Below are positions 1-64,000 of a DNA stretch of 64,000 nucleotides, one piece after another (within the stretch, counting starts at the first letter, position 1; the number at the start of each line of letters is the position of its first letter). The notes beneath the pieces were generated by a model. It saw only the letters and a list, made by a program, of their open reading frames with translations, had not been told where the DNA came from and did not search any database. Position numbers and translations under genes: made by a program. The stretch lies in contig OY830043.1 in NCBI GenBank assembly GCA_963692675.1, positions 99,008-163,007 of the forward strand, read 5' to 3'. Source of the stretch: Mycoplasmatales bacterium (GTDB lineage Bacteria; Bacillota_I; Bacilli_A; Mycoplasmatales; G963692675).

Positions 1-822
1 CTCATATAAGGTTCATGCCATCAATGTTGCCCGAAAGGTTTCCATTGCGCTAGGACTTGCTCCTCTTTGAGTATGACCTAAAATACATGCCCTGGTGCTA
101 ATTCCTGTTTCTTTTTGAATTTGTTTAGCCAAATCATAGGCATTATAAATATATTCAGTTAAGACAACCACAATTCCCCGTTCACCATTTTCCTTGGCTT
201 TTTTAACAGCCAAAAGAATTGATGCAATTGGTAACTTATTTTCATGAGTAATAATCACATTAGCATGAGTTGCAATACCTGCATAAATAGCTAAATCAGA
301 ACATCTTCGGCCCATTAATTCAACAACTGTGCACATATCATGGCTCTTCATACTACATCTTAGTTGTTTTATCGCCTTAACAGCTACATTTAAAGCTGAA
401 TCAAACCCAATAGAATATTTAGTAGAAACAACATCATTATCAATTGTTCCAGGAAGGCATCCACAAATTATTGAACCATGTTTTGATAATCTTAATGCTC
501 CTTGATATGACCCATCACCACCAATGACAATAAGTTTGTTTATTTTACGTTTTTTTAAATTTTCAAGAGCCTTTGTGTAATTTTTAGGATTAGGGAAATC
601 TGGAAATCTTGCAGATCAAATAAATGACCCCCCATTATTTACATAATCCTGAGAATTAAATTTATTTGCTTCAATAATATCATCACGATACAAACCTATA
701 TAGCCACCTCTGACATAATATACTTCATACTTATCCTTTCTAGCTAATTTGGTAATAGTAATGATTGCAGCATTCATTCCCGCACTATCACCACCAGAAG
801 TTAAAATTGCAATTTTCTTCAT
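1..822 (-). CDS. pfkA: ATP-dependent 6-phosphofructokinase (C-terminus runs off the window start)
   Basis: Track ORFs 616-822 and 13-351 share one frame and are separated only by TGA (Trp, code 4). Has the MKKIAILTSGGDSAGMNAAI N-terminus plus IGGDGS and ELMGR motifs. Confidence 0.9.
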
Positions 823-869
823 AAATTTATTTTAATATGATTTAACTCCCTTTAAATTATTAAGATGAA

Positions 870-2378
870 TTACTTAATCAGAACATTGCCAGTCATTTCT
901 TTTGGTATCTGAATTCCAAGTAACTTTAGCATTGTTGGGGCAATGTCAGCTAACTTACCTATTTGTCTTGTGTATTGAACATTTTTATTTAAAACAAAAA
1001 ATGGTACTGGATTCATGGAATGCTTTGTAACTATATTGTTTTCTTCATCTAACATTTCATCAGCATTACCATGATCTGCAGTAATAATCATGGTACCTGA
1101 TAATTCTAAACACTTTTTATAAATCATGGAAACACATTTATCAACAGCCTCAACAGCCTTTATACAAGCTGGAATACTTCCTGTATGTCCTACCATGTCA
1201 CAATTTGCATAATTAAGAATAATAACATCAAATTTTGGCATTAACTCCAACAATGATTCAGTGATTTTAAATGCTGACATTTCAGGTTGTAAATCATATG
1301 TTGCTACTTTTGGAGAATGAATTAAAACTTTCTGCATATTTTTTAATTCTATATGCTCTCCTCCATCAAAAAAGAAAGTTACATGAGCATATTTCTCAGT
1401 TTCAGCAATTCTAAGCTGACTTAAATTTTCCTGTGCGATTATTTTACCAATTGTATTGGTTAACTTAACTAAGGGAAATACAATTTGATCAGGCATAACT
1501 GTTGGTCCATAATCCATCATGCTCACAAAAAATAAATTTTTGATAACTTTTTTTGGTTGGTTTACATAATTTTTGTTTGTAAAAGTTGCACTCAGTTGAA
1601 TTGCTCTATCTGGTCGAAAATTAACAAAAATCATTCCATCATCATCATTAATAGTTTTTGTTTCAACATTATATGCAGGAATGACAAATTCATCTGTAAT
1701 TCCATCTTGGTAATTATTTGTAATATATTGAATGGGGTCACTAAAGGATTTGCCTTCATGAAGAGTCATGGAATCATAAGCTAGGTTTGTTCTTTTTCAT
1801 CTTCTATCCCGATCCATTGCATAATATCTTCCCGAAATAAAGGCTATTTTAACCTTTGGATATTTTTTAATAATTTTTAAGAGATTTTGAATATAACTAG
1901 CAGCTGATTTTGGTGGAGTATCCCTTCCATCAAGAAATAAATGTAAATAAATTTCTTTTACATCAGCTTTACTTGCTATTCGAATAAGTTCGTGAAAATG
2001 CTGATCACTTGAATGCACTCCACCAATACTATACAGTCCTAATAAATGCAAAATACTATTGTTCTTTTTAACATGATCAAAAACTTTTTTAAAACTTTTT
2101 TTGAGTTCAAATTCTCCTTTTTTTATTGATTGATCAATCATTGTTAATGATTGATAAACAATTCTTCCTGCCCCAATATTCATGTGCCCAACTTCTGAAT
2201 TGCCCATTTGCCCTTTAGGAAGGCCTACTGCTTCTCCCCAAGTTACTAATTCAATTCCTTTATATGATGCAAAAATTTGATCCAGGTTAGGTTTTTTTGC
2301 TAATTTAATTGCATTTCCAGGATATTTTTTATTTAAGGCATATCCATCAAGAATACATAAAATAAGTGGTTTTTTCAT
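870..2378 (-). CDS. gpmI: 2,3-bisphosphoglycerate-independent phosphoglycerate mutase
   Basis: Fragments 1797-2387 and 870-1769 are in frame across a TGA. Motifs NSEVGHMNIGAGR and ITADHGNAD are present. ATG at 2378 (GGAGAA upstream) is preferred over the TTG at 2387; stop is TAA at 870. Confidence 0.9.
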
Positions 2379-2380
2379 AA

Positions 2381-3154
2381 CTAACAATTCTCCAATAATT
2401 TAATATAACTGGCAGCCTTGATTGATGCTCCACCTACTAAAACACCATCCACATTTTCTTTAGCACAAATAGTACCAATATTATCAGGTTTAACTGAACC
2501 ACCATATAAAATATGGGTTTTCTTTGCCATTTCATTTGTATATAAACTACTTAATAATTTTCTAATAACTAAAGCCATTTCTTCAGCATCCTTGGCAGAG
2601 GCAGTTTTTCCTGTTCCAATAGCTCAGATGGGTTCATATGCAATGTAAAGGTTTCTTAATTTAAGAATGGGTATTTTATTTAAAGCATGAGTTAATTGGT
2701 GAATTACAAAATCAACATGTTTTTTTTCATTTCTAATTTTTTCTGATTCACCACAACATAGGACCACACTTAAACCCCGATCTAAAGCTAGTGCTAGTTT
2801 TTTATGCACAGTTGCATTTGTTTCCTTAAATTTGGTTCGCCGTTCAGAATGACCAATAATCACAGTAGACACACCAATACTTAATAAAACATCAGGAGAA
2901 ATTTCCCCTGTATATGCTCCTTGTAAATTAGCTGCAACATTTTGAGCTAGAATTCACACATCAGTTGTTGAGTGTTCTAGGGCAGTAAATAAAAGTGGTG
3001 CTTGGGGAGCAAACCCCATTATCAGTCTTTTTTTATTCAATTTAGCTAAGTTATCATGATTTTTTAAATAAACTCGTAATTCATAACAAAATTCAATTGT
3101 TTCAGTTAAATCATTATTTAACTTTCAATTACCAAAGATTACTTTATTTCTCAT
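2381..3154 (-). CDS. tpiA: triosephosphate isomerase
   Basis: Fragments 2624-2872 and 2381-2578 extend upstream through TGA codons to an ATG at 3154. Motifs [21 protein letters not shown](TGA)-AIGTGK and LYGGSV are present. Confidence 0.9.
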
Positions 3155-4367
3155 TTGATTGCTCAGGTATTGGTTTAAACCCAATTAATTCTTTTCCTTC
3201 TAAAATAGTTAACAATGCACCCCCACCAGTAGAAACATGATTAAAATGATATTCATTTAAATCTAATTGATTAACTGCTGCCACTGAATCTCCACCACCA
3301 ATAACAACATAACCATCAGTTTTTCCTACTGCTTTAGCAATTGCCATTGTTCCAATAGCATATTTGGGAAACTCAAAAACACCCATAGGACCATTTCACA
3401 AAATAGTTTTTGCTTTAGCAATAACCTTAATAAATTGCTTAATACTATTTTTACCAATATCTAAACCCATCATTCCATCAGGAATTTCATCAACAAAATA
3501 GTGTTTATCACTGTCATTACTAAATTCATTAGTTCCGACATAATCAACAGGTAAAATGATTTTATTTGCATATTTATGAAGTAATTCATTAGCTAATTCT
3601 ACACGATCCTTTTCAAAAATAGAAGTTCCTATTTTTTTTCCTTGTGAGGAAATAAAAGTATAACTCATGCCCCCACCAATAAGTACCTGATCAGCTTTTT
3701 CTAAAAAAGTTGATAAAATACCAATTTTATCAGATACTTTTGCTCCTCCAAGAATAGCAAGAAAGGGCCTTTTTGGATTAATAAGAATTGGTTCTAAAGC
3801 TGTTAATTCTTTTTCAACTAGTCTTCCAACAACTGCTTCCTTACTGTATTTAGCAACTCCATAATTTGAAGCATGCTTTCTATGTCCTGTTCCAAAAGCA
3901 TCATTGACAAATACATCTGCTAAAGAAGCATAAAAACGTGCTAACTCATCATTACATTTGGATTCTCAATTTACTTGTGTATCATTTTGTACATCATAAT
4001 ATCTTGTGTTTTCTAGAAAAAGAATATCTGTTTGATTTATGTTACTTATTCTTGTTTTAACATGTTCAAAATCAGTAGCTGCTTCAAAAGAGACATTAAG
4101 ATTATCATCAGAAAGAATTTTTTTAAAAACATCATAGACTGGCCTTAAAGTAAGTTTTTCTTTATCAGCTTCTTTTTTTATTCGTCCCAAATGAGAAATA
4201 ATAACTAGTGTTTTAGCACTTTTAACAATTTCTTTAATTGTTGGAAGAACTTTTTTAATTCTATTAAAATCTGATATGGTTCCATCAGGATTAAAGGGAA
4301 CATTTAAATCAAATCTTGCTAAAACAACTTTATTAATTAAGCTAACATCATCTAAAGTTTTTTTCAA
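3144..4367 (-). CDS. pgk: phosphoglycerate kinase
   Basis: Three same-frame fragments (3966-4367, 3396-3668, 3144-3386) give 407 aa. Motifs RFDLNVP, ISHLGR and GGGDS are present. The apparent start is TTG, and the stop overlaps the tpiA start by 11 nt. Confidence 0.9.
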
Positions 4368-4380
4368 TATTTACTTCCCA

Positions 4381-5373
4381 TTATAATTGAGCAATATGTT
4401 TAACTAATCTTACAAATTGAGATACATATGACATTTCATTATCATATCAAGCCACTACCTTAACAAGAGTATGGTCTTGAGAGCTAATTACTCTGGTTAA
4501 TGATGGATCAAATAAAGAACCATAAGAGGTTCCAATAATGTCAGTAGAAACAATTGGTTTTGTTACATAAGCAAATGAATCATTTTTTTCTTCTTTCATT
4601 GCTTCATTGACATCTTTAACTGTTACATGTTGAACAACTTCAGCAGTTAAATCAACAATTGAACCAGTAACTACCGGTGCTCTAATTGCAAATCCATCTA
4701 GTTTACCAGCTAATTCTGGAATTACTAAACCAATTGCAGCTGCAGCTCCAGTGGTAGTTGGAATTAGATTAGCAAGGGAACTTCTACCCCTTCGTAGATC
4801 TTTATGTGGCAAATCAAGTATTTTTTGATCATTAGTTGCTGCATGTACAGTAGTCATTAAACCGTTCAAAATAGTGAAATGATCATGTAAAGCTTTGACT
4901 AATGGAGCTAAGCAATTAGTAGTACATGATGCAGCAGAAAGAATATTATCTGATGCAGTAACATTTTTATGATTAACATTATAAACTATTGTTTTAACAT
5001 CTGAACCTGCAGGTGCTGAAATCACTACCTTTTTTGCTCCTGCTTTTAGATGCTTTGATGCTAGTTCTTTAGTTCTAAAAAAACCAGTAGATTCTATTAC
5101 TAAATCAATACCTAATTCTCTTAATGGTAACTTCTCAGGATCTCGTTCTGATAATACCTGTAAATGCTTTCCATTTACAATAATGCTTTTTTCTGTATGA
5201 CTAATTTTATCTCGATGAAATGAACCCTGGGCACTATCAAACTCTAATAAATAAGCAAGAGTTGCTGGGGTTGTTAAATCATTTACTGCAACTACTTCAT
5301 TATTACTATCTGCACTTAATAAGCGATAAGCAAGTCTCCCTATTCTTCCAAATCCATTTATTAATATTCTCAT
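4381..5373 (-). CDS. gap: glyceraldehyde-3-phosphate dehydrogenase
   Basis: Track ORF 4447-5373 continues through a TGA to a TAA at 4381. Has INGFGRIGR and the active site SCTTNCLAP; AGGAGG Shine-Dalgarno upstream. Confidence 0.93.
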
Positions 5374-5430
5374 ATTTTATCCTCCTTAAATATTATACTC
5401 TTCTTAATTATACTCTATATACAACAAGTA

Positions 5431-6294
5431 TTAAGCCAAGGCAAAAACTTTAAAATCATTTAAAATTGATGACTTATTTGCTTCATCAATATTATTTCAG
5501 TTGGGATTAATTCTTTTTTGGAGTTCTTCTAAACTTAAATTTGAAATTAGTCCAGTATGCAAATTACTTTGTTTCCTTTGCTTAAGAAGTGGAAAAAAGA
5601 CAGCTTCTCGTTCTCATTCACTTGGTCTTGGAATTGCAAAATCATCTATGAATAAATGATGAACAGCTAGTAATGTGTTATAAATTTTTGAATTATTATT
5701 TGTTGTAGGATTAATTTGTGAAAAAGTTAAGCGCCATGTTGAAATTCAAATATTCCAATTAATAAAAGCAATAGTTTCTTGTTTTTTAGAATTTTTAATA
5801 TTTTTTAGAAACTGGGTTGCCAAAAAGGTTTTGCCTGTATTTGGTGGGCCAAGTAAAATAAAATTTTGGTATTTACTAGTTGCAATGCAATTTACTGCAT
5901 ATTGGAGAAAAGCCTTTCTTCTAAATGTTTTTTTTATTGAAAAATCTGATTTTTTTCATACATTCTGATCAATTCCCAAGAGAATTATTTCTTCATTTTC
6001 TTTTTTATTAATTATGTATTCATAAATATCTTCTAACTCAAGAGTATTGAATTCATTTGTTCGCACTAGTTTTTTTATTGGTTTTGTTTTGTTCTTTTGG
6101 TGTTCCTCATATGATAAAGCGGACGCAATAACAAGGGAACGATATTTTTTAATATCAGTTATTTGTAAATTTATTTCACTAATATTTTGTTTAAACAAGG
6201 GGTGCATATTAGCAGTTTTTTTTATTAAATTAATAACACTTTGTGTTAATTCATTTTCATTATAATTCAAATCAAAAATATCCAGTTTTTTCAT
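5431..6294 (-). CDS. dnaI: DnaI/DnaC-like helicase-loader ATPase
   Basis: ORF 5956-6294 extends through TGA codons to a TAA at 5431 (287 aa). Walker A LLGPPNTGKTFLA is present, and a DnaB/DnaD-like gene lies immediately upstream as in Firmicutes. Confidence 0.65.
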
Positions 6295-7470
6295 TTATTT
6301 CTTTCCTAAGAAAGAGTTAAATAAATCACTAACATTATCCCCAATTTCATCATTAGTTACATTCTTTTTTTTATTTATTTTTTTAATCTTTAATGTGGTT
6401 TTATAAGCAATTCGTAAATGTTGGGCTACCATCTTAGGAGTAAAAATAGAATTTTTATATAAAGTTTCTCCAATTTTAATAATGTAATTAGGAACAATTT
6501 TACGATTTTTAATTAATGAATAATGCAAAAGCATATTTATTATTTCTGAAGAAAATTTAAATTTAACTTGCAGTTTTTGTATTAAATCTATTTCCTCAGA
6601 TGATGCTGGCCGATCTTCATATTCCAAAATAAAATTAATTGGTGAAAATAAAGCTAAAACTGTTTTGGAAATATCAATATCAAAAAAATTTCGTTGAACA
6701 TTCTTTATTTTTTGTTCATAAATATCAGCAAAGGCCTTAGTAATATTTGAAACATTTATTTTTTCATATTGAGTTTGACAATATTTAATAATATTTGTAA
6801 CTTCCCCTGTATGAAATGAATATAGTTTAGATAAAAAAGAAATGTGTTCCCTAACTCTTTTTGTTAAATTAATTGGAATTTGAGTAGCCTCACTTAATCT
6901 TGCTTTGACTAAGTCAATATCAAATTCCATTGTTTTACTGATGGTATCTTGCTTTGCTCAACTTGGTTTTCGCCGCATTTCTGATTTAAAAAAAGAATCA
7001 AAACTATAACTTACATTCAAAGCATTTTCTGGAATTATACTTTCCTTTTTAAAAAGGGCTATTGTTCGTTCTCAATGTTTGAAAGGTAATTTTGATTTGG
7101 TTAACTCTTTTAAATAAGTATTTTTAAAAAAACTACCAAATGATAAAGGTGGTTTCACTTGAACTAAATAATATTCTTTTTCAATATCTAAATAAGTAGT
7201 TATTAATGAAACCCCTTCTAGTTTTTGAAATATTTTTTTTACTAAATCTTGCTTAGATACATCTATATAGCTAGCTAGTCTTGATAATGAAGATGAAACA
7301 TTTTCCTGGAGCAAGAAATTTGCTTCAGCATCCAATCATAAATATGAGTTAAAAGCCTTATTTCCAATGATGGGAAGATATAAATGAGTTAAGACAGAAT
7401 AATTAATACTGACATTTACTTTTTTTTCAATGAGAAGTTTATTTATATTTATTTCTGTATTTTTAGTCAT
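6295..7470 (-). CDS. replication initiation/membrane attachment protein (DnaB/DnaD-domain type)
   Basis: Fragments 7072-7335 and 6295-6930 are in frame, with an ATG at 7470 (391 aa). The C-terminal half resembles DnaD/DnaB_2 repeats. The stop abuts the dnaI ATG. Assignment rests mostly on context. Confidence 0.5.
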
Positions 7471-7522
7471 ATTGCATTTATTATATATGTGTTGAATTTT
7501 TTATATTCATTATTTGATTCAT

Positions 7523-10500
7523 TTAAAAAGATAAATATCATAAATATGTAATTAATGTTTTCATTAAATCAGCAAATCATTCATTTGTTGTTGTTGAAGT
7601 TTTAAATTGGAAAAATGCATGAGATAATGCTTTCATAAAGTCATCAGTGTTCACCAATGACATATAATCAGAACCAGCAGATTCAATAAATGCTTCCATG
7701 GTATAATCTACTTGATTAGAAGTAATTCCACATCATTCATTATCTGCTGGAGCAACTAATTCTTGAAATTCATTAGTTGAACATGTTGTAATTTTAATAG
7801 GATCATGAAATTGAATTTCTTTATAAAAAGGATGATTATTAGAAAATTGAAAACTATTTCTTTGGCCCCCAATAAATTGTTGATCTTTCATACTGCTAAT
7901 TATGTTTTTAACAAAACTTAAAGGGATTGAGCGAAAACCAAGTGTTAAAGTCATATTGCGCATTTCTGAAGAAATTTTATCACTCATAAATTGATATGCT
8001 TTTTGGACTTCCCTACTTAAGTCATTATTTCCTTGATACTTTACAGGTAAATAATCCATAATATTATTGCTATTATTACTTGTCCATGTTATCATGCTTT
8101 GAGGATCATACCCATTACTTTTACTTTTAATATAGTTATTTATGACATCCTGATACTTTCCATTTGGTTGATTAACTTCAAAAATTTTTCCTATTTCTCA
8201 TAAGCCAGTTTGTTTTTCAGATTTATAAATCCCAGTAGTTGGTTTATGAACATACTTTGAGTTAATTCAAACAGTTCTAGTTGGTTCACCAAAATAGGTG
8301 GCAACATCAGCAATATTTTGTAACATTTGAATAGCATTATTATCCATTGCATTTGCTTTAAATAAATTTTGATTCCCAGTTAAAATAGCAAGATTTAAAA
8401 ATTGAATAAAATTTTCATTTTTAGAACTTCTAAAAGTAGTTGTTAGAATTTTTTGTAAATCAATTGTTGAATAATTACTGAGAATATCTTTGATATCACT
8501 TAATCATTGATCAGAATCTTTAATTTTAAAATCAGTTATTTGTCCTGTTCTTCATCCTGCACGTACTTTTTTTTCTGAACCATTAGGATTTTGAATTTTA
8601 ATTGTTTTTAGGATTTCTGATTCTCTTATTTGATTTTTCTTTATTGTTTTTATTAATAATGTTCCTAAATCCGAATTATCATATTCATTAAACACTTCTT
8701 TCCTTAACGAATTATTGTAATATGATTCAAAATACAAATTATCAGTAAAAGCACTTTCTTGAAAAAAATGATCTGATGTCAGAGCGTGATAAAATAATTT
8801 ACCAAGAATATTTCCAATTGCTTGATAAGTATCTAACATTTCTTGATTTTGGCTAATTTCAGTATCATATTTTGATAATAAAAAACTAACAAAATGACTT
8901 TGAAATTGAAGTCCCTTAGAACCTAAAAAGCGATTCAACACAAAATTACTCGCCATGCTTTTTAATAACTCATAATTCATCACTGGCGGATTTTGATAAA
9001 TATCATATTCATCGGAGTTATAAAGTGATTTTCGAACAAGTAATAAATTTGTATTATAATTTAAATTTTTATTTGATTTAGCAGCGAAAAAAAAGTTATT
9101 TTTTATTCACCCAAATGGTTTTTTTAATGGTAATGTTGGTTGGACATTAAATAAATTTGCATTATTATTACTTACATGATGGCCAAATGAAAAAAACTCA
9201 TAATAAAACCGGTTGGCCTGATTTAGATTACCATCTTTAAATAATTGAAATCAGGCTTGTTCATAAGATCGCTTTTTATTTGGGATAAAATTAAGATCAT
9301 AGCCAGGTGTCCCTACTTCCTGCAAAATATTAAAATAAATATCTTTAAGATATTGATAAAGACCACTTTTGACTCCATAATCCAGATCTTTTTCATCTAA
9401 TAATAATCGATTAAAAGCAATTGCAGTTGTATTTAGTTTTCAAGGATTCATAACTGTATTGTTTTGCAATAATGATAAATGATAAAGAAAAATTTTATTA
9501 AAATCATCTTCTTTTTTAAAAGTCTCTAATGGTGATTCAATGAGATTTTCACGTTTAGTAATAGAATCATACAATTTTCCCCTTTCTCTATCTAAATGTG
9601 GTGGTGCAATCAATCTAATTGCAACAAGACTAGGCACATTTATGTTTACATCTATTAATTCACCATTTGATTGAGCAACTTTCTGAAAAGGTTGGTCATC
9701 ATCTGGTTTTATTAATAAATGGCCATAAAATTTAGCTTTAAATGATAAAGTTATATCAGTTAATTTATCCCTTAAATAGTAAGTAAGATGATTACCAGAT
9801 GAAATTCGGGAATATTTTCTTGTGTAAGGCTCCTCATCCCCTCAAAGAAAAACATATGGATATTGATTATTGAAATCAGAAAAAATTTTATTATGGACAC
9901 TATCATAAACAATGTGGGTTTTTGCTTTAGATTTTTGAAAAATGTCATTCATGGTTCAGTCAGTTGAATAAGTAGTAGTTGCATCTCTAATTTCATATGT
10001 TAATGCAGGATTAGAACTTCTTTCACAATGTGGATTAACAATCGCCACATCATAATAGCATCTTAAACCTTTAGTTAAGGAACTTGTTGCTACATAACCA
10101 AAAGAATTAGCAGTCCGAGAAACAGTGTAAATTTTAGTAAGATCAGCATCTTCTCATAAGTTATAAAAATAATTATTGTTTTCATTTATTGTTGTATAAT
10201 TTCAATCAATACCTTGATAAGTAGTATCAACTGCTTTTTTACTACCATCACTACTTATAATTAGATTTTTCTTGGCGTTGATTGTTGAATTTAAATCAGT
10301 TTGTAAATAATCCTGATATAATCTATTAAATTCACTTGAATATGCATTTACATTTTTCATTTCATCAATTTTGCTTGATAAATCACTTTGGATTTTTTCA
10401 GATTCCGAAAACTTAACCTTATTATTTATTTTTGGCAATGCAACTACAATACTTAAAAATATAGTAATTATTAAAATACCAATGACTAATGATAAAAAAG

Positions 10501-10558
10501 CATATGGATTAATTTTTCTTGTTAACTGCTTTATTTGTTTCAAAATCATGTTTATCAT
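7523..10558 (-). CDS. large membrane-anchored protein of unknown function (1011 aa)
   Basis: Four track fragments (10202-10558, 9440-9637, 8552-8983, 7733-8095) share one frame. I checked the 3' end codon by codon to the TAA at 7523. One N-terminal TM helix (FLSLVIGILIITIFLSIVVAL); no motif recognised. Confidence 0.6.
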
Positions 10559-10855
10559 TACTATACTTCTATCTTACTCATATTTTACTAAATTCAATAA
10601 ATTAAATATTAAATTGAAGATATTTCATTGAGATTAGCCAAAATTCTTAGAATAAGAAAGATAAAACTAACTTATCTCTTTTTCAAAATGGAATGAAATT
10701 ATAAATAAAATTATTTTTTATTATCTAAATTAGCAGAAAATAGTTCATTTACTTATGAAAAAATTTTTATAAACTTTATGGAATATGTTAAGTTATTCAA
10801 ACAATTAATAATCATGATTCTTGAGGCTAGTTTTAGATTGATAATTATTATTTTT

Positions 10856-11311
10856 TTAATTTCTTCTAAATTCTGATTCAGGCATGCTTTTTTTATAATA
10901 ATCATCTTTTTGATCATATCAATCATTTCTATGAGATCGTGAAGATTGTCTAAAAATTGGAGAAATTATTTCTTTTAAATGACTAGGCGTCCCAATATAA
11001 CCAGCTAATATTAATCACCCACCAATAGATCCTAAACAACTTGAAAGAATACCAATTGTCAAGATTAGTGCTCCATTTAATATTGTGCTTCCTTCTTCTG
11101 CATTTCTTAAATGAAAAATAGTAATTATAGATAAAAGCAAAATGAAACTGCCTATCCCAACACAAGATCAAACAATTGTACTTAGCAGTTTAGAATTGCC
11201 ATTATCAAAGTTATTAAATACTGCATTTATAATTAAGCTTACTATGATTATTATTGCTGCAAAAAAAATATTTATTGCTAAACCAACTTTTAGTAATTTA
11301 TGACTTCACAT
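10856..11311 (-). CDS. small multi-TM membrane protein (151 aa), paralog-family member
   Basis: Hand-translated frame from ATG 11311 to TAA 10856, with three TGA=Trp codons. Hydrophobic helices end in GSIGGWLILAGYIG. The track ORF 10983-11171 is a different, non-membrane-like frame of the same DNA. Confidence 0.5.
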
Positions 11312-11417
11312 TTTGTTTTCTCAATTTAACTAAAATAAATCAAACATTTTTGTTTATTTCTTATCTATCTAAAAAATCAGCATTTAGAAATAAACTTCTT
11401 AGTCTAATATTAGTAAA

Positions 11418-11990
11418 TTATGGAAATCTTCTATCTCTAGGGTGAGGACGACTTCTTGGTGGCCTTGGATTATCATCCCTATATTCTCTATGATCTCTTC
11501 TTGGTGGTTCCCTTCTGCCGGAATCATATGAATCATATTCATCATGAGCTCCACTATCATAATCATCTCTTCTTTCAGGTCTGGGATGAGAAGATCTTCG
11601 TGTTGGATCTTCTCACCGATCATGGCGATTATCATATAAATGATCTCTGTCTCTGTATGCATTTGGAGAAGTACTTGAAACATAGCCAATAAGAATTAAA
11701 ACCCCTCCAATAAAAGTAACAAAGAAAAGAGATATAATTCCTAATCCTAATATTAATCCTCTTTTTAATTCTTCTTGCTGTTGTTCTGCTTTTTTGACAT
11801 TTTTTAAAGCAACACTAGCTAAAGCTATATAAAAAATAGATAGAAGTAAAAATACTACTGATGCTGAAATAGGTAAAAGTATTCCTACAATGTTGTAAGT
11901 CACAATTAACATTGCCAAAAACAAGATTACAGCAAGCACTGCTGCAATTAAAACAAAAATTATTCCTATCTTCAAAACACGATATCCCAT
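11418..11990 (-). CDS. multi-TM membrane protein with ~70-aa Arg/Asp/Pro-rich C-terminal tail
   Basis: ORF 11613-11996 continues through a TGA to a TAA at 11418. ATG at 11990 follows a GAGGT Shine-Dalgarno. The last helix motif is GGVLILIGYV; the tail reads RRDDYDSGAHDEYDSYDSGRREPPRRDH... Confidence 0.6.
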
Positions 11991-12240
11991 ATACACCTCA
12001 ACAACTTAATTATAACAGAAAGATAACATAAAAAACACTTTAATTTATCTATTTATTATGATAAATAATTCCTTTTTCTTGTTTTTTAGTTAAATATTTC
12101 ATAATTGTAAATTACAAAAGAAAGCAACTACAATTCAGAAAATCAGTGATAATTCACATTATTTTCATTAATAATAATTTTTTAAAATTTAATTTTAATT
12201 TAAAAAATCACCAGTTAGAATAAGATTTAATTTTTATTTG

Positions 12241-12573
12241 TTATGAACCAGTTTTATATTTATGCAAGCCAATAAATATAATAATGCTTCCAAAAATAGT
12301 AATAAAAAAGAAAGAAAAAATTCCAAATATTAACATGAGCTTATCATTTAACTTTTCTTTGTTATACATAACTTTTCTAAGATGAAACAATACTTTATGA
12401 GCAACTATTATGAAGGAAATTGATCAAATTAATCCAATAATTGCAGGAATCATATAATTTACTTCTCAATTCTCAGAAATCATGCCAATTGCTATCAAAC
12501 ATCAACTTGCAAAACTAACTGCTAAAGTTAAAACTAGCAATACTCCTATTTTCATTACTTTTTGATAACTCAT
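12241..12573 (-). CDS. small multi-TM membrane protein (110 aa), paralog-family member
   Basis: ATG at 12573 follows a GAGGAG Shine-Dalgarno; TAA at 12241; TGA=Trp codons inside. The last helix reads GSIIIFIGL. Confidence 0.55.
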
Positions 12574-12836
12574 TTCAGTCTCCTCATTATTTATTATATT
12601 AAAGTTATTTATGATTACCTTATATTTATTTAATTTCAATAATAAAATTTTGATTATTTTTAAATAATAATTTTACATTTTTTATCTCATTATAAAACTA
12701 AAATTTATTATAAATGAATAAAAAATATATATGAAAATGAAATGTAATTCCAATTTTCTAAGATAAAATTTCTTAATTAATATGAGGGAAATTTTTATAT
12801 ATAATGATAATTAATAAAATATTTTAAAATTAATAC

Positions 12837-26034: not shown

Positions 26035-28020
26035 CTAATGGTTTATTGCTCGCATGAAGTGATGTCAAATAAACTTACCATAAAAAATGACTAGAGGAAG
26101 AAGTAAAATAACCCCTCCTTCTAATGCTCCTAAAGCAATACCAGCATCACTGTCTCCTCATGTTACACTTAATGAAATAAGGAGTGCTCCTAATATTATT
26201 GATGCTCCAATAAGAACTACGTTTTTTCTAATATATCTAAGTGCTCCTTGTGCTCCAACTCTTCTTTTGGCAATGTGACAAAGTTTTTCCCTTCTTTCTG
26301 GGGTCATTTTTCTTCGAATAGGAACCTTTTTGCCTTGAGCTCTTAATCTGGCATTATTAATTCTACCACTAAGAAGAATAAATGGTGTTCAAATAACCAT
26401 TGCAATCAATAAGTTGGCAACTGCTAATAATAATCCTTGATAAGCAAAACCGGTAGCAAATAATCCTCCTATTCCCGCGGGTATTGTTCAAGGTATTTGA
26501 ACAATAGTTGGTGGGACAGCTTCAAATACATCAAGTGCTAAATAGGTAGAAACTACCAAAATTGGCATTGTGAACATTCAAGGAATTACATAAACTGGGT
26601 TTGCAACCATTGGTACACCAAAAGTTACAGGTTCATTAATTTGAAATACTCCTGAAGGTAATGCAAACTTTGCAACCTCTACTTCTTCTTTTCGACGTTT
26701 TAAAATCATTGTCATAAAGATTCATCCAAGAGTAGCACAGGTTCCACCTAGGAAAATATATGCATCAAATGTTCCTCCTACAAAGGCAGGATAATCTGCA
26801 CTAACAACTGTTGGATCACCTACACCAGCAGCTTTATTATCAATGTTTTGTAGTAACAATGGTAATCAAAAAACAAAAACTCCATTAACAATATTGGTTC
26901 CATGAAGACCAAAGAATCAGAAAAAACCAATTAAAAAGACATATAGAATAGCTAACCCAAAATTAGCTGATGGATCTGATGCCAGCTTTAAGAATGGTTC
27001 TTGAAGCCCGATATTCATTGCGTCAGCAAATGTTCATCCATTTCCGCCATTAACTACTTTATCTACCTCATAGAATTTAGCAATAGGGCGATAAATTGAT
27101 ACAATTCGATCTCCTGCTGCATTCATTTCTCATGCTTGACGAGAATATCCTTCTAAAGCACTTGGTGCTGCAGTAAGGTCAGCTACTGTGCCTGATTGTG
27201 TTACAACTGATGTAGTTTTACCTAATTCATGAGTTGTTCCAGCTCATAGTGTTTGAACCTTATCAATATAAGTTGGATCAGTTACCTGTTCAAAATATTG
27301 TTTTGATTCAGTTGCTGTTGCATCTGTTAAATATGTTGGTACAATGAAAATTGCATTTAAAGCAGCAATAATTATTGCTGTTAAAATGACTGGTATCATT
27401 TTTGAAAAAGCTTTTGCAACAGCAGGTGGTACTCCTTCAGGTAAAGATATTAATAATTTATCCACCTTACACAAAGAAACAAAAACTTCTGTTGCAACAA
27501 TTCCTACAACCAAAGAAGCAAAAACTCCTGAAGTTCCATAAAAAGATGTTTGGCCACCAGTAGCTATTACAAAACAACCTAATGCCACTAATGCTGCCAT
27601 AACAGGATGTTCAAATCTACGAGATCTTGCCAAAAAATAACCTAATGCTAAAGGCAGGTAAATTGAAATACTGCCTAAAGTACCTGAAAAGATACTAGCG
27701 GAAACAACAGTTCCTAAAATTCTAGAATCATAGAAAGCTAATGATGCCCCACTGGTTTTTGCAACTGCAGTATTTGATCATTCAGCAAATAAACCATGGA
27801 TTGATGATTGGTGTGCTCCTCAGCCACCAAACACAACAGTAATTACTAAAACTGCAACAGCTCCAGCAATAATTAAAGGTGTAATTAGAGCAAAGCCATC
27901 TCTTATTGAAGATAGGTGCCGCTGATTACCAATTTTGGCCATTGCGGGCACAAGTTTCGTATTAAGAAATTCATCTAAGCCTCCCGATTTCTTTTTTAAA
28001 GTCTGATGTTGTTCACTCAT
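26035..28020 (-). CDS. PTS cellobiose/chitobiose-family EIIC permease, enlarged (661 aa)
   Basis: I translated 27244 down to 26035 codon by codon: only TGA interruptions, with a TAG stop at 26035. ATG at 28020 lies 5 nt after GGAGG. Has the typical EIIC N-terminus (LVPAMAKIGNQRHLSSIRDGF). Confidence 0.85.
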
Positions 28021-28499
28021 ACTTACCTCCATAAATTACTTTATATTATTTTACTATAAAAAAAACCAAGCTGTAAAATTTTACAATATTAAGTAATAAT
28101 GGTTTTCATTATACTTGTTATTAAAAATCTTTTTTTACAACTAAAATTAAAAAAAATTAAAAAAGTGCTAGTTTATCTATCTTGAAATTTATTAACCATA
28201 CATAATAATTTACCTGCAAAAAAGAGTTAGAATTAATGTTTAATTAAAGTAGGAAATTACATAAAGTTAAAGTAGGTAGCAATAAATAAATTGTAGTATT
28301 ATTTTAAGAATGATTAAAAATAAAAAAACACCTTTAAAAATATCAGTAGTTATATTTCATATATAATCCTTAATTAGATTTAATGCTGATTCTTTTTTAA
28401 CATTAAAAAAAGTAAATAATGATTCCAATCAATTAACTAGAATTTATATCAATACATATTGAATTATTAAATAATTTTCTTATTTATAATTAACCAAAA

Positions 28500-29885
28500 C
28501 TAGATTTTTACATCAACTTCTTTTTGCATAATGATGTCTTTAAACCAATATGCTGATTTTTTTGGAATGCGATTACCTGTTTTCAAATCTAGTCGGAAAA
28601 CTCCATAACGATTTTTATAAGCATTTAATCATGATCAATTATCAATATAAGTTCACATAGAATATCCACAACAATTTGATCCTTCAGCAACTGCTTTTGC
28701 AACTCAGGCTAAATGTTCCCCATGAAACTGAATACGATAATCATCTTGTACTTGACCATCTTCATTAAGAAGTTTTTCCTCACCTTCAACACCCATACCA
28801 TTTTCAGTAATCATACATTTAATATTGTTGTAATGATTTTTTAGAGTCATTAAAACATCATAAATTGCTGGAGGATAAATTTCCCATCCCCTGGAAACAT
28901 TCATTCTTGCCTTGGGTCAATGATATAAATTAAAAAAACTAGAGAAATCAAGTTGATCATTATTTAAGATAGCTTTCGGTGCACAAACCCGAGATGGTGC
29001 ATAATAATTTATCCCAATTAAATCTACAATCCCCTTTTTAATTAATTCCTGATCACCTTTTTCTTTCTTAATACTAATATTTTTACTTTTAAGTAATTCA
29101 AAAAAATAATTGTCATATGCTCCCTTGATTGCTGGCTCTAGAAAACAAATGTGTAATAAATGGTCAGCATTATTTGCTGCTAATACATCCTCAGGACTAT
29201 TTGTTTTAGGAATTGGATGAAGTAAATTTAAAATAAGTCCTATTTCGCCATCTTTTATTTTTTGTTTACGGAATTCTTTAACAGCTAAAGCATGAGCAAG
29301 AACTAAATGATATTGAACTTGATAACATCGTTTAAAATCCTTTACACATGGATAATGTTTATCTAATAAATAACCACAAGTTGCAACAACAATTGGTTCA
29401 TTAAATGTAAATCATATTTTTACTCGATCAGAAAAAAGTTCAAAACAACGCTTAGCAAAAACCCCAAACAAACGAACAACTTCTCTTGATTCTCATCCTC
29501 CTAATTTTTGAGCTCACATTGGCATATCAAAATGAAATAAATGTAATATAGGTTTAATTCCATGCAAAATCATTTCATTGATTAAATTATTGTAGTGTTT
29601 AAGGGCCCGTTTACAAATTCTTTTTCCATCTGGAAATAAACGCGACCAAGAAATAGAAGTATTAAGAATTTTGTATCCCAATCACTTAGCTAATTTAATA
29701 TCTTTTTTATAATGTATGGAACTGTGATTTAATACTGGTTGTTGTTGATAAAAACGCTCCGGTTCCTTTTTATATCAATATGATCAGATATCATCTACTC
29801 TACCAGGTCCTTTATCAAAGTTATATATTTGGGGAGAACAAGTTGAGGAACCAAATAAAAAATTCTTAGGAAATTTATAAATCAT
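28500..29885 (-). CDS. GH1 6-phospho-beta-glucosidase
   Basis: ATG at 29885 follows AGGAGG. GH1 motifs are present: TFNEP (acid/base Glu) and ITENGMG (nucleophile Glu). 461 aa. Confidence 0.88.
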
Positions 29886-29932
29886 TTTTCCTCCTTAAAT
29901 AACATAATCCATTTAATTTTATTGAAATTTTT

Positions 29933-32593
29933 TTATAAATCAAATCATGTTGCACCTGTTTTTCCAATAGTAACCAAAGGTACTTTTAGTTTTACAACAT
30001 TATTCATAATTTCAATTATTTTTTTTTCCATTTGTAAAAGGTAATCTTTTTTAATTTCAAATATTAACCCATCATGAATTTGAGCAATCATCAAACAATC
30101 TTGATTCACTAATTTATCATTTATTTCCTTCATTGCTAGTTTTATAATTTCTGATTGACTTCCTTGAATTCGGGCATTAATAGCTTCTCGTTCAGCAGCT
30201 TGCCTTATAAATGCATTACTACTATTTATATCATAAAGGTATCTTCGACGCTTAAATAAAGTTTCAACATATTGATGTTTTTTACAAAAAGTTATGGTTT
30301 CTTCTTTATAACTAGTTATTCCCTTATATGTTTGATGATATGCATTAATAAAATATTTTGCTTCTTTCATACTAATTTGTAAATCGTTTGCTAATGAATA
30401 TGCTTTCATTCCATAAATAATACTAAAATTTATTCTTTTCGCAATATGTCGTTCTTTGTTTGTGATTTGGGTTAAATCTTTATTAAATAAAGCAGCTGCC
30501 GTTAATTTATGTACATCTGCTCCATTTTTAAATGCATCTAATAACTGTTGATCATTTGACAAATGAGCCAGGATGCGTAACTCTATTTGTGAATAATCTG
30601 CCGAAAAAAGAATATAAGAAGGATCCTGAACGTTAAGAGCTTTCCGAAATTCTTTCTGTTTTTCATTTCTTGCAAAAATATTTTGAATTGATGGATTAGA
30701 AGTAGAAATTCTTCCTGTAGCCGTTCTCATTTGATGATAATATGGAAAGACTCTCCCATTAATGTTTTTTTCTAAAAATTGACAAATATATGTTGAAAAT
30801 ACCTTTTTTAATTTCCGGTATTCAATAATATGAATTATTATTGGATGTTCAGTAGTTAATTTTTCTAATACTTCAATATCAGTTGAACGTTTTTTTTGGG
30901 GCATTAAGCCTAATTTATCAAATAAAACAGTACTTAATTGTTTGGGTGAATCCAAATTAAACTCACCAATTCCTTCTTCATTACACAATTTTATAACTTG
31001 TTTTTTTTGCTTTTCTAATTTTTCTTCATGAAGTTGTTTTTGTTTCATGAGAAAATCAAAATTAACATTAACTCCATTTATTTCCATTTTGGCTAAAACA
31101 AAAGTTAAGGGTAATTCAATGTCATGATATAAGTGATAAATATCATTGTAAGTTTTAAGTTGTTGAAATATTTCTTTTGATATTATTCTCAAAGCATGTA
31201 CTGCTTTTATTAAGGCCTTTTTTTGTACTTGCTTATCTATCTTGACATTTTTCATAACTGCTTCAATATTACTAAAGTTCTTTTTTAAATACTCAAGTTC
31301 GATATTTTTTATGTTATTTTTAACTTGGGGAAAAAGTAAATGGAAAACTAATTTTACATCATTAATCAATGCATTGACATGAGTGATATGTAATTTGTTA
31401 ATAAAATAATAAAATTCTTTTGATGAATTTATGTAAATTGTGGTTTCATTAGTTTTATTACTTAATAGTGTAATAAACTCTTGATTATTTAGTAAATCAA
31501 AAATATTGCAAATAACAACCTGATTATCATAAAGAAAAGCAGCATTATCATGCTTACTCTCAACAAAAAAAGGTTGTTTTTGTTCAGGATAATGATGATA
31601 TTGGTCTGGATCTCAATATATAAATAGAGTGTAGTTTTTATTCCCTTTTTGATAATGAAAATTCTCTAATTTTATTTCATTATAATTTGGTTGAAATTCC
31701 TTAGTTTCTGGTTTTTCTAATTGAATAGCTATTCTGGATTTTTTCAACTTAAATGAAACTATTCCATAATTTCTTAAAAAATCATAAATTTCTTTTTCAT
31801 TAACTTCCTGAATTTTAAAATCTTTGATTGTTGAATTAATTTCAAAATCACTAGTAATGGTAATTAAAGTTCTTGTTAAATCCAAATGATTTTGAAACTG
31901 CTTGAGAGATGTCTGAAGTCTTAATGGTAATTCATCAATATGAGCTAATAGATTATCAAGAGTTTGATACTTTGTTAATAATTTAATTGCTGTCTTGGGT
32001 CCTATTCCTTTAGCTCCTTTAATATTATCTGAATTATCACCAATTAAAGCTTTATAATCAAGAAATTGTTCTTTTTCTAATCCAAGTAATTGCTTAAAAT
32101 TATCTTTGGTAAAAACAACATCATTTTTGATTGATTTTTTAATTAAATGAACAACTGTTTTTTTTGAAACAAGTTGCAATAAATCCCGATCTGATGTATA
32201 AATGATAGCATTTAATCCAGCTTGTTCACTTAATTTTGCTACCTTAGCTATGACATCATCTGCTTCATAACCATTCTTGTACAAGAACTTCAAGCCACGT
32301 AGGCTAAGGTATTTTTCAATAATTGGAAATTGCTTAATCAGATCAGGAGGGGTTTCAATTCTGGTTGATTTATAATCCTTAGTTAAGAGATGCCGGAAGG
32401 TTTTGGTTCTACTATCTCCAGCAATAAGGACATATTCTGCATTATAAATTAATGGTTCTAGCATTTTTATAAAGGTAACTATTGCATTCGTCGGAGTTCC
32501 ATCTAATGCTCGTAGTCTTGTGTAAACTGAACCATAATAAGCACGATAAATAAGTGATAATCCATCGATAATAATAATGGTATTTTTTTTCAC
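29933..32593 (-). CDS. polA: DNA polymerase I
   Basis: Fragments 31613-32593 (5'-nuclease domain) and 29945-31369 are in frame. Polymerase motifs DYSQIELRILAH, KRINFSIIYG and QIHDGLIF are present. Confidence 0.92.
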
Positions 32594-32644
32594 TAGTATG
32601 TCCCTAAATTAACTAATACTTACCATAAATAATGAATTTAAAAT

Positions 32645-33535
32645 TTAATTATTTTGTTTAATATAAGATTTTAACATATTTTGTAGATGCAAAAAATCTA
32701 AAAGTGCTTTTTCCCGATTTAGTATTATTGATTCCTCACCCTTTTTATAAACTAATGCTCCTTTTTGCACCTCACTTCATGATTTCTTTGCTAAGGCTGG
32801 GAGCTTAATTACATTTACATAATAATTCTTTAAAGCTTGATTATGTTGTTCTCGCTCTTGTTCAGTAAAGGTATTTTCCTGATAAACATTTTCAAAAACA
32901 TCAACTCTATTTGGAAATTTAGGTTTAGGAGGAATAACTTTGGTTTTCTTGCCCATTATTACACCACAAGCAATAAATGTTCCTTCAGGTAATTTAAACA
33001 ATTCTTTCAATTCTAAGAAACTATTCTCTCCTTGATCATTATAACTACCAGCTTTTAAGGCACCAATACAAGTAGCACCAATGTCCATTGATTCACCTTG
33101 AATAATAGCTGCCATCATTGATAACCCAATATTTAGTAATGAGGAGGTCAGTGGTGAAAGATGCTGTTCAGTTGCTGATTCCTCAATGGCTGATTTGAGT
33201 TCAATAGTTCTAGTAAAATCAACAACAAAAAGTAATAATACTCCTGCATTAGCAATGTATTTTTGATTACATCACTTTGCAACTTGTTTTTTTCTTTCTG
33301 CATCAATAACTTTAATAATAGAAAAGGAATGACCATCCATTGAAGTAGGTGCTGATTTAGCAGCCATAATGATTCTATCTATTTCATCTTTTGATAATTC
33401 ATTTGAAGCAAATTCCCGATGAGATGCTCGTTGTTGTATAACATTCATGACAATTTCATTATTTTTTTTAATTAACGGTTCAGATGACTTTACTGCTTTT
33501 TTAAATACTCCATCTACAAGTTTTTTAAAATTCAT
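32645..33535 (-). CDS. nitroreductase-family NAD(P)H-flavin oxidoreductase
   Basis: Fragments 33272-33535 and 32777-33118 are in frame and extend to a TAA at 32645. Has RASHREF...IIMAAKSAPTS, typical of the family. Confidence 0.7.
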
Positions 33536-33613
33536 AAATTTCTCCTTAAATACACTTTAATTATAAGTTAATGAAATTAACAGGCATATTTAATTTGAAA
33601 GATACCTTTTTTT

Positions 33614-34063
33614 TTATTTCTTTAAGTACTTAGATAAAAAGGATGTTTTTATTAATAAAGCATTGGAAATGTCTTTATAAATATCAGTTATTGGCATTGA
33701 TGATAATGCCGCTCCTAATGCAACAACTGATCCTTCAACAATTGGTCCATCTGACATTCATATTCGCTCTTTTTGATTATCATCTAGAAAATCTAAAGCG
33801 GCCTCCATTGACATTAATGCACTACCTAAATCCATTAAGACAATTACTGCTTCTACATTTGGTTGTTTTTTAAATATGTCTTGAATTGCTTTAACAATAA
33901 GCATTGGATTTGTTCCAATGGGATTATCTACCTCTCCTGTTCCCCCTGCACAAGCAATAGGAATATTATCATGATTCATTTGTGATAATAATTCCAACAG
34001 ACCCGTTAACAAAGTCTGGCTATGAGAAACTAGTACAATCCCTAATCTAGGCTGCAGCAGCAT
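33614..34063 (-). CDS. dhaM: dihydroxyacetone kinase phosphotransfer subunit (EIIA-Man-like)
   Basis: Contains GIVLVSHSQ with the phospho-His region. Extends through a TGA to a TAA at 33614. Follows dhaL. Confidence 0.75.
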
Positions 34064-34688
34064 AGATTGCTTTTTTTAATCCAAGAATTATGTAATAAGA
34101 TGAGGTTGCTCCTGGATCTTGATGTCCCCTGCTTCTTTCGCCAAGATAGCTTGCCCGGCCTTTCTTAGCAATTAAGGGGATCGTTTTTTTTGCATTATCT
34201 TTTGCTTCTTTAACTAAAAGATCCATAATCTCTGTTAATTTCATTGCACTGTTTTTTTTTCAAGTTTCAATAAAAGGGACTCAAACATCAATCATTGTTT
34301 TATCACCTACACTAGCACGTCCCCGCCCAATAATTCCTTGAACTCCCGCCTCAAACAATTGAATGAAATCATTCACTTGAACTTTATTAATACCTGGATC
34401 AATTTTTTTACTCATTTGCAAAAACAAATTAGAATATAACATTCCTGAAGCACCGCCTACCTTTGACATTAAAATCATGCCCGCATTTCTCAGCAAACCT
34501 TTTATATCAAATGGAACATTAACTTCATGCATTTCAATGACAGTTCGAAAACCTTTAGCTATATTTCTCCCATGATCAGCATCACCTATAGGTGCATCAA
34601 GCTCAGTTAAATAACTTTCCTTTTCGTTTAATATTTCTGAAGCTAATTTAAATCAATTTAAGAGCGTTTTTTTATCAATAATTAACAT
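34047..34688 (-). CDS. dhaL: dihydroxyacetone kinase ADP-binding subunit
   Basis: Fragments 34281-34532 and 34047-34244 join an ATG at 34688. Motifs LDAPIGDADHG and GGASG are present. Confidence 0.85.
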
Positions 34689-35761
34689 CCATGATCTCTT
34701 TTTATTGCTGGAACAAAGACTGGATCATCTCATAATGCAAGAGTGCTAAGACTTCTATTTACTCGAAGTAAAGTAATTGAAAAACCTTGCATTTCTAAAG
34801 AAGTAATATAGTTTCCAATAAGATTTCGTACAATTTTCATTTTTCTTTCTTTTAGAATTTTGTCAACCTCACGATAAACTGCATATAGTTCAGAAACAGG
34901 AGTTCCTCCCATTCCATTAACCATCACAATGAATTCATCTCCTTCTTTAAATGCAGTAGTTGTAATTTCCTTTTCTTCAAATTCTCCTTTTTCATTGTTA
35001 AATTCTCTTACTTTTCTAGTGTAATCTTGATCATTAAGAATTTCTGTCATCATTAGTTCAACAATTTTATCAACTGTTGTGTGTTTAATTCTTTTTTGAC
35101 CAGGTTCGCCATGAATTCCAATTCCGATTTCAATTTCATCATCTGGAAGATCAAAAGTTGGTTTTCCATGTGCAGGAACTGCACAAGAAGTAAGAGCCAT
35201 TCCCATTGATCTACCATTTGTATTAACTCATCTTGCTAAATCAGCTAGACTTTTTAAAGAGTATCCCCTTTCTGCTGCTGCACCAACAATTTTTTCCATC
35301 AATATTGTTAATCCTACTCCTCTTCTACCTGCAGTATACAAACTGTCCTTAACAGCAACATCATCATCAACAAGAATTGTTTGTACTTTTATGTTTTCTT
35401 CATGCAACATTTCTGCAGCCTGTTCAAAACTAAGGACATCACCAGTATAGTTTTTTACAATAAAAAGCACACCAAGTCCTCTATCAGCAGCTTTTCCCGC
35501 TGCAATCATTTGATCAGGAGTAGGTGAAGTAAATACTTCCCCTGGGCAAGCAGCATCTAACATACCATAACCTACATATCCACCATGCATAGGTTCATGA
35601 CCTGATCCTCCACCAGAAATCACTGCTACCTTTCGTTTATTTCGATGTTTTCTCACAATATAATGGGGACTTATATGCACATCAATCGAACTGTGTGCTA
35701 CTCTCATCCCTTCTAATTGTTCTTTAACAACATCTTCCACTTTATTGAATAACTTTTTCAT
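34682..35761 (-). CDS. dhaK: dihydroxyacetone kinase DHA-binding subunit
   Basis: Fragments 35228-35761 and 34730-35206 are in frame. Has [10 protein letters not shown] and the conserved His region. The stop overlaps the dhaL ATG. Confidence 0.9.
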
Positions 35762-35826
35762 ATATCCTCCTTTCCTTTATATTATTATAATTAAAATTTC
35801 TAAAATTGAAAATTTTTACATTTTGG

Positions 35827-36177
35827 TTATTTAGTTAATGAAGGAGAAATTACAACTTTTTCATTCTTATTTTTCAATATGGAAATTTCTTCTAATTTAT
35901 GAAGTAGTTTTTTTTGTCCTAAATATAATAATATTGATCCAATAATGGTAGGAATTGCTAGAACTATTAGACAATAGGCCATTAACATACTAAATTTCTT
36001 TGCTCCTTCAATTGCTTGTGAATAATTTAAATAACTAGATAAAAAAAATAAGAAAAGAAAAATTAAGGGAATAAATAATCATAATAAATAAATATTTTCA
36101 ATAAAAATCAATGCTGTTATTGATGCAGTTATATAACAAAATAATGTATAAAAAAAACCAATTCTAAATACTTTCAC
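35827..36177 (-). CDS. possible small membrane protein (116 aa, GTG start)
   Basis: An open frame occupies the position where pstB would be expected. It is hydrophobic with no motif. It could be spurious in AT-rich DNA. Confidence 0.3.
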
Positions 36178-36193
36178 TGATATCTTTTATATT

Positions 36194-38245
36194 TTACTTC
36201 AAGCCTGTTTTTTTTGTTACATAATTACTTAGAAAATAACTTAGTATGTTGAGTACAATAATTATTACAACACAAAAAAAGGCTGCCTCATAGGCTAATA
36301 AATAATCTTTATTACTGCTTGAAAAAGCAATATTAGCATATATTCGAGTAGTTAGTGTTTGTCCATTTTCTAATAAAGTTTTTCCTGGGTTGGGAAATCA
36401 AGGACGGTTTGGCGATAATCCCATGGTTAAATAAAGTGGTGCTGTTTCTGATAAAATTCTTCCAACAGTAAGAATTACCGAAGTTGAAATGCCAATAATT
36501 GCTGCTGGCACCATAATTTTATAAATTACTTTTCATTTTGGAATGCCTAAAGCAATAGCTCCATTTTTATAATCATTTGGTACATTATTTAATGCCGCTT
36601 CTAATGATCGAATTAGGGTTGGTAAAACAACAATCATCATTGTTAATGCTCCAGCCATCATTGATGAGGAAAAAACAGATTTTTCAGGATTATAAATGTT
36701 TAATGTTTCAATGAAAAATACTAAACCAAAAATCCCAAAAAAAATTGAAGGAGTTGCCCCTAAAGCATCAATAAAAAACTTGGCAATATGAACTGCTTTT
36801 GAATTAGGACGAGCATATTCTTTCATATATACAGCACACAATAAAGCAATGGGAAATGAAAGTAAAATAACGATTCCAATCAAAATTAATGTGGAAACAA
36901 TAGTTGCTCCAATACTATTACCTACAACATTTGAATTAGCTGTCCCAAAAAAATAGTTTGTTTGGCCAAATACTTGGGCTCCTTTAATTAATACTGTATC
37001 AATTATGATTCAGCTAACAAATGAGGCTACAAATATAATTGCCAGAAGTTCTAAAAAAAACTTTATTGATGAAGTAATTCTTCTTAATAAATCCCACCGC
37101 TGACTAATTGTGATATAGAGAGAAAGCTCATCATCAAAGGGTAATTGTTTTACATTAGGATTTTTTTTATCAGATTTACTAGTAATTAAGAAATTATCAG
37201 AAACTGTTGGGAAAAATGCGTGTCTTCCTCTTCTTACTTCTAATTTTAAGAGCTTGTTTCTTCCCCCAATTCTTGTTTTAGCTTGGTCCTTGTATTTATT
37301 TAGAATTTGTTGTAATGTTTGCCTTCAAGAATAATCTTTAGTATAGCCTAAAATAAACACATTTAAAACAAAAACCATAACAAAAAAGGCAATTCCTCCA
37401 GCAAAAAAAGCTCCTCGTAAACGAGGAATAATTTCAGCATTTGCATCTCCACCTAAAAAATCCCGCGCCATTAAAGAAGCTAAAGTAGGGGTAGAATTAT
37501 TAAAAAAACCACTGATTCCAATATTGTTATAATTAGTTGCACTTCCCTGAAGAATAATTGATAAAGCCATTGATTCCCCAAGAGCTCTTGTTGTGGCAAT
37601 AATGATTCCAATAATTATTCCCTTCTTTGCTGCTGGTTTGATGATTTTATAAATAATATTTGAACTTGTTCCGCCTAAAGCAATAGCAGCATTTCAGTGC
37701 TGCTTTTTGGCAGCATATAATGCATTGATTGATAATGAGGTTATCATGGGAATGATCATAAATGATAATGTAAAAAATGCAGTTAATAAGTTTCGGGATG
37801 ATTGCATTCCAAATAGGTTTTGCAGAAATTCTCCAAAAATAGTTAACGAAAACATCCCAAATACAATTGATGGAATTCCTGCTAATAAATCTATTATTCC
37901 TTGTAATATTTTTTTAAAACTTTTTTTCTTTATTCGAAAAACAATAAATATGGCACACCTAACTGATAAAGGAATTGCAATTAGCAAAGCAAAGAAAGTT
38001 GTTATTGCTGTCATCAATAATGGAATTGCTAAGCCATAATGATCTTTTGCTACATCATATTTTGTTCCAAATATTACATCCAAAATGATATTCTTACGAT
38101 TAGCAGTAGGATCTACTTTGATAATCATAAAAATAAGAATAAGAAACATTATTGTTAATGCAAAAATTACGGAAATAATTGATACACCTTTTCAACTAAA
38201 ATTTGCCAATAAGTTTATATTTCGTTTAACACTTAATTTTTTCAT
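36194..38245 (-). CDS. pstA: phosphate ABC transporter permease, fused PstC-PstA (683 aa)
   Basis: Fragments 37694-38149, 37325-37570 and 36533-36883 share one frame and are joined by TGA codons. Two permease halves each carry an EAA-like loop (ALGESMA; ALGIPKW...). Fused PstCA is usual in Mycoplasma-type genomes. Confidence 0.8.
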
Positions 38246-38276
38246 TATTTATCTTTTATTTGCAAAAAAACATTTT

Positions 38277-39452
38277 TTAATTTATTCATGGGAGATTAAT
38301 CTCAGGAAATAGTTTTACTACTAAGCGGTCTGGGATTTCATAATGAGAATTATTATTAATACTTGGTAAAGGAATAAAACCAACATCACGAACTAATTTT
38401 CTTCCCGAAAATGTTAATCTGAAAAAATCAAGAATTTTGATAATCCGATCCAAATTTTTATTTTCTGTATCATAAAGAAAATTCAAGTTTCTTGTTCACT
38501 TATATTCATTATTTATAATAGTTTCCTCAGAAGGATTAACTTGTTGATTATTAAATTTAATTGATACAATTACTTCACCATTACTATTCTTTGTATTAGA
38601 TAATCCTTCTACAAAACCAAATGAAATATAAGATGCAGCTGATCTTGATGCTTTAACAGCTTGTTCTGCTGCTGAATTTGCTTCATTTGTTGTTTGGAGA
38701 GCATTTTTAGTAATACGAGCCTCTATTATTTCTCCAAATAAATCATCATTAAGTCATGCATAATTTGTGTTGGTTGTTAAGTTAGCAATTTGAAGAAATC
38801 CATCTCTCGTTCCTGATGCTGTGGTGTTTCTGGTATATAGATCAATATTTTCATTACATGAAGTATTAAAAAGTTCACTTAAAACTGGATTGTTTCTCGA
38901 AATAGACAAGTTAACATTTCCTCTGGAAATGGTATCATTAGAAATTAAGATGTCTCCGGTAGCTGAAGCTAAATTAGAGAACATTGCTTCAGTCATGCCG
39001 GTATAAGCATTAATAATTTTTTCAGGACTAGTTGTGAAAATTGTATCATTACAAGATGATGGTATTTTTGCATAGATAACAATAACATCTAATGCTATTT
39101 TGATTGTGCGCACTGTATTCCATTTAGTTCCTGCATTAATTACTTCTTCTAGTTTTGGATCACGTGAAGAATTACCTATATCAGCCTTCTTTTCATATGC
39201 TGCACGCACTCCATTACCTGAGCCAGTAGAACTAATTTCTAAACTTACATTAAATCGCTTTTGAATTTCTTCTTGTGCAGTTGTTCACAAAGGATAAATA
39301 GTACTACTTCCAGATGTTCGTAAATGAATAAGTGTATTACTATCGTTTTCTTTTCCATTAAATTTATCAATTGCTATTCCTAATGATGTAAAAGATACAA
39401 TTAAAAGAATAACCATACAAATTCACATTATACGGTTACTTCTACCATACAT
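38277..39452 (-). CDS. pstS: phosphate ABC transporter substrate-binding protein
   Basis: ATG at 39452 follows an AGGAGG Shine-Dalgarno. N-terminal signal/anchor helix, then SGSSTIYP and SSTGSGNGV motifs typical of PstS. Fragments 38754-39209 and 38286-38486 are in frame. Confidence 0.75.
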
Positions 39453-39480
39453 ATAGTTCCTCCTATCACAAAATAAGTTT

Positions 39481-39522
39481 ATTATAATCTTAATAAGAAA
39501 ATATAACTTTTTTCTTATAAGA
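39481..39522 (-). promoter_or_regulatory. candidate pstS promoter (-10 TATAAT) with two TCTTA..TAAGA inverted repeats
   Basis: Read on the minus strand, TATAAT is at 39486-39481. Palindromes TCTTAATAAGA (39488-39498) and TCTTATAAGA (39513-39522) lie just upstream. The DNA is AT-rich, so chance is not excluded. Confidence 0.25.
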
Positions 39523-39570
39523 GTAATTGCAAGAAAAAACTTTAAAATAATGAATAACTAAAATATCTAT

Positions 39571-40176
39571 TTATCTACGACGATAAGCAGGTTGAGTATT
39601 TACATTATCATTCTCTTCATCAGGACCATCATTTTTAAACTGATCATTTTTATCTCTACGATATTGATAAGGAAATGGTCTTTGCCGACGCCTTTGCATT
39701 GGTCTTCTTAAGTTTCTAGTGTCAGAAAAGCTTCTGTCTTCTGTAGATCTTGATGGAAAATCCGGCTCATGTGATTCTTGAAGATTCTGGTTCTCAGTTG
39801 AAGTAGCATAAACATTGTTATTTCTTGGTAACCCAAATTTTCTTGAAGCCTTTGTTAATTCACTTTTAGCTGTATTTATTTTTTCAAGCAAAGTTTTTTT
39901 CCTTGTTGGAAATCTCTCATACTCACCATCATGTTGTTGAATTGGTGTTTTTGGAGTTCTTAAAGATGCAGTGGCACTAGCTGGAATAGGTTTCTTTATA
40001 TCTCCTTTAGGTGAATCATTTATTTCTATCACAACTAAAGCACAATGCCGATACCCATCATAATATGCAGAGAAACTGGTAATTCTTGCTCCTGCATTAT
40101 CAGCTAAAAAACGTTGGGTATTTGTATGTAATTCAGCAAGGGTTTTTCCACCAATCCGATAACTAACATATTTCAT
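39571..40176 (-). CDS. hypothetical protein: ~55-aa compact N-domain plus ~145-aa Arg/Pro/Asn-rich disordered tail
   Basis: Intact track ORF of 201 aa with a GGGGAGG Shine-Dalgarno. The tail reads RRPMQRRRQRPFPYQYRRDKNDQ...AYRRR. Confidence 0.55.
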   Translation of the reverse strand: MKYVSYRIGGKTLAELHTNTQRFLADNAGARITSFSAYYDGYRHCALVVIEINDSPKGDIKKPIPASATASLRTPKTPIQQHDGEYERFPTRKKTLLEKINTAKSELTKASRKFGLPRNNNVYATSTENQNLQESHEPDFPSRSTEDRSFSDTRNLRRPMQRRRQRPFPYQYRRDKNDQFKNDGPDEENDNVNTQPAYRRR

Positions 40177-40219
40177 TTTCTACCTCCCCTATTATCTTAC
40201 ATATATTATAATACTTATT

Positions 40220-41191
40220 TTAATTATTTAGAAAAACTGCTTGATTATAAGGAATCTCAAATGTAACAGAAGTCCCAATATTCACATGAGAAATGATTTT
40301 AATATCCCCACCTAATCGATAAAGTAATTTTTTCACAATGTATAAACCAAGACCAACACCATTTTTCTTTTGTTTCATATTGTCAGAAAAAAAGGGAACA
40401 AAAATGTTTTCTAGATTTTTCTTCTTAATCCCTAATCCACTATCTTCAATTACACAAACAAGTTTTTTCTCCTCTAATCATATACAAACACTTATTGAGT
40501 CATTTTTATCAACATATTTAGTTGAATTATCCAATAACGAAAAGACAATTCGTTCTAAGATTTGAATTCCCCCAACTATTGACACCTTTTCTATTTGATT
40601 TTTAGTATTATCAAAAGAATACTCAATATTTTTATCTGCTCATGAAGCTAAATATTTATTTTTAATTGAATCTTGGAGATCTTTTATTGAAACCATGGCA
40701 TAATTATCTCATCAAAATTCAATTGTTCCTAATTCCATTAATGAATTAATTGTTAATTCGAGCATGCCACAAGCTCGGTTAATAATTTCTTTTTCCTTCT
40801 TCTTTGTTTTCATTAAATCAGTAGCTCAGCGAATTTTTGTTAGTGGAGTTTTTAATTCATGTCCCACAGCTAACAACATGTCATCAAAAGCTTGATTAGA
40901 AAAGGAAGTAGCTAAAATAAAACAATAATAATCATTTTCTCACTTTTGGGTTCCCTCAATTTTTATTTTTTTTAGAATATAATTTTGATTTAAAAATGTA
41001 ATTTGGGAACCATCCTCAATATAAATATATGGATTCAAATGTGAAAAGAATACTCTAGGAGAATGGGAGGTTTGAAAATGACAAATATTTGCAAAATGTT
41101 TATTTCAGAGAACAACTTTTTTGTCATCAATAATAACTGCTGGTTGTTTTATAATGTGTAAAATTTTTTTAATGAAATCCAGATTCTTCAT
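40220..41191 (-). CDS. sensor histidine kinase, cytoplasmic (no TM segment), 323 aa
   Basis: Hand translation (absent from the track because of TGA codons). H-box GHELKTPLT, N-box LLDNSTKY, G1 DSGLGI, G2 GVGLGL. Length is an exact multiple of 3 from ATG 41191 to TAA 40220. Confidence 0.8.
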
Positions 41192-41874
41192 TATAATTTC
41201 GAACTCCCAAAACAATATCCCTTATTTTTAACATATAAAATAAATTGCTTTCCAAGTTTTTTTCTAATACTAGAAATACATGAACGTAAGCGATTAGTAA
41301 TGATTGTTGCTTCATTAATTCCTCATATATGAGATAATAAATCTTTTCTTGTTACTTCTTTTTGTTTTTCATAAAGTAGTTTTATTATTGCTACTTCTTT
41401 GTGTTCTAATCTAATCACAGTACCATTTTTTTTGGCAGTTCTTTTTTCAAAATTAATTTCTCATGAACCAATTTGAATTTTAGAAATTAAATTTGCCTTG
41501 ATTCCTTTTCTAATATGTGTTTTTATATGTTGCACAAGAACATCAGCAGAATAGGGTTTAGTTAAGTAATGATCAGCTCCTAATACTAAACATTCAATTT
41601 GTTTTTTAGGGTCATGTATGGCACTATGCATCATTATCAATGCATGAGGGTATTTTTCTCTAATAGTATCCACCATTTTGTCACCATTAAATCCTGGTAT
41701 CATTATATCAAGAATAAAACAATACTGAAAATCATTAATAATGGGTGAATGAATTATGGTTTTAAATAATGCTGGTCCATTTTGAAATAATGTTACTTCT
41801 CATTTCTGTTCTTTTAGAACTTTACTCACTAAATATGCTAAATCTAGATCATCTTCTAATAAATAGATTTTCAT
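41191..41874 (-). CDS. OmpR/PhoB-family response regulator (227 aa)
   Basis: Starts MKIYLLEDD. Has the phospho-acceptor region ILDIMIPG, LTKP, and a C-terminal winged helix ending GYCF. ORF 41461-41703 is the central fragment. The TAA overlaps the kinase ATG (TAATG). Confidence 0.85.
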
Positions 41875-41878
41875 TAAA

Positions 41879-44017
41879 TTATTTTCCTGTTCATGACCAA
41901 TTTTTACTTTTCTTTTTTGTTATGCATTTTCCTATTTTTGCATAATTAACTAAAACTCTGTCTTCAAGATCATCAATAATTATTCCTTTACCAAATTTCT
42001 TATGATAAATGATTGAATTGATAGCAAAATTGTTTTTTGCTAGTTGCTTAGGATTTTTCTTTTTAACATATTCTACTTTTTCTGATTCTTCTTTATTAAA
42101 AAAAATATCTAAGACTTGTAAAAAACGGGATTTTGTAGTATAGGTATGTTCATAATCATGACAGCTTAAATATAAATAATCTTTAGCTCTAGTTATAGCA
42201 ACATAAAACAAGCGTCATTCTTCCTTTATTTTTATTGTATTCTCTCTGAATAAGGTATTTTTATGGAGAGGAAAATGTCCTTCCATTAGGGACACAATAA
42301 AAACATGTCGATATTCTTTACCCTTTGCTTTATGAAAAGTCATCAGGGAAACATATTCATCACTAGCAATGGTTTCTGTCCCATCTAAAAGCTTTAATTT
42401 ATCTAAGTATGTTGATAATGTAGTTGTATCATCCTTAAAAGCCTCTTTCATGTCTTGAAGTAATTCTTCAATATTTTCTCTTCGTTCATCTTGTTCAAGT
42501 TTTCCTTCAAACATTCCAAAATAGCTAATATCTTTTAAAAATGTTCAGAAAGCTTTATTGATTTCTTGAGAATTTTGTTTGATCTTATTTCTGATTTTTA
42601 AAAGCGCTTCTTTTAGAATTTGTAACTTACTTCTTGCTTTTTTAGAAAATAGATATTGACTGTTTGAATGAAATATGAGAGTACTTAGACTTGTTTCTGT
42701 TTTTGATGCTACCTCATAAAGCTTATTTATGGTTGTTGAACCAATTCCTTTTTTTGGAGCACTCATAATTCTTTCAATATGTAAATCATTAGCTGTACGA
42801 TTAATTAGTGATAAATAAGCAATAGCATCTTGGATTTCTTTCCGATTAAAAAAAGTATAGGCTCCAATTACTTTATAGGTTATTCCTTTCATGAGCAGTA
42901 ATTTCTCATAGGAAGCACTTTCTCTATTAGTCCGATAAAGAATAGCCATTTCCTTTAGCTTTTCACCAGCTAAAGCTAATTCATGGATTTTATTCACAAC
43001 AGTTTTTGCTTGTTCATGATAATCATCCAAATGATAAAATTTAATTTCACCCTTATTTCTTCTAATAGAAAGCAAATCCTTGTGTTTTTCTTCATCAAAT
43101 TTTGTTGTTATTTGTTCTCTAATTATATTTGCAGCAGCAACAATTTTTTGACCACTTCGAAAATTCTCAACCAAAGCATAGGTTTTTGTTTTAGGAAAAG
43201 TATGACAAAAATCAATAGTCAAAAATTCACTTTTTGCACCTCTTCACGTATAAATTGTTTGGAAAGGATCACCTACTACAAAAATATTGTTTGTTAGTGG
43301 GTTAACTAAATGATTAATTATTATTGCTTGATCATGGGATGTATCTTGAAATTCATCAACTAAAAGATAATCAATTCGTTTTTGTCAACGTTTTCTGACA
43401 TCCTCATTTTCATCTAATATTTTTCTTGTGATCACAATTAAATCATCAAAATCCAAAAGATTCATATGTTGTTGATGATTAATATATTCATTAAATATGT
43501 TTTCATAAATAGCTCTTTCACCATGTTTTAATTGAAAATTACTAGGACCACTTTTTTTCTTGCTCGCAATAAAACTCAGAATTAATGAATAACTAATATC
43601 ACTATAAGTAATATTAAGCTCTTTATAAATTTTCTTTAAAACCACTTTTTGAGCATTTCTATCTAAAATATCAAAGTTACGATTAAACTTTAATTCATTG
43701 GTGACATGTTCTATTTCTCCTCATTTTTTTAAAAATTGATAACAAAATGAATGATAAGTAGAAATTCATGGTATTACCTGATCTATACCTAATAATTGTT
43801 GAACCCGTTTCTTCATTTCATTTGCTGCTAAATTTGTAAAAGTAAGAGCTACTATTTTATTTGGGTTACTTCCTTTTACTACAAGATGAACAAGGCGGTG
43901 AGTCAGGACTCTTGTTTTACCTGACCCAGGACCAGCAATAACTCGAATTGGACCAAAAGGAGCAGTAACAATTTTCTTTTGTGTTAAAGTTAAATCTTTA
44001 AGGTAATTAGTTTTCAT
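41879..44017 (-). CDS. pcrA: ATP-dependent DNA helicase PcrA/UvrD
   Basis: Five same-frame fragments (43766-44017 down to 41891-42211). Walker A AGPGSGKTRVLTHR is present, along with helicase motifs such as FYVAITRAK. Confidence 0.9.
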
Positions 44018-44171
44018 TTTCCATTGCCTTTATATTGACTTTTTTTCTTCCTTGTTGACTTTTTATTTCCATTTTTAATTTAAAAAATCTTTTCAAGTTA
44101 ATGAAATAGTTTCATGATTTGATATTTCTGAACAATTCTAATGCTGTCAAATTTAACTCCATGTTGTCTAG

Positions 44172-44894
44172 TTATTTAATAACCCTAATTTTTTCTTTTA
44201 ATCAACTATCTTTTATTATTAATGATGCTTTATCAATGATAATTTCCCCAGGGCGTTTTTTATTAAAGCTAATATTTTTTTTCTTGTTTTCTATAGTTCC
44301 TTTTGTTTCAATTTTCTTATAAATAAAAATTCATGTATTAGCCAGGTAGTCGTAAACTGTTTTTTTTTCTTTTGAAATAACTAGGGTAATCAATGACACT
44401 AGATATAAGGATGAGGAAGTAAAAAAGGATATTCGAAAAGGAAGAGTTGCAGCAGATTCATTTCAGTTTGTAATGAAAGTAGATTTAAATAGTTCCTGAA
44501 ACTCAAATTCACTAAACGCAAGAGGAATAAATGATGTAGTGATCATTGGCATTATTACAATAAAAAATTCCCGAAAAAAAAGTTCATATTGATACTTTTT
44601 TTTATTGTGGAATCAAACATGAATATTCAAAAAATATTTAGACATTGTTCTCCCATTCAAAAAAATGGGAATAACAATAAAAAAAACTATAAAAAGAACT
44701 AATGAAAACAAACTTATAGCAATCATTTCAGATCTTATTAAATAAATATTTTTAATATTTTCATTAGTTAATCTTGGCGAAACCAAAAGTAAACCAAAAA
44801 GTAGAATTATGCTGCTGCAAAAGAAAAAATCAAGAAAGCGAGCAAATAGTCTTCGAAATATTGGGCAGTTAACTTTAACTAAATTCTTGTTCAT
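44172..44894 (-). CDS. RDD-family-like membrane protein (240 aa)
   Basis: ORF 44613-44894 extends through TGA codons to a TAA at 44172. Has an N-terminal RRLFARFLDFF motif followed by TM helices. Confidence 0.5.
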
Positions 44895-44900
44895 AAAAAA

Positions 44901-46244
44901 TTAAAAATAAATATGTTTGTATGTTCTTGGGAATAATTGTACATCCTTAATATTTTTGGCACCAGTAAAATACATAATTAAACGATCAATACCAAGGCCA
45001 TAACCACTTGAAGGAGCATAACCTTTTTTACGCATATCTAAATATCACTTGAGAGTTTCTTTATTTGCTTTTTTAAGTAGTTGTTTTTCTAAAAATTGAT
45101 ATCGATGTTCTCTCTGCGACCCTCCTATTATTTCTCCAACAACAGGAACAATAAAATCAAAACTGGCAGAAGTTTTATTGCCAGTATCATACATGTAAAA
45201 TGCTGATGTTGATAAAGGGAAGTTCTTGATAATAATTGGTTTAGAAAAATAATTACACAAGTATTGCTCATGTTCCCGCTGAAGAGCATCACCAAAATCA
45301 AATTTCCTAAACTTAAAATTTTCTTTTGGGGCTTGTTTAAGTAATTCCTGAGCATTAGAATATTCAATTTCTTGATAATCATTTGTTTCAATTTGTTCCA
45401 AACGCATCTGTAAATTAACTTCATAGAATTTTTCTAATTTAACAATGAGCTTTTTATATTTTTTCAATAACATATGTGCAACATAATTCAATGCATTTTT
45501 TGCTTCTTTAATAATATCATTTAAATCATAATATGTTATTTCTGGTTCTAACATTCAAAATTCAGCTGCATGAAATGGAGTGTCAGATTTTTCAGCCCGA
45601 AATGTTGGTCCCAAAGTATAAACTTTATGAAATGACTGGGCTGCTATTTCTGCACACAATTGACCTGAAACAGTAAGGTATGTTGGTTTTGAAAAAAAAT
45701 CAATTTCAGTTTGTAAATCAAACACATCTCCTCCGCCCTCTGTATTATTAGTTGTAATTGTGGGAGTTTGAATTCACATATAATCATTTTTTTTTAGATA
45801 TTCCATTAATAATGATATTATTATTTCTCTAGCTCGCTGTGTGTATGTCATTATGGAAGTTGATAAGCGATATTCTTGCTTGGTTCTTAAATACTCTAAA
45901 GTCTGTTCCTTTTTTTGAAGTGGATAATCATCAATAACCAAATTTAAGTGCAGTATTTTGTTAACATGAATTTCAAAATTTTGTTCTCGATCAGGTGTTT
46001 TTTTTACTATTCCTTCAATAATTAAGGGAGTATTAATTCCTAATTGTGAAACCTTTAGGTCATTATTGGTTCGAAAAATAACTAAGTGAACATTATTGAA
46101 ACTAGTGCCATCATTAATTTCAATAAAAAAAAGCTTCTTACTTGTTCGTAATGTTCGGCAATGTCCTTGGACTACAATTGTTTCTTTGTTCTTAGCAAGA
46201 AGTTCATAATTTTCCCACAGTGACTTGCAGGTATATTTATTCAT
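44901..46244 (-). CDS. asnS: asparagine--tRNA ligase
   Basis: Fragments 45774-46244 (OB anticodon-binding domain) and 45045-45554 are in frame. The C-terminal class II motif 3 region reads [12 protein letters not shown] at 44901. Confidence 0.9.
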
Positions 46245-46262
46245 TGAATAAAAAAAACTAGC

Positions 46263-46643
46263 TTAATTTCCTACTTTTGGTTTTGGATCAGAAGGTTCTT
46301 CTTTTTTCTCTGTTTCAGAAGTTTTAGTTGTTGCAGGGGTACTAACGCCTGCAACTTCATAAAAATCCTTTGCACTAACAATTTCATTTGATAAATTAAT
46401 TATCTTGTCACGAACAACTTGGATTTGCATGTCATTTAATCGTGGATGAACAGATATAATTAAATTAGTTGCTTTAGGATGTCTAAAGAAATTAGTTGCT
46501 TTAAAACGTTCCTTTTCATCTTTTGTTAATTGATCATCCTGTTCTATAATTGTTTCATAATTTCGTTTACTTAATTGCACAACATTTGTATATGCAGTAA
46601 CCTCTTCATGAAATATTCTTCTTACAAGTTCTACTAACTTCAT
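46263..46643 (-). CDS. hypothetical protein (126 aa)
   Basis: Intact ORF with an AGGAGAGG Shine-Dalgarno and a C-terminal Thr/Lys/Glu/Pro-rich tail. No motif recognised. Confidence 0.5.
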   Translation of the reverse strand: MKLVELVRRIFHEEVTAYTNVVQLSKRNYETIIEQDDQLTKDEKERFKATNFFRHPKATNLIISVHPRLNDMQIQVVRDKIINLSNEIVSAKDFYEVAGVSTPATTKTSETEKKEEPSDPKPKVGN

Positions 46644-46752
46644 AACCTCTCCTTTAATCTTTACAATAATATTATAAATTATATATTAAATTATTTAATT
46701 ATTAAATACATATTCAAAAATTGTTTTAGAAATTTTATCTTAAAGATTCAAT

Positions 46753-47112
46753 CTATTTTGTAGGTAGAGATTTTTTAATAAAAGGACTATCTGGATAAGC
46801 AGGGATTAAATGAATGTGAGTGTGAAAAATTTCTTGCATTCCATCTTTTTGGCAATTAACTTGAATACGATAGCCAGATGGATGATATGTTTTAGTTAAA
46901 TAAATTTGTGCTTGGTCAATAAGTGCTCATAAATGTTGTTTTATTGCTAAGGGGGTTTCAAAATAACTGGCATAATGTTGTTTTGTAATAATCAAAAGAT
47001 GTCCTTTTCTTGAAGGATATTTATCTTTAATGACATAACCTCATTTATTCTCAATAAGAATTAATTCTCTTTGTTTTTGCAACTCACAAAACAAACAGTT
47101 TTTTATTTTCAT
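46753..47112 (-). CDS. HIT-family nucleotide hydrolase/transferase
   Basis: Hand translation contains the histidine triad HTHIHLIP. 119 aa. The ATG overlaps the end of the upstream MATE gene. Confidence 0.8.
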
Positions 47113-48584
47113 ATTTTTCTCCTAAACAATTTATTTATTGAATTCTTCATTATTTCAAATGTATTATTTTGATTTTTCAAGGTAAGATTTTGAATTCAAT
47201 CATAGCGTAAATATAATGAATAAAGAATAAAAGATTTAAAAAAATCTGAAAAAGATACAACAGCATATATTGAAAGATAACCAATACTTGTAAAGTATGT
47301 AGCAAGTACCCCAACAGCATTGATTATTCAATTAGTTAAAACATCTCCAATCATTCCTTGCAGCACTTTGCCTCCTGCTCAAAGAACATTAACAGAAACC
47401 ATTTCTAAAGAAAATGAGGTATTCATGAAACACAATAATAAAATAACAAATAATAAATTAAGTTCAAATGTTGCTTTATCAAGAGTTGAACTTGAAGTAA
47501 CATTATACATTTTAACAATACCATATGCAGCAGATGCGAAAATCATCGAGTAAATAAAAGCAACAAAACCTACAATTCTCATTAATCTTGCTGCATAGAT
47601 TTTTGCATCTTTTAATCTATTAGCGCCTAAGGACCGCCCAACAAAAAAACCTATTGCCCCAGAAAAACTTGAATGAGTAGCAAATAAAACCATGATAATT
47701 ACATGTGCACTCCCTATTACTGCTGCTGCATCATCACCCCGTCTTGTTGTTAATCAAAATTGAAAAATTAATGATGAAGATCATAAAGCTTCATTAAGAA
47801 TTAAAATTGATTTAAGTCACATTTTTCTTGATACTTCTCATGAAAAATGCCAAGGCATTAAAAACCCTTTAAATTCTTGAATCCGAAAAATAAGTAAAAT
47901 TGTAATTGCTACTAAGAATTCAATTCCTCTAGCGATGATAGTTGCTAGAGCAACTCCTTGAACTTCTAATTTTGGAACAAAAATTCCATTAATATAAAAA
48001 TAATTAAGAATAATTTTCACAATTAAACTTGCTATTGAAATTCAAATAATTAAAGATGCTCTCCCCACTCTTGTTAATGCTCAAATAATAGTAAAAACAA
48101 TTGCATTTGATATTCATGAAAATGAGATTATTTTTATGTATTCTGCTCCAAGCTTGATGTTTGTTTCATCTGTTAAAAATATTCTTATAAACGAATCAGC
48201 AAAGAATTGCACAAATAAAACAAGCAAACAAGATCAAAGTAATGTTCAATATGCAGTAACTGTCAGGGTACATTTAGTTTCTTCAGAGTATTTATTTTTA
48301 CCATGATACTGAACAAAATAAATAAAGCCCATTTGAAGCATTCCTGAAATTGTAGCTACAGCAAAGAAGTTTATTTCTGCAGCAGCATTTATTGAGGCTA
48401 ATTTATCAGTTCCTAATGGAGCAATCATTACTGAATCAATAATATTAATAAGAACTACTAAGACTGCAGATAAATAAATTGGAAGAGCAATAACAGCAAT
48501 TTTTTTTGCAAAAGATTTTGGAGAAATTTTTTTTTCAAATCAAGAACTAACTAATTGACCTAAATTCTTTTTCTTTATTTTCAT
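47103..48584 (-). CDS. MATE/MOP-superfamily efflux transporter (493 aa)
   Basis: Fragments 48246-48428, 47838-48020 and 47379-47693 are in frame. About 12 hydrophobic helices. The N-terminal pattern IALPIYLS...IIDSVMIAPLG is typical of MATE proteins. Confidence 0.65.
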
Positions 48585-48671
48585 TTTGTTTCCCTTAACT
48601 TCAATAGTATTTACATTCTATATGAATATCTTAACCGCCTTCCTTTATACTTAGTAAGTACAGTATTTTTC

Positions 48672-48748
48672 TGGTGGGACTGAGTGGACTCGAACCACCG
48701 ACCTCACGATTATCAGTCGAGCGCTCTAACCAACTGAGCTACAGCCCC
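48672..48748 (-). tRNA. tRNA-Ile (anticodon GAU)
   Basis: The reverse complement GGGGCTGTAGCTCAGTTGGTTAGAGCG...CTGATAA...GGTTCGAGTCC...CCCACCA folds as a cloverleaf. CCA is encoded. There is one U-U mismatch in the anticodon stem. Confidence 0.85.
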
Positions 48749-48968
48749 TTATTTTTATTATAAGCATAGGTTATTTTTACTTGCTTTTATTAATGCTGTC
48801 ATTATTATTTACATTATAGTTTTTTATCATTTTAATGTTATGCTTATGTTTTTTTATTTAGATAAAAAACCTTATTTTGAAACTTGGTTTATTTAAACTA
48901 ATATAAATAGAAACTATTTTTGATTATAATTTAGTTAACTAACAGGAAGATTTAAATTACCAAACTAG

Positions 48969-50438
48969 TTAAAATGTTGTTCTAAATAAAAGTAAAAAAG
49001 GTAAAAGCACTTTTCCAAGTTGTGATAATTTATGCTTTTTATTATTTCATTTTATGCATGATAATTCATCATAATATCATTTCTGAAAAAAGGTTCTGGT
49101 ACTTTTTGGTTCATTAATTAGAAACATTAATTCATAATTCATATAAAAACTACGATTATCAAAATTATTAGTTCCACTAAAAACTACATCATCACAAAGA
49201 ATAGTTTTGGAATGAACATATGAATGCTTAAGCATTAGTACTTTAATGTTTTTTTTATCTAGACGACTTGCATTATATTTAGTAATTATATAAACAGATT
49301 TTTTATCAGCATAATGAGGAATCATCACTTTTACATCGATTCCTTTTTTGGCTAAATTAATTAATCCTTCAATTAGTCATTCTGGTGAAGATAAATAAGG
49401 TATATAAATATAGAATTTTTTCTTACATTTTTCTATTAATTTTTTTACTGCTGCTTCATGTTTAATATAAGTGTATTCTGGCTGGTTTTCAATTACTTCC
49501 ATATTGTTCAAAGTACAATCACACTTTCCTTCTCATACATATTCAAAACCATGAAATTTATTTGCATTGATTGATATGATTCTTTTTAAAATTTGAGCAA
49601 TGTTTGAACCTTGAATATAAAAGTAATTATCATTTCAATATCCCATTCTTTTTTTTTGATGAATATACAAATCACCAATATTAGCACCACCAACAAAACA
49701 CTTGTGGGCATCAATAATAACCACCTTGTAATGGGCTCTTAAATTAGCACTAAAGGATGTTGGAAAATGACCCTTAAATTGCTTAATTATTTCAATTATA
49801 GCTCCTTCTTTTTCCAAAGAAATAAGATCATCATTTTTCGCACCAAACATTTTACTTGAGCCATCAATAGCAACATAAATTTTGACTCCTTGTTTCAGTT
49901 TTATTTTGAGAGCTTTTAATAATGCACTTTTATTTCTTCCCTGAAGAATGTAAAAAAAAGAAATACATATTTCATTTTTAGCATTCAGTATCGCATCATG
50001 AATTGAATTCATTCATGAAGATGAATCTAAGTAACAATAACTTTTTTCATAGGTTGCAGTTACTGCTCCTTTTAAAAATGGGTTTTTATCAATTATTAAA
50101 TTATTTTTAATTATAGATGATACACGATTAGTAAACTCTATCTGATCTTCCTTAGTATAAGAAATAATTCCATTAAGGATAAATAAAAAATTCCCAATAA
50201 TGGGAATTAATAGAATTGCTGCAATGAAGCCAATAATGGTTTCTTGCCGACGACGATTATCTATCCCAAGCATAAGCATAATTATGGGAATAGGTAATAA
50301 TCAATATCCAATAAATAATGCTAAAAAGTTTTTATATGATTGGTTTGTGAAAATAAATAGTAATAAGAAAAATATAAAAGATGAAAGATAAAACAAACTA
50401 ATAATTCTGCATGTTCCTACAATTTTTTTATTTATCAT
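48969..50438 (-). CDS. cls: cardiolipin synthase (PLD family)
   Basis: Fragments 50013-50279, 49635-50012 and 49077-49328 are in one frame. N-terminal TM helices. Two HKD motifs are present (HYKVVIIDAHKCFVGGANIGD and HSKTILCDDVVFSGTNNFDNRS). Confidence 0.8.
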
Positions 50439-50539
50439 TATCTTTCCTTTTATCACCACCTTACATTTGTTACTTGTTATTTTTCTTATTATACAACTAT
50501 TTATTAGGTTTATAAAATAAAATATATTTGGAGGTAATT

Positions 50540-50929
50540 ATGGCTAAAGCAATTACATTTAAAAAGTTTCTTCATTTCATTGAAAAATACAAAATCGAAA
50601 GAGAAAAATTGCTTACAGATGAAAGCATTGATCATATTAAAAATTATGCTGAGAAAGGTTTTGAAGGTTATCATTTTTTGGATATAAGAAAAACAGCAAA
50701 GAATATGAGTCGTCTATTACCAACAACTAAACTTGAAAGTAATACCATTTTGTATGATTATGAAAAACTATTATCCAAAAAGAAAACTTATGTTTTCATT
50801 GATGATCATGCAACAATTGCTCCTTTAATTTGTGAAATTCTTGCTAAATTTGGTTACAAATCATACTACTTAAAAAAAGGCTTTACTGGTTTTAGTAGCT
50901 GATATAAAGATACTAAAAGTAAGAATTAG
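50540..50929 (+). CDS. rhodanese-like domain protein, probably catalytically inactive
   Basis: ATG at 50540 lies 5 nt after GGAGG (the track starts at an upstream TTG). Fold pattern FLDIR...YVFIDDHATIAP...GY..YYLKKGF..F, with Asp where the active-site Cys normally sits. Confidence 0.5.
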
Positions 50930-50960
50930 TAAATCATAAAACTAAAAGAAACTAACTTAA

Positions 50961-51051
50961 TGGCGGAGCAGGAGAGATTCGAACTCTCGCGCCAATTACT
51001 TGACCTAACCCCTTAGCAGAGGGTCCCCTTCAGCCACTTGGGTACTGCTCC
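50961..51051 (-). tRNA. tRNA-Ser (anticodon GCU)
   Basis: The reverse complement GGAGCAGTACCCAAGTGGCTGAAGGG...CTGCTAA... has a long variable arm, GTTCGAATC and CTGCTCCGCCA. 91 nt. Confidence 0.9.
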
Positions 51052-51116
51052 AAATCACACATACTCAGTTGCTTCTTAATTAAATTTTAACCTAATTCAT
51101 GTTTGTATGCTTTTTA

Positions 51117-51923
51117 TTAATAATCTCAAATAAATGGAAAAGGTCCAGATAAGTAAGAATACAAACGTTCAATCATTATTAATGGAAATTCCTTTTCCAT
51201 TTGTTCTCGGTTTAGCAAGACCTGATCATTAAAATTAAACCTTCATGCTAGTTCTTGATATTGCTTAAAAGAATGAACAAAAAGCATTTCTAATGCTCAA
51301 GAAACTGACTCAGAAATAGGAATAATGGATTTTTTAATAGCCCTTACTAAATGCAAAGGATATGCTTGTTCTTTTGTTAAAACCTCAGGATGTAAAATTC
51401 CTGGAGTATCAACAAATGAAGCAAGTTTTTTAATAGAAAACAAAGAAACCCGTTTTGTAATTCCAGGAATATTTGCAGTTGCTGCAGATGCTTTTAGTCT
51501 AAGAGCATTTATGTAAGTTGATTTACCAGAATTTGGAGAACCAACAATTATTATTGTTGGTTTAAAATCAGTGCCATAAAAAGATTTATTAATGATTCTT
51601 TTTGTTTCTTTAACTGGCATTAAAATATCATCTAATTTATCATTGTGTGCATCAATAAAATAATGCGGTAAATTAAGATTTTGAAAGAAATTAGTAATTT
51701 TTTTTACATCATATGTTTTGGGAATGAGATCTTTTCTTGATAGAATAATCACTGGTTGTTTTCTTTTTTCTTTTATTACCTTATTAAGAGTATAGTTAAA
51801 TCCAGTTCGATATATGCGAACATCTATTAGCATAAAAACACAATCGCATCCAGTAATTATTTTCATAATGGCGTCCAAAGCTTTTTTCATATGCCCTGGA
51901 TATCAGTTGAATCTTTCTGTCAT
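51117..51923 (-). CDS. rbgA: ribosome biogenesis GTPase A (circularly permuted GTPase)
   Basis: The N-terminus MTERFN-W(TGA)-YPGHM joins ORF 51297-51890. G4-like SRKDL precedes G1 GSPNSGKST. Extends to a TAA at 51117. Confidence 0.8.
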
Positions 51924-51941
51924 TATTACCACATTATTTTC

Positions 51942-52017
51942 TGGCGACCACGGTAGGATTTGAACCTACGACCCCACGCTTAGAAGGCGCGTGCTCTGTC
52001 CACTGAGCTACGTGGCC
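51942..52017 (-). tRNA. tRNA-Arg (anticodon UCU)
   Basis: The reverse complement GGCCACGTAGCTCAGTGGACAGAGCACGCGCCTTCTAAGCGTG...GGTTCAAATCC...GGTCGCCA forms a cloverleaf of 76 nt. Confidence 0.9.
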
Positions 52018-52061
52018 ATCCATTTATTTTATTTTAATAAATATCTATGAACATAAATGTT

Positions 52062-52916
52062 CTATTTTTTAAGAAAATGCTTCATAATAAATTTAGCCAC
52101 CCCATCTTGATCATTAGCACCAATAGCATGTTTTGCCCTTAGCATTAAATTTTCATTACTTGATTTGGGAATAATAATATTTTCTGTTGTTTTAAATGAA
52201 GGCAGATCATTATCAGAATCAGCAAAAATAAAAATATTTTGTCTTTTAATTTTATGTTTTTTTGAAAGCTTTTGAATTGGTGTTGCTTTTGTTTTGCTAC
52301 TAGCCATTATCATGAAAAACATTTCTTCAGCTGCTGCTCAACTGTAATTATAAGCAGAGCTTTTTTCTTTAATAAACCTCAAAGCTATTTGCTTCTTTTC
52401 TGGCTCATCTTGTAGAAGAGTAAACTTAGGTAAATCTATGTTCTTCACATGATCAATTGATTGAACAATTGATGATTTAGTTTTAAAATGCATAATAGTA
52501 TTGTGTCGTCTAAGAATTTGTCTTGCTTGTTTCGTCATATATGCCATGTAAGTTTGTTCTCCAATGTGTGCAAAGGGGTTAAGATCTATTGCGCAAGCTT
52601 CTTTTCAGATTTTACAAATCAACTTTGGTGGAAAACTATCTTTATAAATACTTTTTTCTTCATAATTAATTAATCAACATCCATTATCAGAAGAAGCATA
52701 TAAATTTTGATGTAATTCTTCTTTAAGATCTTTCATTATATTTTTAAGAAAGATTTTCATATGATTCATTGGTCGACCACTATTTAGTAAAATGATACTG
52801 GTTGGGTAAGCAATCAAAAAAGCATGTAATGCAGACTTACTATACCTTGAAATTACTGATTTATCATTTAATAATGTTCCATCTAAATCAATTGATAAAA
52901 GGTATTTTTGTATCAT
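52062..52916 (-). CDS. Cof-type HAD-IIB phosphatase
   Basis: Three in-frame fragments. HAD motif I (SIDLDGTLL) and motif IV (ADSDNDLP) are present. Confidence 0.75.
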
Positions 52917-52931
52917 AAATTGCCTAAAAAA

Positions 52932-53414
52932 TTATCTTTTGGAAAATTGAGGTGCTTTTCTGGCCTTTTTTAAACCATATTTTTTTCGTTCTTTAATACG
53001 AGCATCAGTGGTTAGTAAACCATGTTCTTTTAATATTGGACGATACTTTTCTTCATTAATTATGATAAGAGCATTTGCTATTCCTAAACGAAGAGCATCG
53101 CTTTGAGCCCCTACTCCACCCCCACGAATGGTTGCGATAAGTTGGTATTTTTCTAAAGTTCCAGTAAGAATTAATGGAAAGAGAATATTTTTAACTGCTG
53201 GTAAAAAAGGAAAATACTGGTTAATTGGTTGTTTGTTTACTAGCATTCTTTCTGAAATATTTGACAAGGTAGCAAAATCAAACTCTTTGTCCTTTCTTTC
53301 ATCTTGATTTTCTAATTTATCACCACCAGTATGTTCTCGTAATATAACCCGAGCAACAGCCTTTTTTCTTCTCCCTAGGGCTGCAAATTGTATTAATTTT
53401 TTCTTCTTAATCAT
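52932..53414 (-). CDS. rpsI: 30S ribosomal protein S9 (with ~25-aa internal insertion)
   Basis: Contains GRRKKAVARV...GGGVGAQSDALRLGIANAL...KKARKAPQFSKR. ATG at 53414 overlaps the rplM stop. Confidence 0.9.
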   Translation of the reverse strand: MIKKKKLIQFAALGRRKKAVARVILREHTGGDKLENQDERKDKEFDFATLSNISERMLVNKQPINQYFPFLPAVKNILFPLILTGTLEKYQLIATIRGGGVGAQSDALRLGIANALIIINEEKYRPILKEHGLLTTDARIKERKKYGLKKARKAPQFSKR

Positions 53415-53862
53415 TTTGTACCTCTCTTTCTGTTGGGAAATCAATTCGTTGTGGTTTTTGAGCCATTAAACTATGCTCACTATCAGGAAAAATCTTTAAT
53501 CTTGTTAATTGTCGTGCAGCAATTTTGTTCTTCTGAAGCATACCTTTTACTGCTTTATAAAGCACTTTTGTTGGATCTTTTTCATGAACTCATGCTGCTG
53601 GTCTTTCTTTTAGTTTTCCTGGTTTAGTGGAATGAGAATAATAAATTTTGTTTTCTCATTTTTTCCCAGTGAACTTAACATATCTGGAATTTATGACCAC
53701 AACATAATCACCACAATCTTGATGGGGAACATAATTTGGTTTATTTTTACCACGTAGCATATTAGCTATTTTAACTGCTAGTCTACCAACTGTTTTTTCT
53801 TTAGCATCAATTAGATATCACTGTCGCTTAGTTACATCAACATTCATTGTTGTTTCTTTCAT
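53407..53862 (-). CDS. rplM: 50S ribosomal protein L13
   Basis: Hand translation reads [42 protein letters not shown]... ATG at 53862 follows GGCAGGAG. 151 aa. Confidence 0.9.
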
Positions 53863-54066
53863 TTTATTCTCCTGCCTCTGTCCTTTTGTTCTACTATCTA
53901 ATTATATACTAAAGAGCCAAATAAAACTTCCTTTATTCTTAATTTTCTAATTTAATTTATGAAATAGAATTATTCACAAAAACAAATATAAGTGAGATCT
54001 TTCTTCTGGAAAAAATGTTTTTACTTTTAGAATTTATGAACGTTATTATTATTCGTGAAATAATTA

Positions 54067-54642
54067 TTAAAATCTATTAGCTAATTTATGATTTCAGTTT
54101 TTTACTGGCATATAAGAACATTTTGCTTGATGATCAAAAGCAAATATTGAGCATCAACTTTCTAGAACAACAAATAATCCAATTAATGGCATTAATGAAA
54201 AAGATACAATAAACAGAGCCTTTCAAAAAGCAAGTTTATGAATCCCTGCTTGCACTTTGCATATGTGACGAAAAAGTCAAATGTTTAATATAAATTGAAA
54301 TAAGATCACATAGCTTAATAAAGAAAGTCCTCCAATTATTACCAGTTCGTCAGTTTTATGTGAAAAAATGTCAATAATTCAATTTGGAACATTTTCATCT
54401 CTAATAGCTGCAGCTATATCATAATTAAATGCATCATGCACTCAGTCAGCAGCATTATTTGGTAAAACATCATATAATCAGGCTGTTTCTCCAACTACTG
54501 ATAAAATTGCTATTAAAGTAGCAATGATTAATGGAATAAGAATTAATACCCCAATAAAGATATTCATTACTGCACCATATTTCAACATTAAAAGCCTTTT
54601 TTCTAAAAAAACTTGCTTTTTATATCCTATATTTCTTTTCAT
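54067..54642 (-). CDS. multi-TM membrane protein, family B copy 2 (191 aa)
   Basis: ORF 54478-54660 extends through TGA codons to a TAA at 54067. ATG at 54642 follows GGGGAGGAAAT. Colinear paralog of 55409-55969. Confidence 0.6.
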
Positions 54643-54667
54643 ATTTCCTCCCCAAAACATGTTTACC

Positions 54668-55384
54668 TTAATAAAATCGATTGCATCTTTCCATTGATGC
54701 TAAATCCATTTCTAAGTTTTCTATTCTTTGATTCTGTCTTCTTTTATTTAAGTATATATTTTCCTTAATTCTACTGTTATTTTTTTCTAAATCTCAAATC
54801 CTTTTTTTAAGTTCTAACTTAAGAGAATTTGGAGACATAGCCTTGTGTCAACATTGGTTTTTAAAATGATTATTTTCATTAACATAATCATTTTTTTCTT
54901 GTGTGCAAGTAGTTATGACTGGCTTTCTTATGATTGGAGTTCTGTTGGCACTCACATACTGGTTAGTTAGTAAAGCTTCTTGTTTAACAGTTATTCCTGT
55001 TTTTAAACCAACTAAACCAATTAACATAAATACTCCACCACCAATACCTAAACTAAGTAACATTGCCATGATAAAATAACCTAAGTGAATTTTTGACTTA
55101 CTTCTAACTAAGCGGTTAATCTTTCCTAGTGGACACACTCCTACTAGAAAAAACATGCTAACTAGAGCAATGCTAATTGCAATTGGTTTAAGTATGTTGA
55201 GTGTTGAAACATTATCACTAAATAATCATTCATCAATACTACTTTTACTGACATTTAATGGATCAAAAATATTATCCATTATTAATGTATAAAAATTATC
55301 AACTAACTGCATTAATGTAAATGCTACACCCACTAGCAGTATTACCACAATGTTTAACACTGCTCCAAATTTATATATATTCAT
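54668..55384 (-). CDS. multi-TM membrane protein with coiled-coil/Arg-rich tail, family A copy 2 (238 aa)
   Basis: ATG at 55384 follows GGGGAGGAAAT. ORF 54848-55156 is the central fragment. The N-terminal 140 aa and the C-terminal RIENLEMDLAS motif match 55994-56713. Confidence 0.65.
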
Positions 55385-55408
55385 ATTTCCTCCCCAAAAA
55401 ATACTTTA

Positions 55409-55969
55409 TTAATATTTATAATACGGTTGTCTTATTGCTTTATAACCTTTAACTCTTCTATGAGCTGATTCAGGTGAATCAAAACTAAGTAATAACACAA
55501 AAATGGTTGTTACTCACATAAATGAAAAAATAGTCACTAATAAGGCTTTTCCTAATGCTAATTTACAAACCCCATTTGTTACCCGACTAGTATGCTTTAA
55601 TAACCATCCATTTAAAAATAATTGTACAAAAACAATTCAGCCTAAAATAACCAAACTACCAATCATTAATAGTTTATCAACATCTTGCGCTAAGATGTCA
55701 TTAATTCATTCTGGTAGGTTTTCTTTTGCTAATGCTTTTTCGATATCAAAAGCTAATACTTTCTCGATTCACTCACCCCAATTTGCAGGTAAAATATCAA
55801 ATAATAACTTTATTTCTCCAGTTACAGATAAGATACTAATAACTACTATCAAGATAATCGGAATTAGTAGCAAAATACCTAAAAAAATATTAAATAAAGC
55901 ACTAAATCTTAATCATCCAACTCTTTTATCAAAAACTCCTATTACAGAGCTAACTCTTTTTTGTCTCAT
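55409..55969 (-). CDS. multi-TM membrane protein, family B copy 1 (186 aa)
   Basis: Hand-translated and frame-checked from ATG 55969 to TAA 55409, with several TGA=Trp codons. NIFLGILLLIPIILIVVISILSVTGE aligns with copy 2. The plus-strand track ORF 55503-55997 is antisense to it. Confidence 0.6.
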
Positions 55970-55993
55970 TTTTTCTCCCCAAAATTTCCTAAC

Positions 55994-56713
55994 TTAACGT
56001 CGGTTACGTCTCCTTGTTGATGCTAAATCCATTTCTAAGTTTTCGATTCTTCGATTTTGTCTTCTTTCAGTAAAATATGCATTTTCTTCCATTCTTACAT
56101 TATGTCTTTTTAAATCTCGGATTCTCTTTTTTAATTCCATTACAGAAGCATCCTGAGCTCCTCTTTTATGAAATAAGCCTTGAGAATACTGTTCATCACT
56201 TTCATTAACATAATCCCCATCAGCTGCTACATAACTGTTTTGATCCAAAATATCAAATGTTCGATCATCTTCTTGAACATACTGATACTGATTATCTAGC
56301 AGTTGGGATTGTTTGACATATATTCCAGATCTTAAACCAACTAAACCAATCAACATAAATAATCCACCGCCAAAACCTAAACTAAGTAACATTGCAAAAA
56401 CAAAATAAAGAAGCTTAACTTTTGAACCACTTCTAATTAAATGCTTAATCTTGACTAATGGATACACTCCAACTAAAAAAAACATGACAATTAATCCAAC
56501 ACTAATCGCAATTGGCTTAAGCATGTTGATTGTTGAATAATTATCAATAAATAATAAATCATCAACAATATTTTTACTGACATTTAATGGATCAAAAATA
56601 TTCTCCATTACTAATGTGTAAAAACTATCAACAACATGCATTAATGCAAATGCCACACCTAATAGCAGTATTGCCACAATGTTCAACACTGCTCCAAATC
56701 TATATATATTCAT
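55994..56713 (-). CDS. multi-TM membrane protein with coiled-coil/Arg-rich tail, family A copy 1 (239 aa)
   Basis: Intact track ORF with a GGGGAGGAAAT Shine-Dalgarno. Several predicted TM helices are followed by an acidic linker and a basic heptad-like tail ...RIENLEMDLASTRRRNRR. Confidence 0.7.
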   Translation of the reverse strand: MNIYRFGAVLNIVAILLLGVAFALMHVVDSFYTLVMENIFDPLNVSKNIVDDLLFIDNYSTINMLKPIAISVGLIVMFFLVGVYPLVKIKHLIRSGSKVKLLYFVFAMLLSLGFGGGLFMLIGLVGLRSGIYVKQSQLLDNQYQYVQEDDRTFDILDQNSYVAADGDYVNESDEQYSQGLFHKRGAQDASVMELKKRIRDLKRHNVRMEENAYFTERRQNRRIENLEMDLASTRRRNRR

Positions 56714-56739
56714 ATTTCCTCCCCAAAAATACTTCTTCT

Positions 56740-57309
56740 TTATCGATGCCTATAATAAGGTCTTCTCCGAGCATTACCTCTTCTTACATCATAAGGTCTT
56801 CTTATAGCTCTAGATTGAAAGCTTATTGGTTTTTTTGCAAAACAACCAATAAGCATAAATATTCCTGTAGCTAAAGGTATTATTGAAAGAACTGAAACAA
56901 AAACTGCATATAATTTTGACATATCTGCTATTCCTTGTCTTGCCTTGGTTATATTTACTAAAAGTTTAATAGTCATAAGTATGTTTACACTAAAAACATA
57001 TGATGCTAATCCAAAAGAAACTCCCATAATTAACAGATCAATATCTTCAGTTAAAACTGTTTTAACCCAAGATGGTAAATGTGCTGTTACCATTTCTGAT
57101 GCAGAAGTAACATTAGCATCTAATAACAACTTTAATTGTTCAAGATCTGTTGAATTAGGAAGAATTATTTTTAATGACTCTACATTTCCAGTATAAAAAA
57201 ATGTTGCGATAATTCCAATACCAAGTGCTCCTAAAAACACTGGGATACCTAAAATAACATTAATTATTGCCCAAAATTTTAAAAAGGACATTCCTTTTCC
57301 TTGATTCAT
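56740..57309 (-). CDS. multi-TM membrane protein with Arg-rich tail, related architecture (189 aa)
   Basis: Intact track ORF with a GAGGAG Shine-Dalgarno. Same layout (TM1, ~55-aa loop, later helices ending GIFMLIGCF) and the tail RRPYDVRRGNARRRPYYRHR. Confidence 0.7.
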   Translation of the reverse strand: MNQGKGMSFLKFWAIINVILGIPVFLGALGIGIIATFFYTGNVESLKIILPNSTDLEQLKLLLDANVTSASEMVTAHLPSWVKTVLTEDIDLLIMGVSFGLASYVFSVNILMTIKLLVNITKARQGIADMSKLYAVFVSVLSIIPLATGIFMLIGCFAKKPISFQSRAIRRPYDVRRGNARRRPYYRHR

Positions 57310-57429
57310 TATAATTCTCCTCTTCAGATTCTTCTACAAACAATCTTTATTTCATTTTTAATTATTACATCCATCACATCCTCCCCGTAAATTTAATTCC
57401 TCATACTTATTATAACACAAAATTTTGAT

Positions 57430-58431
57430 TTATAGAATTGAAGTACCATGTGGGCCAATAAAGGCTAGAAAATCATATGGTCATTCAGATTTAATTACTT
57501 CAGCAACATGCATTAATTCCAAAAGATACACAACAAGCCTTGGGGTGTAGATTTTTATTGCCACAGAAGGTTTAATTAAATTTTTTTGTAATAATAATGA
57601 ATAATCATTTTTGCCACTATAGTTTACAACTTGTAGCTGATTTAGTTGGTCCTGATAGTTTGCTGAAAAAGCAAACTCAACTAATGGCCATGATCTTCCT
57701 AGTTCAGAAAACTTAGCTACTAATTTTGCATGAGATTCAATTCGATGGGTTGTGGGTAAAAAATGAAAGTCATTAGAAAAACCTTGATTATTGCGAGAAT
57801 CATCAATAATAATAAAAGGACTTTCATCTTGAGAATGTAAATCTAAAAGTGGCTGAACTGTCCTTTTGCCGAATTTTTTTATTAAATCTGAATGCATACA
57901 ATGAGGAAATGTTTTTAAAAATATTTTCCCTATATTTGTTTTATCATGAATTTTATCAACTACCTTTAATAAAGAAGTAATAAATTTATCAACTATTTTT
58001 ATCATGCCTCTTGTATCACGAGTATCATTTTTATTAAGTGTATACTCTATTTCAATTTGATTCATTTTAATAGCTGTAAGGTTATCAAGTTTTGTATCTC
58101 GTCAAATAACAGGCGTATCATAAATAATCCCAGTTATTTCATCTTGGTCATGTTTATATAGTAATCACCGTCTTGCTAAATCAAAATAGACTGGTAACTC
58201 TAAAAATAAATCAGTAGTGTTAGATGAAAAAGATATAGAGCGGCTATTTGAAGAAAAAAAGGAATGAAAAACATTATTTGCATATCTTTGAATAATTGGT
58301 GCATCAATTGGAGTTAATAAATGAGATTCTATCAATTCATTCATTAACTCTTGTTTTAAAAAATAATTATACTCCTGAATGTCTTTTAATTTTATTGTTT
58401 GCTTATAATTTTTAATAGCTTCGTAATCCAT
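57430..58431 (-). CDS. asnA: aspartate--ammonia ligase (asparagine synthetase A)
   Basis: Fragments 58165-58431 and 57481-58065 are in frame (333 aa). Colinear by eye with E. coli AsnA (LTPIDAPII, DTPVI-W-RD, C-terminal LLELMHVAEV...W). Confidence 0.8.
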
Positions 58432-58440
58432 TATTTCTCC

Positions 58441-59049
58441 TTATAAAAGGTCAAAAGGGTCTTTGATGTTTATTTTGTTTATCTCTATTTCACTAGTCTC
58501 TTCTTGTTGCTTATTATCTTTTTTAAATATCTTATTTTTGCTTAAAGGTTTCTTATCTTTAGAATGCTTAAATCTAGAAATGGTTTTATCTTTATATTTA
58601 ACTATGTCTTGCTTTAAATACTTGACTGGTTTTCGTTTTCGATCATCTTTTTCATTGATTAATTTTTCAATATCACTAATCTTAATGGCCTCAATTGAAT
58701 CAACCTCCCAGACAAACTCCTTTTTTCCAACTGGAACTTCACGCATCATTAAGGTATAACCTTTACGAATCATGGATTTCTTACCAATTTTTGGGTTAGT
58801 AACCTTTAAAATTAAATCTACTCTCCCCTCTTTGTTTTGGGCAGTAAGCGCATGGTGATAACGTTGATCAATTTCATATGAATGATTAGATAAACCATCC
58901 TTCTTTAATTGTTCTTTAACAGAAGGTTTAATAAAAGCATTAAAATTATCCTTTTGTTTCTTTTTTTTAATTATCCGATTAACAATATAATAAATTCCAA
59001 CAACAACAACTATTGCTAATAAAAGGTAAGTGATAGTCCCACCTAACAC
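58441..59049 (-). CDS. hypothetical N-terminally anchored Lys-rich protein (202 aa)
   Basis: Intact track ORF with a GTG start. One TM helix (ITYLLLAIVVVVGIYYIV), then a charged domain. Confidence 0.5.
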   Translation of the reverse strand: MLGGTITYLLLAIVVVVGIYYIVNRIIKKKKQKDNFNAFIKPSVKEQLKKDGLSNHSYEIDQRYHHALTAQNKEGRVDLILKVTNPKIGKKSMIRKGYTLMMREVPVGKKEFVWEVDSIEAIKISDIEKLINEKDDRKRKPVKYLKQDIVKYKDKTISRFKHSKDKKPLSKNKIFKKDNKQQEETSEIEINKINIKDPFDLL

Positions 59050-59695
59050 TTAGAGCCACCTTTGTATTGTTTTCATATTTTCTATTTTAACTAATTTTAT
59101 TTAAATAAGAAGTAATTAAACTGTTTTTATTAATATAAATCCATTTTTATTGAAACATATGTTTCATTTAAATTATTATCTAATTTAAGAAATTTTAGTT
59201 CAAATTAAACATTAATTTTCAAAAAAAACTAGTTATTATTCAATTCCAATTAAAGATACTAGTTTAAATAACTTTAATGTATTTGTTTGGTAATTATAAA
59301 ATTATTAGTTAACATGGTATTATTATTTTTAATAACATTAGTATTGTTCTTAACTGAGCTTACAAACCAAGTTAAAAGAGTCATCTAATTTTTTCAAACC
59401 TCATCAACATCCTTTGAAAAGCAAGGAGTTAATTGCATTAACACAGTGTATAAATTTATATCCAATTTTATATTATTAGTATTGAAAAATTAAAACCTAA
59501 TTTTCAGATCAAGCTAGAATTAGTTTACTACTTATCATGATATTGTAATTCTAATTTCTATTTTTAAAATAAGATGAATTAAGCTTGTTTACTATCAGTT
59601 ATTAAACATATAAAGATAACATAACTTCCAAGTTAACTATAAAACAAATTTCATAATCAACTAAAATGATTTTAATAATTTAAAATGATCTATCT

Positions 59696-62365
59696 TTATG
59701 AATTGACCTTTCCAACAAAGACTTTTAATTCAGCATCACTAGCTCTTCCAAACATTTTATCATAAATCTTATTTAATTCTTCATTTGCACCATTTGTAAG
59801 TGAAGATCCAAAAACTGATTCTATATCAGGGTTGCTTACCCCAGCATTAAAATCTGCAAATCTTGGACCTCAAAAATGAAGAATCAGACGATTATTTACT
59901 GTTGTTATTTCAAATCTTATTGTTGCTTTTAATCTTGCTACACCACCACCTAATCGTACTTGTTCTCAACTAGAAGTACCAGAAGCACCACCTCTTCTCA
60001 CTGATACTTCTAGAGTTGTATCTGAAAATGGTTCCACAACCACTAAATCTGTTTCCAGAGTTGATTGCTGATTAAAATCATGTTGATAAACTCGAAAATA
60101 AGCTAGGCCTTCTGCATTAACTCCAGCTCCTGTAGGGTGAAGAACTAATGTAACAAAAAGATTTATTCGTCCAGTCTGAGTTATTCCTAAGCTAGTCAAA
60201 TCAATTTCACCTTGCTTTGCTGGAGTGTTTTGTCATGTTGTTGGATCTCCAGTAACAGAAACTTCTGCAGAGGTTCCTGAAGCAGCAGCAGGTAAACCAG
60301 TAACTTTTGCTTGTGATAAATCAAGATTTCCTCTTATTGTAGTAGTTGAATCATCTGTAGTAAGTGAAGCATTATTGCCATTATAGCCAATAGTCAAGGT
60401 TCTTTGAGTTGTTCCACTAGTAGGTGCTGTAGAAATTATCGTTGTGTCACCCTCTGCTCTTGTTGTACCGCGTACTATTAAATTTCTATTAGCCTCAATG
60501 GTATCTTCAAATTGTGCACGCTTGTTGACAGTTAAGGAAAGTACTGGTCCCACACCTGAACCTAAACCCGCTCTTCCAATTGTTACATGCCCAGTTACAG
60601 TAAGATCAGCAAAATCACTTGCTGCTGTTCCTCCTGGATTTCCAACAGTTACATCACTTAATAATGTGGTAGTTCCTTTAATTTCTGTTGTTCCTGTTAC
60701 TAATAAACTAGCTGTTGTTCCTCCAGTAGCAACATCTCCAATTTCTACATTACCCAGTAATGTAGAAGTGCTACCAACATTAACAGTTCCTGATATATCA
60801 AGATCTGCTGCTGCAGTTGTTGAGCCGACTGTAACGTCTCCTAATAATGTTGAAACTCCTTTTACTGAAGCCGTTCCTGAGACATCAAGATCAGCAGTTG
60901 CAGTAGTAGTTCCTACTGTTACATCACCTAATAAACTAGATTCTCCTCTTACTGTTAAATCTGCTGCTGCAGTTGTTGAACCAACTGTAACATCAGCAAG
61001 TAAACTTGTTGTGCCTTTAACTTCTGTTGATCCTGTTACTGTTAAATCTGCTGCTGCAGTTGTTGAACCAACTGTAACGTCTCCTAATAATGTTGAAGCT
61101 CCTTTTACTGAAGCTGTTCCTGAGACATCAAGATCAGCTGTTGCAGTAGTAGTTCCTACTGTTACATCACCTAATAAATTAGATTCTCCTCTTACTGTTA
61201 AATCTGCTGCTGCAGTTGTTGAACCAACTGTAACATCAGCAAGTAAACTTGTTGTGCCTTTAACTTCTGTTGATCCTGTTACTGTTAAATCTGCTGCTGC
61301 AGTTGTTGAGCCAACTGTAACATCTCCTAATAATGTTGATGCCCCTTTTACAGAAGCTGTTCCTGAAACATCAAGATCAGCTGTTGCAGTGGCAGTTCCT
61401 ACTGTTACATCACCTAATAAACTGGATTCTCCTGTTACTGTTAAATCAGCTGCTGTTCCTGTTGTATCCCCAATGGTTACTGTATTTAATAAAGTGGTTG
61501 TACCTCTAACTTCTACAGTGTCTGTTACAACTAAACTAGTAGATGTTGTTGATCCACTTACTGATAAACCTACAACTATTGCTCCTGTTAAATCAAGATT
61601 TCCATGAATCATGGTAGTAGAATCATCAGTTGTAATGGTATCATCTGCACCACTATATCCAATAATTAGCATTTTTTGGTTTGTTGATCCAGAAGTTGGA
61701 GGTTCATTAATTATTCTTGTATTCTCATTCAAGATTGTTTCCCCAGTAACATGCAACGTTTTTGGGTCAGCAGTGGTTCCTACAAAAAGATTAGAACTAA
61801 TGCCTAAAGGTCCTGTTGTATCGCTTAAGCTATCAAGAGCACTGCTATCAGCAGAAGTAGTTGCAAAAGCATCATGAGCAACTGAAGTTCCTGACACACT
61901 TGCTTTCATAAAATGCTTATTAATAAAATTATCTCATAATGATTCTACTTTTTCATTTACATTGGTTATTCCTTTTCCTAGCATACTTGTTTGTCCTAAA
62001 AAAACAGTTTGAAAAGTAGCATCAGGATTAGTTAGATCATCAGCACTAACTTGCTGCACTGCCCTTGCTTGAACCATCTCAGCAATATCATTTTGTAACT
62101 GTTTCTTTTCACTTTGAGGTTTAATCAGATTAGCTCCTTGTAATTGTCCTACTTTTAATTCACTTACTGGGGTGGGTTCCTTAGGTTTTAGATCACCTTC
62201 TAAAATAAAATATGCAACTGCTCCAGCACCTGCAGCTGCAGCTGCAAGTGCAAAAAAAGTTACAGCAAAAACAGCTCATCGATGAGCCTTTTTTGTAACA
62301 AACCCTTTTTTATTTTTTATTTTCCGACTTCTTCTTGGCCTTTCGAAAATTTCATTATCTTCCAT
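59696..62365 (-). CDS. membrane-anchored repeat (beta-solenoid-like) surface protein with C-terminal globular domain (889 aa)
   Basis: ATG at 62365 follows GAAGGAG. The N-terminal 152 codons, ORF 60233-61909, ORF 59966-60199 and the 3' extension to TAA 59696 were all frame-checked codon by codon; only TGA interruptions were found. Confidence 0.8.
60794..61432 (-). repeat. 243-bp (81-codon) near-perfect tandem repeat, about 2.6 copies, inside the surface-protein gene
   Basis: The DNA string aaatctgctgctgcagttgttgaaccaactgtaacatcagcaagtaaacttgttgtgcc recurs 243 nt apart. The protein unit GES(S/N)LLGDVTVGT.TATADLDVSGTASVKGASTLLGDVTVGSTTAAADLTVTGSTEVKGTTSLLADVTVGSTTAAADLTVR is repeated. Confidence 0.85.
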
Positions 62366-64000
62366 ATTTACTCCTTCAATTATGTAAACACATACTTATT
62401 ACTTCTTAATTAATTATAATATATTTATATTAATTCAATAAATATAGTAAATAATACAAATAAATTAAAATATTTTACATAAAATTATGTAATTAGAACT
62501 AAATTACATACAATTTAGTATTATTAAATCAATTATCTTTTAATAATTAGTTTTACAATTATTAGAAATTATAATTTGTTATTTTTACTATTAAGCATTA
62601 ATAATTCCATTTTATTCAAATATTTACAAAAAATCTTTAATTTTAGTTAAAATTTAATAATTAAAAAAGCAATTTCAAATTATAAAAAGGTATTTTAAAA
62701 CAAATTTAATAAAAATAATCTTCAAAATAGAAGTTATCTTTTTATAATTTAAATTGGATGAAATAAATAGATTGTGTGATCAAATTAATGTTTTTATTAT
62801 AAAAAAACTTTACTTATAAAAGCTCTTAAATTAGTTCCATCTGATTGTTAAAAGTGTATCTGGTACTTTGCTATTTCAGCAAAATTCATTGTAACCTGAA
62901 AAAATAATGTTAAATCAAACTTACAATATTTTAAAATGGATTTGAATATCCATTGGCTAATTTATTTTTTTATGTGCATTCAACCTGCCATTTCCATAAC
63001 TCTCCATGTGCAAAATCTTCCTTCTATACCTATTGGAGTAAACTTGTTGATCAGTTTGTTCAGTTAATACATTCTTATTTGAAGAAAAAATGATAGAAAT
63101 AATGTAATGGTCCAACTATAATTTATTTGAGTTGCATTTGCTAACTCATTATCTTAATGCTTCGAAACGTTTGATTGAATTATTTTAACAATATCATCTT
63201 GTAATTCTTTTTTGTTCCATAAGAGTTAATAATAGTAAGCCCATTCAATTTACCTACATTTAATGACACTTAGCAATTGTGCTTGAATCATTTGTTTTGC
63301 TGACAATTGCTACTTTACAATATTGCCTTTTGTAACATAATATCAACTGTTTCTAAAATTGCTGCAATAGCTAATGCTAAACTGTTAGAGAAACTGCTAT
63401 TCAACAATGCATTTTTTATTGTGATAATTTTGTAAAATTTTTTTAACTATTTTTCTTACTGATACTGATTTGTAAAAAAATTTATAACTTGCTGTACCTT
63501 CCTCTTTCTTATATACCTCACTTTGATTCTAACTTATCCAAAATAACGGAATAAAAAATTTTGGAAAAATAATAATGAAAATTTCAAATTAATCTATAAT
63601 TTTTTACATTACTAAATTTATAAAACCAAAAAACTAATAATGATGTTTAAATTTATGTAATTATTTTTAATGATAAATTACTATTAATTCGTAAATTTTT
63701 TATTAATCTTTAAATATTGATGATTCTATATTTAGTTAATACATAATTTAGATAATGCTTTCTAATTATAAAATTACAAAATAACCAACTAGCTAATTAA
63801 GATTTATCATTAATCAAATAAAATTATTAATCTAATGAAATATGATTGAAATTCACAAAAAAAATATTTATAATTATATTTCTAGTTTAAATGTTTCATT
63901 ATCCTAGACAAGATAAATTTTTGTATTTGAAGAAAACATGTTTTTATAATAAAGCTTTTATTTTCAATTATGCGTAAAAAAATATACAGTCTTTATTTTA

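Follow-up and report, generated by a model that had tools for sequence, protein, structure and literature searches.

Mollicutes that read UGA as tryptophan are usually said to have lost signalling by histidine kinases, and each intact system found in such organisms shows which circuit survives genome reduction. An earlier note on the DNA studied here, a 64-kb stretch referred to below as the window, had described a complete two-component system with a soluble sensor kinase, encoded upstream of genes for phosphate uptake. The locus raises two questions, namely whether the pair is a genuine and maintained signalling system, and whether it controls the phosphate transporter next to it.

Host and organization of the locus

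The source contig is 791 kb long, and the window represents about 8% of the genome, with a GC content ranging from 23 to 38%. The ribosomal protein uL13 was nearest to lactococcal, enterococcal, bacillar and M. pneumoniae proteins. The relatives of AsnS shared 92% and 60% identity (metagenome contigs), followed by proteins from Clostridia at 41-43%. No rRNA was found in the window. Judged from its sequence, the uncultured host is a UGA=Trp organism of the Bacillota/Mollicute type, in which the features of UGA=Trp Mollicutes (TGA, AT-rich small genome, core genes) were all present.

The same-strand gene order given in the earlier note, with the pair directly upstream of an Arg-rich orphan (d1) and of pstS-pstCA, was recovered: regulator, kinase, the 201-aa d1, pstS and a fused pstCA (Table 1). 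Translated with table 4, the regulator and kinase frames contained 3 and 7 in-frame TGA codons, respectively, so that neither gene is intact under the standard code, as had been pointed out. The two frames have one base in common (TTA TAA/ATG), which corresponds to the TAATG overlap between the regulator stop and the kinase start described previously.

Table 1. Features of the two-component locus and its surroundings (positions in the window).
Feature	Length	Position	Strand	Evidence
UvrD/PcrA-type helicase pcrA, adjoining upstream	712 aa	41879..44017	-	UvrD-helicase and UvrD_C Pfam matches on ortholog
Response regulator, OmpR/PhoB family, receiver and winged-helix DNA-binding domain	227 aa	41191..41874	-	Pfam, motifs
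Soluble histidine kinase, PAS-like + DHp (HisKA) + CA (HATPase_c)	323 aa	40220..41191	-	Pfam, alignment, model
Kinase residues 1-98, putative PAS-like cytoplasmic sensor		40898..41191	-	Sub-threshold Pfam, predicted topology, Foldseek
Kinase residues 99-323, catalytic core: DHp H-box H111-E-L-K-T115, CA N, G1, F and G2 boxes		40223..40897	-	PDB profiles, Foldseek
Orphan d1	201 aa	39571..40176	-	No family match; kept in three genomes
Intergenic region upstream of pstS, candidate promoter/regulator-binding region	118 nt	39453..39570	-	Conservation, TATAAT
PstS-like phosphate-binding protein, N-terminal membrane anchor	391 aa	38277..39452	-	PBP_like_2 1.3e-13; Kyte-Doolittle 2.5
Fused PstC-PstA phosphate ABC permease pstCA	683 aa	36194..38245	-	TIGR02138, TIGR00974 above cutoffs

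The response regulator

An hmmscan of the table-4 translations, one of the checks proposed in the earlier note, placed Response_reg, Trans_reg_C and HATPase_c above their Pfam cutoffs and HisKA 0.2 bits below. In the regulator, Response_reg scored far above chance (E = 6.9e-15, 55.6 bits against a cutoff of 30.2), as did Trans_reg_C (E = 2.2e-12, 47.3 bits) against its cutoff of 26.2. All of the motifs on which the OmpR/PhoB-type assignment had been based were found, namely LLEDD (residues 5-9), ILDIMIPG (54-61), LTKP (104-107) and a C-terminal GYCF, and the receiver residues E7/D8/D9, D56, S84 and K106-P107 were all kept, including the catalytic aspartate (D56) that had to be verified by alignment. 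Moreover, the protein aligned over its full length with DrrD (1kgs; E = 1e-21), and W184, encoded by TGA, aligned with a Trp of P0130, the sole distant homologue found.

The assignment did not extend to a particular signalling family. The regulator scored equally against MtrA, CopR, RppA and RpaB (NCBIfam), without PhoB being singled out, and fell below both PhoB equivalogs (81.2 bits, cutoff 296; 85.6 bits, cutoff 270). Its identity to the PhoP of a Clostridial cluster (28%) was no better than that to an unrelated regulator (27%) and thus did not discriminate. Beyond its own cluster, the search yielded one match, at 24% identity, for which the limit of the word-index search is partly responsible.

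Catalytic core and solubility of the histidine kinase

The kinase matched HATPase_c with 79.3 bits (E = 3.6e-22, cutoff 26.4) and HisKA with 26.7 bits (E = 5.9e-6, gathering score 26.9). The four motifs reported for this protein were each located: GHELKTPLT (residues 110-118), LLDNSTKY (219-226), DSGLGI (250-255) and GVGLGL (278-283). In an alignment of 24 sequences, H111, N222, G252, G280 and G282 were invariant, and D250, G254 and G278 were kept in at least 90%; the catalytic histidine, whose loss had been named as a point to check, is thus present. The boxes of the CA domain were recognized as N222, D250xGxG, F264/F267 and G278xGxG. Among PDB profiles, the best matches were SrrB (3e-14), YycG and HK853, with the DHp domain covered. 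A structure predicted with AlphaFold2 from three orthologs only was unusable (pLDDT 37); prediction was repeated with the 24-sequence alignment and reached a mean pLDDT of 71, with values of 83-95 for the CA domain in blocks 211-270 and 281-310, and 60 at residues 271-280. In Foldseek, the core of this second model matched HK853, YycG and CusS (TM up to 0.80, normalised to target length).

No transmembrane segment was detected in the kinase: the maximal Kyte-Doolittle mean over 19 residues was 1.44, inside the ATPase domain, compared with 2.5 for the signal anchor of PstS. In addition, a stop codon lies in frame 12 codons upstream of the ATG, which leaves no room for a hidden N-terminal membrane segment. 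The description of the kinase as free of hydrophobic segments therefore stands. As a HisKA-class enzyme, it would be cytoplasmic and dimeric, and is expected to autophosphorylate on His111 before transferring the phosphoryl group to Asp56 of the regulator; the H-E-x-x-T motif implies that it may also act as a phosphatase.

The N-terminal region

The first ~110 residues had been proposed to be PAS-like, a view that predicted topology and fold matches favoured, whereas sequence scores all remained sub-threshold. No significant PAS profile match was obtained for the kinase N-terminus, the best being Per3-like PAS-A (E = 0.006, 17 bits, cutoff 27), with PAS_8 also sub-threshold (E = 0.042, 14.2 bits, cutoff 21.8). 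Likewise, when the 98 N-terminal residues were compared by hhalign with eight PAS segments taken from homologues, neither the global nor the local mode gave a significant result (probability below 1%). The predicted order of elements in residues 1-98 was helix, strand, strand, helix, helix, strand, strand, strand, followed by the DHp helix (pLDDT 42-65). The longest Foldseek alignments (340-384 columns) were to the PAS-DHp-CA kinases WalK, VicK, YF1 and ThkA, PAS kinases having been part of the model's input alignment. We consider the ~100 N-terminal residues a putative PAS-like sensor domain, on the basis of the model.

Conservation and relatives of the pair

Only two further metagenome contigs carried the block regulator-kinase-d1-pstS-pstCA in identical order (~90% amino-acid identity for the pair). 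As dS among the three genomes sharing this synteny was 0.07-0.4, they are close relatives, and the conserved gene order is weak independent evidence. In the relative with 60% AsnS identity (locus L006), the upstream synteny was kept and the contig stops within pcrA, before the position of the pair. Searches covering 5.8 billion and 1.84 billion proteins detected no relatives at intermediate distance; in the set of 1.84 billion representatives, HMMER recovered the pair's own cluster only, followed by multi-domain kinases scoring at most 128 bits. Scans of genome contigs and JGI metagenomes recovered only generic kinases (23-31% identity), a result that leaves absence unproven, since several of the patterns contained Trp, encoded here by TGA.

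Such divergence could suggest a remnant, decaying or recently acquired by transfer, that has no present function: the nearest kinase outside the clade shared ~31% identity and the nearest regulator 24%, both extremely low, and the HisKA score lies slightly under the Pfam threshold. However, the frames were intact in the three genomes with all catalytic residues kept, and dN/dS was 0.15-0.20 for the kinase and 0.11-0.18 for the regulator, values (0.11-0.20 for the pair) equal to those of pcrA, asnS and the pst genes and indicative of purifying selection, as in housekeeping neighbours. The GC content of the two genes (26.6-27.1%) was similar to that of adjacent genes, codon usage fitted the host, and all 10 Trp codons were TGA, which argues against a recent import. 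We therefore disfavour the remnant explanation and regard it as very improbable. The genes, their domains and catalytic residues, the solubility of the kinase, the selective constraint and the synteny were established directly, and the complete pair, with its soluble kinase in a UGA=Trp organism, is apparently functional as judged from its sequence.

Among the distant kinase homologues, two out of the six examined lay in Clostridial phoP-phoR-pstSCAB-phoU clusters, and the other four in unrelated contexts. The first, P0015, which had the highest identity (34% over the catalytic core), belongs to a cluster ordered regulator, HAMP-PAS kinase, pstS, pstC, pstA, pstB and phoU; the second, P0078, to a cluster of pstSCAB, phoU, regulator and kinase.

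Neighbouring genes and intergenic regions

Upstream, the ATG of the regulator is 4 nt past the stop of pcrA and is preceded by AGGA at a distance of 9-14 nt, and the pair is probably co-transcribed with pcrA. Downstream, TATAAT was present in the 43-nt gap between the kinase and d1, and d1 is preceded by a strong GGGGAGG ribosome-binding site. In the d1 protein, an N-terminal domain of 53 aa is conserved, as is the middle segment; a variable linker lies between them, and the tail is rich in Arg and Tyr. The protein gave no match in Pfam, NCBIfam or the PDB; in the three genomes, its orthologs shared 78-80% amino-acid identity with the window protein, with a dN/dS of 0.43-0.51.

Across the three genomes, alignment columns in the region upstream of pstS were on average 94% identical, over an aligned stretch that takes in coding flanks. 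The region carried a TATAAT in the window, which reads TGTAAT in the relatives, and no clear -35. A scan for sigma-70-like promoters returned fewer sites than in shuffled sequence. Short TCTT(A) repeats, spaced 12 and 24 nt, were present upstream of pstS and were not enriched, and no Pho-box-like repeat with statistical support was found there. A palindrome, TCTTATAAGA, was invariant in the three genomes; since it occurred as one exact copy in the window, fewer than in shuffled controls, it was dropped as a candidate operator. No terminator was predicted between the kinase and pstS, the scan of the window giving 3 against a shuffled mean of 2.4, close to chance.

Among the transport genes, pstCA matched both PstC (TIGR02138, 298 bits, cutoff 196) and PstA (TIGR00974, 297 bits, cutoff 193). 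The PstS-like protein matched TIGR02136 ptsS_2 (2.3e-26) and TIGR04505 PtsS_plasma (1e-8), both under their cutoffs. In all three genomes, pstCA was followed by a small membrane protein and then dhaK. Neither pstB nor phoU was found in the window, in which no protein combined Walker A with LSGGQ. The statement that the system works without PstB and PhoU partners thus holds for the 64-kb window and not for the whole 791-kb genome; as an ABC importer needs an ATPase, pstB is very probably encoded elsewhere.

Possible control of the pst genes

The earlier note had suggested PhoR/PhoP-like control. Linkage to the pst transporter, found in the three genomes and in P0015 and P0078, speaks for it, as does the NCBIfam ranking of the kinase, in which PnpS came first (101.9 bits, cutoff 400) and PhoR third (phoR_proteo, 85.7 bits, cutoff 334), both sub-threshold. 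On the other side, none of the PhoR, PnpS and PhoB equivalog models (including TIGR02966 and TIGR02154) came near its cutoff, the regulator did not discriminate, and the kinase has no hydrophobic segment that could provide the membrane anchor of the PhoR family. In addition, the pair abuts pcrA translationally rather than pst, and d1, with its own TATAAT, intervenes before pstS.

Given that two of six distant homologues lie in phoPR-pst clusters, the best reading is a PhoPR/PnpRS-like role: from its genomic context, we give an even chance to the pair being a reduced, long-resident PhoP-PhoR/PnpR-PnpS-like system that controls the adjacent pst genes. What we infer here is that phosphate is the signal and pst the target, as well as the route by which the signal arrives at the PAS-like domain. 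Under phosphate limitation, the phosphorylated regulator would activate pstS-pstCA and perhaps also d1. The kinase would be the cytoplasmic remainder of a PhoR-type sensor that has lost its membrane anchor and HAMP domain, and its PAS-like domain might be reached through a PhoU/PstB partner encoded elsewhere or by direct binding of a metabolite.

Plausible, yet less probable, is a real two-component system that has nothing to do with phosphate in either its signal or its regulon. Its targets might be d1 or distant genes, its cue redox state, a metabolite or stress, and its adjacency to pst would be incidental to expression with pcrA. The 4-nt gap to pcrA with its AGGA ribosome-binding site is consistent with this, and so are the separation of kinase and pstS by d1 with its own signals, the inability of family scores to tell PhoB/PhoR from many other families, the best structural matches to WalK and VicK, and the location of most sampled homologues (4/6) away from pst. 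However, same-strand linkage of a two-component system to pst is the classic Pho arrangement and recurs in distant homologues (PMC4913102), and nothing in the window points to another target or signal.

The second route named above can be taken further, to a PhoPR-like pair with a new mode of sensing, in which, with no anchor and no PstB or PhoU in the genome, the cytosolic PAS-like domain reads a metabolite of phosphorus status directly. The solubility of the kinase, the window devoid of an ABC ATPase and PhoU, and the continuation of pstCA, in each of the three genomes, into the small membrane protein and dhaK agree with such sensing; even for Salmonella PhoR, recent work argues for an intracellular phosphorus-starvation signal (PMC11389368). 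We nevertheless consider it improbable, as the argument draws on 8% of the genome, pstB, often accompanied by phoU, very probably lies elsewhere, and both the PAS fold and its ligand pocket are only putative (pLDDT 42-65).

Comparison with known phosphate-sensing systems

The reduced Pho-type reading can be compared with characterized systems. In S. pneumoniae, pnpRS directly precedes pst1, which it induces when phosphate is limiting (PMC4913102, PMC6232261). Here too, an OmpR-family regulator is followed by a HisKA kinase, upstream of and co-oriented with the pstS operon, and PnpS is likewise a kinase without a PAS domain recognisable by sequence (PMC4913102). Unlike at the pneumococcal locus, the kinase and pstS are separated by d1, the permease genes pstC and pstA form one fused gene, the kinase has no membrane segment, and its PnpS score is 102 against 400. 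The pneumococcal operon also goes on to pstB and phoU, neither of which was found in the window, and in that species PhoU (PhoU2) controls PnpR phosphorylation.

The Clostridial locus of P0015 (L017) shows the same order of regulator, kinase, pstS and pst permease genes, and a PAS domain directly before DHp, where the present kinase has its putative PAS-like region. It differs in that pstC and pstA are two genes, with pstB and phoU after them, and in that its 564-aa kinase has an N-terminal membrane/extracytoplasmic part and HAMP.

With PhoR-PhoB(P) of E. coli and B. subtilis, the pair has in common the OmpR/PhoB-type regulator. Signalling by those PhoR proteins is the task of a cytoplasmic PAS-DHp-CA module, the signal being perceived in the cell (PMC6232261), as it would be by the present kinase with its putative PAS-like domain. 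Those PhoR proteins are membrane-anchored, in contrast to the present kinase; the E. coli protein depends on PhoU/PstB, and that of B. subtilis responds to intermediates of wall teichoic acid, which would be absent from an organism without a cell wall. The claim that an intracellular signal departs from the known system was not upheld, because the signal of classical PhoR likewise comes in through a cytoplasmic PAS domain, with PhoU/PstB as mediators (PMC6232261); a kinase could therefore lose its membrane anchor and still function. ThkA of Thermotoga, the cytoplasmic part of VicK/WalK and the engineered YF1 resemble the kinase in predicted architecture and fold, whereas identity was only 12-18% and these kinases have no functional phosphate link, WalK and VicK being membrane proteins tied to cell-wall metabolism.

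Two-component systems in Mollicutes

Mollicutes had been presented as bacteria without two-component systems, Acholeplasma excepted. Such systems are indeed rare; as a rule without further exceptions the statement is too strong, since M. penetrans and M. iowae possess them (PMC3639085). Acholeplasma laidlawii, M. penetrans and M. iowae thus stand out as rare cases in a class whose members are otherwise described as having no histidine kinases (PMC1630713, PMC2408644, PMC3639085). No Mollicute proteins appeared among the best 120 kinase matches listed, nor among the regulator matches, which indicates that the pair is not a close ortholog of the systems of these three species. The M. penetrans genome paper reportedly already described a two-component system, and PAS kinases of the soluble type are common. 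With these precedents, and with PhoR sensing through a cytoplasmic PAS domain, the novelty of the locus had been overstated; the pair is a real, divergent two-component system, rare yet not unprecedented for such organisms.

The circuit that survived extreme genome reduction here appears to be phosphate acquisition. Should direct sensing hold, which we think unlikely, a near-minimal cell without a wall, without PhoU and without a PstB linked to signalling would run a membrane-independent Pho circuit. No simpler natural circuit for sensing phosphate would then be known, and it would be tractable as a model for the debated signal that PhoR reads inside the cell. Moreover, as standard-code gene calling fragments code-4 proteins, the number of signalling genes in these lineages may be underestimated by surveys. 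The kinase itself is unusually small, and soluble, and, if the Pho assignment is true, would offer a stripped-down PAS-DHp-CA module for probing what PhoR-type kinases sense.

Gene structure and catalytic motifs of the pair

The window is AT-rich (GC 23-38%), and its long reading frames are seen only with TGA read as Trp. TGA accounts for 10 of the 10 Trp codons in the regulator and kinase genes, and W184 of the regulator, encoded by TGA, aligned with a Trp of P0130, the sole distant regulator homologue found. The regulator stop and the kinase start have one base in common (TTA-TAA/ATG). This TAATG overlap (listed at 41875-41878 in the window and at 7985-8001 in L004, the locus of a relative) was not conserved in relatives: an earlier TAA in L004 gives a regulator of 224 aa and a 9-nt spacer before the kinase, and the junction in L005, another such locus, is TAAATG.

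The motifs named in the earlier note were all found in place in the ORFs translated with table 4. Pfam matched Response_reg (6.9e-15) and Trans_reg_C (2.2e-12) in the regulator and HATPase_c (3.6e-22) in the kinase, with HisKA (5.9e-6) at 26.7 bits, 0.2 bits under its gathering score of 26.9. The receiver quintet was complete (E7/D8/D9, D56, S84 and K106), and the regulator aligned end to end with the structures of DrrD, RegX3, PrrA, MtrA and PhoP. When the kinase was aligned with distant homologues (24 sequences), H111, N222, G252, G280 and G282 were invariant and D250, G254 and G278 were at least 90% conserved. Neither the catalytic His of the kinase (H111) nor the catalytic Asp of the regulator (D56) is missing. 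The H-E-L-K-T motif of the kinase, of a type established for bifunctional kinase/phosphatases among HisKA kinases, indicates a putative activity of this kind.

Coordinates and characteristics of the pair, its neighbours and other features of the window
Feature	Position	Strand	Characteristics
pgk	3144-4380	-	Intact; apparent non-ATG start codon
Membrane protein array	10856-12573	-	Paralogous small multi-pass proteins, 186-239 aa
Putative nagA/nagB	12837-14619	+	Identified by location and N-terminus only
GH19 protein	14678-18208	-	1176 aa, membrane-anchored; two tandem GH19 chitinase domains (Glyco_hydro_19 2.8e-65)
Putative PTS components and 6-phospho-beta-glucosidase	24398-29885		Identified by location and N-terminus only
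Small ORF	35827-36186	-	~116 aa; GTG start; three predicted membrane helices; kept in L004
Fused PstC-PstA permease	36194-38245	-	683 aa; 298 and 297 bits, above both equivalog cutoffs
PstS-like binding protein	118 nt past d1		PBP_like_2; ptsS_2 and PtsS_plasma sub-threshold
d1 (orphan gene)	39571-40176	-	201 aa; own TATAAT, strong GGGGAGG ribosome-binding site
Kinase-d1 gap			43 nt; contains TATAAT and GGGGAGG
Histidine kinase	40220-41191	-	323-aa ORF, 7 in-frame TGA; 3' of regulator
Response regulator	41191-41874	-	227-aa ORF, 3 in-frame TGA
UvrD/PcrA helicase	Upstream of regulator		4-nt gap, AGGA ribosome-binding site
Membrane protein array	54067-57309	-	Paralogous small multi-pass proteins, 186-239 aa
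Repeat protein	59696-62365	-	889 aa, membrane-anchored; ~40-aa tandem repeats
Antisense ORF	60498-62387	+	629 aa; probably an artefact of the 889-aa protein's repeats

Functionality and solubility of the pair

Orthologs of the pair were found at ~90% identity on two metagenome contigs (ENA ERZ21930211 and ERZ21930236), with identical gene order from the PLD-like gene to polA. Nei-Gojobori dN/dS was 0.11-0.18 in the regulator gene and 0.15-0.20 in the kinase gene, indistinguishable from pcrA, asnS, pstS and pstCA (0.09-0.16); d1 was more relaxed than all of these (0.43-0.51). The GC content of the regulator and kinase genes (26.6% and 27.1%) resembled that of their neighbours. Orthologs in the same order, low dN/dS and neighbour-like GC exclude a pseudogene or a recent transfer.

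The kinase had been described as devoid of hydrophobic segments, which was borne out: its peak 19-residue Kyte-Doolittle mean was 1.44, inside the ATPase domain, versus 2.5 for the PstS anchor. Because, in addition, the frame is closed by a stop 12 codons upstream of the ATG and the sole alternative start adds only 8 non-hydrophobic residues, the kinase is considered cytoplasmic. We are confident that the pair works as a genuine two-component system and that its kinase is soluble.

Distribution and lineage

Against 5.8 billion clustered proteins, the kinase matched its own clade and then, among the matches listed, sequences that share at most 31% identity with it in the catalytic core, most of them clostridial HAMP kinases. 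In an exhaustive HMMER search of 1.84 billion representatives, its own cluster scored 736 bits and all else at most 128 bits; the next relative found for the regulator had 24% identity. GTDB representative genomes and JGI metagenomes scanned for the pair gave generic kinases only. Among the collections searched, orthologous pairs were found on the two metagenome contigs only.

The window's AsnS had relatives at 92% and 60% on metagenome contigs, then at 41-43% in Clostridia, and its uL13 is Bacillota-like. Since both AsnS and the pair have few close relatives, the organism belongs to a sparsely sampled lineage. The more distant relative, L006 (ENA ERZ26859067 ctg38178; AsnS 60%), shares the gene order of the window over the stretch that starts with rplM and rpsI and runs past the PLD-like gene, MatE and HIT to asnS, and its contig ends within pcrA, short of the pair's position. 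Several genes on L006 were called in fragments, with Hydrolase_3 split in two and a GTPase that is short.

Gene neighbourhood and other features of the window

The N-terminal domain of the d1 protein (53 aa) is highly conserved, with a variable linker after it and a tail rich in Arg and Tyr (RRPMQRRRQRPFPYQYRR); the protein had no match in Pfam, NCBIfam or PDB. The small three-helix ORF adjoining pstCA is followed by dhaKLM, with no pstB-phoU there. No protein with Walker A and LSGGQ (ABC ATPase) was found anywhere in the 64-kb window, which leaves pstB and phoU without linkage to the pair; the claim that PstB/PhoU are lacking holds for this window, which covers only ~8% of the genome.

Together, the GH19 protein and the nearby putative nagA/nagB, PTS components and 6-phospho-beta-glucosidase suggest a chitin-rich niche, e.g., an arthropod gut or a fungal host. 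Several proteins of the membrane arrays end in Arg/Tyr-rich tails resembling that of d1; one member (56740-57309) had no NCBIfam match. The 889-aa protein, with a high content of Thr, Gly and Val in its repeats (TLLGDVTVGSTTAAADLTVTG) and a gene GC of 38% versus ~29% elsewhere, is likely a variable surface protein. An ATG-only ORF finder cuts pgk to 174 aa.

N-terminal sensor region of the kinase

Searched alone, the N-terminal ~100 residues of the kinase gave sub-threshold Pfam matches to Per3-like PAS-A (E = 0.006) and PAS_8 (E = 0.042), and hhalign against PAS segments of homologues gave no significant match. In a few alignments of the exhaustive HMMER search, the match continued N-terminally beyond the catalytic core into residues 40-100; the segment aligned there in the homologues P0393 and P0389 makes up the C-terminal half of a PAS domain annotated in them.

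AlphaFold2 with the three orthologs only gave no usable model (pLDDT 37); with the 24-sequence alignment, mean pLDDT was 71 (catalytic core 70-95, N-terminal domain 42-65). The predicted N-terminal topology (helix, strand, strand, helix, helix, strand, strand, strand) leads straight into the helix of the HisKA domain (DHp), and the longest Foldseek alignments (340-384 columns) were to the WalK model 9a5d, VicK 4i5s, YF1 4gcz and ThkA 3a0r, all PAS-DHp-CA kinases (CA, HATPase_c domain). Because the input alignment included PAS kinases, the model and its matches are supportive, not independent, evidence. The small PAS-like sensor proposed earlier is thus favoured by the predicted topology and Foldseek but not by Pfam or hhalign; the evidence, suggestive and not significant, describes a putative PAS-like region, and overall we lean towards a PAS fold. 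Many bacteria have soluble PAS-DHp-CA kinases.

Regulatory role and comparison with known systems

PnpS gave the kinase its best NCBIfam score (101.9 bits), ahead of a MASE3-PAS kinase (96.5), PhoR (85.7) and many more, with every score far under its cutoff; for the regulator, PhoB was not separable from MtrA, CopR, RppA and RpaB. Sequence alone therefore assigns no regulon, and genomic context is more informative. Six distant kinase homologues were sampled for context. P0015, the highest in identity (34%), is part of a gene cluster made up of regulator, HAMP-PAS kinase, pstS, pstC, pstA, pstB and phoU, and P0078 in one of pstSCAB, phoU, regulator and kinase; the other four were away from pst.

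In the pneumococcus, the genes for PnpRS directly precede pst1, which they induce when phosphate is limiting (PMC4913102, PMC6232261). The window locus reads as a reduced version of this arrangement, with the kinase cut down to a cytoplasmic module, pstC and pstA fused, an orphan gene inserted, and pstB and phoU either lost or not linked. The region upstream of pstS is conserved (94% mean column identity, in an alignment including coding flanks) and holds an invariant palindrome, TCTTATAAGA, and TCTT repeats; neither was enriched over shuffled sequence, and no regulator binding site is supported. By analogy, the pair may control pstS-pstCA in response to phosphate, the PhoR/PhoP-like role first proposed, for which we consider the chances even. 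That it senses phosphate status independently of PstB/PhoU and of the membrane is improbable.

The M. penetrans genome paper is said to describe a two-component system in that species. A survey found no histidine kinases in sequenced Mollicutes (PMC1630713), S. eriocheiris, M. genitalium and M. pneumoniae are without them (PMC5289999, PMC1183210), and the first exception to be reported was Acholeplasma laidlawii (PMC2408644). Two-component systems are also ascribed to M. penetrans and M. iowae (PMC3639085). The view that Mollicutes other than Acholeplasma lack such systems thus stands as to rarity in surveys but not as to exclusivity; since others have already been reported, such a pair is rare, not unprecedented, among Mollicutes that read UGA as Trp. 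Nor is an intracellular signal the departure from PhoR that had been proposed, because in classical PhoR, too, sensing takes place on the cytoplasmic side, through the PAS domain (PMC6232261). The pair is a divergent two-component system of an already known type; three features are genuinely unusual: regulator and kinase are extremely divergent; the kinase, PhoR-like by context, has lost its membrane anchor completely; and pstB and phoU lack linkage to the pst genes in the window.

Follow-up and report, generated by a model that had tools for sequence, protein, structure and literature searches.

The window, a 64,000-nucleotide stretch of DNA from a Mollicute that reads TGA as tryptophan and is presumably wall-less, contains within positions 54067-57309 an array of five minus-strand genes, which we call C, A1, B1, A2 and B2. 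They had been predicted to be consecutive genes for proteins with several transmembrane (TM) segments, and under genetic code 4 all five are indeed intact open reading frames (ORFs), whose products each carry three hydrophobic segments of about 26-31 residues:

56740-57309, minus strand: gene C, 189 aa, short form with three hydrophobic segments and an Arg-rich tail (net +11) ending in RRPYYRHR
55994-56713, minus strand: gene A1, 239 aa, long form with a three-segment membrane domain (residues 1-128), an acidic Tyr-rich linker (129-193, net -9) and a basic, heptad-patterned helix (194-239)
55409-55969, minus strand: gene B1, 186 aa, diverged short form with five TGA-Trp codons and a tail (net +5) ending in QPYYKY
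54668-55384, minus strand: gene A2, 238 aa, long-form paralog of A1 with three TGA codons, linker acidity lost (net +3), helix conserved
54067-54642, minus strand: gene B2, 191 aa, diverged short form with seven TGA codons, Arg-rich tail mostly gone (net +3)

C and A1 have no in-frame TGA in the table 4 translation, and it is because of their five and seven such codons that B1 and B2 appear broken in the standard code, as had been noticed. The sequence motifs quoted at the time were all found in the array proteins.

The spacers between the genes measure 24-26 nt and hold matched Shine-Dalgarno leaders, an operon-like arrangement. The original prediction ascribed one leader to all copies; this holds for A1, B1, A2 and B2, since TTTGGGGAG(G/A)AAA has four exact matches in the window, all of them in the array, against a chance expectation of 0.49, but it does not hold for C, which has a different Shine-Dalgarno context (AGAGGAGAA) and a short ORF upstream. 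The common leaders and spacing of the former four genes would favor their co-expression. The elements read from the sequence are:

56715-56727, minus strand: A1 leader TTTGGGGAGGAAA (Shine-Dalgarno), exact match
55971-55983, minus strand: B1 leader TTTGGGGAGAAAA, exact match
55386-55398, minus strand: A2 leader TTTGGGGAGGAAA, exact match
54644-54656, minus strand: B2 leader TTTGGGGAGGAAA, exact match
57409-57419, minus strand: extended -10 promoter-like element TGTGTTATAAT upstream of the array
57309-57374, minus strand: 21-codon upstream ORF (MDVIIKNEIKIVCRRIWRGEL, then stop) with its own GGGGAGG Shine-Dalgarno at 57380-57386

Two further genomes (L001 and L002) carry all five genes, intact and in synteny. 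TGnTATAAT equivalents of the promoter-like element occur upstream of the C-type gene there, at the second locus of this genome group (L003) and in a more distant relative (L004). The 21-codon ORF, whose TAA stop overlaps the ATG of C (TAATG), is conserved in L001 and L002, and L003 and L004 likewise have a short ORF, one that reads through the Shine-Dalgarno of their C-type gene; such an ORF may serve translational coupling or encode a leader peptide. The array has the GC content of the remaining window, and its neighbors are an AsnA-like gene, a gene for a 202-aa single-pass protein and rplM-rpsI, directly upstream of which it lies in two lineages, a stable core-genome position.

One family, two architectures

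Their description as paralogs is well founded for A1 and A2 (60% identity, E=1.5e-93) and for B1 and B2 (42%, E=5e-45), and C, which had been thought related, resembles B1 (27%, E=2e-18) and B2 (25%, E=7e-15). The homology of A and C had been overlooked. It extends across the whole membrane domain: the A membrane-domain profile aligns colinearly with the C protein of L003 at 25.8 bits, where the shuffle maximum was 15.1 (0/500), its score against the C of the window was reached by 3 of 500 shuffles, and reciprocal matches of the C/B profile on A types have E=0.0016. No direct similarity of B1 or B2 to A was detected, so that B joins A through C, which is linked to B at E=1e-15 to 1e-18. Given the A-C homology and this link, we are therefore dealing with one family in two architectures and not with two unrelated proteins. 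All five genes of the array are paralogs within a single orphan family, whose small membrane proteins are confined to a few code-4 Mollicutes that are uncultured or have been little studied. The family is previously undescribed, and what is new about it is that one family has two architectures, with the short and the long form side by side.

As a working definition, the family has three hydrophobic segments, of which TM1 bears the motif A-x-x-N-x-x-x-G and TM3 is kinked by Gly/Pro, the loop joining TM2 to TM3 is basic, and a short form is directly followed by a long one on the same strand. The fuller TM1 motif is (F/Y)(G/A)A-x-x-N-I-x-x-G; loop 1 is acidic, spans about 40-50 residues and ends in LP-x-W in the short forms, the TM2-TM3 loop is short, and TM3 is kinked as in G-x-F-M-L-I-G. 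Nine short forms all share the A, N and G of TM1 and the Ser of TM3, and in the A types, scored separately from the short-form columns, the TM1 Asn (N11) and the TM3 Ser (S111) are likewise invariant; no charged residue is conserved within the hydrophobic segments. Beyond the membrane domain the short form (C, B) has an Arg/Tyr-rich tail and the long form (A) the acidic linker followed by the basic C-terminal helix, the heptad core of which, L-I-L-N-(M/I/L)-x and then I-L-L past a register shift, is kept across lineages. AlphaFold models are poor (pLDDT 50 and 54), and AF2 draws residues 188-238 of A as one helix, the best-scored part of a low-confidence model. In all three pair types, which represent two independent lineages and one old paralogous pair, a C with a tail of net charge +11 to +14 stands next to an A with a linker of -9 to -12. 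These features have decayed in the duplicates (B1 tail +5/+6, B2 tail +1 to +3, A2 linker +3/+5).

With membership defined as a whole-protein score at or above the curated gathering cut-off, neither the five proteins nor 17 family members scanned singly reached a cut-off in Pfam or NCBIfam, the best match being to PF16943 at 14.1 versus 27.9 bits. Nothing significant was found among the PHROGs (one match of 26 residues, E=0.015, to a family without known function), PADLOC defence models gave no match at E<=0.1 for any of the five, and profile searches of the PDB stayed empty below E=0.1. A Foldseek search with the B1 model, itself unreliable (pLDDT 54), returned no matches at E<=0.001; C has no tblastn match among 50,697 phage records, and neither plasmid collections nor IMG/VR contain a match to the family. 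The earlier failure to assign these proteins is thus confirmed, and no known transporter or phage family came up in the collections searched. An exhaustive search of 1.84 billion proteins produced only six clusters, three of which are new C-like relatives. Besides the C orthologs of L001 and L002, the C-like relatives include P0012, P0013, P0014 and P0017. Family members come mostly from metagenome assemblies of few organisms.

Duplication history and the conserved pair

The suggestion that a two-gene unit was duplicated in tandem is supported at the DNA level, where the two A-B units run colinear for about 1.35 kb and repeat every 1323-1329 nt. They are most alike in the leader and the first ~200 nt of A (85-90% identity), followed by the C-terminal helix (70-87%), B (45-65%) and the linker (37-55%). 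B1 and B2 are separated by a dS of 1.1; for A1 and A2 the linker gives 1.3 and the C-terminal part 1.0, but the N-terminal part only 0.27; over the first 192 nt of A the paralogs are ~90% similar, equal to the window and L2 orthologs. From these comparisons we infer that an ancestral C-A pair was duplicated to a second locus in this lineage, that B arose as a fast-diverging C-derived copy, and that a 1.33-kb A-B tandem duplication then gave C-A1-B1-A2-B2. The 5' ~190 nt of A1 and A2 would later have been homogenized, either by gene conversion or by strong constraint. That A1 and A' of the second locus are 46-48% identical, and either of them 39% identical to the A of L004, we take as support for the pair having been duplicated as a pair. 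B types are the most divergent members (23-30% to any C).

Because the genes are intact and syntenic in L001 and L002 and have dN/dS (omega) values of 0.09-0.54 over all copies, indicating purifying selection on each (window versus L001 and L002), they are not pseudogenes; no in-frame TAA or TAG occurs in the three genomes, among which dS is about 0.25-0.3. Omega is 0.09-0.23 for A1 (0.11 in the helix), 0.22-0.33 for B1, 0.26-0.36 for A2 (0.56 in the linker) and 0.36-0.43 for B2. Selection is strongest on the A helix (0.15) and the TM regions (0.22-0.26). Loop 1 evolves fastest, with a pooled omega of 0.52, 0.86 in A2 and ~1.2 in C, the last value coming from small counts (20 non-synonymous versus 5 synonymous differences). 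The pair at the second locus is under purifying selection as well (0.18-0.29).

The retention of A-B pairing after duplication was originally taken to suggest that the two proteins work together. This argument does not hold: a single 1.33-kb segmental duplication copies both genes, so their pairing is not independent evidence of joint function, and L004 lacks B, which is found in the genome group of the window only. What has been conserved as a unit is C with A after it, rather than A-B. In the window, L001, L002, L003, L092, L004, L088-L091 and L005, a long form comes immediately after a short one and is oriented alike. The C-A pair holds in four places, namely C-A1 of the window, the second locus of the same genome group (L003 and L092, and P0021 on the window's own 791,436-bp genome), L004 and a short contig of a third lineage (L005), and in three of the four the spacer was measured at 26-34 nt. 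L004 has the same rplM-linked locus, where C is followed by five A-type units. Some of these A copies are broken; since the contig is a long-read one at 5x coverage, the breaks may be sequencing errors. The second locus is flanked by ABC transporter genes and large repeat proteins and is not adjacent to ribosomal genes, and the neighbors at neither locus point to a function.

Candidate functions

Roughly a third of the genes of minimal wall-less bacteria are unexplained, and many of these code for small membrane proteins that escape standard pipelines if TGA is taken as a stop. What we describe is a well-characterized orphan family, whose defining features are its signature, its two architectures, the conserved C-A pair and a duplication history that has been dated; it is a real and only moderately surprising result rather than a mechanistic discovery.

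As to its function, we lean tentatively towards a model in which the C/A array forms a hetero-oligomeric membrane scaffold or tether via complementary charged tails, and is not an enzyme or classical transporter. Short and long forms would co-assemble through their homologous membrane domains, with the conserved intramembrane Asn and the Gly-rich TM3 as plausible contacts. On one side of the membrane, the basic C tail and the acidic linker of the A next to it would form an electrostatic pair, and the C-terminal helix of A would zip into a coiled coil. Strict 1:1 stoichiometry with the short form would not be required, since L004 amplified A alone five-fold. B1, A2 and B2, having lost most of the charge complementarity, may be sub-functionalized accessory subunits. 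Several observations speak against this model, among them the amplification of A alone in L004, the lack of direct similarity of B1 and B2 to A, and neighborhoods that point to no function. Those three copies are also conserved even though the complementarity is absent from them. Further, three true spans would put the basic tail opposite the basic N-terminus and loop 2, thus breaking the positive-inside rule; all basic parts would be cytoplasmic, we conjecture, only if TM3 were a re-entrant hairpin. The combination of complementary charged tails and a coiled coil is nevertheless a testable structural hypothesis, and a membrane scaffold or tether of this kind, if real, would be a new building block for membrane organization without a wall or classical cytoskeleton.

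It is a distinctly more speculative and rather improbable extension that the C-A pair is the core of a new Mollicute-specific tether, in which an electrostatic zipper of Arg/Tyr-rich tail and acidic Tyr-rich linker and a basic coiled coil lock a hetero-oligomer of the two architectures and so anchor a polyanionic cytoplasmic partner (ribosomes, the nucleoid or anionic lipid domains) to the membrane of the wall-less cell, and paralog arrays tune its composition. YidC/Oxa1-type insertases have ribosome-binding basic C-terminal tails, and as a functional analogy only the two systems share a membrane domain followed by a positive helical or coiled-coil extension; the array, in addition, lies directly upstream of rplM-rpsI in two lineages. 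Unlike the insertases, the family has no sequence or profile similarity to 60KD_IMP/YidC and three rather than at least five spans, and its second locus is not near ribosomal genes. Binding to ribosomes or any other polyanion would be pure conjecture by this analogy.

The array could instead encode surface-exposed host-interaction proteins, whose acidic loop, possibly along with the tails and the coiled coil, would face outward, lineage-specific tandem amplification and gene conversion diversifying the surface. We consider this unlikely; were it so, the family would mark adaptation to a host within a little-known clade of Mollicutes. It would fit the lineage-dependent copy number and composition (A-B duplicated here, five A units in L004), the indications that the 5' end of A underwent gene conversion, the rapid evolution of loop 1 and the restriction to a few organisms; the tails would also be outside given three true spans and an N-terminus inside. 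Tandem duplication of small alpha-helical or coiled-coil proteins has been described as a route of effector innovation in host-dependent Mollicutes, for phytoplasma effectors (PMC12633904), in a study that excluded proteins with transmembrane domains. Like those families, ours is a narrow-clade helical family with a coiled-coil segment, expanded in tandem to copy numbers that vary among relatives, in a host-dependent, genome-reduced, wall-less bacterium. Unlike those effectors, the array proteins are integral to the membrane and have neither a cleavable signal nor a lipobox ([LVI][ASTVI][GAS]C is absent from the first 60 residues of all five, and A1 has no Cys at all), and their two architectures stay next to each other as a pair; none of them resembles a described effector or surface family in sequence. 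Phase-variable homopolymer or dinucleotide tracts and intragenic tandem repeats are lacking as well (a single T8 run lies inside A1, and TRF reports two trivial 2-copy repeats), and variable surface lipoproteins of the Vsp/Vlp/Vsa type were rejected on the same grounds. Moreover, overall omega is well under 1, the most conserved parts are the tail end motifs and the A helix, unlike in variable antigens, tails as Arg-rich as those of C better fit the cytoplasm, and the position beside rplM-rpsI is stable.

Alternatively, only C-A1 and the second-locus pair might be functional, B1, A2 and B2 being redundant duplicates that drift towards loss in an array without collective function, an explanation we hold to be improbable. 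The three copies have lost charge features that every C-A pair keeps, A2 and B2 have higher omega than A1, the B types are the most divergent, and the broken A copies of L004 suggest that amplified copies may decay, unless these breaks are the sequencing errors considered above. B1, A2 and B2 are, however, intact in three genomes with omega clearly below 1, and their Shine-Dalgarno leaders are perfectly kept. As the duplication is old (B1/B2 dS about 1.1) and the genome AT-rich, unconstrained copies should already have acquired stops or frameshifts, of which there are none.

Class I holins are small, have three hydrophobic segments and end in highly charged C-terminal tails, and small channels commonly have a C-terminal helical bundle under the pore. 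The family resembles the former in outline and, like holin-antiholin pairs, has paralogous forms side by side. It is thus conceivable, but very improbable, that these are small oligomeric channel or pore subunits (holin-like, mechanosensitive or ion-channel-like), in which the invariant TM1 Asn and the TM3 Ser/Gly would line the pore and the A helices would form a bundle below; the co-expression would then be explained by paralogous subunits forming hetero-oligomers. No holin, channel or transporter family is matched in PHROGs, Pfam or the PDB, the hydrophobic segments lack conserved charged residues, and there is no phage, lysin or mobile-element context, nor any match in the phage, plasmid and IMG/VR collections. 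A phage holin in particular was rejected, as no lysin-like gene is adjacent and proteins of 186-239 aa are roughly twice the usual size (about 70-150 aa). The chromosomal position is, in addition, conserved and the genes are under purifying selection. Because the host uses code 4 and is presumably wall-less, a holin-endolysin system would have no obvious target.

A remnant of a mobile element, prophage or conjugative system, with C as a VirB2/TrbC/CagC-like pilin, is effectively refuted: C has two hydrophobic helices with a short basic loop, and its residues 62-154 align weakly with nearly the whole T4SS_CagC profile (PF16943, E=0.055, positions 22-108 of 119), but this match, like the weak PHROG one, is far from significant, occurs in one of nine family members and leaves an extra N-terminal TM segment and loop, and there is no T4SS ATPase (no VirB4/VirD4 at either locus), secretion gene, integrase, phage or plasmid gene nearby, no match in the phage, plasmid and viral-contig collections, no deviation in GC content and no change of chromosomal position between two lineages.

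Distant relatives within the window

Two further proteins of the window show similarity to the family:

11418-11996, minus strand: probable distant member, 192 aa, with three hydrophobic segments, a short first loop and a long R/D/P/Y-rich tail
12241-12639, minus strand: possible distant member, 132 aa

The former has no significant Pfam match and scores 19.6 bits against the A-type profile, a value that one in 400 layout-preserving shuffles attains, and with the C/B profile 20.4 bits (0/400). The latter scores 14.5 bits against the A-type profile (0/400 shuffles) and less well against the C/B profile (9/400).

A five-gene array of an orphan membrane-protein family

The GC content of the window is ~29% throughout and many of its long reading frames are broken solely by TGA. 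Re-calling ORFs under table 4, in which TGA is read as Trp, produced a typical Mollicute gene map, dense and mostly on the minus strand, with genes of glycolysis, glpFKO, PTS and dha kinase genes, polA and rplM-rpsI. In the protein database, A1 maps to a 791,436-bp contig that is present at NCBI and ENA. Among the GAPDH matches listed, none exceeded 59% identity and most were from non-Mollicutes (Firmicutes and Bacteroidota), some being Acholeplasmataceae/Izimaplasma MAGs; L13 compared with PDB ribosomes was not discriminating for placement. All five genes of the array (54067-57309) are intact under this code.

Genes of the array and its upstream neighbours
58441-59049, minus: single-pass Lys-rich protein of 202 aa, upstream of the array
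57430-58431, minus: divergent AsnA-like (class II aaRS-like) protein of 333 aa (PF03590, 30.4 bits, just above cut-off)
56740-57309, minus: C, short form, intact, 0 TGA-Trp codons
55994-56713, minus: A1, long form, intact, 0 TGA-Trp codons
55409-55969, minus: B1, short form, intact, 5 TGA-Trp codons
54668-55384, minus: A2, long form, intact, 3 TGA-Trp codons
54067-54642, minus: B2, short form, intact, 7 TGA-Trp codons

The in-frame TGA-Trp codons of the B genes explain why these appeared fragmentary in the standard code. The original prediction of a tandemly duplicated two-gene A-B unit preceded by a related gene agrees with the coordinates, with the protein identities (A1 versus A2, 60%, E=1.5e-93; B1 versus B2, 42%, E=5e-45; C versus B1, 27%, E=2e-18; C versus B2, 25%, E=7e-15) and with the DNA, in which the two units, offset by a period of 1323-1329 nt, are colinear over ~1.35 kb. 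Intergenic spacers within the array measure 24-26 nt. The leader TTTGGGGAG(G/A)AAA, which had been ascribed to all copies, has exactly four matches in 64 kb, where 0.49 would be expected by chance; these lie ahead of A1, B1, A2 and B2 and not ahead of C, so that the earlier claim was off by one. Each of the five proteins has three hydrophobic segments of 26-31 residues, an acidic first loop of ~40-50 residues and a short, basic second loop.

Two metagenome-assembled contigs, L001 and L002, carry the same five genes in the same place, between the AsnA-like gene and rplM-rpsI, with protein identities to the window of about 95% and about 80-88%, respectively. The genes are intact in all three genomes, and the in-frame stops that had been named as a sign of pseudogenes are absent. 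Between orthologs, dN/dS (Nei-Gojobori) falls at 0.09-0.54 for all five genes. A comparison of the variable linker of A with the conserved ends had been suggested; the linker stands at 0.47 and the C-terminal helix of A at 0.15, the latter being, together with the hydrophobic segments (0.22-0.26), the most constrained region, while the first loop (pooled value 0.52, with about 1.2 in C, where the counts are small) and the tails (0.44) are also among the faster ones. The five genes are real and maintained.

The family had been judged unassignable, and it still is: Pfam, NCBIfam, PHROGs, PADLOC and PDB sequence profiles returned no significant match. No known transporter or phage family emerged from Pfam, NCBIfam, PHROGs or phage tblastn, and no relative was found by phage and plasmid tblastn, or when the A-type alignment was run against IMG/VR, JGI metagenome contigs and GTDB species representatives. 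An exhaustive HMMER search of 1.84 billion representative proteins with the C/B profile gave six clusters in all, three of them new and C-like (P0012, P0013 and P0014), and word-indexed protein searches recovered the orthologs and P0015 and nothing else. Single weak matches of C to T4SS_CagC (Pfam; not repeated in other members) and of A2 to MreC (NCBIfam; 0.55) were discarded as chance. This is a real, cleanly delimited orphan family of a familiar kind, that of lineage-specific tandem membrane-protein families in Mollicutes; its evolutionary pattern is informative and it yields a structural hypothesis open to test, and what we say of its function is a proposal.

One family with two architectures

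When A was first compared with B/C, profile against profile, the match was weak. In a six-frame code-4 search, positions 4-129 of the A-type profile matched the C-type protein of contig L003 (E=2.7e-7), and A types were in turn matched by the C/B profile (E=0.0016). With the A profile cut down to the membrane domain, the L003 protein scored 25.8 bits, versus a mean of 1.8 and a maximum of 15.1 in 500 shuffles that kept the hydrophobic layout; for the C proteins of the window, L002 and the more distant L004, 3-6 of 500 shuffles scored as high. The only tie of B1 and B2 to A runs through C. These profiles make A, B and C one family with two architectures, B being joined via C.

Both forms share the TM1 motif (F/Y)(G/A)A-x-x-N-I-x-x-G, a basic loop between TM2 and TM3, and a TM3 with a Gly/Pro kink (for example, G-x-F-M-L-I-G). 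The short form (C, B) continues into an Arg/Tyr-rich tail, frequently with a PYY end, and the long form (A) into an acidic Tyr-rich linker and then a basic helix with R-I-E-N-L-E-x-D-L, in which a conserved heptad core, L-I-L-N-(M/I/L)-x, is followed by a register shift and then I-L-L. This helix scores best in an AlphaFold model that is poor elsewhere; from the two AF2 models, each with a pLDDT of ~50, secondary structure alone was taken, and Foldseek with the better one (low pLDDT) gave no significant match.

A second cluster of small membrane ORFs occupies 10856-12639 of the window.

Small membrane ORFs of the second cluster
12241-12639, minus: scores against the A-type profile
11418-11996, minus: three hydrophobic segments and an 87-residue R/D/P/Y-rich tail; significant against A-type and C/B-type profiles
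10856-11311, minus: marginal score

The last of these and ORF 35827-36177 have the terminal G-x-x-x-L-x-G look, yet did not pass shuffle controls convincingly and were rejected as members. The array alone may understate both the size and the age of the family.

Relatives, a second locus and the history of the array

L004 represents a more distant code-4 organism found in at least five datasets; fragments L086-L091 are nearly identical to L004. Its flanks are the same, with a 199-aa protein and an AsnA-like gene upstream and rplM-rpsI downstream, and its array consists of C and then five A-type units with a period of 720-773 nt, the last with a different C-terminus; a B gene is absent. Two of the five units (5444-6805) are broken by frameshifts or stops, which may be sequencing errors rather than pseudogenes, given that the contig name indicates 5x coverage. 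Short-read assemblies of this organism (L088-L091) end inside the first A copy, as expected from near-identical A repeats. In L005, a 687-bp contig from a relative of L004, the beginning of an A-like gene comes directly after a C-like gene.

L003 (10001-11308) holds a single pair, C' (185 aa) and A' (238 aa), adjoining ABC-transporter genes. It does not represent a separate lineage, since the 90% cluster of its A' contains P0021, encoded on the window's own 791,436-bp genome, and since an identical locus occurs on L092 (9409-10714), from the sample of L002. Every genome of the window group therefore carries the C'-A' pair at a locus of its own in addition to the five-gene array, and selection on that pair is likewise purifying (omega 0.18-0.29). 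Identity is 46-48% between A1 and A' and 39% between either of them and L004 A; C, C' and L004 C are roughly equidistant (37-43%), and B is 23-30% identical to any C.

The C'-A' pair lies downstream of ligA-gatAB-trkAH-ABC-ABC2 and a 134-aa acidic protein. Because an orthologous ABC2 gene is found upstream of the rplM-linked array in L004, the two loci may derive from one ancestral locus. Downstream of the pair, a 1139-aa protein (L003 12281-15700) and a paralog cut by the contig end (15985-16734) each have an N-terminal membrane anchor; the former contains long degenerate repeats (…VTGESTVQGASSLLGDVTIGDT…) and the latter breaks off where such repeats begin. The two look like a beta-helix-type surface protein family.

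We infer that the ancestral unit was C then A. In the window lineage, this pair would have been copied to a second locus, a fast-diverging C-derived copy would next have become B, and the A-B segment would have been tandemly duplicated last. Synonymous sites of the two A-B units are at or close to saturation (dS of 1.1 for B1/B2, 1.3 for the A linker and 1.0 for the C-terminal part of A); over the first 128 codons of A1 versus A2, dS is only 0.27. The leader and first ~200 nt of these two genes (56520-56739 versus 55195-55408) are 85-90% identical, and within a single genome their first 192 nt agree at ~90%, a level equal to that of window-L002 orthologs. The low 5' dS and paralogs as alike as orthologs suggest, not conclusively, gene conversion or a strong 5' (mRNA) constraint.

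A proposed C-A partnership and the surroundings of the array

Retention of the A-B pairing after duplication had been taken as a sign that the two proteins work together. One segmental duplication copies both genes, so their order is uninformative on partnership, and L004 has no B. The argument for a C-A partnership is stronger, since this adjacency is kept in two independent lineages and in a third-lineage fragment; it also survived pair-wise duplication to a new locus. The tail of C has a net charge of +11 in the window, +12 in L002, +14 in L003 and +13 in L004, and the Tyr-rich linker of the neighbouring A one of -9, -10, -12 and -9, respectively. In the extra copies the charge has faded (B1, +5/+6; B2, +1 to +3; A2 linker, +3/+5).

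As both come after the homologous third hydrophobic segment, the C tail and the A linker would lie on the same side of the membrane, and on this ground we propose a C-A hetero-oligomer, a putative scaffold or tether, held together through the homologous membrane domains, through electrostatic contact of the basic C tail with the acidic A linker and, as a third contact, through the coiled coil of A. An N-terminus inside is favoured by its own basic charge (6-7 Lys/Arg in B) and by the basic second loop; with three true spans, the very basic tails would then be outside. The third segment spans 28-29 residues with a central GGG or P-x-x-G, and if it were re-entrant, all basic parts would be set inside.

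A variable surface family diversified by tandem amplification fits the data in part: the amplification is lineage-specific, the first loop evolves fast, and in host-dependent Mollicutes tandem duplication is a documented way for effectors to innovate (PMC12633904). However, no lipobox, phase-variation tract or repeat was found in the array genes, and the end motifs of the tails and the helix are the most conserved parts. A holin-like or channel role shares an outline resemblance only, and neither databases nor gene context support it. That the copies are decaying duplicates is contradicted by their being intact across three genomes although the duplication is old, and a mobile-element origin is effectively excluded.

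The region upstream of C (57309-57419, minus) contains a promoter-like extended -10, TGTGTTATAAT, and then an upstream ORF of 21 codons, which has its own SD, GGGGAGG, and a stop that overlaps the C ATG (TAATG). L002 retains this ORF (MDVVNKNEIKIVCKRIFRGEV, then the stop); L003 and L004 have different short ORFs, likewise reading through the SD of their C-type gene. The ORF may encode a leader peptide or serve translational coupling.

Matching upstream regions
L001, ~8990-9141
L002, ~9255-9407
L003, ~9780-10003
L004, ~3865-4038

Generic promoter and terminator scans gave counts at or below shuffle expectation, and a search of 52.8-58.6 kb with Rfam brought up no known RNA. A single terminator-like hairpin lies in the 5.3-kb region (GCATCAATGGAAAGATGC and then a T-run; 54683-54700, minus, in the last A2 codons before B2); with 1.4 expected by shuffling, it is probably chance. 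Upstream, the AsnA-like gene and the gene for the 202-aa protein keep the same order in L001, L002 and L004. On the other flank, rpsI (52932-53444) encodes an S9 with a ~26-residue internal insertion (…GGDKLENQDERKDKEFDFATLSNISERM…) relative to the 134-aa S9 of L004, and S9 is annotated as a 160-aa product in L001 and L002.

Follow-up and report, generated by a model that had tools for sequence, protein, structure and literature searches.

Surface proteins described for mollicutes are mostly lipoproteins with short, disordered repeats. In lipoproteins such as Vsa, Vlp, Vsp and the multiple banded antigen of Ureaplasma, the repeats are short and for the most part unstructured, and phase variation is brought about by dedicated switches; in Mycoplasma pulmonis, shielding and adherence are controlled by how long the Vsa repeat region is and not by a tip domain. 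Fibrous β-solenoid adhesins as such are already well known. The head of YadA is a short-period β-roll; proteins of the Peptidase_S74, YadA_anchor, YadA_stalk, ESPR and Collar families form obligate trimers; and bactofilins are cytoplasmic, polymer-forming β-helix proteins with coils of about 18 aa and Gly at the turns.

The 64,000-nt stretch of DNA analysed here (the window) carries a gene for an 889-aa membrane-anchored protein with a long periodic array, which belongs to a tandem family, is under purifying selection and differs in architecture between strains. The product is best explained as a surface fibre of N-in/C-out topology, in which a rigid solenoid stalk of strain-variable length would carry a distal orphan domain; we assign this reading a probability of roughly 0.55. 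Topology, solenoid fold, surface exposure, oligomeric state and binding are inferred.

The gene and its genomic setting

Under genetic code 4, positions 59696–62365 (minus strand) form a single gene of 889 codons plus TAA, free of in-frame TAA and TAG. The use of code 4 is justified because 23 of the 23 long ORFs of the window require TGA to be read as Trp; outside the target gene, Trp is encoded by TGA in 186 cases and by TGG in 23. Five in-frame TGA codons occur in the gene (codons 30, 144, 711, 800 and 832). Since the array lacks Trp, codons 145–710 are free of TGA; the TGA-free centre noticed in the sequence-only reading does exist, but it extends over 566 codons, not 558. Translation starts at ATG 62365, preceded by GAAGGAG at 62371–62377, and an in-frame TAA or TAG lies 33 nt upstream of this ATG. 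Start codon, Shine-Dalgarno site and about 300 nt of upstream sequence are kept in three related contigs, and the delimitation of one gene from ATG 62365 to TAA 59696, made earlier from the sequence, agrees with the uninterrupted translation and the conserved start. The features of the gene and its upstream region are:

59696–62365, minus strand: complete coding sequence (translation; identity to P0010; dN/dS versus the L004 and L001 orthologs)
62371–62377, minus strand: Shine-Dalgarno site GAAGGAG, 5 nt before the ATG (read from the sequence; invariant in 4 strains)
62366–62660, minus strand: AT-rich conserved upstream region, presumed to bear the promoter (alignment A2, mean column identity 84%)

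Neither a homopolymer nor a short-repeat tract of the kind used for phase variation was present in the conserved 300 nt upstream (four strains), and a promoter scan of the upstream region gave no more sites than were found in shuffled sequence.

The 889-aa product is identical to a protein of the public collections (P0010, encoded on a 791-kb NCBI contig; NCBI and ENA sources). With dN/dS values of 0.25 versus the L004 ortholog and 0.33 versus the L001 ortholog, and no domain above 1, the target is a real gene under purifying selection.

An antisense ORF of 647 aa at 60444–62387 (plus strand) overlaps the target gene. Because selection acts on the sense frame, this ORF is taken as a by-product of the stop-poor repeat.

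The G+C content amounts to 0.37–0.39 within 60–62 kb, as compared to 0.22–0.29 in the adjoining kilobases. Values for codon positions 1 and 2 are 0.53 and 0.58 in the target gene (other genes: 0.41 and 0.33), and its GC3 of 0.088 is lower than the 0.164 of the other genes. The excess, being confined to codon positions 1 and 2, is therefore due to Thr, Gly, Val and Ala codons. The G+C-richer centre remarked on previously was thus confirmed by measurement, but it means nothing beyond amino acid composition, and a foreign origin of the stretch was rejected on the basis of the codon-position analysis. Neighbouring genes code for L13, S9, an AsnA-like protein, a HAD hydrolase and membrane-protein paralogs, in an order that is the same in three other contigs. 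The GC3 value and the neighbours L13, S9, AsnA-like gene and HAD hydrolase identify the locus as chromosomal, not foreign.

The genomic setting also bears on the idea that the protein is a phage-derived receptor-binding protein, i.e. a prophage-encoded or domesticated tail fibre of a mollicute virus. All family members examined (9/9) match function-unassigned PHROG families via their repeats (best phrog_5070, 9e-12), and distant relatives bear tail-fibre domains. However, the target has an N-terminal membrane anchor, phage genes are absent nearby, the conserved synteny takes in housekeeping genes, and GC3 and codon usage fit the host genome. The search for phage homologs suggested in the sequence-only reading came back empty, as tblastn of 50,697 phage records gave no match, and the single IMG/VR match is an unrelated protein with 19–20-aa repeats. 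Neither the N- nor the C-domain turned up in a virion protein, and no flanking attachment sites with excision of the locus in some strains were seen. Phage descent is highly improbable on this evidence, and we return to the reading of a cell-encoded surface fibre.

From the membrane anchor to the C-terminal domain

The protein is composed of the following segments, in the order from the N- to the C-terminus:

62279–62365, minus strand: basic tail, predicted to be cytoplasmic, residues 1–29 (11 K/R, 4 D/E)
62201–62278, minus strand: single transmembrane signal-anchor, residues 30–55 (WAVFAVTFFALAAAAAGAGAVAYFIL; hydropathy scan; AlphaFold helix 34–52)
61721–62200, minus strand: conserved, predicted-helical membrane-proximal N-domain, residues 56–215 (invariant columns in alignment A1; paralog identity)
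61493–61720, minus strand: cap copy 1 and transition into the array, residues 216–291 (BLASTP versus cap copy 2)
60566–61492, minus strand: array of 11 units of 23–32 aa, residues 292–600 (TRF, unit lengths, unit logo, AlphaFold, Foldseek)
60803–61455, minus strand: near-identical DNA repeats inside the array, 243-nt unit (TRF)
60266–60565, minus strand: degenerate last coils and cap copy 2, residues 601–700 (family alignment; BLASTP versus copy 1)
59699–60265, minus strand: non-repetitive type-1 C-terminal domain, residues 701–889 (DSSP of a low-confidence model)

The hydropathy scan revealed a sole hydrophobic segment, at about residues 30–56, which together with the 11 K/R in residues 1–29 substantiates the basic N-terminus and single transmembrane helix proposed before. 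The tail in front of this segment contains 11 K/R versus 4 D/E, the 30 residues behind it 4 versus 4; this charge distribution predicts an N-in/C-out (type II) topology as the most likely one. The protein contains no Cys (0 of 889 residues) and therefore lacks a lipobox.

Residues 56–215, previously described as a linker of about 100 aa, proved to be a conserved, predicted-helical domain some 160 aa in length. With 57–61% identity among paralogs, as compared to 30–37% for the C-terminal domain, this N-domain is the best-conserved part of the protein. Helices were placed at residues 83–181 in a low-confidence AlphaFold model, and at the end of the domain the motif SALDSLSDTTGPLGISSNLFVGTTADPKTLHVTG forms the passage to the β array. 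No relatives of the N-domain outside the family were found in a library of 1.84 billion proteins.

The cap motif, PTSG...IGY.G...TTDDSTT.I.GNLDL..A.V.GL, occurs on either side of the array, as noticed earlier, and the two copies share 51% identity over 76 aa (BLASTP, E=2e-13). Copy 1 is absent from the corresponding position in type-2 paralogs; the motif DDSTT.I.GNL.L..A.V.GL precedes the C-terminal domain in every family member. Between the caps, the array follows a super-repeat of 81 aa (23+29+29), with unit lengths of 24, 29, 29, 23, 29, 29, 23, 29, 29 and 32 aa along the protein and self-identity peaks at lags 81, 29 and 52; at the DNA level, TRF delimited a 243-nt unit in 2.7 copies with 95% matches and 87-nt sub-units. 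The 243-nt unit and the identity peak at lag 81 bear out the long, strictly periodic array of 29+29+23-aa super-repeats recognised in the sequence-only reading. Invariant positions of the unit logo are L1, L2, V5, V/I7, G8, A14, D15, L16, V18, G20, V24 and G26. The pattern h-x-V-x-G is invariant in 66 units (23, 29 or 30 aa) from 11 family proteins, and the outward-facing Thr6 is 86–100% conserved across units. The sequence pattern is in keeping with uniform stacked coils that have a hydrophobic ladder on the inside and their turns at fixed places.

With a pLDDT of 43.7, the AlphaFold model of the whole protein cannot be relied on, and its Foldseek search was meaningless. A model of the array only was all-β and periodic (pLDDT 64.9, pTM 0.69, 62% strand content), its strands following the unit boundaries exactly, with one coil-like pattern per 23–32-aa unit; it was computed from a pseudo-alignment of 16 rows that we assembled from repeat windows, an input that could bias the model towards a regular fold, and the fold was read from DSSP, which does not separate a parallel solenoid from an antiparallel meander. 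When the array model was compared with the PDB by Foldseek, nearly all of the top 50 matches were parallel β-solenoids, none of them significant (best E 0.22); they include Ag43, TibA, the MpAFP antifreeze protein, SufB/SufD, pectinase-like proteins, a tailspike, AlgG and IcsA. Comparison with BFVD likewise yielded nothing significant (best E 0.023). A β-solenoid-like array had been suggested from the periodicity; the periodic all-β model speaks for it, whereas the non-significant Foldseek matches and the low pLDDT of the whole-protein model weigh against it. An array folded as a β-solenoid with one coil per unit is, in sum, moderately supported by modelling.

Of the residues of the array, 55% are Thr, Ser, Gly or Ala, with Thr alone accounting for 22%. 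A composition of this kind, as well as the lack of significance of the structural matches, would also suit an unfolded or glycosylated, mucin-like spacer. Against this, the alternating hydrophobic positions are strictly conserved, Gly occurs at fixed places, Pro is found once in 309 residues, and the array model combines 62% strand with a pTM of 0.69. A mucin-like spacer is accordingly considered very unlikely, and a folded stalk remains the preferred reading.

The C-terminal region is non-repetitive with strand-like alternation, in keeping with the earlier description: according to DSSP of a low-confidence AlphaFold model, it is β-rich with two terminal helices. It shares 37% identity with the C-terminal domain of P0013 and 30–37% over 70–100 aa with type-2 paralogs. 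Outside the family, neither the PDB nor Pfam nor the library of 1.84 billion proteins yielded a match to this domain, its profile (A6) retrieved no relative from the PDB, and no fold can be recognised in it. It is a candidate binding head.

Family, strain variation and distant matches

The target gene occupies the last position in a tandem family of four or five paralogs. Loci L001 and L003 contain three to five paralogs in tandem, and downstream of these come the genes that also follow in the window; remnants of decayed copies are present upstream. At E≤1e-30, 6 relatives were retrieved among 1.84 billion representatives, all of them family members or fragments from few contigs, and the whole family comprises about a dozen known sequences from few related genomes. 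Relatives of the GapA protein of the source genome with at least 90% identity occur only in a few metagenome contigs. Genes of this genome further include those for a two-domain GH19 chitinase and for GlcNAc utilisation. Pattern scans of GTDB species genomes and JGI metagenomes revealed no family relatives; one pattern contained a Trp and would miss TGA-coded sequences, while the others should match. Pfam (target and nine family members) and NCBIfam (target) gave nothing at E≤1, in line with the earlier statement that no named family can be assigned. Searches of the PDB by sequence with the family profile (A1) and two distant relatives returned nothing useful, apart from weak matches of one distant relative to left-handed β-helix acyltransferases, and in the literature we found nothing relevant on this type of protein in mollicutes.

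The orthologs measure 887, 889 and 924 aa and differ in the order of their units. A variant of 808 aa (P0001) is encoded on a 3.6-kb contig and could be due to assembly collapse. As orthologs taken from long-read assemblies differ in how their units are arranged, the near-identical 243-nt repeats are likely a substrate for copy-number change. Such variability might indicate a size-variable surface coat or antigen rather than an adhesin, with paralogs and repeat number serving to evade host immunity or phages. The tandem paralogs, the differences in unit number and order between strains, the 95% identity of the internal DNA repeats, a dN/dS that is moderately high for the source genome, and the decayed copies upstream are all compatible with this alternative. 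On the other hand, the protein, devoid of Cys, is not a lipoprotein, the conserved upstream region contains no phase-variation tract, and no domain shows a dN/dS above 1. Moreover, the C-terminal domain is 95% identical to that of the L001 ortholog with a dN/dS of 0.13, which suggests conserved function rather than antigenic drift. A variable coat is therefore regarded as an unlikely primary role, and a fibre with a functional tip as the better account.

Distant sequence matches to the array were found in other proteins. Their repeats fit the Bactofilin, LbH and Hexapep models, and their domains comprise Peptidase_S74, YadA_anchor, YadA_stalk, ESPR, SLH and Collar; in the 68 distant array matches scanned, Bactofilin was found in 25, Peptidase_S74 in 17, YadA_anchor in 8, YadA_stalk in 5, ESPR in 4 and Collar in 3. 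These matches carry high compositional bias scores, and what they have in common may be a periodic motif and not ancestry. According to the sequence-only reading, novelty would be lost if a known family of adhesins or tail fibres were hit with confidence; such likeness exists weakly, for the LxVxG motif of the stalk alone, while the N- and C-terminal domains are without relatives. As judged from sequence, the stalk repeat has precedents, in that its periodic motif is shared with S74 tail-fibre-like, trimeric autotransporter and SLH proteins.

Because many of the distant matches belong to obligate-trimer families (17 Peptidase_S74, 8 YadA_anchor, 5 YadA_stalk, 4 ESPR and 3 Collar among the 68), the picture of a solenoid formed by a single chain may be mistaken. 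The product could instead be a trimeric fibre, built of three packed β-rolls as in the YadA head or of an intertwined triple β-helix as in tail-fibre shafts, with the N-domain as trimerisation module; it would still be a surface fibre. The conserved, outward-facing Thr6 (86–100%) would suit a subunit interface, and a poor monomer prediction for the full protein (pLDDT 43.7) would also be consistent with a trimer. However, the target lacks an S74 chaperone, a coiled-coil stalk and a YadA_head match, the monomeric array model already reaches a pTM of 0.69, and the likeness to trimeric proteins is that of a periodic motif with high compositional bias. Trimerisation is thus a possible but doubtful alternative to the single-chain solenoid stalk.

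The proposed fibre in comparison with known systems

In the preferred reading of a surface fibre with a solenoid stalk, a short basic tail would lie in the cytoplasm and one helix would cross the membrane, followed by the conserved helical domain of about 160 aa beside the membrane, which is probably a base or oligomerisation module common to all paralogs. Next would come about 480 aa of Thr/Gly/Val/Ala-rich units of 23–32 aa, each forming one coil of a parallel β-solenoid whose interior would be lined by Leu, Val and Ala, whose turns would be occupied by Gly and whose outer face would carry ladders of Thr; from 11–18 coils at about 0.48 nm each, the stalk is estimated to be roughly 5–9 nm long. 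Its far end would carry the C-terminal domain of about 190 aa. Recombination between near-identical 243-nt repeats could change the length of the stalk by whole units, and family members would have the base and the stalk repeat in common but bear two divergent types of tip. The likeliest role would be contact with host or environment, in which the tip would adhere or bind a ligand and the stalk would serve as a length-variable spacer. A structured, N-anchored β-solenoid fibre with interchangeable units would be a different adhesin or spacer design on a naked membrane, and base and tip domains would represent two new folds. Its practical value is limited for now, as the source organism is apparently uncultured and only about a dozen sequences are available.

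Like Vsa, Vlp, Vsp and the multiple banded antigen, the target is a mollicute protein of a multigene family with in-frame tandem repeats that vary in number between strains. In contrast to those lipoproteins, it has no lipobox, its long repeat is predicted to be structured, its flanking domains are conserved, and no switch is present in the upstream 300 nt.

A bactofilin-like or tail-fibre-like periodicity, proposed at the outset, recurs in the distant array matches, which fit Bactofilin and tail-fibre-type proteins. The Bactofilin model (PF04519) fits repeats in 25 of those 68 proteins, but the target itself gave no match to it at E≤1. Unlike bactofilins, which are cytoplasmic, the target would expose its array extracellularly, as the array is located on that side of the only transmembrane segment which is not basic.

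The best Foldseek matches of the array model, although non-significant, are the β-helical passenger domains of the self-associating autotransporters Ag43 and TibA and the β-solenoid antifreeze region of the Marinomonas ice-binding adhesin (PDB 3p4g), the latter with the highest TM-score (0.31). They resemble the target's array model in having Thr-rich outward faces on a regular solenoid. They differ in that E values are 0.2–1 and sequence identities 13–16%, and their coils comprise about 19 aa as compared to 23–32 aa in the target, which lacks Ca2+-binding motifs; secretion and anchoring differ as well.

The S74 tail-fibre-like proteins (P0015, P0023, P0027 and P0030) share with the target long arrays of h-x-V-x-G strand-turn modules and an elongated fibre with a separate distal domain, and their unit GNVGIG..P..KL.V.G resembles the target's entry motif SSNLFVGTTADPKTLHVTG. 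They match the family profile with HMMER E values of 1e-27 to 1e-10, although the bias is high and the similarity may be at the level of the motif only. The target differs by its N-terminal membrane anchor, by the absence of an S74 domain and of a phage context, by its units of 23–32 aa arranged in 81-aa super-repeats, and by unrelated N- and C-terminal domains; a C-terminal chaperone of the Peptidase_S74 or Peptidase_G2 type gave no Pfam match in the target.

The YadA-family trimeric autotransporters correspond to the layout proposed for the target, i.e. a surface fibre of anchor, stalk and head. YadA_anchor (PF03895), YadA_head/Hep_Hag (PF05658) and YadA_stalk (PF05662) did not match the target at E≤1, and the polarity is opposite, the transmembrane anchor of the target being N-terminal whereas YadA has a C-terminal outer-membrane barrel. 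Mollicutes lack an outer membrane. It is tempting, though as a whole rather unlikely, to regard the family as founding a mollicute-specific class of trimeric fibres, which would be anchored through a transmembrane helix at the N-terminus and a new domain next to the membrane, and would have a tail-fibre- or YadA-like repeat, one of two new head folds, inverted polarity and a stalk tuned by gain or loss of 81-aa units. If this were true, such inverted-polarity fibres would take the functional place of trimeric autotransporter adhesins in bacteria without wall and outer membrane.

Reading frame, base composition and selection

The reverse-strand frame at 59696–62365 (889 codons) is free of TAA and TAG and contains five in-frame TGA codons (codons 30, 144, 711, 800 and 832). 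In-frame TGA occurs in all 23 long ORFs of the window, and outside the target gene Trp is encoded by 186 TGA versus 23 TGG codons; code 4 is the correct genetic code for the window. A GAAGGAG motif is located 5 nt ahead of the ATG at 62365, with an in-frame stop 33 nt upstream, and the start codon, ribosome-binding site and about 300 nt of upstream sequence are kept in three related contigs. A protein of the same sequence, P0010, is present in a public collection and comes from a 791,436-bp NCBI/ENA contig. The sequence-only reading, which had proposed a single gene running from this ATG to a TAA at 59696 with a Shine-Dalgarno sequence, was thus confirmed, and its finding as a whole proved real and accurately described.

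The dN/dS ratio of the target is 0.25 against the ortholog on contig L004 (887 aa) and 0.33 against that on contig L001 (924 aa), exceeding 1 in no domain (C-domain, 0.13–0.45); neighboring genes have values of 0.07–0.54. It is the sense frame that is under selection, and a 647-aa antisense ORF opposite the target (60444–62387, forward strand) is therefore taken as a spurious by-product of the repeat, which is stop-poor on both strands.

The G+C content of the target region is 0.37–0.39, as compared to 0.22–0.29 in the adjoining kilobases, so that the previously noted enrichment of the central part holds. However, the excess is confined to the first and second codon positions (0.53 and 0.58, versus 0.41 and 0.33 in other genes), while GC3 (0.088) is lower than in other genes (0.164). 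It is due to the codons for Thr, Gly, Val and Ala and gives no indication of foreign DNA. The TGA-free run, given earlier as 558 codons, is real but spans codons 145–710, and exists only because the array lacks Trp.

Protein family and chromosomal surroundings

A search of 5.8 billion proteins returned nine relatives; word-indexed searching of proteins missed known family members in two of three runs, and its negative results do not indicate absence. When the family profile was run exhaustively with HMMER against 1.84 billion representatives, 160 proteins matched at E ≤ 1e-3; six of these, all family members or fragments, were the only ones to reach E ≤ 1e-30. Common to all family members are a basic tail (residues 1–29 of the target), a TM helix (about 30–55), an N-domain (56–215), the repeat array (292–600), the entry motif DTTGPLGISSNLFVGTT.DPKTLHVTG, and the sequence DDSTT.I.GNL.L..A.V.GL ahead of the C-domain (701–889). 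Residues 56–215, formerly described as a linker of about 100 aa following the TM helix, are instead a predicted helical domain and the best-conserved part of the family, with 57–61% identity among paralogs versus 30–37% for the C-domain. The C-domain occurs in two types: type 1 is carried by the target, its orthologs and the paralog P0013 (37% identity over 235 aa), type 2 by the remaining members, and the two can be aligned over 70–100 aa only. For neither the N- nor the C-domain did the exhaustive search, Pfam or the PDB give relatives beyond the family, and the target falls into no named family, as the sequence-only reading had stated.

In related contigs, family genes are arranged in tandem on one strand, followed by the same downstream genes as in the window.

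Tandem order of family genes in related contigs
L003: 1257-aa, 930-aa and 654-aa copies, 62-aa remnant, target ortholog
L001/L002: broken copy, 742-aa, 610-aa, 62-aa remnant, 924-aa ortholog, P0013 (709 aa)

The 62-aa remnant in these contigs consists of the basic tail and TM helix only. P0013 (L001, 14055–16184), directly downstream of the ortholog, has a long Lys-rich cytoplasmic tail with tandem repeats (about 200 aa, KKATSTKKPADIISKTSTAASR, about seven copies); in the window (59050–59695) and in L004 about 650 nt of non-coding sequence are all that is found in its place. The 791-kb contig that carries the target also encodes the family members P0005 and P0007, which, by synteny, should lie just past the end of the window. 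The 1.6 kb upstream of the target (62366–64000) are 99% identical to L003 (region 6041–10000) and contain no ORF of at least 80 aa; a weak vestige of an N-domain motif (NKKELQDDIVKIIQ) is present at 63160–63216, and in relatives the 62-aa ORF is located about 1.9 kb upstream of the target start, which corresponds to a position just past the window's end. This spacer resembles the remains of a decayed family gene.

Downstream of the target are genes for a 202-aa Lys-rich membrane protein, an AsnA-like protein, small multi-TM paralogs in alternating pairs, rplM, rpsI and a HAD hydrolase; glycolysis genes, glpK, a type-2 glycerol-3-phosphate oxidase, nagA, a PTS EIIC, a GH1 enzyme and a two-domain GH19 chitinase are found farther off. 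The target sits in ordinary chromosome. A phage origin, which the likeness of its repeat to those of tail fibers might suggest, is unlikely, as its surroundings contain no phage genes and the G+C content by codon position is not that of foreign DNA.

Other features of the window
4381–5373 (−): GapA, the sole member of its 90%-identity cluster in a set of 15 billion proteins
7523–10558 (−): 1011-aa protein with N-terminal TM segment, another large orphan membrane-anchored protein; no Pfam/NCBIfam match
14678–18208 (−): 1176-aa membrane-anchored protein with two GH19 (class I chitinase) catalytic domains
12837–13949 (+), 26035–28032 (−), 28500–29885 (−): nagA, PTS EIIC, GH1 glycosidase
54067–57309 (−): five small multi-TM proteins of two paralog types in alternating order (189, 239, 186, 238, 197 aa), with basic C-termini; arrangement kept in related contigs; no Pfam/NCBIfam match

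The GH19 protein, nagA, PTS EIIC and GH1 genes look like a chitin/chitobiose utilization set, which is unusual for a 0.79-Mb mollicute and hints at a habitat associated with arthropods, fungi or a chitin-rich diet. Relatives of GapA at ≥90% identity occur in the same few contigs only; since GapA is alone in its cluster, the lineage is barely sampled.

Structure and variation of the repeat array

Tandem Repeats Finder detected a 243-nt unit (2.7 copies, 95% matches, 60803–61455) with 87-nt sub-units, in agreement with the proposed 29+29+23-aa super-repeats. The duplicated cap reported to flank the array was likewise recovered, its two copies sharing 51% identity over 76 aa (E = 2e-13). In a logo of 23-, 29- and 30-aa units from 11 family proteins, positions L1, L2, V5, V/I7, G8, A14, D15, L16, V18, G20, V24 and G26 are invariant or nearly so; the residues between them are polar, chiefly Thr (T6, 86–100% conserved). 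Each 29-aa unit contains three h-x-V-x-G strand-turn modules, each 23-aa unit two.

AlphaFold prediction of the full-length target was unreliable (pLDDT 43.7). A model of residues 292–600, built on a 16-row alignment of repeat windows from family members, reached a pLDDT of 64.9 and a pTM of 0.69, with 62% strand and strands following unit boundaries exactly; this pseudo-alignment may favor regularity, and the strands may also form an antiparallel meander. Foldseek found no significant match in the PDB (best E 0.22) and nothing usable in BFVD. Nearly all of the top 50 PDB entries, none significant, are parallel beta-solenoids, including Ag43, TibA, SufB/SufD, pectinase-like proteins, a tailspike, AlgG, IcsA, tapirin and RsaA; the Marinomonas antifreeze solenoid matched with a TM score of 0.31. 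The periodic strand pattern and the kind of folds retrieved moderately support the suggested parallel beta-helix, with one solenoid coil per unit.

Number and order of units vary among the orthologs from long-read assemblies.

Unit lengths (aa) in the target and two orthologs
Target: 24, 29, 29, 23, 29, 29, 23, 29, 29, 32
P0002: 24, 29, 29, 29, 23, 29, 29, 23, 29, 32
P0003: 24, 29, 32, 23, 29, 30, 29, 29, 23, 29, 32

Family member P0001 lacks exactly 81 aa; it stems from a 3.6-kb contig and may reflect assembly collapse. P0004 is cut short by a frameshift near the end of its contig, which elsewhere matches the window at 99% identity; the truncation is probably a sequencing error. The 243-nt repeats are 95% identical within the gene, but between strains the array shows a synonymous divergence of 0.19–0.33; the repeats have therefore been homogenized or recently duplicated. 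Compared to L004, pS is 0–0.04 in the 5' half of the target (61493–62200, N-domain and cap 1) versus 0.25–0.30 in the flanking 202-aa and AsnA-like genes, which suggests recent recombination or gene conversion. A phase-variation tract was not seen upstream of the target.

Proposed layout and comparison with known systems

The positive-inside rule places a basic segment in the cytoplasm. The basic tail would accordingly be cytoplasmic and everything after residue 56 outside the cell, the protein projecting, in the absence of a wall, straight from the membrane. The most economical reading is a four-part layout, in which the conserved N-domain would form the base, a rigid beta-coil of interchangeable units the stalk, the short conserved DDSTT motif a neck, and the distal domain, in its two types, the tip. 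Stalk-and-head is a reasonable, though only partly supported, interpretation. The distal domain would most likely serve in adhesion or ligand binding; the main functional rival is a coat or shield role dependent on stalk length.

The distant matches to the family profile (E 1e-27 to 1e-3) all aligned from the entry motif through the array, and are large proteins with LxVxG-type repeats of 11–15 aa.

Pfam domains in 68 distant array matches
Bactofilin: 25
Peptidase_S74: 17
YadA_anchor: 8
SLH: 6
YadA_stalk: 5
ESPR: 4
Collar: 3

Judging from these matches, the stalk repeat is of the type found in tail-fiber-like proteins, trimeric autotransporters and S-layer-anchored proteins, a shared repeat class and not proven descent, because the bias scores of the alignments are high. 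Many of these relatives belong to families forming obligate trimers, making trimeric assembly a serious alternative to the monomeric solenoid. The target itself contains no Bactofilin, Peptidase_S74, YadA, SLH, ESPR or Collar domain according to Pfam, and lacks the hallmarks examined for trimeric autotransporters, S74 tail fibers and bactofilins; with mycoplasma variable lipoproteins it shares repeat-number variation but none of the other hallmarks examined. It would work most like a fibrous beta-solenoid adhesin.
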